A DNA stretch of 63,903 nt, the filler included, from Collodictyon triciliatum (lineage: Eukaryota), in NCBI GenBank assembly GCA_043381765.1. It is 5 parts of 5 records of this genome, joined end to end, with 100 filler letters (N's around TTAATTAATTAA, not from the genome) between each part and the next. Parts side by side here need not be neighbours in the genome. Positions count along the whole stretch, not along the records: positions 23,199 to 29,417 come from JBHJMP010000535.1; 4 more parts are not named here. One strand, given 5' to 3'. Within the stretch, counting starts at the first letter, position 1; each line of letters opens with the position of its first letter. Of this stretch, positions 1 through 63,903 are shown one piece after another. The position numbers and the translations under genes were made by a program. The notes beneath the pieces are model-generated. The model was not told the origin of the DNA, searched no databases, and saw nothing but the letters and a program-made list of their open reading frames with translations.

Positions 1-12842: not shown

Positions 12843-14981
12843 CTAGACATCGACGGGGAAGGCGACGCTGGACCACGGTTTGCAGTCGGGGGCGCGGGGC
12901 GGGGCGGGTTGGCTGCGCATGTGGGAGACGAAGTTGTGGACGATGGCGGAGGACGTGGCGGTGGCGGTGACGGCCTGCAACTGGCAGACGCGGGCCAGCG
13001 CCTCGATCAGCTTTTCGGCCAGGGCGTGGACCTGCTGCATGCCGGGCTCAGAACCAGCACCGGGGCTGCAAAGTGTCGAAGATGCAGGACGGGCCGTGGC
13101 TGTGGCTGTGGCTGTGGCCGCGTCTGTGGCTGTGGCTGTGGCTGTGCTGAAGCGGAGATTAAGGTCCAGGTCGAGGTCGAAGTCGGGCGCGGGGTCGGAG
13201 ATGGGGGCGGAGATGGGCTCCTCCTTGAGGGCGTCTGTGGACAGCGCGTCATCGGGCGTGTAGAGCCTGTCGAGCCCCAGTCCGGCCAGCGACCTGGCGA
13301 TCGAGTCCTGCCCGGGTGAGCGGGTGCCTCCCCCGCTGGGCCCGTGTCTGTGTGCGGGGTTGCTGGGGCGGGAGTCGGACTGCATCGCGTCCCACCAGGG
13401 CTGATCAAAGCGCAGCGGGTCGTCGCCGAAGGCTGCCCCGTGGGTCGCGTGCCCCAGGAACGGGGAGATGGTGCGGTGGCCGAGGTGTGCGCCGGGGCTG
13501 CTGTCTGCTGTGTATGTGCCCAGGGGGAGCGAGAAGAGCGGCGGCGACTCGCACAGGGACAGGCTGTTGCTGCCGGCCCATGGCTGTGAGGGCCCCGGCG
13601 TGCCCTCCAGCAGCGAGAAGAAGCTGCGCTCGTCGGCGGGGCCGGTGGCGCTGCCGTGGCCGGGCGATGGGGTCGCTTCGGGGCTGCTCTCGGCGCCTAG
13701 GTATTTCTGCATGATGGCTCCGGTCTCGCTCACATCTGCTGGTGCCGAGGCGCCTTGTGAGTAAGCGTGTCTGTGCGCGTTTGTGTGGGGGGACTGTGTG
13801 TATTGGAGTGGGGCGGGGTGAGCGGGCGGGGACAAACCAAGTGGTTGGGAGGCGAGGCGTCGCTTCTTGGACTCAGGAAGCAGCCCGGGTGTGATGGTGC
13901 ACACGTACTTGGCCAGGGTACTGAGATCCTTCTGGAGTGTTTCTTCAGAGTGGCGGGAGTCGGCAAGCTTTTGTCGCAGGTCGCGGACAGTCTCTTGTAG
14001 ATCCTATGGAGTGTAAATCAGAAGGGGGTCCTTGGAGTTTCGTAAAACCCCGTCTTGGGTTAATTATTATTATAATTCTTATTCGTATCCCCTTTTCTCG
14101 TATAGTGCAAAATGTGGGCATGTTGGCTTCTCTTTTTTTTTTTTTTTTGTGGGGCTTGGTCAAGTGCTAAAGGATTGAGTTGCCCACCTGGATTTTTTCT
14201 TCGAGGCTCTTCACAGACGTGGACAGCTGGTTTTTCTCTGAAGAGAGTTCTGCCACCTTGGTGCGACTAACTGGAGAGGTGATAGGTCAGCAGCAGGAAG
14301 TAGTAGGTTGTAGAGGGCAAGTGATATGTGTGCCAGCTGGAAGTGTACCTGTACACTAAACAAGTTCTAAAGAAATCAGGCAGGGCTGTACCTGTCTCGG
14401 AAGACACTTTTCGCTTGATGTCGATCAGGGCTTCGCGGTCTCCTCTCTTGAACTTAGGATGTGAGAAGATCCAGACACCGGGGTCAGCCGATGACTATTG
14501 GGAGAGAAGTGTAAGGCGCCTGAGAGAACCAAAGGCATGCTTATAGTGTATGGCAATGACAGGTCAGGGACTTCATAGTGTTAAGCAGACGATTCGAAAG
14601 AACAGTTCACGTGCCGACACAGAAGAGTCGCTCAACGAGGAGGTTTGGGAAAGAATGTCACACCTGTTTGTGGAAGCCGTAGATGTTAAGCTGTCGCACA
14701 AAACTCGTGATGTTTTTGTGTTTGAAGTAGACAGGGAGGATGTCTCTGGCCAGAGCAGCGGGGTTCTTGACTAGGAACGAGTCGCCTCGCTCCCCCCAGC
14801 AGACAGTCTCACTGTAGCGTGGGTTGCAGAGGAAGTCGTATGTTTGGAAAAGGAACGTGTTGTACAGCCGGCCTTTGCCTTCCGGTGTGTCTCGCATCGG
14901 TGCCGGCTCGGGCGTGTATAGGCGGCTGGTTGTTGGTGTTTGGGGTGTGGGCGGGTGTATGTTGCTCATGGCGATAGACAT
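12843..14981 (-). CDS. Heat shock factor (HSF-type DNA-binding domain) transcription factor, 4 exons
   Basis: FLFQTYDFLCNPRYSETVCWGERGDSFLVKNPAALARDILPVYFKHKNITSFVRQLNIYGFHK, then spliced WIFSHPKFKRGDREALIDIKRK, matches the HSF DBD. A heptad coiled-coil and a Ser/Pro/acidic tail follow, to TAG at 12843. GT-AG introns are in phase. Start is 14981 or 14969. Confidence 0.9.
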
Positions 14982-15314
14982 GTCTCTTGCTCGTCCGCGC
15001 GTCTAACGATGGTCTTGTAACTAGTGGTGCTGTTACCAAAAGAGTCGTGATTAATACGTGGCCACATCGGCAGAAGCTTTTTAGCAGCTGTTGGTCTCTC
15101 TTCAACCCAGTGCTGACCCATTTCATGGTTGATTTGTGGGTTTCGCGACTTCGGCCGGCTCTCGCGTCTGCTCTCAGAATCGATCCCTTCGATTCTGTTG
15201 ATGTGATTTCCCCTTGCCCGAAGCCTTGCTTATCTGCGGTTTGTGTGACCTGGCGTCTCAGCCTTTTGCGAGAACTATCAATTCTATGATCTACAAGATT
15301 GTACATAGCTGTTC

Positions 15315-15322
15315 TTTATATA
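15315..15322 (-). promoter_or_regulatory. TATA box (TATATAAA) upstream of the HSF gene
   Basis: Minus-strand TATATAAA ~335 bp upstream of the ATG and ~155 bp downstream of the HSE. Confidence 0.5.
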
Positions 15323-15475
15323 CCTTAGTATTTACTCCAGGCTCATTCTTCTGATTGAGCGCACTCCAGATTTGGGAGATTCAAATGTGATTTTTCTGAA
15401 TCAGGATTTCCGCGAAAATGGTCATATGCCCACCTCGGAAGTGCGAGCATTTTGTTGGCCGGTTGCGCCCTTTCG

Positions 15476-15515
15476 CTTCCAGAACCTTCCCGCGCTGTCC
15501 AGAATATTCCAGATT
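15476..15515. promoter_or_regulatory. Heat shock element (alternating nGAAn/nTTCn array)
   Basis: TTC(15477) GAA(15482) TTC(15487) gcg GTC(15497) GAA(15502) TTC(15507) GAT(15512): 5 perfect and 2 near-perfect units in exact 5-bp phase. Confidence 0.7.
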
Positions 15516-16373
15516 GTTGTGGAGTCTTCTTGACCTGTCCTGGTACAGAAACGGTATGATAAAGCGCTGTTTTTTGACTTTGATTCCATCCTCCCCTTCG
15601 CCGCGCGTTGCACAATGTAGGTTTTTTTTTCTAATTTTCTTTTTTCCTGTCGAGAGAAGGCGATGTGGGATATCATTTGTTGCTGTTGTTCCAGGCAGCA
15701 GCGCGGATGGCAAACAATCAGCGGAAAGAAGAGACAAAGCAAATTTTATTTCTGGAAACTATATATATTCTGGTAATTTTATTCACGGTGGAGAAAAATA
15801 CCAGTTCATTGTTAAATTTACATACATTAAATGTACACTATATTGATTTATACATAAATGCTTCAAGTCCAAATGCGGAAGTGCTGCAGCCGTTATCTCG
15901 CCAACAACGTAACGGAATCGCGAACTATGTACAAATGTGGAATATATGGCGGTGAATTGGCGAGGTTTGGATTAAACCCAGATGAAGCCGATGTGCTTGG
16001 TCGGCTCTGTTTCGCGGATTCTGCAAAGGAAGGCCGCGCGCGACAAGGATCGAGACAGTTTGCATAGGAGAAAACTAGTATCGCGTCGCCTCATATATTA
16101 TGCTTCTTATTTGCACCTTATGTGCACATACTACTGAATGTCTTTTTTTTTTTTTTAACAAGAATAAAGGGCATTTATTTCGCTGTGATCTGTCGAAATC
16201 CTGGCCGACAATATGCTTCTTGGATGTTCCTTTATTTTCTTTCGTCAAGGGATAGAACTAGACAATAGCCTTTTTTCTTTCCTTTCGCACCACTATGATA
16301 GATGGCTTCTGTCCTTGTACTGAGACCTTTATTTTTTTCTTTTCTGTCCCCTCTTCGGCTTTACCTGGGAAGG

Positions 16374-19300
16374 ATGGAGTCGCTGCGTGTGGTTGTTAAT
16401 GCCGACAAGGATCGATTTGACCTCATGTTCGAAAGCCATGGCCACGGGGAAGAGCACGGCAGACTCACAGAATACCTTGAGGTAATGGATACTTTCCTCT
16501 TTTCTTTATTCATTCGGCTTTCACTCCACAAGCACAATGGTTTGAACCATTAAAAAAGAAAAGAAAAAAGAGGCAGTTACATACATTCTACTTGTCTATT
16601 TCCCCCGACTCAACGCACTGTCCTCGGTCGATCCGAATCACCACTTTTTTATGCTGACAAATTGAGTTTATATATATTTTACAAGCTCAGTATATATCAA
16701 CAGAGTTCGGTTGAAAACAAGACTAAATACTCGAAGCAGAATACAAGGACAGAAGTAACCTAACGAACAAGCTACCTATCAATAACTTATCTTTCAAATG
16801 TAGTGGGCTTCAAAAACGGCCCAGGATTGCTTTCAGGATGGAACGAGCCTTCCTCGCAATGTGGCTGGAGAGCTTGAAAATCTGGTCGGAATCGGGGCCA
16901 AGTGCCGTGTTGCACTGGACGAGGCCTCAAAGAAGAAAATGTTTCGGCCAGGGTCAAGCCTGAAGACACGCAGAAAAAAGATAGAGACTTACGTCCAAGA
17001 AATACACAGCGCGTTTCAGATTCTGGGTGCGGCCATGGATCAGGTTTGACTGGGTAGATAGATTCATTAAAGAAAAATATTTGTATTGTATTGAGGTGTA
17101 TAGATTAAAGCAGATTGAGATTATTATATATCATTTAGCCGCATTGTTTATTTTATATTATTCTGAATTGAATTGCAATGTATCGCCCTTTTCCGTTTGT
17201 AATTCATTTTATCCAAAAAAAGGAATACCAAAAAAAGCACCCCCTTTCCGAACATGATGACTTTATCAAACGAACCAAAAAAATTTGCATATTCGAAAGT
17301 GACATTAAATATGCGATCATCTCATATTATCTCCTCGTTTTGTGATAACAGGTTTGATACTTTAAATATTAGGCTCAAACCCGCGGAAAATCACCGTCCA
17401 TAGCAAGTGGGACCCGTGGAGATTTCAATCAAATTGAATTTTCGAGTCTCATATTCATGACAGAGGTATCTATGAAAGTTTTTTTCATCGAATTATTTTA
17501 TATGTATTCATCATAAAAATTTCAAAAGCATACACATCAGACTAGCATGTTTTTTTTTTTATGAATTCTCTAAAGCACATCGAAAACATTCTTATATGTA
17601 ATGAGCAAATTTGAATTACATTCATTGCTCAAAGCCATTCCCCATCAAGCTCTTCTCCATCATGTCAAATAAACTGAAAAGAACCCGAAAAAATTACATA
17701 CATGGCTCCTTTTTACAACATTCATTTCAATATTCTGTAAAATAGCTAAGAACCGGAGAATCAAGTATTCTGTACGAAGGTGTTTACAAAGGAAATAAAG
17801 TAGCAATAAAAAAGCTCACATGTTTTGTAAACGAGGAGCTTCTTGAACTCATGAAAAGAGAGGCTCGAGTCAGATCTTTTTCCTTTCAAAATCACTATAT
17901 CGTAATATTATCAATGCTGAGACTTATAATTTTCGATTCTGATGTTGGGCTAATGCTTAAACTTTTCTTCGATTCTAATAGCAATATCAAACCTAGATGT
18001 CTTTTACACTCAAGCACCCTTGTATCGCCCATCTTTATGGGGTCTGTGTAGAGAATGACAACTACTGTTTTGTAACCGAACTCATGGACAAAACGAGTCT
18101 TCGAGAAATGATAAAATCAGGAATTGTAAGTTTTGTTCAATCTAATGGAGGAACATTAACCAATATGATGATGCTGTTTCATGGGTTTTATTTATTTTTC
18201 ATTTACATTCGGCACAACATCATAAGGAGCACACGCCCTGGGTTCGTAGGTTAACTATACTGAAAGAAGCTGCTCAGGCTATGAAATTCCTACACAGCCG
18301 GAATATCTTGTTTCACAATCTGAATTCTTCATTCATATTGATCAATTCCAAGAACGAGGTCTGTTCGAACCAGATTTATATTACCGCCACACGTTATTTT
18401 ATATTGAAAATAGCAAGACTCAGTTCTGACAATCCATTGAGGTTTTTTTATGCAGGCTTTCTGGATTCTGTCCAACACATTTATTTATTATTTATTTACT
18501 ATTATGATATCATTTATCGTATTTTTCTATTATACCAGGTGAAGCTCAGTTATTTTGGCGCAAACGTAAGTAAAGAGAGCACTTTCTTATTTCCAGCCTT
18601 AAACACGATCAACCTGAAAGCTAATGAAGAGCGATCGACACATGGACGAGCGGCAGAAGAAAGGAAGGGAATGATGATTGATGTTCTTCGCTTCGGAATT
18701 ATTCTGTGGGAAACTTGGACTTCCAAGGTAATTATTTTCAGTCGATACAAAAAATCATTGTGCTTTAACCATTATTTATTTTGTGGCATAAAGAACGCAT
18801 GAAATTATACCTCTTCGCCACGCTCTATCCAACAAAGGAAAAGAAAAGAAAAGAAAAGTCACTAAAATAAGGAAAATATCGATACAGCTATTTTACGATC
18901 TAAGCCCTGCTGAGCGTGAAAAAGTTATATCTCTTGAAGATATATCTCTTTATCAGCTCAAAAGAAATCTACCACCCCAAGGATACGACTCGATCCTGCG
19001 CTCATGTTTTACTCAGTCTCCTCAGGAATGTCCCGACTTTACGCTTATTTTGGAATCTTTAACACAGATAGCCGACGAAACGTCAGGTAGTCGAATGATT
19101 CATAAATGCAGATAATTGATATACATATAGAATGGCCAATCTTTTCCTTTTTCCTTTTTCCTTTTTCCTTTTTCTTTTTTCCTTTTTCCTTTTTCTTTTT
19201 CTTTTTCCTTTTTTTTTTTTATGTAAAATATGAACCTTTTTAACTGGGAGCATCGCCTATGCCATTAAAATGATCTTTAATGACTTTATCATTGCATTTC

Positions 19301-22300
19301 CCATAATCGTTTTCGATTTCCAAACACATGTAAATAATCGCTCATATGTCAGCTGTAAAAATTACCCCACTTTCAATCGCCCTTTTCCTTTTCGTAATAT
19401 TTTTTGAAATAAAATTAATCAAAAAGACACTTCATCTGCCCCGTCCCGAACCCCTGGAATAAGTCCATCGGTGTCTTCATATGCCCTGGCTGCAACAACT
19501 CGATTGTCTCCTCCTGAAACCCCTCATGTGGAAGTGATTAAAGCGCTCGACCATGCCATAGGAAACATGGCTGAAAAGAAGCTTGACCAAGCACAAATGC
19601 TGCTGCAGGATTTAGTTGGTTCCCATGGTAACCACGTTGCTGGATTGATTATACTGAGACTTCTCTATCAACACCATCCGTCTGTTATTCCTCTTCCAAG
19701 AGCAAAAGATATTTGTGAGGATATTGTGAATCGCGCCCAAGCATGCTCTCCTGAAAAGAAACAAGAGTCGAAGGAAATATTGGATAATTTCTTTGCAGAG
19801 AGTAAAGGCTGCAAAACAAACAAGGACTCTCTCACAGTAGTGATTTATGGACAGTATCTGGAATGCATAGTGAATGACCCACAAGGAAGCTTTGAGTGCT
19901 ATTTACTCGCCGCAAAAAGTGGATCTGCTTATGGGCAGAACGAAGTCGGACTATGTTACACAATCGGATACGGTGTTCATCAGAGCTTTGTGGAAGCGTT
20001 CATGTGGTTTCAGAAGGCTGGAGAGCAAGGAGATGCAGACGCGTTGAACAATATAGGAAACTGCTACTACAATGGAAAGGGTGTAGCCACAAGTTATCCA
20101 GATTCTGTAGAGTATTATTCAAAAGCAGCAGAGCTCGGACATGGGACAGCTATCAACAATCTTGGATTCTGCGCTGAAACTGGGTTTGGGATGGAAAAAG
20201 ATGTCAAAGCAGCATTCAAGTACTATCTCAAATCTGCTGATTATGGCATAGGAAATGCACAGAATGATGTTGGAAATTGCTTTATGAAAGGAACAGGGAC
20301 AGAAAAAAATCCGCAACAGGCCGTGGCGTGGTACAAAAAAGCTGCTGAACAAAAACACCCGGACGGGTCGTTCAACTTTGCCAACTGTTTGGAAAATGGT
20401 ACTGGAATACAAAAATCCATCACAGATGCAGTCAAATATTACAAGGTTTCCTGTGCGGCATCCTATGCCCCTGCCTTATTCCGATTGGCCAAACTCTATC
20501 TCACAGAAGAAAGCCTGGGTATGAAGGCACACGACGCTATAAAATTACTAAAGAAATCTGCATCTCAAGGATATGGAGAGGCGGTGTATGAACTAGGACG
20601 GTGCTTTGAAGATGGCATTGGAGTTACAAAGAGCGCGCCGGATGCACTGAAGTGGATTAAACGTGCCTCTGAACTTGAAGTTCCTGCCGCTCAATTCCAT
20701 TTGGGCGGGATGCATGAATCTGGGACGGGAGGTCTTGTACAGAACTATGCGGAGGCATACAAGCTTTTCCGTCGGTCAGCAGAACACGGATACGGAGATG
20801 CCCAAAGCAAGGTCGGAAGCTACTACCGAGATGGGCGTGTTGTGCAGCAGAATCTTCGAGAAGCCATCAAATGGTACGAGGCCGGAGCTAAGCAAGGAAA
20901 TTCGAATGCGCAATACAACCTTGGATGCTGCTACGAAAAGGGCCAAGGCGTCCCGCAGTCTTACGAAAAGGCGTTTGAGTACTATCGACTTTCTGCCGAT
21001 CAAGGCAACTACCGCGGAGAAAACAATTTAGGATACTGCTATAAAAATGGACGTGGGGCCAGAGCTGATGCTGCTGAAGCTGTGCGATGGTACACAAAAT
21101 CAGCTGAGAAGGGATACGCTGTGGCACAAAACAATCTTGGGAGTTGCTTCTACTTTGGTCACGGAGTTTCACGGGATTTCGATAAGGCCATAGAATGGTT
21201 TACGAAAGCAGCAGAGAAAGGAAACCACGGAGCTCAATATAACCTGGGAGTGAGCTATGCGAAAGGACGGGGAGTTCCCTGTGACCTTGGCAAGGCACTC
21301 GAATGGTTTGCAAGAGCTGCGGAGCAAGGAAACCCGGATGCTCAATACAACTTGGGAATCTGCTATGCTAGTGGGCAGGGCGTAGTAAAGAACTCAACAG
21401 AGGCCTGCAAGTGGTTCACAAAGGCTGCGGAGCAAGGAAATGCAGATGCCCAAAACAACCTTGGAATGTGCTATGAGCGAGGGGATGGCACCTTTCATAG
21501 CACAGACGAGGCCATTAAGTGGTACAGAAAAGCAGCAGAGCAGAATAATATCCAAGCACAGTATAATCTCGCGCTATGCTATACAATCTACATGGAGGAC
21601 GAAGCGCTACACAAGGAGGCGATCTATTGGTTCAAGAAGGCAGCGGCGAGCGGGGAATGCAACGCGCAGTACAATCTGGGAGTGTGTTATGCAAGCGGGC
21701 GTGGAGTTGACAAGAACGTGGGAGAGTCTGTGAATTGGTTTATGAAGGCAGCAGAGCAAAACCACCCAGATGCACAGTTCAACCTCGGATGCTGCTTTGC
21801 GCAAGGGAAAGGTATTGCACGAGACTACAAAGAGGCAGTGCGGTGGTTCAAGAAAGCGGCTGAGTCTGGAGACCCAAACTCCCTCTACAATCTGGGCATT
21901 TGTTACGCAAGCGGCAAAGGCACGGAGCAGAATCTGGCAGAGGCCATGAAGTGCTATCGCGGGGCTGCTCAGCAAGGCCATCTCGAGGCGCAAAGCAGCC
22001 TCGGCTTGTGTCTCTTCAAGGGCCGCGGAACGCCACAGAACTTTGAAGAAGCTGTGCGCTGGTTCAAGAAAGCAGGAGAGAAAGGCAACGCGACTGGTCA
22101 GGCGTACTACGGCTTTTGTCTTGAAAATGGCCATGGAATCCAAGACAATCGGCGCGAGGCAGTTCGCTGGTACCGGATGGCCGCGGCGCAAGGCAATGAG
22201 TTTGCAAAGACGCAGCTTGCAAAGTTGGGCGAGTCTGTTGCACCTCCCAATCACCATCCTCATCACAGCAACAATCACAACCACAGCCAGCAGCAGGCCG

Positions 22301-22350
22301 CTGGGGATGGAGACTTCCGCCCGATTCCTGGGCTTGGGCGGCTCTTCTAA
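16374..22350 (+). CDS. N-terminal helical bundle + pseudokinase + ~21 Sel1-like repeats, multi-exon
   Basis: ATG 16374. In-phase GT-AG splicing links exons encoding LYEGVYKGNKVAIKKL, LKHPCIAHLYGVC, FLHSRNILFHNLNSSFIL, VKLSYFG and DVLRFGIILWE to the exon 19427-22350. That exon encodes 36-aa AQxNLGxCYxxGxGVxxxxxEAxxWxxKAAEQG repeats. Confidence 0.85.
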
Positions 22351-22736
22351 GTCCGGATTCACCCTCTCCTTTTTGGTTTTGTCTTCTTTTCTTTTTTTTT
22401 TTTCCTACGCCTCCTGACTATCTATCATTTCCCTTCTCTACTTTCTTCCCATCCTTGTTTTAATATATTCTAAGTGCATATTCATGAAGTTGTGACAGGA
22501 GGCTGTCCTGATGGGTGTTTGAACTTTGTTTTCTCAGTTTATCTCGTTAATTGGGGCTGAGCCAAGGAGAGATGCAACTGTCACGCTTCGGAATCGTGAT
22601 GAGTGCTGCGCCTGAACCCCTCTTTTCTTTTTATCTTTTATCTCGAGTGTTTTAAAGGAACAGATACACGCGTGCATTGCAAGTAGCAGTCAGTTCTTCT
22701 GTTTCAAACGCTGGCGCAGAAAACCTCCTGAGTTAC

Positions 22737-23098
22737 ATGAAAGTCTAGGAAACCCGAGCAAGGAAGCCGCCTACAAGTCTGTCTGATCGGACAGTATTTT
22801 TGCACGGGGTCGAGCAAGTCGTTTACGACAAGAACAAGGCCCGCAGACTCACAGATGTGCTCGCCTCCTTCTTGAAAGCGAACAAAATTTGCGAAGAGTC
22901 CATCCAACTGCGCTTACCGGACAGCGAAGGTATTTGCCTGATCGCCTTCCGCACTGCAGAAAACGCCCGAAAGCTTGTGGAGCTGAAGCAGGTAAGTTTG
23001 ATCGATATTACGATCAGCTTCAGCAGAAGTAAACCAACAGAGACCTCGGTGATGCTCTACCAACTACCGCTGGACGTGTGGCCGCAACTCCTTCGTGA
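22737..23098 (+). mobile_element. Probable non-LTR retrotransposon (L1/Tx1-like) ORF1 relic, cut by a gap
   Basis: Intronless frame ...CLIAFRTAENARKLVELKQVSLIDITISFSRSKPTETSVMLYQLPLDV resembles the RRM-like N-terminus of L1-clade ORF1p. In-frame TAG at 22746 just after ATG 22737. No RT or endonuclease visible. Confidence 0.45.
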
Positions 23099-23198
23099 NN
23101 NNNNNNNNNNNNNNNNNNNNNNNNNNNNNNNNNNNNNNNNNNTTAATTAATTAANNNNNNNNNNNNNNNNNNNNNNNNNNNNNNNNNNNNNNNNNNNN
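23099..23198. other. Artificial linker N44-TTAATTAATTAA-N44
   Basis: 12-mer with stops in all six frames, centred in exactly 100 nt. Confidence 0.95.
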
Positions 23199-23310
23199 AC
23201 ATACATACATACATACATACATACATACATACATACATACATACATACATACATACATACATACATACATACATACATACATACATACATACATACATGC
23301 ATACATATAC
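23199..23310. repeat. (TACA)n microsatellite
   Basis: Direct reading. Confidence 0.95.
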
Positions 23311-23970
23311 TATCCGATAGGTTGAGCGTGTTCTTCCCGACTCCATCAACCCCCAAGTCAATTACCCCAGACTCCACTGCAGAAGAGCTGGACTCGCCAC
23401 GCTCGTGTGGCTCGGCCACTCTGTGAACATGAAGAACCGCGCCCCCTCGACTTATCACGCAAAACCCAACAAACTCTGCAAATCACAGCGTGGGTAAATG
23501 TGGTGATCACACTGACAGAGGCAGACTTGAGAGGAACAATAAAAACAAACCCATGAATAAGAGTAAGTCTCTGATGCTGAGAAACTATTAACACTGAGAG
23601 ACAGAGAGTACATTCTCCAGAAAATAGTATTATTACAGTGGCGTTCTTTCCTCTCAACCCACCGCATCCCGAAGCCGGAAAAAACTGAAAAAAAAAACAA
23701 GCAAAAAAAAAAACAAGCAAGCAAGCGATTGGAAAGAGCGATCCCGAGAAGGAAGAGACCGGCGCCACAGCCCTGCCCCATGGAACGCCTACTGACCCCA
23801 CGCAAAAAGAGAAGGCCGACGCAGCCGACGCAGAGAGCGAAAAGGTCTCCTTACCACATCCCTTGCTACACAGGTTATGCACCGAGACACACCTACGATC
23901 AAGACGCCAGCTGCCATCGACCCGTGAGTGCAACAAACTAATAATAAGACGGAGCGAGCTCTTTGAAACA

Positions 23971-24048
<78 letters not shown>
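23971..24048. repeat. (AAT)n microsatellite
   Basis: Direct reading. Confidence 0.95.
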
Positions 24049-24050
<2 letters not shown>

Positions 24051-24258
24051 ACATAAAGGTGAATAAAAAAGACCGATCAAGCCCTAGCCAACGACCCACG
24101 GGTAGCAAGATAGGTATGAAAAAAAGCTCAGTATTAGTTGTTCTGATTAATTAATCCGGTTTTTTCTTTTTCTTTTTCTTTTTCTTTTCTTGTCTTTTCT
24201 TTCCTTCATTTCTTTTTTCATTTCTCATTCCTGATGCGAAGCACGGGTACTCTTGCTA

Positions 24259-26435
24259 CACTAAAAAAAAAAAAATTGTTTGTGTGTTTGCCACAATGTG
24301 CACATTTTGAAAGTCTCGGTAGATGCTTAATTTTACATAAATTTCATAAGTTGTTTTATTTTATGAAATCGACTGATTGACTAAAGTGTTATTAAAATTG
24401 AAAACTCGGTAGTTTTCTAAAGGAAAAAGTAAAACAAAGACTTTCAGATGAAGAAAACATAACGTCTTGAGTTTGAGAATCTAAAGTCTGTAAAACCAGA
24501 CTATCGAAATGTGAAAACATTTGTAAAGTCGATTATAAAGAATGCGGATGACTATTACAAAATCAACGATACGGTTTTATTGTGTCATAATTTGGTTACC
24601 GACACTTACCTGTTTGCAAGATGTTACGTATTGAAATCACAACTTCCAACAATCAATGAAATGTTTTTTGTAAGCTTTAAAGAAAGTTGGAGTAGTTTCA
24701 GAAGATAGACCCACAAGATTAAAAAAACCAGAAATGAGTTAAGACATGATGATTTTTTATCTCAATGATTTTCGATTCCTTTTGTCCCGAGAAGAATGCT
24801 TTCCGTTGGTTGGACTGTCTCATGCATTACCGTACTTGGCGAAGCAAATGTTAACAGCTAATTATAATAACATTAAGGGGCATTTTGTAAAGAGATTACT
24901 GCACTTCATAAACCAAACAGTTCCTAAAGACAAGAATATTACGGAAGCAATTCAAAATGCAGAGTTACGAAAGTTAAAAAAAAATTCATCTTTAAGAATC
25001 TCGAAATACCGGAACAATACGAAGAATGGGCTACAACGCATTTGCATCGTATCATTCCCAGCGATATTGTAAAAGGTATAGAATATAACCCAAAGTCAAT
25101 CCGAAGAAGTGCATCCCATGTCTGATTTACATGAGTCGCATTTTTGAGGACATTGGAACCAAACTGTTTTAACCAATCTCTATAAGAACTACCAATATAC
25201 CATGTCATATAACTCTAGATACTGCACGTTTCATAGGTCTATTAGTATCAACTGGGGAAAACATCACTAATGAGGTATAGATCAGGATGGTAAGAGACCC
25301 CAGGGGATAATTTCTTTGAAATGAAGAAGAGGGTCTTCATCAAAGAGACTACAATTTTAAATACATTATACAAACAGACGGCTTGGTGGTGTCATTATTG
25401 TTTGAAAAGAAACGTATTTCAAATTCAAAATTCCAAATATAATGAAAAAAAAACCAAGAACATGTTTATATAGATGAACTTTCAGAAGAGCAGTTATCTT
25501 TATTAGCGACAAAAATAGTTAGAGTGGACGCAGGCAAGTTTAATTCGATTTACATGGTGGATGAGACAGGTAAGAAATTACGTTGCACGGCACACCAAAG
25601 AAGACATGATAGCAAATCTCTTAAAAATTACAAAATACTTTTGCGCAAGAAAAGTACAATTATTCAGGGATATGCATGGCAACAGATTTACAAAGTGCTG
25701 TTTCTTTTGGTGCCCTGACTTTTGAAGAGAATCAGCAGTTTGAGACATCAAGAGCATCTTTAATCCATGTAGAGACAGAACTGAGTAAACAAAATTCATG
25801 CACGGTCGATTATGAAAAAATTCGATAATAAGTATCTATGAAATCAAGATACCAGATAGAGTTATCCAGATTTTATGAACAATTGACTTTTCGAAAGATG
25901 AGGTGAAGACAGTATGTTAATACAAAAAGAAGTGAACAGTTGTTTATGGACTGAATCGAAAAGACATTTGGCAAGGATGTTGTACTGGCGTATGGAGGCT
26001 GGAGCAGAAAATGTCCGATGAAGCATTTTATGCCAACAATCGGAAGGAGATTACGAAAAATACCATCCAAACGTTTTGAAAAATTAGTGTAGGTGAATTT
26101 AAAACCTCCAAGATGTGTTGTATCTGCGAAAAAGAACTAGAATATATGAAACCGAAAGGAAATTCAAAAAAGGTGTATAGATGTCTCATATGTAAAGAAT
26201 GCAATCACTCAGAAAGTAAACAAAGTGTATTCTTGACAAAGACTTTAACAGCGCTAATAACATCCCAAGAAAGGTCTTTTAATCCTTCAAAAAAAGCATA
26301 CACCTTCCTCTAAAAAATAGACTGTCGGGTCTTTCCAGGCAGCCTTCACCACTACACAATCTTTGAAAATAGTGATGAGACCTTGGATACTAGCGCACCG
26401 AGTTTACCAATCGGCAGATGGTATACCCCTTCTAG
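24259..26435 (+). mobile_element. Non-autonomous Fanzor-carrying element (boundaries approximate)
   Basis: Intronless Fanzor remnant with a hairpin-rich left flank and a stem-loop + CTAG right flank; no transposase in the interval. Confidence 0.6.
24420..26310 (+). pseudogene. Fanzor1-like (TnpB/Cas12-related RuvC nuclease) pseudogene
   Basis: Collinear fragments across frameshifts: VKTFVKSIIK..KINDTV..TYLFARCYVL..LPTIN; LPYLAKQM..NNIKGHF; TNIPCHITLDTA; IIQTDGLVVSLLF; RuvC-I IVRVDAG (D 25527); FRKMR*RQY; VVLAYGGWS..MKHFMPTIG; RuvC-II GEFKTSKMCCIC (E 26095); YRCLICKEC; RuvC-III DFNSA.NI (D 26241). Multiple stops and frameshifts. Confidence 0.88.
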
Positions 26436-26511
26436 TAGTAAATACAAATAAAAATAAGATAAAACAGAAAACATAAACAGGCACCCAAGAAACACACAAA
26501 GAGAGTTCAAG

Positions 26512-27207
26512 ATGTCTTCAAAGCTGCCACGCTCAACCAGCGCAAGTCGAGTCCCGACCACCTCCAAGGCTGCTCACTCTTCTCCATCAGCCCGGGAAAA
26601 AGAGCTGCAACGAGACAATCCCACTTCTGCACCAGCGAGAAATCGATCGGCCTCAGCCTCTCGGATGCGTCCGGCTTCAGTCGCAGCCACTTCCAATAAC
26701 AGCAGAATACCGCCAGCAAAGCCAGACTCAGCCAGACAGCTACCTGCAGTACTGGTTGCCAGGAAAACAGGGCAGGATAATGCAAGCGTCGCGCCAGTGT
26801 TGAAAGGACGTCTGGCTCCCTCCAGCAAGATAGGTTCTGGACGTCGAAGCCAGCGAACTCATCTCTTCAGTCAGCTGCCTGACGAAATACTATTGATGGT
26901 ATGTTTGTCGATTGAATTCGTATTATGTATGTATGTATGTATGTATGTATGTATGTATGTATGTATGTATGTATGTATGTATGTATGTATGTATGTATGT
27001 ATGTATGTATGTATGTATGTATGTATGTATGTATGTATGTANNNNNNNNNNNNNNNNNNNNNNNNNNNNNNNNNNNNNNNNNNNNNNNNNNNNNNNNNNN
27101 NNNNNNNNNNNNNNNNNNNNNNNNNNNNNNNNNNNNNNNNNTGTATGTATGTATGTATGTATGTATGTATGTATGTATGTATGTATGTATGTATGTATGT
27201 ATGTATG

Positions 27208-27238
<31 letters not shown>

Positions 27239-29277
27239 TTTTCATCATAGAGATAATTTAGCAATTCACAGTTACCCAAAAAAAAACACCTGAAAAAAGG
27301 TATTTAGTCATTTGGAACCATATGACCTATGTCGCTCGATCTGCAGGTATAATTTATTTCTTATCAAGTAACTGGTCTCCATAGACTCCCTACAAATCTC
27401 TGAATGTCATTAGAAAAGTTTATTTAATAAAATGTGAGCCGCCTTTTCTACTAGGGTTTGTAAGCTATGGAATCAGCTTTCTTCGGAAAATACCTTATGG
27501 TAAAAATTGGTCATAATTTTCACCAATCTCTCGTCATTTTCATTGTTTTTAATTAAATTTTTAATTTTTTTGCTTTTATTTTAATGCATTTTTATTTCCA
27601 TTATGATTCTTTATGCACATGGTCTCTAAAAAGCAACTTTATAGAAATTTGGCTATTGAAATGGTATTAACTTTAATTAATATGTATGACTCTATGAATT
27701 CGCACGTTTTGTCCTTTCACATGACAGGAAGTCGTTATTTGAACATAAAAATACGGTTTCACTTTCGTCTCAGTCATCAACTTTATCGATGAAATGGAAA
27801 AAACGCTACTTGGATAGAATAAATCAAGTAAATATTTGAAATAGTTTATTTGCACTAACGCTTAAATACCAGGCTTTTGTATATTTAATTATATGAATTT
27901 TTTATTATTAGCGTTAGTCGTATTAGTAGTAGTATTAATATGATAGGAGAGGAATCAAGAAAGGGAGCTTTATCTGAACACTTTCACATCCAGTTTAAAA
28001 AAGTCTTTTAGCCGATTCCGTAGAAGAGACAACCAGGTATGTGTCAAGTGACAATCTTTTCTTCTAGCATTACAAATTGTTTATTTGTACCATGAAATTT
28101 AATAGATTAACAGCCAGCGGATGGTTCTAGAGATGAACTTGTCGTGGACAATAGATTTGGTGGACCTTGACAATCGAATACATCAAGTAGCTTCGTTTTC
28201 ATTTGATAACACTGGTCTAGCGAGGGTAAGAAGATCGGGGTGAAGGAGATAGGAAATATATTTTCGTATGTATATATCAGAAATAATAAACTTCGAATAC
28301 TTTTTAGAATAAACAAGCAGTTATGTTTCAACATACGCTGCATTTACGGCCACGGTTGGATACCCAAGCCTTAATTCCATTATCCAGAGTAAAGGAACTG
28401 GTTGTTTCAGGCATCGCGACCCAAGTATATATGATTAAAATACAAGAAATAATATCTTCTTTGTTCATAAATATCATTGTCAATATGGTTGAATTTCTTC
28501 TCAATTTTCTCTCGTAATTTTGTTTCCATTCCCCTCAGTAAAATATATATTTATGAAAAACACAAATATTAACACATGCAGGTATCAACCCGGCCGTGTT
28601 TTTTCAAATATGCAGAAAAGTTCATGAGTGACCGGAAGGCTTTTGGCATCGACCGCAAAAAAGCTGTTGAGAGTGAGCTTTAGCTATCGCGCTCATTTAC
28701 TTTTTTTTTTTTTTCCTTTTCTTTTTTTACCTGGCTGATACATCTTATTCCCACCACACCCATTAGCTCCTACAAGCCGTCAGTTAGAATGTTCCTTCCA
28801 CCCTCAAAGATAATGTTCTGTTTCAAAGAATGAATTTAACTGTTCATAGATGTAAGCAGCTGGAACTTATCATCCCAGAATGATGCTGTTATTCTTTACT
28901 CTTCAAGCTCCTTGAGATTTACTCTGGGTGTGTGGAGAGACTCGAAAGACATATGCCTTATAACTGCCACCCTTCTGCATACAGATATCATGAAGCAGAT
29001 TTTTTCTCAAATTCCTGACTTAGATTGGGAGAGAAAGGTATTGCCACTGTATATATAAAGAGACTGAAAGTTGAATTTTTTTCTGGGTTTATACCTATTA
29101 TAGTCGCGCATTGCAAATACTTTAGTAATGTGACTGACTATATAGATGGGAGCGCAGTTGGCCGCATATTTGCGACCACACATACCATACGATGATGACC
29201 TTGATTCGAAGTTCGGATTGCATGATTATTGCCTCCATCTCGAAATTCGTACCGGAACTAGGACGGTTTGGTCTAGT
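26512..29277 (+). CDS. FBXO15: F-box only protein 15-like, 3' truncated by a gap
   Basis: Spliced F-box FSQLPDEILLM|VFSHLEPYDLCRSIC|RVCKLWNQLSSENTLW. Downstream LGVWRD and PYDDDLDSKFGLHDYCLHLEI match the FBXO15 C-terminal DD..yGLHgY.lH motif as I recall it. Confidence 0.75.
26923..27236. repeat. (TATG)n intronic microsatellite spanning a 100-N gap
   Basis: Direct reading. Confidence 0.95.
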
Positions 29278-29307
29278 AAGCGTATCACTAGTTTTCTTTT
29301 TCCTTTG

Positions 29308-29417
29308 TATGGTTTTTTATGGTTTTTTATGGTTTTTTATGGTTTTTTATGGTTTTTTATGGTTTTTTATGGTTTTTTATGGTTTTTTATGGTTTTTTAT
29401 GGTTTTTTATGGTTTTT
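29308..29417. repeat. (TATGGTTTTT)n 10-mer tandem repeat
   Basis: Direct reading. Confidence 0.95.
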
Positions 29418-29517
29418 NNNNNNNNNNNNNNNNNNNNNNNNNNNNNNNNNNNNNNNNNNNNTTAATTAATTAANNNNNNNNNNNNNNNNNNNNNNNNNNN
29501 NNNNNNNNNNNNNNNNN
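29418..29517. other. Artificial linker N44-TTAATTAATTAA-N44
   Basis: Same structure as 23099-23198. Confidence 0.95.
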
Positions 29518-29589
<72 letters not shown>

Positions 29590-30009
29590 TTTTTTGTTTT
29601 TTGTTTTTTTTTTTTTTGTTTTTTGTTTTTTGTTTTTTGTTTTTTGTTTTTTTGTTTGTGTCGATTTTACCGTTGGCAGTCTCAAATCAAAATTTATGTT
29701 ACCCAAACTGGAAATTATACTGTTTAGCCAAAATAGATGGAGGATTTTTTATTCAAATAAAATGCTATATCCGCACGAAGCCACATTGACTATATCACAA
29801 CAAATATGGTATGATTACTTTTATCACGCATAAGGACAAACCGGAATCTGACGGCGCGGGATGCCAAACACGAACACAAACACAAACACATTCAACCGCG
29901 CCAGAAAGTAGGCAGGACAACACAAGTCGGTGCGTGACTTTGGAAGCCCAGAGAGACCCCCAAAAGAACAAGAGGCTCGAAATCCTGCAGCCATCGGCCG
30001 AGGTCGCAG

Positions 30010-30799
30010 ATGCAATCCTCGCGAGTCAGTCCCGCCCTTTGCCCTCCGCGCCCGCTTCCGGAGTCTGGCCTGTCAGCCTCGTTGTCGTCGTCTTCTCCGC
30101 ATTCCTCGATGGCGTCGCCCACAGACAGGGGAAACAGCAAGACAGAGGCTTCTCCAAACCAGGTTTCGCAAAGCATGCGCAAAACACGCAACTCAAACAC
30201 AGAGTATCCCACTTCGCCGCAGTCTTTCTTCCATCAGTTCGGCCGCTCTCGAAACCACAGCCCTCCGTCTGATCCGCAACCGATTCTCCCAGCAAAAGTC
30301 CCACCTTCGATTCCGCGCGAAAGTCGCCTGATTACACAGTATACATCGTGATAATTGTCTATGCTTTTTTCTCCCTTTCTTTTTCTCTCTTTCTTTTTCT
30401 CTCTTTCTTTTTTTCTCTTTCTTTTTTTCTCTTTCTTTTTTTTTTATCTCTCTTTTTTATCTCCCTTTTTTCTCTCTCTCTTTTTCTCTCTTTTTTATCT
30501 CTCTTTTTTATCTCTCTTTTTTATCTCTCTTTTTTATCTCTCTTTTTTATCTCTCTTTTTTATCTCTCTTTTTTATCTCTCTTTTTTATCTCTCTTTTTT
30601 ATCTCTCTTTTTTATCTCTCTTTTTTATCTCTCTTNNNNNNNNNNNNNNNNNNNNNNNNNNNNNNNNNNNNNNNNNNNNNNNNNNNNNNNNNNNNNNNNN
30701 NNNNNNNNNNNNNNNNNNNNNNNNNNNNNNNNNNNTTTCTTTCTTTTTTTCTCTCTTTTTTTCTTTCTTTTTCTTTCTTTTTTTTTCTTTTTTTTTTTC

Positions 30800-30868
<69 letters not shown>

Positions 30869-32796
30869 TCAATTGTAGTTAACGCGAACGATTTTGTTTC
30901 TTACTCATTCTTATTACAATAGACGACCGAAATCGGGTACATCTGAACAAATGCGTTCCAGGCTCGCCCAAAAACCAAATCTTTCACCACATTGCGTAGA
31001 CTCTGCAGACTCTGGTAAGATTAAATCATGAATAAGCAAATGCATTAAATTAAATGGCATTGATGAACAACCTTATTCGCACATACAATCCATTTCAAAT
31101 CATTTTCATATTATATAGCTCATTTTTTGTTTATCTGATATTCAAAGAAAATTCGTACAAGAAAGTGCAAGTGGAGGAGTCAAGTGTCAGTTTTCACAGC
31201 ATCGATTCACGTCAAAGATCGCGCAGCATTGCAAATCCTCAATGCACGGACTCCGAGGACGCGTCAGAAGCACCCGAATCGACCCTTCATCCGTTCGATT
31301 ATACAGACTCTCATAATAGTCGCCCAGTTACAAAATTACTCATGTCAATCACACCAATGACCCCGCCTACTCTTTCCAGAGCAAAAGCATCATCCAACTC
31401 CACAGGACCAAATCCCAGCAACATCGAGTCTCTGTCTTCGTCTGTAATTCCATCACAAATGCAAAAGCAGGCTTCTTACAACTTTCCTCCAGGCCAACCC
31501 CGAAGTCAAAACACGTATCCGCCAGAACGCCTCTTGAGGCGACTTCGAATGGCAGCATCGCCAAAACATCACCCGACCGAGGTCAACTCTAACTGCGAGA
31601 AGCAAAGTCGCAACCATGCATCCAACTTACAAATGCAGCTCACTATACAGAGCCAAAAGGTTGCAGGCCCGGCTCAGCCTCAAATCCAAAGTCAGTCCAA
31701 GACACAAATTCCCGGACCTACTGTTTTGCAATCTATCACAGCTCCTGTCACATTGTCTTCTGCAGCAACAGCACCCACTATAGCAGGCCCAGCAACTTTG
31801 TCGATCTCAGCAACCACATCTCGGTCCATGTCTCAAGTTCCTCAGGATGCAGTTGTGGACACATCAAAGCGTCGCTCCAGACAGAAATCCTATGTGAACA
31901 ATATGTACAACTCTCCAGACCCGTTTGTGCTTTACCTAGCCGGTCCGATTCTGCTCACAGCCCCACACGGCCTACGTCTTATTCGTGGCGGCGAGAAGGG
32001 TGAACGGCGACGAATCCACAAGCGCGAACGATGGGTGAATGAGTTGATTGTCCGGGTGGCCAAGCACCTGGAGGAACACTACGGTTTCATGGTAAGCTTT
32101 ATGCTGTGGAACCTGAACACCGCCCGAAAAGCAGACAGCACAAACCTAGATCCAAACTACCTCACACGCCCCCAGTTTGCCCAAAGTCCTTGGCATCACG
32201 CTCTTGTGCAGTTCAAGAAGCGCTTTCCGCACTTCCCTGTTATGCACATCGACGTCCACGGCAAAATGGACCGCAAGGCAAACCTCGACTTGGATTTGGG
32301 AATGGAGCCCATGCACCAATTCTGGCCGCACAAGAAAACAGTCGACTCTTTACGTAGTAATCTGGCCAGTTGCTTTCGAGGAGCATTTCGTGGGGTCAAA
32401 CCCCCGTTGCCGCCAAACGATACACGTGAGTTTGGAGTGGAAGAAGACCCGTACTTGTGTGGATTCTGGGGTGTTAACTCCTTCTACACAATGACCCATC
32501 AGGCTATAATCTCAGGGATTCCGTCAGCACAACTAGAAATTCCGTACACCCTGCGAAGTACTCTTTGCACAAACTCTGCCGCGTTGGCTGCTTTTGCAGA
32601 TGCGATTTATAGTGCTTATCAAAATGGTATTTTGGCCCTTCATCCCGACCGCACGATTATGGATGCTGTTGTGATATCTCGTCAGACTACCCATGTGTCA
32701 AACTGTCCAAGGACAAGTCAGTTTCAACCAATTGTCGCAGAGATGGTTGCGGATTTGGAACGAATGGACAAGGCGAGCGACGAAAAGTGTATTTAG
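30010..32796 (+). CDS. Ser/Pro/Gln-rich N-terminus + N-formylglutamate amidohydrolase-like Zn hydrolase domain, 3 exons
   Basis: Exons ~30010-30338, 30922-31014 and 31148-32796 splice in phase. C-terminal motifs PILLTAPHG, HIDVHG and AQLEI are typical of the FGase/Zn-exopeptidase fold. Confidence 0.7.
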
Positions 32797-33278
32797 TGTA
32801 TCCGTCAAGAGGTATCTCTGCGTGTGTCAGGGACGAAGGTAAATAGAGGCGCCTTGTAAATATGACACTAATAATTGGCGGACTTTATTGTATAAGCCAT
32901 CCGAAATATAGGGTTGTTTCACCAAATTAATAAAAAAATAAAAAAAAAAACTGAAGAAAAAAATGTGTTGGGAGAACAATCGCGCGAGAATGAGAAGCGC
33001 GTGTCACGAAGAATCGACGCACTGTGTTGATATACGATTACGATTGCGTTTGGAGAAATTAGTTATGTCTGGCGCGTCCTATTTTATTTCAATTTGAGTG
33101 AGGTGTTTAATATGGTGGCCAAGGGATAATCCCAAATATTTTGTTAAAGGGCAACTTTGGATAGAGATCATCAACCACTGTCGAGATGTTGAGGGCATTT
33201 TCTAAATGAGTTTTATTCAGTAATCGCGGAAGAGGTGCAGGAATTGAAGAATGTTGGTACACAGGATTTTCTGTCGCT

Positions 33279-36200
33279 TCATTTGGTGTCGACAAACACA
33301 AAATCGTCAAACTTATCTTCAACGCGCTTGGACTTTAGCTTGAGGCAGCTTTGTAATAGTGTTGAGATATCTTCTTGTGTGCATTTCCTGGCGAAGAAAG
33401 GGTGCTGTGGAGAGGTAATCAGATTAATTACGTTGAGAAAAATTAACACAACTTATAACCACAAAGTTATTCATGTAAATAAGTCGGGAAACCAGCGTAC
33501 CGTGAGCAAATCCTTCATACTTGCCCGGCTACTGTCCTCGATTTGGAGACATTTATGTAAGAGATCAATTTGCTCGAACGTTGCTTTGTGAGGCTGCCTC
33601 AACCCAGGAAATCCTTCCGTAGCAATCAGAAACAAGGCCTAAGTAGATTTGGAAACATAATATCAATATGCACCAGTAAATTACTATCTCATCGACGTAT
33701 TCTGGATGGTAAGTCTTCTTTTTCTTTTTCTTTTTCTTTTTCTTTTTCTTTTTCTTTTTCTTTTTCTTTTTCTTTTTCTTTTTCTTTTTCTTTTTCTTTT
33801 TCTTTTTAACTTTCATTATTATTTTTTCAAGTCAGTAGGTATAGAGCTCAAACTCACGCGGGATGTTTTATATTGCGTATAAGGAGGTTCTCCATCAATC
33901 ATTTCCACATTCATGATTCCAAAGCTCCAAACATCTAGCTATGAGGATAGTGCAGTTTTACCGATTGCTTTTGAAATTTTCTTAATAACTATTCTAGGCT
34001 TTTATCAAATATATAAAAAGGCAAGCTTGTAATATGAAAAAATATTTTCTCAATTATAAGGAACAAGAATCACACACAATTAGATAGGGATTATTCCACG
34101 TTAACATTTGAATGATAATATCAAGCAAGAAATAGCAGCAAGAAAAAACCTTCGGCCCATAAGGCTTCCCACGTATCAGCTCAGGTGCCATCCAGAAAGG
34201 TGTGCCAACTTGTTCCTTAAATTTTGTCAAAAGGTACATTTATAATCGCACTAGTAATCAAAATTAGGTTTATTCCAATTTTTTATATCAATTATTCAAA
34301 ACCTGGCTGTGCTTTTGCTCATACAACTCAATACATAAGCCAAAATCCGCTATTGATAGGTTGAATATTGAGAGAAAATCAGCAAAGTATCAATTACCAA
34401 ATAAAGGCGGCATTGTAGCATCGTGACGATATCATTAAAAGGATGAGTAACGGCATTGAAACGACTATACCCAATTTAACACACCCATCCATCGAGAACA
34501 AAATGTTTTCCCCTTTGATATCACGGTGAATTCGGCCGTTCTCATGTATATATGACAAACCCAGAGCGATCTTCAAGAGAGATTCAAAGTAAACGCCATT
34601 AGTTTAAGCACAAAAGTATATCTACGGATTGCCTGGCAACTTTTAGATACCATATTATTCAAAGAAAGTATTGGTGTAAAGGACAAATACCCACCATAGT
34701 AAGTTATTACAAACAACAAAATTTACCTCGTGGGCCACATATGCCATTTGCTTTTCTTTCAGTTGGATAAGACGTGTCAGTTCTTTAAGAGTTCCAAAGT
34801 CCATATACTCCATCACAACCTGCAATAAATAAATCGTTTTTAGATAGAAAATTGGTGTTTGTATTAGAGATATAAGAAATTAATCAAACATTAACACCGG
34901 GAGGGGGGAAACTGTTCATATTTCACAATTATTTTTTCTAGAAGCCTATACCCAGTAATCGCCTCTTTCAACCCAATGACCCCAGTACATCACTACGTTC
35001 GGATGTCGACAACGAGCCATCATAGCAATCTCATTCTGCATCACTTTTTCGGTCTTTTTCTTTGATAGCTTGTCTTTTCTGTACAGTTTCAGCGCTACTG
35101 TGTTTCCTGACGGAGAGTGTATCGCTCGATACAAGACCCCGAAGGCTCTAAAAAAAAAAATACAAACAACGGATAAAATGTTGATATTGAAATCAAAATG
35201 AGACGGTATAATTGTCTAAATTTAATGATAAAAGCAGGTAATGACCCGTTTCCAATCTTGACTCGGTCACGGAATTGCTCCCCGTATTTGTCTGTCATCA
35301 TGGGAGCTAAAGAAACCGCAAGCCACGAGATATGGACAATAATTGATTTGTTTGTCAGTTTCTTTTCTTTTCTTTTGTGTGTGTAACATATATCGCCTAA
35401 ATTAAAATGATTCGAATCGTGTAAATGTTTCGAGAGACCTCCTTCCGTTTGAGGTACTGTTTTGGAGACGGCAGTATAAGGAAACGGAAACTTTTCCTTC
35501 GACGATCTTTGCCCCCTACGATGCAGCAATTATTAAAGGAACTTGAATAAGCTTCTTACTAACATTTGATTTGTATCTATCATCCAAAAGTACAGCAGAT
35601 GCGGCATATTTTGTTCTATTTGAATATCAAGAACTCTTAAGCTTCATGATTTAAGATGAACGACTAGAGGCTAATAAGAGAGCAACTTTGCTGGAGATGG
35701 CTCTTTTGGAGGCTCTAGTCCTGGTTCATCTGGCAATTGGGCGTTGTCATTTTCTCCATCCACGTCCACATGTCCCTCACCTAATGCATCTCTGGTATCC
35801 TATTTTTTGTTTTGTTTTGTTTGTTTTTTGGTGTTCGGTGCTTTAACAAGTGCATTTGATAAATATGTCAATCAATTCATCATGTTTATGATTAGTATGA
35901 TTTGATCGACAAAGTGAAACGGATTGTTAATACATGAATAAGAATTCCTTGGGCTTCATCCAAGGCGAATGATCTATCGGGTGATTGGATGATACTTGGA
36001 GATACTGGCATGGAATTTGCTTGCATGAATGAATCTTTTGCCACTGAGCAGCTGGATGGAATCGGGAGAGTTGGACTTTGTGCTGAAAATACTGCTACAT
36101 TCGAGGGTACTGGTGCAGACGCTGCAACCATCGGGGGTTCATAAGAAGCCGCTTGCTCGACTACACGAAAGGAATAACTTTATCAAGACATTGTATAAAA

Positions 36201-36644
36201 TGGTATTTGAGAGGTTATTTGCTGTGTAAGGAGAAAATTAAAACAAGAAAAATAAAACGTTCTGAGTCATGCTTTATGGTTGAATTAGACTGCTTTGGAG
36301 AAGAAAAACTCAATGCAACATAGCTCAGTATGGGATAACCCCCAACTTGATATCCATAGAACTAACCTGTCTTCTTTTTGCTTGGGATAGATCGAGCGTT
36401 GGCATTCCTGTATGCAGAAAGCAAGGGTGTGAATATATATATATAAAGTGTTTTGTGAAAGATTGTGTTGCGTATGTATCTGAGGTCCGTTTCTGATCCA
36501 CTCCGGATGTCTGGCTTTTAGTAGCATTTCCGAGGCAAATTACTTTGGCTTTTGGGCCATTCCTGGCCAGTGTCGCAGACCAGGATTCTTCTCCAGGACC
36601 ATGTGTTCACCGCGCATGTGTGGATCAAAGGGCACTGAAGTCAT
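33279..36644 (-). CDS. STE20/PAK-like Ser/Thr protein kinase
   Basis: KIGNG|AFGVLY, VALK, NEIAMM, IHRDIKGENIL, ADFG, VGTPFWMAPELIRGKPYGPK, DVWSFGI, GEPPY, ALFLIATEG; TGA at 33279. The kinase core (33279-35306) is secure; the 5' exons up to ATG 36644 are inferred from splice phases. Confidence 0.85.
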
Positions 36645-37759
36645 CTTCTGCTTGTCTGATTGTCTTTGGAGCTGGTATGTTTGTCTACTTTTTTGTGTGT
36701 TGAATATAACGTAATAAATAATAAAATAATAATGTGAGAACATTCAACCGAATGAAAAGAAAAAAAAAGGAGAGGGGATGTTTTGCTCAATTATCGTTTT
36801 CACTACGTCTCGTAGTCACCTGACTGTGAGAAACTGAACCAAAGACGAAATGCTGAGGCTCCAATACGCACTAATATATATAAGCCCCCTCCTTTTTCTT
36901 CAGTTTTTAATGGAATCCTTGTTCTTTATTTTCTCTTCTTTCTTATTTCACTCATTTGAAGAACGACGAGGTATTCTGCTCAGGCTTTCCTTTCCCCATG
37001 CTTAAAAAAAAAAAAAAACGAAAAAAACAGCGAATGTCGCCGACTTTGTCCGCACGCCTGATTGGCCTTCGTCCCTGTCTTTCTAGAGGGAATGAACCCG
37101 CAATGACGTTGGATCTTTTAACCTCCGATCTGTTGTGATCTGCCGCGTGTGTGTGATCCTTCTCCTGTAAAGAACAGATCACAACAACGCGTTGCACATC
37201 CCGTTTCTTTCACCGAACCGCCGCCCTTCACCTAAATTCCAGACAGAGAATCGTCTAATCAAACCCCCATTTTCCGCATTCAGAACCGGTCTGCTTGCGC
37301 GCCACTTAGCAATAATGGAATCCCGGCACCAAAAGCTTTCTTCCACTTCTGGACATGCTTTTCCAACTGTTGTCTGCTGCCCTAATCTAGACATACGAGA
37401 TGCATGGATACTACTGGGGCAATCTTCCTGCATCGCCTTGGACATCATATTAATACTAAAAAAATTTATATTTGTACATATACAATTATATAATCATATC
37501 ACAAATAGTTTGAGGTTATATATCGAGTCATATTATAATATCCATAAGTAAAAATAGTACGGTATATTTACTTTCCTGGAATATTCTCAAAACACAAACA
37601 AGAAGCAAACCCACATAGCCAGGAATCACTTTGAAATCGCCACACACAGCCGACGACAGAACGCCGCAAAGTCTTCACAATTGGGCACACGTCGGAATCA
37701 CTCCAAACAGAAAAGCACACTTGACCATAGGGAGTCTGCTGCCGCTGCCGCGAATCGGA

Positions 37760-40700
37760 ATGTCCAACACGCAGATATACCTGCAAGTGGTTGGAACGGA
37801 CTCTGCCGATTCAACCCCGGCGTTCCTTCTCTTCTTCGACAACAAGCGGTATGTTTTGCCTTGGCCATAACCATGGGAGCCTTTTGAATACCTATCATCT
37901 TTGCAGAGTATGTGAAAAAGGCACTCGTCTTTAATCCCCGGTTTATTCTTGTGTTTCATCTGTTGGGAATATTGGAAAAGGTATCTGTTCAACTGCGGCG
38001 AAGGGACTCAGAGGTTTTGCATGGAAAACAAGATTAAACTCACCAGACTGAGCGACTTGTTTTTAACGCGTCTCCATTCGAATGTTATTGGAGGCGTTCC
38101 AGGTATTTCTTCATTTCTTTATTGACCCATTTATTTTCAAAGTATCTTTAAGGAACACGTGAGGAACTCGTATAGCATGCTACTAAATATAATAATCAAC
38201 AATAAAATGGTCAAAATAATTTATACTCTTGGCCGACTTTTATTTCCACCTGACATATACGATGATATTTTACAAGTAATATATAATGGGTGTCAACTTC
38301 ACTGTCTTTTGGAAAAAGGAAGAAAATAAAATAAATTTAGCCAATACGCCTTATATTAGGAATGCTACTTACGCTTGACGGTGTGGGTGCTAAATCTTTG
38401 AATATCCATGGGCCGAAGGGAACAGTTGATTTGCTCCAAACAATAAAGCTTACAGCTCATGTGTATGTAAATTATGTATATATTTTTATAATTATACATA
38501 TACGCTGCTCCATCCATATTCTGCTCTGAATGTTTCCTGCCCTCCAATTATTGCCTGAGTGCGCAGGTTACGATTCCATCTATCTAATCTCACCATGAAA
38601 AAAAAAAAAAAACTGCAGGCGGGGTACTTTTCCTGTTAATGCATGCGAATACCTGGATAGAACCTCTACCTTGCAATTAGAGAATGCCAAAATAACCATA
38701 GTGAAAATAAATCCTTCAGAGGATACAGAAAGGGAAGAAAGACAACCAGGCGAAGGTTAAATGAAACCTTGTTTAAGCAGAAAAATGTACCAATTAAACA
38801 TCGATAGGATATTTCCCACAAGAACATAATAGGTCTGAAGTAACCTGTTTCAAACTACAGTTGAAAACCCACCAAAAAAACCTCGAGCAGAAGCCCCAAC
38901 CAACACTGGGGCTGTTTTCAATTATATAGTCGAGGGCAACCCCATACCAGGGAAATTTGATGCAAAAAAGGCATCTGAACTAGGGGTACAAAAAGGACCT
39001 TTGTTTGGTAGTTTGTTTTTGTATTATATAAAACTAAATTAATTTTTTTTATAAAAAAATCATAATTTATTAGTAACCCATCAATTAAGTATACGTTATC
39101 TTGATTTTTAAATTTTATACATCTCACATTTTCAAAAAAAAAAAACTGTACCCAATGTATGGCGTATGTATGGTTTGTTAGATGATTCATTGAATTCCTG
39201 AATTAAACATCGCTCCAGGTCAATTAAAGAGCGGAAAGGCCGTTGTAAATAAAGATGGAGTGCTTGTCGAGCCCTCTGAATGCGTTGAACCTTCAACTCC
39301 AGGATCGGTAGCACAATTTCAATCTTTTTGAGACTGAAGTATTGATCGACTCGTTACAATTATATCCTAATTGATGCGCCTTCACCACCCCACAGATTGT
39401 TTTGATAATTGACTGCCCATCTATCCAATATTTTGAGTTAATCAAAAGAAATCCTCTGCTACCAAACTATTTCGGCCGTCAAAATGTTTGCGGGGTGGTT
39501 CATTTAACCCCCGCAGAGGTGATTGACATACCAGAGTATCGAACATGGATGAGTTGCTTCCACAAGGACTGTAACGTATGTTATCATTTTAAAAAAAAAT
39601 GAAGACATTTTTTTTTATTCCTTGAGTGATTTCTTCGACATATTCTTTTCAATTTTTTCATTAATACTTTGGTAACATAGCACGTCATCTTCAATTCGAT
39701 TTGGTGTGACAACTTTGCGACCTTTCAGGCCTCATCTACTCTCTTGAAGAAGTTGAACTTCATTGATTCCAGATTATTCCCATCACTGGTCTATGCTAAT
39801 TCGACGAAAACTCCAGGAGAAGGTTCGCATACATAATGTATCTATAAGAAAGCCCCGTTCAAATAATAAGAGAAATTACTTTTTGAGTTCAATAATGTGT
39901 CATACTTTCATCGGAAATAAAAAAAAAACAATAATTTATCATACCTTCATATGTAGATTTTCTCGGTTTAAAGGCAACCGCTGCAAAAATCTTAATGAAA
40001 ATTATGATGTATCCTCCAAACTTGGTTGGGATAGATGCAACAAAAGTAATTTATAACATTCATAAGCTATATCATATGTCTAATCTTATTGAAAATAAAT
40101 ATGTATACTTGATATGTATTCAATTAGGAAGGTATCCTGCTGTCTCTAGCTCTAGATTACCCTTTCTTCTTTTCTTCTAAAAATAATGAATAAATAAGAA
40201 TAAAAATATTAACGCCAGCATTCTTTGAAGGTACCCACAGACCTTTCCCAGTCCGAGGTTTCCGATGAAATGAGCACATATAACGAGCTTAACTTTCAAG
40301 TGAGGTTACAGACCTATCGTTCAAAGCACGTGCTTTCTGCTGAGAGATGTGAAGCGAAAGAATCTCCATCAGATGACTTCAAAATATTATTTTTAGGAAC
40401 TGGGAGTGCCATTCCATCAAAGTATCGTAATGGTGAGAAAAACACTATGAACTAATGTGACATTCCCAACGGAAAAAAACTGTACAGTATGAATTATGTA
40501 ATTTTCTCTCCTTTAAACAGAGTCCCACATTAACTTGTATATAAATAAATTCAAATTGATACGCACAGTCTCCGGGATATACTTAAAGTACGACTCTGGA
40601 TTCTCTGCCCTTCTTGATGCAGGAGAAGGAACATTGGGTCAATTAAATAGACGTTTTGGTGTTGAAGAGGGACTTAAGCTGATATCGAATCTGTCGTGTA

Positions 40701-42156
40701 TATTTATTTCACACATACACGCAGACCATAATATCGGTGTAGCACGGATTTTGCAAACTAGATTCGAGGTTTGAATCACTATCAGACCAACGAAAATAGT
40801 ACAATAATTAATTTATTTACTGATTCCCGCATACATCTTTTGCATTTTATTCTCTCTTTTTTTAAATTAAAAAAATAGCAAGTCAATTCAATTTAAAATA
40901 AATATCTAAAATATGATGTATGATTTCAATATTTGAATAAATAAACAAGTAGTCATGAGCTTCGTTCTAACATACAGTACCTGAGACGTTATTCTTCTGG
41001 GGTCATACCCGACATCCTTGTAATTGGACCACCAATGATTTCTAACTGGTTGGCCCAGATGGAGGGAATAATCGGGACGATGAAATATCATTTTATAGAC
41101 GCAAAAGAGTTTACTTCAGGCGACAATTATTGGACGTAATTAGTTCGCCGACATTTTTTCTCATAATTATTATCCTGTGGCCATAAGCATAAAATTACAA
41201 AAAACAATATAATTTTTTGATAAAATAATCATTCTCTGGATATGATCAGAAATAAGGAGGGCAGCCCACTAGGCTTGGAGATGATCAAAACGATATTAGT
41301 CCCGCATTGTCGCTTATCATATGCGATCATGTTTAAACACAAATCAAGCAAAAATATCATGTATGATTTTATTTTCTTTAAATCGAGTAAAGGAGGATAT
41401 TGTATGATTTAGTTTTGGTCTCCTATATATTTTAAAAGAAAAGTTATTGACAAAATCACAAAAAATGAAAGTCTAATTCGACTAGCGTCACCCAAAATCT
41501 AATTCATCAATCTGAAAGGTATTCAGGAGATACATCATTCTCACAGGAATTGATTGATTCTGGTAAAGGTGTTGATATATTGATACACGAGGCAACCTTT
41601 GAGGACGACCTGAAAGAAGAGGTAGTTTGGTTTTGTCGACTATGCAATTCATTTATTCTTTAGAAGGCAATAATTATTATTTTAGTGCCTTTTAATCGGT
41701 TACAAAACAAATATAATATAAAAAAAGGAGAACTGAACGAGTTAAATGAATAAATAAACAAAATCTGTACAACGGAAGGCAATCAAGAAGAGGCACAGCA
41801 CCATTTCAGAGGCTATCGAAGCGGGGAAATTGTAAGACTTTGCTTTTGCATCAACTGCGCTTATTTTTATTTTTTTTAGATCTTATACCTTAAGTGTGAT
41901 CCTGTTTGTTTCCATCACTGAATGTCATTTATGTGTTAGAATGCAAGCCAAGTTTACAATTCTGACGCACTTCAGTCAAAGATACCCCAAGATTCCAGTT
42001 TTTTCAGATGAAGCACAAGTAACAAACCAAATTGGAGTGGCTTTCGACTTTATGGATGTATCTAACTCTACCTTAAACCTACTCCCCCATGTCCTGCCCA
42101 GCATTCAATCCTTGTTTGTGGAAGCAGAAGATTCTCAAGAAGCAGATGGAGTGTAG
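37760..42156 (+). CDS. ELAC2: tRNase Z long form (RNase ZL)
   Basis: RYLFNCGEGTQRF, GKFDAKKASELGVQKGP, FLGTGSAIPSKYRN, LLDAGEGT, SHIHADH, YSGDT, LIHEATF, HST and LTHFSQRYPK in order across exons. Confidence 0.95.
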
Positions 42157-42376
42157 ACAGGAGAGAGAAAGTATGGGAAGTGATAAAGGCTTTTTTTTTT
42201 GGACAGTAAATTGCAAAAAGAAAAGAAACGGAGAGTTGAACCTTGTCTAGACTTCTTTTTTTTTTTTAATTAAGACACAGACTATTCTATAGTTTTTAAC
42301 TATTATATGTCTAATCTATGATGTGGTGAAAGCGTTGTCATCAAGGAAATTTGGGTCACTGATAACAACATTTGCA

Positions 42377-43785
42377 TCAATACTGAAGCCCCCTAATTAA
42401 TTTGCATGTTTTTTTTTTAAAAAATGAAATAAAATAAAAAAAAACTGGCATAATGTTATACAATATGAAATTGAAAGTTGGATTTTAGCTATTCAATCGA
42501 AAGTAGTCACCATTTTTCAATGCCACGGCCAAAATATAATCCTGTTGAAAACTCTGGGCATATAGCAACCATCCTATCCAAATAAGCTAGTGAATCGTTT
42601 TCTCCTGGGAAGATTTCATCTCTAGAAACACTTTGTTCACTCAGCATACCATCAACTTGCGTACCGCGATAAAGGAGATTAAAGCAACCATCTATATCAC
42701 TCAATGCGAAGGAATATTCATCCATATTGTCGACGAGACCCAATCCGACAGCCTTACAGAAAACATGTATAAATACAAAAGACAATGGGACACCATAAAT
42801 AACTTATGAACCAACAAAAAAAAAATTAATAATTCGTAACCATACAGAAAAGTAACCTTAAGATAGGCTTCTTTCAAAGACCAGAGTAGATAGAACCTAA
42901 AAAAATAAATGGATACTATTAGTTTTATTGTAAAAAAAAAGAGGGATGGAAGATGTATAGAATACGTAAGTTTTGAAACCTTTGAAGTCTTTGAAGTAAT
43001 TGTCTGTCAGCTCGGCTTTCCAAATGACATTCTCTCAGGAAGCAATGTTTGTCGGTTAGGCATTCCGAAAAGACAAACAATTTTTCATTCACAGAGAGAA
43101 CGCTGGACATATCATCCAGAAAGCTGGTTATGTCTTCATCCTATATGAAAAGCAGGGCTCAGTCTAACTTCATCCTTACGAACAAAACAAAAAATTTCGA
43201 ATAGAATGAGGCCGCCCTTCTTTCCGCTATGCTTTCTTTACATAATTTTGATAGATATCATCGAAGCAAATGTCATCTCTTCAATACTAACGCATTGAGC
43301 GGGTGGATACGCAGCAATATGAGACACATCGAGACCCACAGGCCCAGCGAAGGAAATGCACACAACAACCCAATCTTCTTGATGAGAAATACTAATGCTT
43401 GGTGTTGAGCCCACAATGGCTCTCAAATGAGTCTCAACAGCACTGCTCTAGATGAATTAAAACATACTCTGATGGAATTGTAAGGTGCTTAGAAAAAAAA
43501 ATATTTTAAAGATAACCAGGATATAATGAAGGGGAAACGATAGATGATTCATTATGGAGATAGCGGGAATCAGTTAAATCAAATACAAGAATAGGTTGCC
43601 CTGATGGAAGTTTTTCAAGTAATCTCTGGTCGCGGGGCCAGACACCAAAACTGTCGGCAGCAATACGTTGCAATATCAGATTTTGATAGAGTTTGGATAA
43701 ATAGAGTTTTCAACAACACATACAAGAAAAAGCAGGAAACCTCGACACTAAATCGTGAAGTAAGAGGCGAGCGAGGATACGAGCC

Positions 43786-43846
<61 letters not shown>

Positions 43847-44395
43847 AATTAATAAATAAAAAAAAAAAAAAAAAAAAATAAAAAAAAAAAAAAAAATGAA
43901 AAAGAAAAAGAAAATGAAAATGAAAATGAAAATGAAAATGAAAATGAAAATGAAAATGAAAATGGAAATGAAAATGGAAATGGAAATGGAAATGAAAATG
44001 AAAATGTAAATGAAAATGTCAATGAAAATGAAAATGAAAATGAAAATGAAAATGAAAATGAAAATGAAAATGAAAATGAAAATGAAAATGAAAATGAAAA
44101 TGAAAATGAAAATGAAAATGAAAATGAAAATGGAAATGAAAATGGAAATGGAAATGGAAATGAAAATGAAAATGTAAATGAAAATGTAAATGAAAATGTA
44201 AATGAAAATGAAAATGAAAATGAAAATGAAAATGAAAATGAAAATGAAAACATGAAGAGAGAATAAACTAACAACCTTGCCATTTGTTTCCCCTAACCGC
44301 TGCACTATCCCGAAGCCCGCGTCACCCCAACTTCTCAGCACATCTGCTGGAGGCTGCCAGCGCGATACCTGACAGGCTCGTAAGTGAATGCTCAT
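42377..44395 (-). CDS. Sfp/Lys5-type 4'-phosphopantetheinyl transferase
   Basis: PSGQPIL, ISISHQEDWVV..PVGLDV and FYLLWSLKEAYLK|AVGLGL motifs; 3' end uncertain (42377 or 42507). Confidence 0.85.
43908..44250. repeat. (GAAAAT)n intronic hexamer repeat next to a poly-A tract
   Basis: Direct reading. Confidence 0.95.
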
Positions 44396-44799
44396 TTGCC
44401 ACAGCAGAGCGAAACAGAGTCTTTGGCTTCGGGATCGTCTCTACGATCTCGTTTTAAAAATACATGAGTCTCGCCTTAGCCAGTCACGCCTTCTAAGCTA
44501 CAAAGAAAAATAAGTCTGTCCATGCGATGATTTCATTCCTAAAGACAAAACAAAAACAAACAAAAACATCAAAAAAAAAATACTAATAATCCAGACAAAA
44601 AATAGACTATATCGCTGCTTATTTCCATAATTATGCATCGCAATTATCAAAAGATATCAAAAGATATCAAATGCTCATGCAGCAGCCGGGGTGACAAAAC
44701 AAAGTGTGCAAGTTTTTTATTGTCAAATCTGCCGAGAAAAAAACTGCGATATATCGGGGTATTCTTTTCTTTAATCCCAGAGGACAACCGAAAATATTT

Positions 44800-47700
44800 C
44801 TATGCCGGAGCATTTTCAGGTTTGTTTGGAAAGCCGAGGAGTTTGTAAAAGCGTTCCACTTTATCGAGCACGTCCTATGGTATGTGTGTGTAGCGTTATT
44901 AGCATTTGAATAAGCGGCTCACGGACGACGCTTGCGGCATCAAAAAGTTATGTTTCAACTGCATTCGATATGAGCGTCTCCTACAAACCGGAGTGACTTC
45001 AATTGTGGATGGGTTCATCGTGACGACTGAGATGAGGATAATTTATAATTATGGCGATGAAAAGCGACACGGTTCACATATGTATAACATATAGTAATAA
45101 CGCATGCAAAGTGGCGCAAAGTTAAACAAGGGAATATCCCTTTTGCGCTTTACGGTATCGAGAAAGACCAGCTCACCTCCAGCCGGGTCAAGTGCACTGT
45201 ATGCAGCTGGCTTTGGGATGGACTAGAAATATACAATTAGATATGTTAGAATTTCCCTTCAGTCGCGCTCCTTTTAGTCAAAATATTATATTCCTTCTAT
45301 TTCTCATCCCGAATATACTGCTATTAATTGGCATGAGCAGACCGACTACACACAAGGAATTAGAGCTCAACCTTAAAATAAGTTGCCATTACACCGACTG
45401 GAATGACGTCTGGGGCGATTTCGTGAGACGGGGCAGCTGCTGTGACCGGAGCGAGCGGAAAGGGAGAATGAGGAACCGAAACAGGGAAAGGAACCACAGG
45501 ATTGGGGCTCATTCCCAACGGAAGCGGGGTGAGTTGTGGAGGAAATGGTGCAAATGAAGAGTAGGCAGCATAACTGGGGTCGGTAATGGCCGGAGTTTGG
45601 AACGGGGAAATGCTTGGTGGCACTGCCAAGATATGTTGCTGTTGCTGTTGTTGAAGAAGAAACTGTTGCGGTCCCGGCGATATCAGTCGCGATGCATCTT
45701 CGGTAGTTTGGGAGAAACTCTGCCATGGGGGAGGTGTTGCTGAAGGAGCCTCAGGAATCTAAAGGGTGGATAAGGGCGGTCATAGTGAATGAAGCTAATG
45801 AAGTATAGATACCATGAAGCCATGAAGCCGAGCAAAAAGGGGTGATAAATCAGTCCACAATTCTTACTTTTTCTGGTAGATGCGAAGAAGGTGGGGGCGG
45901 TGGAGGCCGTTGAGTGACAGGTGGGTGGCTCATAGTCATGGATGATTCAATTTCTCCCTGTCTTGTCTATGCGAGAGATATTGAGATTGTAATATATAGA
46001 AAAAATCATGCATTAAAGCATGCACATGCAATAAGTACTCTAGATATTTTACGAAGAGATAAATTATGATGGAATTGCGCTCAGAATTTTTACTTCGTTG
46101 ATAATCCCTCGATCTTTCCATATTCCGAGAACCTTGATTCGAGAAGGATAAACATGGCACGTTTACGTAGTTTGTGTAATTGTTTATTCATATATACATG
46201 CCTTCTCATGATGATGCATTTCAGTAATTCCTAAATGGTAATCATATTATATTGCAAGAAGAATACCTTGGTCAGCTTAGTGAAAACATCATGTGTTCGG
46301 GGGGAATATGCAGCATAGAAAATAGATGGTGCAGCCTCAAGAAAGATACCCAACAATTCTTGATATTTCTCGTTTCTTGTGCTGCTCATGACAATATGGT
46401 TAATTTGTAAAAGATGGCTGTAAGTGACGAAATGCGCAAGCAATACTATGATCAGGTATAAGCTCCATAAGGGCAGCTACCAGTGATATGTGACGTCATT
46501 AATCAAGTAGATAACAAAAAGTCTTTTGTTAAAGTTCTCGAAATAACTAATTCTTTTTGTGATTGTCTCAACAAGATTCCTTCCCAAGTGAGCGTTCTCA
46601 AGAATCCAGTCTTTTCCAGACTATGATATAGTTTTATAAACCCAAATTTAAAAAATCGATTTGATGGTTCGAAACAAAATTAATCAACCAGTTAATTAAT
46701 CAAAAGCCAGTCATAAGATTTACAAATGAGAAACTCCTCTTTCTCTCTCGTTAAAACCCAAACTATATATAAGAGAAAATATTGTAAATTGGAACCTTGA
46801 TTGTATCTTTCGAACCGTCTAAAGAATCCAACATCTTGTAGACTCGAAGAAGATCTGCAGGGTTCAAACCATCTACAAGGATCTATATTTCATAGTACAT
46901 TTCGTATTCAATAGACAATCATTTACCCTTTTCCAAGTGATAACGATATTCAGTCAAGTGAATTTCCATCGACAAACACTGAATGCGTACCGATAATTGA
47001 TGTTGGTAGTGTTTTAATTCTTTTTTTTTTTTTTGCTTATTTGCTTATTTGTTTTGCTATGCTATATTTTCTTTATTTTCACCGTCGTTGGGTATGTTAT
47101 TTCGTAATCTTATAGATAATTCAACTGTAACGTAAGCAAACTTGGTCATTGGATGCCACCGCCGCAGTTGATGGGAGGTTTGATGTTTTTTCACGTTCAG
47201 AAAGCGAAGTGTTTGCTTCGTATAATTGATGTATTTGGGCTTATATGTGAAGAAGGAAATACAGAAATCAAGTTACATACGATATCAGAACATGAGAAAA
47301 TGTACGTGTTTATGTTCGAAGAATAAGAAATCGATATATATATATAAAGTATTTGATATAAAATACCCATAGTCATGCCGTTCTTAATTAATGCCTTAAG
47401 ACAGTTGTAATACTCATGACCCTCCCCATCAAATAAGAAAGAAAACTTTGGATTCCCACTGTCTCGGGAACGAATTGAAATTTCTATTCCTTCTCCTTTC
47501 TGACTGATATGCTCCACCAATTTGTCGATTGTCGTTTTAATTTCATGATCTGCAATGTTTTTTTTTTAAAAAAAAAAAACATGAAATACTATGTTAGAGA
47601 CCTTTGGGATATAAATATATTATCTTCATACTAGCTATGGATATAATTTAGTATTAGTTGTTTGCGTAATGGTATTTTCCTGATATTTTGGTATGACCGC

Positions 47701-48589
47701 GCAATTATTGATGAGACCTTGTGGCGGCTTTGCTAAGGAAGGTTGTGCTTGCTGTGGAATAGAAGATGACCCGAGTGATGTGTGTGGGATAGCTGGGGGA
47801 ACGACCGGTGGAACAGCTGGTGGTTGAGTGAGATGTGTCGGTGGTGCTTGGTAAGGCTGAGGCATCATGTAAGGGAATTGCGAGGCTCCTTGTTGAGTGT
47901 TTACTTCCCACGGCCGAGAATGTGGTATTTGGCTCATGTGTGGATGTTGCCCTGGAGGTATCTGATTCGCAACATGATGGTGGTCGAGTTGCTGGGTGAT
48001 AAAAGCAACAATCCAAAAATAAGAATGTATTAGCTAAATAATCAAATTCACAAAGAGCATCATGTGATTCGTAGTTGATTGATAATATCAAGTTTGGCTA
48101 GTGAGTGATCATAATTGGTGTGGAATGAAGGAGTATCTGGTAAACCTTCCCCCAGCCCAACTTGAGTTCGTATGAGCGGATTCGCTTCCCTTGCATCTCC
48201 TTCATAGCATTAGCTGCAAATTCAGGGGTGGTAAAGGTAACAAAGGCACACATTTTTGCTGGGACAAGCTGGATTGTTAAATGGGTGACTGAAAAAACAG
48301 TGGGTGAAGATGATAAAGTTGAACCATGGAAAAACAATCATGATTGTATGATATATAAATCATAATTAATCATTGGAGAATTGAAGAAGAAGAAGAAGAA
48401 GAAGAAGAAGAAGAAGAAGAAGAAGAAGAAGAAGAAGAAGAAGAAGAAGAAGAAGAAGAAGAAGAAGAAGAAGAAGAAGAAGAAACCTTCACAGATTCAA
48501 TGAGACCGTATGCTGAAAAGCTGGCATTGAGCTCTTCCTGCGTTACATCAGGACCGATTCCACCCACATAAATAGCTCGGTTTCCTGTG
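44800..48589 (-). CDS. CHERP-like splicing factor: RRM + SURP + CID + CHERP-type C-terminal motif; 5' truncated by a gap
   Basis: RRM (IYVGGI...CAFVTF...LKLGWGK); SURP (IDKLVEHISQKGEGIE...NPKFSFLFDGEGHEYY); CID (SKDTIK|SGKDWI...LFVIYLINDV..VLGIW); IPVGVMA..YSALDP..VLDKVERFY; TAG at 44800. Confidence 0.8.
48383..48484. repeat. (GAA)n intronic microsatellite
   Basis: Direct reading. Confidence 0.95.
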
Positions 48590-48689
48590 NNNNNNNNNNN
48601 NNNNNNNNNNNNNNNNNNNNNNNNNNNNNNNNNTTAATTAATTAANNNNNNNNNNNNNNNNNNNNNNNNNNNNNNNNNNNNNNNNNNNN
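48590..48689. other. Artificial linker N44-TTAATTAATTAA-N44
   Basis: Same structure as the other linkers. Confidence 0.95.
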
Positions 48690-48859
48690 ATTTGTATTTG
48701 TATTTGTATTTGTATTTGTATTTGTATTTGTATTTGTATTTGTATTTGTATTTGTATTTGTATTTGTATTTGTATTTGTATTTGTTTTCAATACAGTATA
48801 ATGATAATGGAGCTCATAACACTCCAAATATTTTGAGTATGATGTGCCTAGTAAAAACC

Positions 48860-51800
48860 CACCCGGAGACCTATGGACCGAAGAACACCAAACTCCCAAA
48901 AGTTCTCTTTCATGTTTGCAGTGAACGACAACCAAAGCATGAAAAAGCATAGAGCTATTGCAATCATAGCAACTGTATCCAGTTGTTATTTATTATGTGT
49001 TTTGTTTTTCATTCAACGCACAAGAGTGATAATCAGTTTAATTATAGAGAAACTGCCCAGACAGAGTTGGAAATAGAAAAGATAAAAGTTATATGTATTA
49101 GAGCGCTATTGAAATGTCACGGCGCGTCGAGCTTTGAATTTAAAAAATAATAGACTATGTCGTATTAGGACGAGGAGGTCTCATACCAATATTGAAGAAA
49201 AGCATGATGAACCCAGTCGCACTCGTGGTTGTCGCCACGAAATTCATCGTGTCTGTGACAGTTACTGTATCATTCTGTAAAATGTTCCTGATTCCATTGA
49301 CAATTACCTAAGTGGCAATATCGTTAGATTGTAGGTTGTTAGGTGAGCATCTGTCTGTTTTTTATTCAAAAAGAGGAGCAAAGATGGAGATTTTCATGAT
49401 ATCTTACACTTTCGACCTTTAAAAGTATCGCCGTCAATAGATAAAAAAAATAAATATTTGAATCATGTTCGAGAGCTTTTCATAACTTCATACTCTATCT
49501 TCTCGTTTCTATGAGAATTCATTACCTCTCTATCAGTCGACCCCGCACTCTTTTTCATTCGCATGAGAACCTTTTGTTTTGGAACGCTTTCAGGAATATC
49601 TACTGCCTTTCCCTAGAATATTATATCGCAATATTTTGGTTACGAACTTGTGAATACCTAATATCTGAATGAATAAACAGTAATAGATCGAAAAGGGATT
49701 CACCCCAGTCGATTTTTATTACATGAATTTTTTTTATAAAAAAAAAGCCAAGAGAGATTAATAGGATTGCTACGATGTGATTGTAGGCTTTTTGAATATC
49801 TTTCATTATTTTGTAATATTGGTCCATGTTTATCAGTATTCCACTTGCTGGTGCGAGTTGTCTGTAAGAAGAGAAAAAGTAGCCTGTATGGAATGTGGTG
49901 AGTTAATATTAAGAATTTTACAAAGTCTTCAAGATATATCCCTATAATTTTTATTTGGGAAATATGCCTTCATATGATGATGTATTAAAGTTCTTTTTGT
50001 TGTTTTTTCCGTTGTATTCTCCTTTTCTCGATATTTTAATCACGTTTGATTCTTTTCCTCTTGTATTCATCTTCTCCTTCACTCCCTTGTATTTTTTAAT
50101 ATACTTGTATTTTTTAATATACTTGTATTTTTTAATATACTTGTATTTTTTAATATACTTGTATTTTTTAATATACTTGTATTTTTTTAATATACTTGTA
50201 TTTTTTAATATACTTGTATTTTTTTAATATACTTGTATTTTTTTAATATACTTGTATTTTTTAATATACTTGTATTTTTTAATATGCTTGTATTTTTTTA
50301 ATATACTTGTATTTTTTGTCACTCCAGGATTTTATGCTTTTTTTTTGTTCTTGATAAACGACAAACTATCGATGAATTCATTTTGTAAATATAAATAACT
50401 AATTGGGATAAACTATTCAATTTAAAGAATGAAATTTAACCTGGTATCTTGCGAAGTATGGCCCTCGGTTTGCATAGATATACGAGAGTTATGTTATATT
50501 GAAGTTCTATCTCCATTTTAAGAGGTGTACTTAGGTCAACACTAAGGAGTTCTTTCTATAATCAACATATATTATTCATTTGCAGTCGTATTACCAAAAA
50601 TTGCTCATAGATTTTATTTAAAAAGGACTGAAAATAGCAATTGCTTCATATTGGTAGCTATCGCATATCAGAATGAAATCATACCAACCCCTCAGCAAAA
50701 ACGATGTCTAGATAATTTTCATATACATAGGCATTTCCTTGGGAGTATCTTTTGACAGAACCCTATGTTGTAAATCATAAATATTCACATGAGTGACGGA
50801 TACTGGAGCTAGTCCATCAGCATATCACAAGATAATAACCACTCTCCACATTGGAATGCGGTTGCTTTTCTGCTCCTTTTTAAAGGTTTATTGACAGAGA
50901 ATAAGACCGAGTAAATGTAAAGAAAATGTGGTAATGTATCACCCCAACGCTACTAATCATGTCAGGTATCGGAGTCCCTCGAGGAGGGTCAATAGGTAAG
51001 GTAGCTAATGTTTTTGTTGTCGTAGTACAAGAGTGAGCGATTTAATATGTACGTTTATCATATTCTAATCGTAGTATAACTATAGCTTCATCTGTTTTTG
51101 GTACTCAAGTAATTGATTAAATGAAACACCCAAGGTACCTCACGTTGAATTATATTATACTTTCCAAAAGAAAGCAGGAATATCTTTATCATCTTCACGG
51201 AAATATTATTATCTCACGCATGAAGATTAAACTCGTTAATAGAACCTTTTCCTGCGTCGTCGTAGAGGCTCTTTATGACATCTTCTTTTCCTTCGACAGT
51301 TTTGTATTTGAATTTGTCTATAAAGTGGACAGTTATTCAGAAATGCGCGCAGTAATTAGAACTGTAATAGATCATAAATAATTGTTTGTGATAAATTTAC
51401 TTGATATCTCTGAAGGAATATAATACTCGACATAGACTGCGTCTAAGTAATTTCTATCTACAGCGGCAAGAGGCTGTATTCAAAGGAGGGAAAATTAGGA
51501 GAGAAAAAAAGGAATAAATTGATATGCCTTAGTACATTGTGTAAGGGCGTGGCATCGACTCATCTCATGATGTGAAAAGATAAGATTTTTAATTTTCTTA
51601 CAATCGAAAAGGAAGAATAGTCCACCAAATTCCCGATTCGTGTCGATGAAACATTGAGTAGCTCGCTCATACCATAACTAGCGACTATGTTCACAAGAAT
51701 TTTGATACTAATTAATATGACTTATCTTTAAACTTCCTCATGCTCAAAGCTAGTTTTCAAACAAGCGCATCTGTATATAAAATTATAGATGAAACTTATA

Positions 51801-54800
51801 CTTCGATTACATCATTAATTACACATCACTTCAGATAATTTTAGCCCTTTTTTAACTTATGATATTCGAATTTTTTTGTGTACAAAAAAGAACATGTAAA
51901 CTCCTGCAATCGAACGCCTTTCTGAGCAGAGAGGAAATCTGTCAACGCAACCTCATCTAGTGCTGTTTCAGGTCCTCGGGATATCACCGCGATGTCAGCC
52001 CCTAATAAAAGCTAGAAATTCGGTAAGATGTGAATCTGTTTCGAGTCACCGAACCAAAAAGAGATGAAGAGAAAATAAAATTTGCAAAAAGACTATGAGT
52101 TTCTTGAAAATGATAAAAATCAAGAGTAGGTTATCATATGGACATGTGTTGGAAACTACTTTCACGTTGTCGACAATAGCGTTTGTTTGCAATGTAAACA
52201 TAGCTCCAGCAAAGATTCTATGAGAATTAATTTATTTTACTACAGAACAGTATGTATAGAGTAAGTATAGAGACTTCAAAATATATGTATGTCATTAAGG
52301 AAGGAGAGGAAAGGAAAACATCGGATATAATCAAATACATAAATGACAAGGCGATTGTAAACATGAGTCCCGTTTTTATATTTCTCTCTCCGTGGCTCGA
52401 TTGGTTCTTATGTATCAAGTTGATGAGACGCCTATCTTTTCCCCACACAATCAGGAATACAAAATATCTTTCTAGTATCGGTTGCAATGTTTGAGATATC
52501 AGGGCGAATCCAAGGACCATTCCTATGAAAATGCACATACATGACCATCACATGTCATAAGTATCCGACTAAAAAAAAAATTAAGAGATTTAATCATGAA
52601 TAACACGTGTTTTGTAATGAATATATTCATAGACAATATTGGAAAAAGTATTGAATAAGTTGAAACCATATTTAAAAAATCAAATCGTATTGTCACCAAA
52701 AAAAAGAAAGAAAAAGGCAAGGTGATGATTTGATTGACAAACCCAACAGTATTGCATTCAGTAAGGAGAAGAACATGGTCAAATTTCCAAAGGTGAATGA
52801 TAAGGGCATCAAGTAATACACAACAAATCCCATAATGACCATTATTATAGCACTAGATGTCTATTCGTATCATTTTTTTAAGTCCCACGAAATTATATAT
52901 ACTTTTTTTACAGAAAAACTATGAATCGAGTAAAATATACCTGCCATCCAGACAGTCCTAGGTCTTCCAATTTTATCATTTTTACTGTAGTTTCATTAAA
53001 GCTTTGGTGATAGATATCTAAGGCGTCCCTGAGACTCTTGGAGAGTGACCTCTTTTTTAAAATCGTATTTGTAAATATTAACATTAAATCACAATTTCGT
53101 ATCATTTAGCTATTTAATAATGATAACACAGCAATCCGGGTGTAGAAGATAACGGTATAAATTGAGAATGAATGAGTAGACAAACGCTTGTAGGAATAAC
53201 ATTTGATAACAGTGGTATCAGAATGCCCAACACAATCGGAACTCCCAACGCAGACGATGTAAAATTGAATGAGACATGCTCATACGAATACGAAGCAATT
53301 ACATTTGAAAGAGGTATATTAAAGAAGTATGCCACCAAAAGCCCCAGAACGACCCCAGGTATAGCAAAGAATAACGCCTAAGAAAGAAAAAAAAGCATAT
53401 ACAGGTTTGATTCGGGAAAAATAGCACAATATGAGCATAGGAAAATCTAATACCATTCAGAGAATCTATTCGAATTTACAGCTTTTTGTTCTCACCTGCG
53501 TAATCATCACGTGAATCAGATTACGACTTTTCATTCCTAAAGTTCTCAGCATTCCATATTCAAAAGTTTTTTCACTGACATCAGATATCATCAAAGAGAA
53601 TATTAATCCACAACCGAGTAGTGATAACAAAACAACAGCATCTGCAAAAATCTAGAATCGGGTTCAAGTTGATGAATAGAAAGTTACTCAATACATATGG
53701 TACTAATAAAGCCTACTGACAATTTTTTTAAAAAAAAAACTAATAAACCTTTCAAAACGGAATATTTCTTGAGAGAAAGAATAACCTGGTCCAAAAATAT
53801 CCGAACAAACGATGTAAGAGTCAAGTAACTAACAAGGGGTAACGAAAATGATCCAGGGAAGTCAATTCCAATAGCTTCAGACACATCATTTGTGAATTTG
53901 ATCATGTCCTACACATGCATTTGCATATGTGCGTTAGAGCTTTTTGTATCAACTTTCAAGAGTTCCCATATTGTGATGCAAGATAGAAAAATAGCACATA
54001 ACTATCTCCTTGTTAATTGTATTTTATTTCTACAAGTATATTAACATTTTGTATTTTTTAAATTAACATAATGGCCTCATGTAGCTTTATTTTGAAGGAC
54101 TACCTGGTCCAAATCATCCTGACTCTTCACATATGATTTTATACGGTCTTTGTACTGGACTGAAGCCAGAAATGCATAATCCTGATATTTATCATAAAAA
54201 TAGTCATTAAAAGGATTGTGTTAATTTAATATTTTTCTTTTAATGGGTACAAATGGGGGGGGGGGGAAGTGATTCATTAATACCGTAAATGTTATGTTTG
54301 CAAGATTCTGATTTATTGCTGGCGGTGCAATCAAATCGCCCTAAAAGTCAAAGGATGATAAACTCTGCTTTTCGTTTTTTTTTATTTTTTATTTTATTTT
54401 ATTTTATTTTATTTTATTTTATTTTATTTTATTTTATTTTATTTTATTTTATTTTATTTTATTTTATTTTATTTTATTTTATTTTATTTTATTTTATTTT
54501 ATTTTATTTTATTTTATNNNNNNNNNNNNNNNNNNNNNNNNNNNNNNNNNNNNNNNNNNNNNNNNNNNNNNNNNNNNNNNNNNNNNNNNNNNNNNNNNNN
54601 NNNNNNNNNNNNNNNNNATGATAATGATAATGATAATGATAATGATAATGATAATGATAATGATAATGATAATGATAATGATAATGATAATGATAATGAT
54701 AATGATAATGATAATGATAATGATAATGATAACGATAACGATAACGATAACGATAGCAATTTGGCGTCGGTTTCACGACAGAGGAAAAATATAAGGAGAA

Positions 54801-57010
54801 AACCTGTATAGTGCGATTAAAGTCTATGGATATTCCCATTTTCATTCCCCTAGCTGGAGGAACACCTATGGACCTCAACATACTTTCGCTAGCGTAACAT
54901 TCGTCAGCTTCCAATGGTCTTCGTTGCCACTGCCTCCCAAGTTTATATTTCTGTCCAAATTTGAAAAGAAAAACATGCAAAATCCCGTTATAAAATTGAT
55001 TAATTTGTGTCTTTCATGAAGAAAGGGGTAAAATACAAATATTGACTTACTGTTAATCGAAAAAAAAATTGGACATTAAAAAATTACTCTCTCAGTTAGT
55101 GTATCGATGAAAAGGATGGTTGATGAGAGTCTATCGGCTGTTGGGTTAACTGCGCGGCTAGGGTCTTGAGCCTGAGCATCTCCAATCATTATCCAACGAG
55201 CAACTGAACCCGTAGCAAGTTTGGACTTGTGGAGGGAACTATATATAAGAGTGAGTTGAGCTGATACTACTTTAGTATTTTCAACAACAATGTCTATCAT
55301 AATCCAAAACCGTCAATATTGTGACGGTAAATGACCTAATAAGAATCAAGAATTGTATACTTATCAATTTTACTTTGAATCGAAAAACGAAAAAAAATTA
55401 TACATATCAATTTGTCCCAGATGGGGAGGTTGGCCTTAGATGAATGAAAGAATGGTGGTGGAATACCTTTCTATCCTTGTTTGATTGACAAGATAGTTGC
55501 TTATTCCGTTTCCAGAATCATTTGTCCCCTATTCAATAAATCGAGATCGTATTAGTTTAGAAAATTAGTAAAAATCGAATTTGAGTCTTGCGTAAGAGAA
55601 GAAAGAAAATTTTATTTTGTATAAGATCCATCCCTGAGTTTTTTATTTAAATGGAAAATATTGATTATATGGTTGTATTTTTGTAATTTTAAAATTTTAA
55701 AGCAATTATCATGCTTCATTGCCGCACTTTATGATCAGAAAAGATTCCAAACAGCAAATAAATACGTCAGTTGAAAATCACCTGGACCCCAGTTTGATTT
55801 AAGCTACTGCTTGAGGAGCGAACAGGAGTGATGAACTAATTTTTCATTTAATTTTAAGGTATCTTATTCTTGGACTTTCAAAAAGGACTATTTTTGTATT
55901 TTTTCCCCGGATATATAAATGAAATGGTTGTCTAAATATATGTTATTTTCATCATTGTTTGTTATTCTATTCAAGCATGCAAGGAAGCGGCCAAAGAAGG
56001 ATTATTAATTAAAAAATGATATTACCAAGTCATATTCACCAACTTGGTTTTCACTCAGCTTCAGAAATATGGACGGTGACTTTGATGTTGAGTTTTGAAG
56101 AATACTAGTAAGTTTTTTTTAAACATTAGTAAGAATCGAATCTCCCTATTAATTCATTTTAAAGAATCATAGCGACTCATACCAAATTATCAATACTGCA
56201 TGATGAACATGGGAGTAAAATTTTGCATAATTTATAATTTGTGCTAAGTTTGATGGTAGCACATAATATGAATGAGTTTTCATTTGTATTGTGTGACTAA
56301 AAAAAAGGGGGAGAGGGGGTCATATATTCTTCGTAGTTGAAAATATGTTACACACTCAGAAAATAACTGTAAATGAATTAAATCTCTATTGGATACGAGA
56401 ACATACGCTATAAACACGACTAACAGAAAGACTGTTGTAGAGCCTATAAAAAACGCTCGCTGATTTCTCTTTACGTCTGCAACAACGTATTTGACTGGAA
56501 GGAGAACAGTCGGCGACCAGCTAACTATCCAGCTCTATTCATATTACAGGAAGGTTAGATCAGTTCAGTTTTCATTTATATTTAATTCTGATATATGTTT
56601 AAGAATATAACAAAAGAATTAGAGTTGGAAAAAAAAAAGTAGGAAAATGGAGCTCTTGGTGGAGTATGGGATATTTATGTCAGTGATGAGACCATAGAAC
56701 AGATGATATTAGGGAACCAATCTGTCTGGCGATATCTTTACATACAAGCTCTTATTTCGACAAATAAAAGATACTTGGGGGTGGCGTTACTTACTTTAAC
56801 CGTCTGCTTCCAACTGTCCAGGAACCTCATCGACGCCTCTAAAATCCTACATCGAGAAAGAGAGAATAAGCAAAAGACGATAGATATCTCGTCCATCTAC
56901 CTTTGTGTTTGATTTTGTTGGGGGAAAAAAAAAGAAGGGGTGTTTATCTGTTTCAATGAGAGCTCTTTACGCTGCAGTGCATCGTGCAGGGGTAAGTAGA
57001 TCGAATCCAT
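48860..57010 (-). CDS. Large FtsX/MacB-like (DUF214-type) ABC permease-family membrane protein; 3' truncated
   Basis: Hydrophobic exons with two FtsX signatures: LIFSLMISDVSEKTFEYGMLRTLGM (~53550) and SFTANMKENFWEFGVLRSIGL (~48900). N-terminal DVKRNQRAFFIGSTTVFL; RNIKTGLMFTIALSF. Start 57010 is tentative. Confidence 0.8.
50087..50316. repeat. 18-19 bp intronic minisatellite CTTGTAT(5-7)AATATA, about 12 copies
   Basis: Head-to-tail copies with no spacers, differing mostly in T-run length. Confidence 0.9.
54386..54755. repeat. (TTTTA)n and (ATGATA)n repeats flanking a 100-N gap
   Basis: Direct reading. Confidence 0.95.
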
Positions 57011-57551
57011 ACAGCAAGAAATAAGCAGAGACAGAACCTTCCACAGAGATGACGATTGTGGTATTGCAGAACTAGATTGAATTATCTATTTGTGGATTTT
57101 TTCCTTTATTCGATTCAAATCTATTTGTGGATTTTTAAATTATTCTAATAATAATAATTTTTGGTTCAAATTAATGACATTATCTAATCAATATATTAGT
57201 TATAAATATTAATATGTATAATTTAGTCACAGAGCAAGAATTCTGCGCCATGCTGTTGCTGCCTACATTCCATTCTAATAAACAAAATGTTGGGACTTGA
57301 TTGAAATATTTCCTTATTTGATTACACATTTGGAACCATTTTGAATATATCCATTTATAGATAAGATCCAAATACAAAACACAAACCTCCAGCACAGAGA
57401 ACTTCATATATAATCACACACTCTGCACTGGGGGTATCTTTCCCAACTGATCACAGAATCATCGCTATCCAAGAAAACCATCACACGCCCAAGCCCGCGT
57501 TCAAGCCCGCCGAAATCCAAAGAACCAAAACAAACCAAACCGAGAAACAAG

Positions 57552-57995
57552 ATGCCACCCAAGCCTGGAGCCGGAAAGAAGCCGTCCAAGTCGCCTGCCA
57601 CATCAGCTGCCAAGGAAGGCACAGCAGCGCCCGAGAAGGTTGCCTCCAAGACCGTCAAGAAGTCGACCACGGACTCGTCGGAAGTCAAGAAGAGACGCGT
57701 GAAGCGCGCAGAGACATACTCGTCCTACATCTACAAAGTGCTGCAGCAAGTCCACCCCAAAACCGGAATCTCGCAGCGCGCAATGGCCATTATGAACTCG
57801 TTCATCAACGACACCTTTGATCGCATTGCCTCCGAAGCCGGCCGTCTCGCCCGCATCAACAAGCGCGGCACTCTGACCTCGCGCGAGGTTCAGACATCTG
57901 TCCGCCTGATTCTGCCCGGAGAACTCGCCAAGCACGCCGTGTCTGAGGGTACCAAAGCTGTCAGCAAGTACAACGGCTCCGGAACACCCGCCTAG
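57552..57995 (+). CDS. H2B: Histone H2B (intronless, long Lys/Ala/Ser/Thr N-tail)
   Basis: [46 protein letters not shown]...[32 protein letters not shown]. Confidence 0.97.
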
Positions 57996-59102
57996 ATCCC
58001 ACCCGAGGATCTTAGCTGGCGCAGCACATGAAGCCGCCTCTGCTCGTCTCCCTTCTCACTGAACAACATTATGTGCTTTACTTTTAGTGGCTCTTCACAT
58101 CCCCTAACATTCCCTTCAATAAAATCCAACAACTTGAATATGAACAACATTGGCTCCTTGAACGCGCAGATATAGACGGGTGAATGTGCAATGATTCGCG
58201 GGAAGCGCGTAGGCCGCCGCAAGCAAGGAGTCAGTTAGGAAAGGTAGGAGACCAGCACGGTGAAGTGCGTATTGCCCTGTCTGACCCGATCCTGTGAGCC
58301 GGGAGGCAACTTTGACCCTTCCATTCAAAAGAAAACATTCTGCTAACAGGGACGATCCTCTCGAGATTTTGCCGATGTTGTGGGTTGGACTGTTTTTTTA
58401 TTCTATTATCGCGGATCACATCGTGAGGTCTAGAGGCGTTGGGCTTTGGCAGTGGCGGTACGCTGTATTTTGAACGGAGGTTAGACATGGGGCAACAGAA
58501 GTTTTCGTAAGGTCATCAAGGTACAGGATTATGTGCCTGTGTGTGTCAGCATAAACATTCATCAAGGTTCAGTAGCAGAACTGGCGGTTCTTTTTTTGTT
58601 TGTATCATCTTCCACGGGCTGGTGCGGCTTGTAGAGATTTCATTCATTGGACAATTATTGGAAGACTTACGTGGGGTTGGGCGCGATGGTTACTCCGGTT
58701 GGCGACGATCCAGATAGACTTCACCAGACTCCTGATACTAATGTAAAAGCTTAAGTAAAGTCCATTGCAAATATAACTTGTTTGGGGTTTATATTTCAAG
58801 GGACGGATTTTAAACATAGACCACAATAAAATAGTATACTGTACAAATATTAATAAATTATCGCATATATATACTAACATAGCTATAGAGGTTGTCTCAT
58901 AGTATATAGTAGGTAAGATATATAATTTCCAGAAATAAAATTTAAATGTGGAGCTTATATCACCATGTTTTTTTTGTTGGTTTTTTTTAAAGTCCCGCTG
59001 CATCACGCATCACGCCACGCGGAAAAACGAAAAGTTTACATCAACCCGCTTGAACAGTTCCCTATCATCACTTACTCGTCGAATTGCTCAACCAAACTCA
59101 GG

Positions 59103-60308
59103 ATGTTGGGAACTTCAAAGCTTGGCCGCTTGCGTCCTTGCTTACACAGCGCGTTCAGAGAAACCGAAGGCCTTTGTTGGGATTTGCAACCCGCATTTTC
59201 CAGAGGAATGCGGCGCATGACAGGCAACAAGCATCGACCAACTTCAGCAGAAAGTAAGACAAGCATCCCAGTGATTGCGACTGAAGTTGACTCGAGAAAC
59301 AAAGAGAAACCAAAACCGACTGAAGAGGATGATTCCCACGCCATTCGCCTCCCACCAGTGATTCTCCCCAAGGAAGTCTGGGAATGTCGGACAGACATAC
59401 TCAAAAACGCACAGACAAGCACCAGAAACACACTTCGAGACGATATCAAGCATCTTCAGGACATGCTCAGTGTGGTTACTAGGTCTCATCTACAGGAGTT
59501 TGTCCAGGCAAAGGATAAGGAAGATAACAGATATCGGTCAAAGCGATCTACAAATGCATACCTTCCAACAAGAAACCCGAAAATCGTGTATGGACAAAGA
59601 GAAAGCCTCGCCTATCTGGCTAGGTACACTCCAGTAAATTATGCTGTAAATATACGAGTCTTCAATGAGGTAATTATCCTTCTATTTTCTTCCCGTCTTC
59701 CAGCCATTTATTCTTTCCAAATCCTTATGATTTTTTTTCCCTCATCAGAATCTTAAATTTCATAATTGCGACGATGTTTATTACATTCGCATTTATTCTG
59801 TACTGTAATAAAAGAAATAGAATGATAATTTCAGCACCAACGTATTTCTTTTGACTTTTTTTTTATAATATAAAATAGATTCTAAAAAGAGTTCCAGGTT
59901 ATCGCCCTAGAAATATACTGGATTTTGCTGCGGGCCATGGTGCAGCTTCCATGTAAAATATCACATCTGATTTGTAATTTTTTCCCTTTATTCGATTCGA
60001 ATCACATCTGATTTGTAATAATAGATCGGGACAAAAATAAAAATTAGAAATATCCAACAAACAACATGATACTATCACCTTATTTTAAGCTCCCCAATTA
60101 TCAATTGTTTTATCTGCGCGAGGTTGGTTTGTTCCTGTACAGTTTGGAAAATGGTGGAGATAAGCCATTAAACTCGACTGTATTTGAACATTCACGACCT
60201 ACCACGTACATAGGGCAGCGTTATCTACGTGGAAAAATTCGATTGAGCAAGTTGTTGCCGTTGAACCATCGATTGACATGACGTGGATTGGAGAAAAACT
60301 GATACAAG
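59103..60308 (+). CDS. METTL17: Mitochondrial small-subunit assembly methyltransferase-like RSM22/METTL17; 3' truncated by a gap
   Basis: Arg-rich presequence-like start; YGQRESLAYLARYTPVNYAVNIRVFNE|ILKRVPGYRPRNILDFAAGHG..|AALSTW..VVAVEPSIDM. Confidence 0.85.
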
Positions 60309-60425
60309 GTCCTTATATGATATTTCAAAAAACAAACAAACAAACAAACAAACAAACAAACAAACAAACAAACAAACAAACAAACAAACAAACAAACAAA
60401 CAAACAAACAAACAAACAAACAAAC

Positions 60426-60525
60426 NNNNNNNNNNNNNNNNNNNNNNNNNNNNNNNNNNNNNNNNNNNNTTAATTAATTAANNNNNNNNNNNNNNNNNNN
60501 NNNNNNNNNNNNNNNNNNNNNNNNN
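60426..60525. other. Artificial linker N44-TTAATTAATTAA-N44, preceded by (CAAA)n
   Basis: Same structure as the other linkers. Confidence 0.95.
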
Positions 60526-61116
60526 TTGCCGCATCCCTTAATCATCTATCACTCCCATCGAGGGCTTCCATTCACCACATTATCGGTAGATTTTTTTTTA
60601 TATATATTTGGGTCGTTTGTCTCGGTGTCAGGCCGGCAGGCAACAAGTAGGAAATCTATCCGAGAAGTCTGCATGTTTATGTTTGGTCGGGAATCAGATT
60701 GTAGAAAAGCGGGCGAGAGACTTTGTGAAACCCCACAGCAAAACTGAAATGAAAAGAAAAAGACAGTCTCGAGGGAATGAAAACGGAGAGAGGCGAGAGG
60801 AAAAAGGGAGTAGGCTTCAAAGGTAAAGTTAAGACTTTCAGTTTCTCTAAAGATCGGTACGCATAGGCCGCCGCGAATGGAGTTCCCTTCGGAAGACATG
60901 TTGTTCGCCACAGACGAGCCGCTCGCAGTGCAATACAGTTTGTTGCAGTCTTGAACAGCCATTCCTTTTTTTTTTCTTTTTTCTTTTTTCTTTTTTCTTT
61001 TTTCTTTTTTCTTTTTCTTTTTTCTTTTTCTTTTTTCTTTTTCTTTTTTCTTTTTCTTTTTTCTTTTTTCTTTTTTCTTTTTCTTTTTCTTTTTCTATTC
61101 TCATCTCTCAAATCTC

Positions 61117-63903: not shown

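Follow-up and report, generated by a model that had tools for sequence, protein, structure and literature searches.

The locus at 16374–22350 of the window (the whole stretch of DNA that was analysed, 63,903 nt with filler) raises the question of which of its exons belong to one mRNA and what kind of protein they encode. A first-pass annotation had proposed one spliced protein with an MLKL-like architecture, in which a helical bundle, a dead kinase and ~21 Sel1 repeats act as effector, switch and sensor in analogy to an NLR. In our analysis the best explanation, to which we assign a probability of about 0.6, is a non-catalytic kinase–Sel1 protein made from one mRNA, with the two helical exons upstream somewhat more likely a separate gene.

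Transcript of the kinase and Sel1 exons

The gene model was read from the sequence and checked by script. It consists of eight coding exons (E1–E8, Table 1) with GT..AG at every exon boundary and an open frame of 4044 nt, i.e. 1347 aa. Six of the seven proposed introns (1, 3, 4, 5, 6 and 7) were matched exactly by joints in RNA contigs of two runs, denoted X1 and X2. The joint at intron 1 (16481|16804) was present in both runs, and ~19 nt of diverged 5′UTR precede position 16371 in the X1 contig. E3|E4 (17868|17997) and E5|E6 (18358|18539) were found in X2, where E4 was joined to both neighbouring exons, while E6|E7 (18727|18888) and E7|E8 (19086|19427) were found in X1 and X2. A single RNA contig of 2760 nt spans E6|E7|E8, and these exons are connected in X2 record 8 and X1 record 2. 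At the 3′-end, the X1 contig has a loose end of 23 A, which places the poly(A) site at 22480, and an X2 contig terminates at 22481. The contigs thus link the kinase exons with the Sel1 exon: E3–E8 form one spliced, polyadenylated transcript, as the first-pass annotation had expected for this part of the gene, and not separate ones.

Table 1. Features of the kinase–Sel1 locus (positions counted in the window)
Feature	Position	Strand	Content and evidence
E1, coding exon	16374–16481	+	36 aa, ATG start, opens the transcript of the helical module; sequence reading
E2, coding exon	16804–17043	+	80 aa, predicted helical hairpin; RNA joint to E1
Proposed intron 2	17044–17745	+	702 nt, GT..AG, phase 0; no RNA joint
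E3	17746–17868	+	kinase β1–β3, degenerate Gly-loop, VAIK, αC Glu
E4	17997–18125	+	end of kinase N-lobe and hinge; Pfam, PDB, RNA joints on both sides
E5	18227–18358	+	αE and catalytic loop; PDB match LIMK1, RNA joints in X2
E6	18539–18727	+	YFG, activation segment, D-x-x-x-FG-I-x-LWE helix; alignment of relatives, RNA joints
E7	18888–19086	+	end of kinase C-lobe, phase 1 at 3′-end; alignment and RNA joint
E8	19427–22350	+	linker, Sel1 array, tail, stop
Linker (first part of E8)	19427–19896	+	~157 aa, model residues 374–530
Sel1 array	19897–22230	+	21 full units and a half unit, model residues 531–1308
His/Asn/Gln-rich C-terminal tail and TAA stop (22348–22350)	22231–22350	+	sequence
3′UTR to poly(A) addition site	22351–22480	+	end of X1 contig

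A pseudokinase variant of kinase–Sel1 fusions

The kinase domain is of full length, and its subdomains I–XI can be aligned to nine relatives. Pfam PK_Tyr_Ser-Thr matched E4 above the cutoff (E 6e-6) and E5 below it (E 6e-3). In the PDB, E4 had its best matches in ITK and DDR1 (E 7e-5) and E5 in LIMK1/RAF, with LIMK1 as the best (E 3e-5) and aligned across the catalytic loop. E6 alone gave no PDB match at E<=10, and a homologue search with E7 alone found none. VAIK is retained (Lys138 of the fused model), together with the αC Glu and the DVxxFGIxLWE helix in E6, and only the middle Gly is left of the Gly-loop GxGxxG. In alignments to LIMK1 and relatives HRD has become FHN, with Asn in place of the catalytic Asp, and the whole catalytic loop reads FHN-L-N-SS-F versus HRD-L-K-xx-N, with the Asn changed to Phe and the Lys to Asn. 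DFG has become YFG, with Tyr in place of Asp. VAIK, the degenerate Gly-loop, FHN and YFG had been described correctly in the first-pass annotation; its further statement that there is no APE is nearly right, as APE itself is absent, but an aligned triplet, ANE, stands at this position in E6. Judged by these residues, the domain fits the usual definition of a pseudokinase, with a complete fold from which HRD Asp and DFG Asp have been lost. Phosphoryl transfer is predicted to be lost, because three residues needed for it (HRD Asp, catalytic-loop Asn and DFG Asp) are replaced.

For the linker behind the kinase no Pfam family, no homologue and no related metagenome contig was found, and AF2 modelled it with low confidence (pLDDT 40.7). 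Pfam Sel1 (PF08238) then matched E8 in 19 stretches (E 6e-177), and register analysis gave 21 full units of 36–37 aa and a closing half unit, in agreement with the ~21 repeats counted before. As many as 6550 Sel1 proteins match at E<=1e-3. Similar long arrays in other proteins are fused to TIR, NACHT, caspase, CHAT, GTPase and kinase heads, and because of these heads the sensor role proposed earlier, or a scaffold role, fits the array. In Sel1-array proteins with TIR, NACHT, NB-ARC, caspase/CHAT, dynamin-GTPase and trypsin heads (P0003, P0004, P0008, P0030, P0044, P0052 and others), the C-terminal arrays are 35–48% identical to that of the window, whose own head differs from theirs in being a dead kinase with no NTPase switch. 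No NACHT or NB-ARC family of Pfam was found on any of the eight exons at E<=1. Hence, the comparison with NLRs stays an analogy, since no NTPase domain was found.

Among 120 listed Sel1 matches, 22 proteins bear a kinase, with 23 kinase domains in total. These domains keep the HRD Asp in 22 of 23 cases, the DFG Asp in 22 of 23 and the Asn in 23 of 23, the sole exception being the partial second domain of P0065. All 22 relatives thus have a kinase domain with catalytic residues, and only the window protein has lost all three. In a search space of 121 proteins, the spliced kinase domain matched P0105 with E 8e-25 (query 7–243 of 257), P0074 with 6e-20 and P0011 with 3e-14, and the kinase domains of these fusions can be aligned end to end with that of the window. 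Fungal fusions (P0011 of Actinomortierella wolfii, P0055 and P0063 of A. ambigua, P0016 of Glomus cerebriforme) have, like the window protein, a TK/TKL-type kinase at the N-terminus and a Sel1 array at the C-terminus, but identity is low, with kinase E 3e-14 or weaker. The eukprot protein P0092 likewise combines an N-terminal TK/TKL-type kinase and a long Sel1 array at the C-terminus within a single polypeptide. Bacterial Ser/Thr kinase–Sel1/TPR proteins (e.g. P0029 and P0058, and P0121, the last of Chromatiaceae) share the kinase and the array; unlike the TK/TKL-like kinase of the window, theirs is Hanks-type (Pkinase scores above PK_Tyr_Ser-Thr) with active-site residues present, and unlike the window gene they have no introns and often N-terminal extensions of 420 aa. 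P0029 and P0058 are titled ‘TPR repeat protein/serine/threonine protein kinase’. PMC8647823 reports that kinase and Sel1-like families are expanded in Rhizophagus irregularis.

Kinase–Sel1 fusions are already known in Mucoromycota and bacteria, and what is new here is a catalytically dead kinase within such a fusion. Known fusions keep Gly-loop, HRD, Asn and DFG, which the window protein has lost; as read from these residues, it is a pseudokinase variant within the known kinase–Sel1 family, filed as a variant because the catalytically competent kinase is missing. In this preferred reading, the E3–E8 mRNA would yield a TK/TKL-type kinase fold, the linker of ~157 aa, a Sel1 array of 21.5 repeats and, at its end, a short tail rich in His and Asn, and the dead kinase would derive from a family of active kinase–Sel1 fusion proteins. 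The Sel1 solenoid may bind a protein partner or a ligand, and the dead kinase domain, possibly nucleotide-binding and oligomerising, would be a docking or allosteric module and not an enzyme. The protein could then serve the pathway of its active kinase–Sel1 relatives as scaffold, sensor or decoy, a putative scaffold/sensor function drawn from knowledge of the domains.

The helical exons upstream

Compared with its kinase–Sel1 relatives, the window gene may possess an additional helical head of 116 aa encoded by E1–E2, and the earlier annotation had it spliced to the kinase. The E2|E3 joint (17043|17746) was not found in the RNA contigs of four runs, assembled contigs being unable to reveal rare or minor spliced isoforms. 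X1 record 1 (541 nt, depth 19.1 versus 6.2 for the kinase contig) covers 16802–17209 without a break, 166 nt past the donor at 17043, and X2 record 6 covers 16802–17173 in the same way, 130 nt past it, while the six other introns are spliced in X2. TGA follows at 17047–17049, two codons past the proposed donor, and E1–E2 read without splicing at intron 2 would give a product of 118 aa. RNA cover is absent at 17210–17437 and low at 17438–17693. Because of these RNA data (read-through contigs, stop and gap in cover), a separate upstream gene is favoured, and it is slightly the likelier case that E1–E2 are a small gene of their own ending at this TGA. In that case, a short first exon within 17210–17745 would supply the start of the kinase–Sel1 protein. 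The stretch 17044–17745 may alternatively comprise the 3′UTR of the small upstream gene, a promoter and a first mini-exon of the kinase gene; ATG mini-exons that could serve exist in the intron-2 region, e.g. 17457–17465 with the donor GAG|GTATCT.

A fusion in which E1–E2 form a plain coiled coil or helical hairpin that dimerises the pseudokinase–Sel1 protein, with no membrane activity, is possible, though we regard it as rather unlikely. E3 needs an upstream coding exon, because its frame is closed by a TAG immediately upstream and contains no ATG ahead of VAIK; the GT donor of E2 is compatible in phase with the acceptor of E3, and no other upstream exon was seen. Moreover, one X1 contig has part of intron 4 and also intron 5 unspliced, so that a retained intron, possibly combined with internal priming at the A-run 17215–17222, could likewise explain the reading through the E2 donor. 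AF2 in single-sequence mode modelled E2 alone (80 aa) as an antiparallel hairpin with helices at 18–42 and 53–79 and a short one in addition (pLDDT 76.6), and its best structural matches among those listed were generic coiled-coil hairpins and designed helical oligomers. Of the ~115 aa of amphipathic helices claimed for the N-terminus, this upholds the helices of E2. Among the 21 kinase–Sel1 relatives scanned, 120–420 aa precede the kinase in six, which shows that the family does include proteins extended at the N-terminus. In favour of a separate upstream gene, the kinase begins within 50 aa of the N-terminus in 12 of the 21, and a counterpart of E1–E2 occurs in none. Read-through of the donor speaks against this fusion, as do the absence of a homologous extension from these relatives and the GC of E1 and E2, which at 52–53% is unlike the 37–43% of the kinase exons.

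The MLKL-like executioner that had been suggested draws on the same phase-compatible splice of E2 to E3 and on the need of E3 for an exon upstream. Here a head of 116 aa with a HeLo/MLKL_N-type four-helix fold would permeabilise membranes, which we consider doubtful, and it would be restrained by the pseudokinase until a ligand on the Sel1 array releases it, an equally doubtful mechanism. As described in bioRxiv 10.1101/681015, MLKL of animals and plants consists of HeLo/4HB, brace and pseudokinase, with a Ser-rich C-terminus in plants, and the co-oriented helical module just upstream of the pseudokinase resembles this arrangement. A TKL-like pseudokinase that retains the β3 Lys, here real by sequence, and a short helical module encoded directly upstream of it are shared with MLKL, and a 21.5-unit Sel1 array stands in place of the short C-terminus of MLKL. 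Homologues of the TCDB ‘MLKL family’ with Sel1 repeats are noted for Glomeromycotina in PMC8778642.

The likeness of the helical module itself to MLKL_N is a weak language-model resemblance. In the ESM Atlas, nine of the ten best named-cluster matches of E2 have a family or clan in common with the top match to which a family is assigned, and clusters of PF22215 MLKL_N (with MCAfunc, RPW8 or DUF7792) take ranks 2, 3, 6, 11 and 17 among the named clusters, with scores of 0.79–0.85; in the list of all clusters the lead stands at rank 27. However, these scores are below 0.9, with 111–135 of 256 shared features and a recognition of 2193 (<2300), and the tool rates the result as a lead only and states that one third of shuffled proteins also give fully consistent families. 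Pfam, PF22215 included, had no match to either E1 or E2 at E<=10, and phmmer of E2 against 1.84e9 representatives returned one spurious match and no credible homologue. MLKL was absent from the two matches of a PDB sequence search with the helical module, from the 50 listed of at least 500 Foldseek matches of the E2 model and from the 50 entries listed by VIA-align. No sequence-level match to MLKL was seen for the kinase exons either, among the PDB matches listed (60 of 97 for E4 and 60 of 103 for E5), where ITK/DDR1 and LIMK1/RAF stood best. Moreover, E2 alone has two long helices and not four. The PDB sequence and fold searches gave generic helical hairpins among the matches listed, and the 4HB/HeLo assignment is tentative. 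MLKL has brace helices; in a protein fused at E2|E3 the Gly-loop would start three residues into E3, directly behind an E2 helix that extends to residue 79 of 80, leaving no room for a brace region.

It is improbable that the locus represents a third, independently assembled MLKL-type system with a HeLo/MLKL_N-like executioner, a pseudokinase switch and a built-in 21-unit Sel1 ligand sensor. Its parts would either form one polypeptide, by splicing of E2 to E3, or be encoded by two neighbouring genes, with the small head of 118 aa acting together with the pseudokinase–Sel1 protein. If such a system were true, ligand binding by the Sel1 repeats would replace RIPK3 phosphorylation as the trigger.

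Variation between related organisms

Between the window and X1/X2, 12 differences are synonymous and 13 non-synonymous, compared with a random expectation of 22% synonymous; therefore constraint acts on the protein as a whole. In the Sel1 units 10 differences are synonymous and six non-synonymous. All five in the kinase part are non-synonymous, which has a 29% chance under neutrality (78% non-synonymous sites) and is too small a number for testing; one possible meaning is that constraint on the dead kinase has relaxed. Decay of the gene, in which the kinase part would be a leftover in the course of degeneration and the locus would be turning into a pseudogene or a Sel1-only protein, is very improbable: the three lost catalytic residues, these five differences and the GC of the kinase exons, lower than in other exons, would agree with decay, but the frame is intact over eight exons and 1347 codons, splicing is precise and the mRNA polyadenylated in two related organisms, the structural motifs VAIK, αC Glu and DVxxFGIxLWE are retained, and neutrality is not decay. 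X1 and X2 both have a 6-nt in-frame insertion behind 22270, in the C-terminal tail.

Gene model and transcript support

The DNA is eukaryotic in character, with an intergenic and intron GC of 29-36%, exons of higher GC and abundant microsatellites. The locus was read as eight coding exons (E1-E8) whose total extent, 16374-22350, is the same as in the first-pass annotation. All boundaries carry GT..AG with compatible phases, and the joined frame gives 1347 open codons ending with TAA. Comparison of the model protein with the 63.9-kb window by tblastn returned no paralogue, and an Rfam scan of the whole window gave 0 matches.

Coding exons of the gene model
Exon	Position	Strand	Basis
E1	16374-16481	+	coding exon, sequence reading
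E2	16804-17043	+	coding exon, sequence reading
E3	17746-17868	+	coding exon, sequence reading
E4	17997-18125	+	coding exon, sequence reading
E5	18227-18358	+	coding exon, sequence reading
E6	18539-18727	+	coding exon, sequence reading
E7	18888-19086	+	coding exon, sequence reading
E8	19427-22350	+	coding exon, sequence reading

Two RNA runs, X1 and X2, from the same study and from different organisms, were found by a single sequence-word search. Both contain about half of the sampled words of the stretch, as expected of spliced RNA. Their behaviour is that of poly(A) cDNA, given the 23-A tail at 22480 and loose ends that resemble a template-switch oligo. When their contigs were placed on 15800-22800, six of the seven model introns were matched exactly by contig joints (16481|16804, 17868|17997, 18125|18227, 18358|18539, 18727|18888 and 19086|19427), some cuts being reported shifted by 2 relative to the exon joints. 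X2 record 7 joins E3|E4|E5|E6, X2 record 8 (2760 nt) joins E6|E7|E8, and X1 record 2 comprises E5, a retained intron 5 and E6|E7|E8. Therefore, the kinase and the Sel1 repeats lie in a single transcript, and separate transcripts for the two, which the first-pass annotation had named as fatal to its reading, are ruled out by these joints. Run X3 contributed a small share of short or low-complexity pieces only and no contig of run X4 could be placed, so that neither adds support; stretches without RNA cover were not taken as evidence of absence.

At 18179-18725, X1 record 2 still contains the last part of intron 4 as well as intron 5, with introns 6 and 7 spliced, and X2 splices introns 4 and 5; hence intron retention or pre-mRNA is present in these libraries. 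X1 and X2 show 25 exonic differences from the window, 12 synonymous and 13 non-synonymous, where 22% synonymous would be expected at random. The Sel1 units hold 10 synonymous and 6 non-synonymous differences and the kinase part 0 and 5, numbers too small for a domain-level claim. At 18566, both runs have A where the window has G, a substitution that turns Val254 into Ile and abolishes a cryptic GTAAGT donor-like site in E6, and at 22270 both carry a 6-nt in-frame insertion within the His/Asn/Gln-rich C-terminal tail.

A pseudokinase in the kinase-Sel1 family

Searched exon by exon, Pfam assigned PK_Tyr_Ser-Thr/Pkinase to E4 and, below cutoff, also to E5. Among PDB sequences, E4 matched ITK and DDR1 (E 7e-5) and E5 matched LIMK1 (E 3e-5) along with RAF and further TKL kinases; MLKL was absent among the 60 matches listed of 97 (E4) and 103 (E5). 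E6 alone found nothing among PDB sequences at E<=10, and E7 as a query against longer proteins found no homologue. The joined 257-aa kinase domain aligns nearly end to end with Sel1-fused kinases, the coded relatives P0105 (8e-25), P0074 (6e-20) and P0011 (3e-14).

In these alignments VAIK and the alphaC Glu are retained, and of GxGxxG the middle Gly alone. The catalytic loop has HRD changed to FHN (Asp to Asn), with the loop Lys replaced by Asn and the loop Asn by Phe; DFG has become YFG and APE has become ANE, and in subdomain XI a Cys replaces the Arg. The pseudokinase call of the first-pass annotation is thus borne out, as both the HRD and DFG Asp are gone. For comparison, 23 kinase domains were taken from the 22 kinase-bearing proteins among 120 listed Sel1 relatives. 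The HRD Asp is kept in 22/23 of them, the DFG Asp in 22/23 and the Asn in 23/23; a second, partial domain accounts for the single departure. This conservation across the relatives marks the window protein, as judged from its residues, as a derived pseudokinase whose relatives are, by all appearances, active enzymes.

The Sel1 array is recognised by Pfam at E 6e-177 in 19 stretches, and its register (residues 531-1308) contains 21 full units of 36-37 aa plus a closing half unit, in agreement with the ~21 repeats counted earlier. Directly ahead of the array lies a 157-aa linker without a Pfam family; a homologue search with E8 residues 1-175 found none, and the AF2 model of the linker with the first three Sel1 units is unusable (pLDDT 40.7).

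A search with the array returned 6550 proteins at E<=1e-3 among 8000 scored. In the best 120 matches the same array type is joined to TIR, NACHT/NB-ARC, caspase/CHAT, dynamin-type GTPase and trypsin domains, and in 22 of them to a protein kinase. Among these kinase-Sel1 fusions are a eukprot transcript, proteins from Actinomortierella and Glomus cerebriforme, and others from bacteria; they share the pairing of kinase and Sel1 array with the window protein, which differs by its dead kinase. At most 50 aa precede the kinase in 12/21 scanned fusions and 120-420 aa in 6/21, and in 3/21 the kinase is C-terminal. Expansion of both kinase and Sel1-like families is reported for Rhizophagus irregularis (PMC8647823). 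The locus is a pseudokinase form of this known kinase-Sel1 architecture, and the earlier sequence observation was largely right.

Kinase-Sel1 fusions form large, expanded and functionally uncharacterised families of early-diverging fungi and bacteria. An expressed, well-supported member with a dead kinase indicates that the architecture can work without catalysis, and offers an uncomplicated setting in which to seek the ligand of the Sel1 array and the role of the kinase fold as a switch.

The helical exons and the MLKL question

No joint between E2 and E3, i.e. across proposed intron 2 (17044-17745), was present among the X1/X2 contigs. X1 record 1 (541 nt, depth 19.1) has about 19 nt of 5'UTR and E1|E2 and then crosses the proposed donor without a break, as far as 17209; X2 record 6 likewise runs from E1|E2 past this donor to 17173. 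The read-through frame from E2 ends at TGA 17047-17049 and would give a 118-aa product. All six other introns are spliced in X2, and E1/E2 have a GC of 52-53% versus 37-43% in the kinase exons. RNA cover is zero at 17210-17437 and low at 17438-17693 in both runs. From 22752 (+), RNA contigs at depth 115-200, versus 9-30 for the Sel1 gene, start ~270 nt past the poly(A) site at 22480. This close spacing of genes makes two genes in 16374-17745 feasible. The open frame at 22749-23093 is without a Pfam family. On these data we lean towards E1-E2 and the kinase-Sel1 protein being two genes, at slightly better than even odds.

Fusion of E1-E2 to the kinase-Sel1 protein has somewhat less than an even chance. 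E3 requires a coding exon on its 5' side, since an in-frame TAG lies just 5' of it and no ATG precedes VAIK, and the E2 donor is in phase. An alternative first exon might begin at ATG 17457 and use the donor GAG|GTATCT with a 280-nt intron; no such exon was seen in the X1/X2 contigs. Other introns are retained in X1, so the read-through at the E2 donor could likewise be intron retention, and the A-run at 17215-17222 could be an internal oligo-dT priming site. The loose 19 nt at the 5' end of X1 record 1 had 0 matches when searched for across the window at up to 3 mismatches, and by eye are probably a diverged 5'UTR rather than a spliced leader. Scans of metagenome contigs with E2 and with the linker gave pattern matches, but no tblastn relatives, and yielded no cDNA-like contig across E2-E3.

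The helical part had tentatively been taken as an MLKL-like executioner bundle. For E2 (80 aa), a phmmer search of 1.84 billion representatives gave no credible relative. Its single match, P0001 (E 8.5e-4), was rejected as spurious, being a 1645-aa repeat protein that aligns by way of nine short repeated stretches and whose one domain match, to SCP2, is sub-threshold. No Pfam family matched E2 at E<=10, and PDB sequences gave just rootletin and a spidroin, both at E>1. Folded alone, E2 is modelled as two long antiparallel helices (pLDDT 76.6), for which Foldseek and VIA-align returned generic helical hairpins only.

Among named ESM Atlas clusters, nine of the ten best family-bearing matches of E2 belong to one family or clan, and PF22215 MLKL_N, accompanied by MCAfunc, RPW8 or DUF7792, is carried by the clusters at ranks 2, 3, 6, 11 and 17. 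Scores were 0.79-0.85, with 111-135 of 256 features shared and recognition under the tool threshold, in a search where shuffled sequences often score equally well; the match may serve as a lead. Animal and plant MLKL consist of a HeLo bundle, a brace and a pseudokinase, as outlined in bioRxiv 10.1101/681015, whereas in the fused model the last helix lies directly against the Gly-loop, leaving no space for a brace. According to one survey (PMC8778642), homologues of the TCDB "MLKL family" are confined to Glomeromycotina and bear Sel1 repeats. In searches of open-access text, no account of a Sel1 protein that combines a dead kinase and an MLKL_N head was found.

Thus, the earlier interpretation holds for the dead kinase and for its union with the Sel1 repeats in one transcript, but the executioner head is unproven and the E2-E3 joint was not seen. 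An MLKL-like head is on balance unlikely, and a real MLKL-type module at this locus is improbable. If the helical module proves to be an MLKL_N-like bundle joined to, or acting with, the pseudokinase, the membrane-killer and pseudokinase design would extend beyond animals and plants, and the recognisable sensor domain would render its activation directly testable.

Other features in the window

On the opposite strand, 5' of the locus, an exon at 14658-15002 (-) encodes an HSF-type DNA-binding domain (Pfam E 5e-21). GC rises to 61% in a block at 12-14 kb, where a 386-aa open frame at 12843-14003 (-), of low complexity and without a Pfam family, may form the C-terminal exon of this heat-shock-factor gene. 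Two further open frames, 31054-32796 (+, 580 aa) and 60955-62241 (+, 428 aa), had no Pfam family at E<=1e-3. At 57414-57995 (+), a long Lys/Pro-rich N-terminal extension precedes a core histone fold (Pfam family Histone at E 3e-16) that by eye is H2B-like. Long microsatellite or short-period arrays occupy 23150-23330, 26900-27260, 30300-30900, 43750-44440, 54345-54800 and 62309-62883, several of them broken by N runs (assembly gaps or masking).

Follow-up and report, generated by a model that had tools for sequence, protein, structure and literature searches.

The 63,903-nucleotide stretch of Collodictyon triciliatum DNA analysed here (assembly GCA_043381765.1; hereafter the window) very probably holds a Fanzor1 gene that is full-length but broken and lies within an old member of a many-copy repeat family, the repeat being likely a non-autonomous transposon. 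Fanzor1 proteins are RNA-guided DNA cutters carried by jumping genes. The intronless pseudogene lies on the plus strand, as do all other parts of the gene and element described below, at 24448-26320, from an ATG at 24448 to a TAG at 26318-26320. The original prediction had called this region a dead copy of a Fanzor1 family, which is borne out by sequence, profile and fold searches as well as by many sister copies. Of the extent it gave (24420 to 26310), the pseudogene itself stands, with the start corrected to the ATG and with similarity continuing at the other end to 26356. Judged from its sequence, the window copy is unable to encode a working nuclease, and its family is probably uncharacterised, as are most Fanzor families.

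Frameshift-aware alignment of window positions 24448-26356 to residues 1-642 of P0002, an intact public protein of 648 aa, yielded 374 identical residues out of 636 (59%) and a score of 1657, as opposed to 34 and 40 for two shuffles of the same DNA. When P0002 was searched against the window using tblastn, collinear pieces were recovered from 24448 to 26264, five of them linked (E 7e-150) and a further two at 1e-18, and the two methods together confirm collinearity with a single homologue. A second P0002-like locus was sought in the window by tblastn as well, with nothing better than E 3.2. The region 25775-26086, read through with its stops as X, retrieved one longer relative, again P0002, at 70% identity over 98% of the query.

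The reading is interrupted by ten internal stops (24460, 24740, 25170, 25291, 25440, 25443, 25826, 25829, 25904, and 25952) and nine frameshifts (near 24673, 24986, 25090, 25251, 25339, 25650, 26081, 26239, and 26265). Its longest clean run is 81 codons, and the catalytic D, E, and D sit in three different reading frames. The two TGA stops and several single-nucleotide frameshifts originally described are present, as part of this fuller set. The suggestion that the TGA at 25904 arose from TGG agrees with the alignment of this codon to a Trp of P0002 and with the contigs of other copies, which read Trp (8 in sequencing run X1 and 12 in run X2, both described below). The TGA at 25952, proposed to derive from CGA, aligns to an Arg of the sister fragment P0350, which fits CGA and fits AGA too.

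Upon alignment to P0002, the three RuvC acidic residues, the four zinc-finger cysteines, and the QTDG (or TDG) and AYGxWS motifs all fall where the original prediction had placed them. D364, E555, and D604 of P0002 align to window positions 25527, 26095, and 26241. The QTDG motif occupies 25371-25382 (TDG at 25374-25382) and the AYGxWS motif 25988-26005 (Y-G-x-W at 25991-26002); TDG is given as a hallmark of the WED domain in Fanzor1 (PMC10711439). The RuvC-I Asp motif at 25527-25535 reads DAG, where relatives have DPG, itself a Fanzor trait (PMC10711439). D364, P365, and G366 are invariant in 28/28 rows, P0002 included, of A1, our alignment and profile of 28 relatives, and the DAG of the window is one base away from DPG; the site does not occur among the 40 best-supported variant rows described below. 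The RuvC-II Glu (26095-26097) lies six residues ahead of the first zinc Cys (seven codons from E26095 to C26116), a placement described as a Fanzor trait (PMC10711439, PMC13565253). The C4 zinc finger, CxxC...CxxC, spans 26116-26202, with Cys codons at 26116, 26125, 26191, and 26200, and is followed by the RuvC-III Asp at 26241-26243. The Arg codon preceding this Asp (the RD motif) is broken by a frameshift, so that the Arg is lost in the window copy; it is kept in P0002 and in P0345, another fragment. Except for this broken Arg, the long motif published as defining Fanzor, D-X(125,275)-[TS]-[TS]-X-X-C4-X(5,50)-RD (PMC3627910), is matched, with TSKMC at 26104-26118 about 193 residues after D25527. 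The zinc-finger region produced a weak match to Pfam PF07282 (E 0.006, below the cut-off), and Pfam searches with eight window fragments retrieved nothing above the cut-off.

Assignment of the P0002 family to Fanzor1 is supported by sequence and model comparison, in that it matches only solved Fanzor1 structures. The 636 aligned residues also suit the 600-700-residue length, with an enlarged REC/WED lobe, that typifies Fanzor1. Searched against PDB sequences, P0002 matched the Fanzor1 proteins GtFz1 (Guillardia theta, 9cer), PpFz1 (Parasitella parasitica, 9cf0), and SpuFz1 (Spizellomyces punctatus, 8gkh) with E values from 2e-28 to 4e-23, the only other matches being two myoglobins at E >0.3. 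The A1 profile retrieved these three as well (E 3e-59 to 1e-44), and no Fanzor2 or TnpB chain at E <=1 (four sequences matched, the fourth being a ribosomal protein at 0.71). The fold comparison was made on the intact relative P0002 and not on the window's own reading; the AlphaFold model of P0002 has a mean pLDDT of 75. In the fold search with this model, seven Fanzor1 chains rank first (E 2e-26 to 6e-23), SpuFz1 among them at E 2e-26 and TM 0.69-0.75, as compared with E 9e-7 or worse for Cas12f, Fanzor2, and TnpB (mimivirus Fanzor2, 9b0l: E 2e-5, TM 0.18-0.24; TnpB, 8h1j: TM 0.19-0.31). Pfam and NCBIfam searches with P0002 gave no family match, its PF26935 (DUF8286) label being taken from precomputed tables, and the family call therefore rests on the PDB sequence, profile, and fold matches. 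PF26935 is present on nearly all full-length relatives (P0002-P0105 and Atlas clusters) and on almost no C-terminal fragments, and for this reason DUF8286 is likely the N-terminal part of Fanzor1.

Searches retrieved 104 proteins of similar length, with the next best after P0002 at no more than 46% identity, and 3147 cluster representatives scoring E <=0.001. The nearest relatives among public proteins are P0002, P0107, and the fragments P0158, P0199, P0304, P0305, P0357, and P0358. Two NCBI fragments are closer still to the window reading, P0350 at 81% identity and P0345 at 78%, the latter itself frameshifted. Alignment with relatives places an insert of about 33 codons after RuvC-I, at 25658-25756 (approximate edges). 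Between the two anchors that flank it, the window copy, P0002, P0107, and P0199 have 66-67 residues, as against 34 in 251 of the 360 spanning sequences; P0304, P0357, and P0358 carry a 30-residue version, and P0248, a row unrelated to these, has a long insert of another kind between the same anchors. All relatives of the P0002 group that span the site share the insert of the window copy. In P0002 it comprises residues 409-441 (33 residues), and residues 415-439 of the model have pLDDT <50 and lie between two long helices. The FRI insertion of PpFz1, of roughly 100 residues (PMC11423790), is located elsewhere, aligning between P0002 residues 474 and 484.

A quick tree was built from 75 of 370 rows, picked by redundancy, with the insert columns removed. 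It includes three rows that are under half filled and has neither an outgroup nor named Fanzor1, Fanzor2, or TnpB references, and no direction of transfer can be read from it. The window copy groups in this tree with P0002, P0158, and P0199 (SH-aLRT 98), and the group nests in a 19-row clade (SH-aLRT 99) that includes the viral loci L001, L002, and L025. The window copy and a few metagenomic proteins form a small clade, marked by the 30-33-residue insert, inside a larger giant-virus Fanzor1 clade. Scans of viral contigs and metagenomes did not find DNA surrounding the insert clade; 22 metagenome loci considered as such were GC-rich chance matches, 0/22 encoding a relative. The annotated proteins of a choanoflagellate include P0337, a C-terminal fragment of the wider Fanzor1 group, which is therefore not confined to viruses. 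The papers covered by our literature search include none on this insert or on a Fanzor with Helitron1-type ends. The window copy alone means little, as it is dead and thousands of Fanzors are already catalogued (3655 in PMC10530073). P0002 and P0107, by comparison, are intact natural members that define a small insert-bearing Fanzor1 subclade and can be assayed as they are.

Copies of the element were sought among the contigs of three public runs, X1 and X2, which belong to one study that is perhaps the assembly's own source, and X3. The share of the window copy's exact words was 10% in X1, 9% in X2, and next to none in X3. At 80% likeness, 388 contigs in X1, 381 in X2, and 1 in X3 matched 24060-26900, most of them 80-99% alike; those of X1 divide into 37 at 99% or more, 93 at 95-99%, 133 at 90-95%, and 125 under 90%. 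One listed X1 contig covers the adjacent host gene with 3 differences in 374 bases (99%), which indicates that the organism itself or a close relative is present in X1. Contig cover is unbroken from 24250 to the bin ending at 26434 and falls in the next bin to 1.4 and 0.13, placing the right end at about 26435-26439. The element thus has a minimum extent of 24250-26437, and its left end may reach further left. Joints in the contigs reveal other copies with internal deletions of 42-1203 bases. The Fanzor1 gene was carried by a mobile element, as seen in the hundreds of diverged contigs, the sharp right edge, and the internal deletions.

Other copies are free of the stops at 25170, 25291, and 25904 and have indels that coincide with, or lie close to, the frameshifts of 25251, 25339, 26081, and 26239. 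With about 380 contigs per run covering 24250-26437 and several of the lesions missing from them, the window copy is, on this sequence evidence, one decayed member of a many-copy family. We compared it with the other copies at the best-supported 40 of 543 variant rows, a selection that favours sites private to the window copy, omitting 7 rows that were off-frame or on breaks. Of the 33 in-frame single-letter rows left, 9 are silent and 24 change a residue, where about 20% silent is expected at random; among the 24, the other copies have the P0002 residue at 18 and the window has it at 2. Given a silent share near random and the agreement of other copies with P0002, the window copy is derived and its changes look unselected. 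A 451-base contig spanning 25909-26356 shows 59 differences, and its depth exceeds that of the host-gene contig tenfold (depth here is not copy number), a hint of a more uniform subfamily. No intact copy was seen among the contig pieces listed, none of which spans the whole gene.

The left edge of cover is less sharply drawn. Contigs skip a T-rich repeat at 24154-24218 and are broken by a poly-A run, and an X2 joint contig has at least 27 bases to the left of 24259, suggesting that the element starts further left. The region 24060-24154 is also repeated, with a summed depth of 45-49 in X1 and X2 and loose ends that continue differently, and belongs either to the Fanzor element, as its left arm, or to another repeat, as its end. 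The sequence TCTTGCTAC, found near both 24102 and 24251, was set aside, as it has 12 matches in the window with 11.5 expected.

Several features of the neighbouring DNA were recorded. An unbroken 980-codon ORF with 19 Sel1 repeat matches lies at 19408-22350. The region 22700-24048, which adjoins the left of the element, contains an RRM-like ORF fragment (22749-23096), a gap in the assembly, basic sequence with breaks, and about 80 bases of (TAA)n. The RRM fragment matches the RRM type in the Atlas at 0.85, which is a lead only, and has no Pfam match; we presume that the region may be a decayed LINE, given its ORF1-like start and TAA tail. On the other side, a host gene (26512-26898) starts about 75 bases past the right end of the element, its first exon being followed by GT and a (TATG)n tract. 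This gene has no Pfam match, and the LPDEILL stretch at the end of its first exon is one that we take to be F-box-like. Further away, at 57552-57995, there is a histone H2B gene that lacks introns and encodes a long N-terminal tail, the exact sequence of which gene was not found in the protein collection. Islands of 12 bases are found between paired 44-base N runs at 23143-23154 (reading TTAATTAATTAA), 29462-29473, 48634-48645, and 60470-60481, and are likely a scaffolding spacer and not biology.

The wider relatives of the gene are mostly viral. We found 479 IMG/VR stretches encoding relatives, the best 47% identical to P0002, and the Atlas clusters of relatives are 92-100% viral. Comparison was made with the best 80 of the 479 loci (L001-L080), 3 of which have an incomplete 3' side. 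All 77 whose 3' side is complete finish in an inverted repeat of Mariner type, located 202-265 bases past the last catalytic Asp, and the matching left repeat was found within the viral DNA covered in 59/77, after L016, with only 3 upstream bases, was dropped from an initial 60. A relative of the DDE_3 transposase of L003 is encoded in 22/80. Many of these viral elements are 2.4-kb Fanzor-only forms and others are 3.3-5 kb with a transposase. A conserved region of 120-165 bases lies 3' of the Fanzor gene in L001-L080 and runs into the inverted repeat, making up a candidate omegaRNA set. The window ends, compared with the 80 viral loci by blastn, gave low-complexity matches only.

With most of the larger group viral, the stretch could be read as the leftover of an integrated giant virus and not as a host transposon copy, but we regard this as very unlikely. 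It is flanked by a Sel1-repeat gene, a possible retroelement relic, and a host gene; the window ORFs that were scanned included none recognisable as viral; and the viral-contig scans aimed at the insert clade found nothing. The sharp right end and many diverged copies of the repeat also argue against it. We give still less credence to the idea that the gene is intact and looks broken through faulty sequencing or assembly. The draft assembly does contain gaps, with 13 N runs in the window, yet such errors would have to account for 19 breaks and for numerous missense changes that depart from the family residue, next to a 980-codon ORF that is unbroken.

Within the preferred reading, of a decayed gene in a many-copy repeat, the type of carrier is less certain. 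The repeat's right end (26405-26435) consists of an imperfect hairpin at 26405-26423, 8 bases, and CTAG at 26432-26435, followed by T. No inverted ends better than 5 mismatches in 14 were found in the window copy, nor was an asymmetric repeat of 8-10 bases. With left ends taken from 23940-24329, no target duplication starting at the mapped right end was found at 6-8 bases with 0 mismatches or at 9-10 with at most 1; the duplication-like matches that do occur start no earlier than 26442 and set A-rich DNA against a (TAA)n tract or poly-A, and were rejected. Tentatively, the carrier may be an unclassified element lacking inverted ends and making target duplications, for which MCi-2 and MCi-5 of Mucor provide a precedent (PMC3627910); the lack of inverted ends in the window copy fits this, and the lack of a duplication at its mapped right end does not. 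It is possible, though we would not favour it, that a non-autonomous Helitron of the canonical Helitron1 type captured a Fanzor1 gene and spread by rolling circle. The edge of contig cover is no more than a few bases from the CTAG, the T after it conforms to the 3' CTRR before T of the Helitron1 definition in PMC3627910, where Fanzors on Helitrons are also described, the hairpin stands 8 bases upstream, and the absence of both inverted ends and a target duplication is as expected. Nevertheless, the hairpin is no more stable than shuffles (z 0.16 and -1.3) and could just as well be the last omegaRNA stem, and the TC at 24251 is preceded by C instead of A, with the left end not fixed. In favour of a Helitron, the loop of this hairpin reads as a GNRA tetraloop in the few other copies that cover the end (3 contigs in X1, 1 in X2).

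A Tc1/mariner (IS630-type) element with decayed ends, as in the giant-virus relatives, or a CACTA/EnSpm element, is improbable. The window end lies 192 bases after the last catalytic Asp, near the 202-265 bases of the viral ends, but three versions of the viral repeat compared with 23901-26600 gave at best 5 mismatches in 19 and 7 in 21. The poor inverted pairs also weigh against it, and no transposase remnant was found in the window by tblastn (best E 4.5, with the L003 transposase). Mariner is thus largely refuted for the window copy. For CACTA, there is CACTA at 24259 and TAGTA at 26433, with an X2 joint breaking just before 24259 and an X2 contig ending near 26437; the bases that the X2 joint contig carries left of 24259 speak against a start at that point. 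We consider doubtful, but worth stating, a scenario in which the insert subclade left giant-virus Mariner elements, was captured by a CTAG-ending Helitron, and multiplied, with a younger subfamily that may be intact. If true, the carrier would have changed from a cut-and-paste to a rolling-circle element, and the Helitron's end hairpin would also serve as the final stem of the guide-RNA scaffold. A many-copy host family with ends different from those of its viral Mariner relatives offers a usable case for studying how the Fanzor scaffold and target motif adapt upon a change of carrier.

In characterised Fanzor1 systems, the omegaRNA comes from the right end of the element and the guide from the flank (PMC10432273, PMC10711439, PMC13565253). 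By analogy, and by position alone, 26320-26435 is likely an omegaRNA remnant; 115 bases separate the TAG at 26318 from the right end. One putative stem, at 26345-26379, is placed as is the first conserved stem of the viral loci. Predicted folding of the region was no better than that of shuffles (z -0.1 to -1.3, and 0.28). A covariance model of 35 viral 3' ends had no match at 26320-26440 among its 18 matches up to E 10, and Rfam gave no omegaRNA match and a single chance match. On the strength of its family, the ancestral nuclease would have performed RNA-guided double-strand DNA cleavage, and the ancestral element would have made both the nuclease and an omegaRNA from its right end, the last ~15 bases of which would be read from flanking DNA and serve as the guide. 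The enzyme might then cut the empty insertion site and so help the element to be copied back. According to PMC13565253, cutting of vacant sites that favours restoration is demonstrated for bacterial TnpB, and cleavage alone for Fanzors. Movement would have needed a transposase supplied from elsewhere, in trans, and after insertion the window copy likely decayed without selection.

Compared with known systems, the window family resembles many-copy Fanzor-only elements with internal deletions, such as CRe-1, CRe-2, and CRe-3 of Chlamydomonas reinhardtii and CMe-1A of Cyanidioschyzon merolae (PMC3627910). The CRe elements carry Fanzor1 on a non-autonomous Helitron2 and have introns, asymmetric inverted repeats, and TTTT targets, unlike the window copy, which is intronless and ends in CTAG followed by T. 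CMe-1A is described in the same source as an old family of about 150 copies at 80% identity, of unknown class and with no inverted ends. The PGv-1-type Tc1/mariner elements of giant viruses, a type described by Bao and Jurka (PMC3627910) and represented here by L001, L002, L003, and L025, fall in the same larger clade as the window copy (SH-aLRT 99) and are similarly intronless, with the gene near the right end. Their proteins, however, are 44-47% identical to P0002 and are missing the insert, and the elements have inverted ends finishing in TA and in some cases a DDE transposase, neither of which the window copy has. SpuFz1, PpFz1, and GtFz1 share with it a length of 600-700 residues, TDG, the D-E-D triad, and the Glu six residues before C4, and the P0002 model matches their folds at TM 0.62-0.75 for SpuFz1 and GtFz1 and 0.58-0.65 for PpFz1, although identity is only ~20% and the window copy is dead. 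The nearest intact counterparts remain P0002 and P0107, both of which retain DPG, E, RD, and C4.
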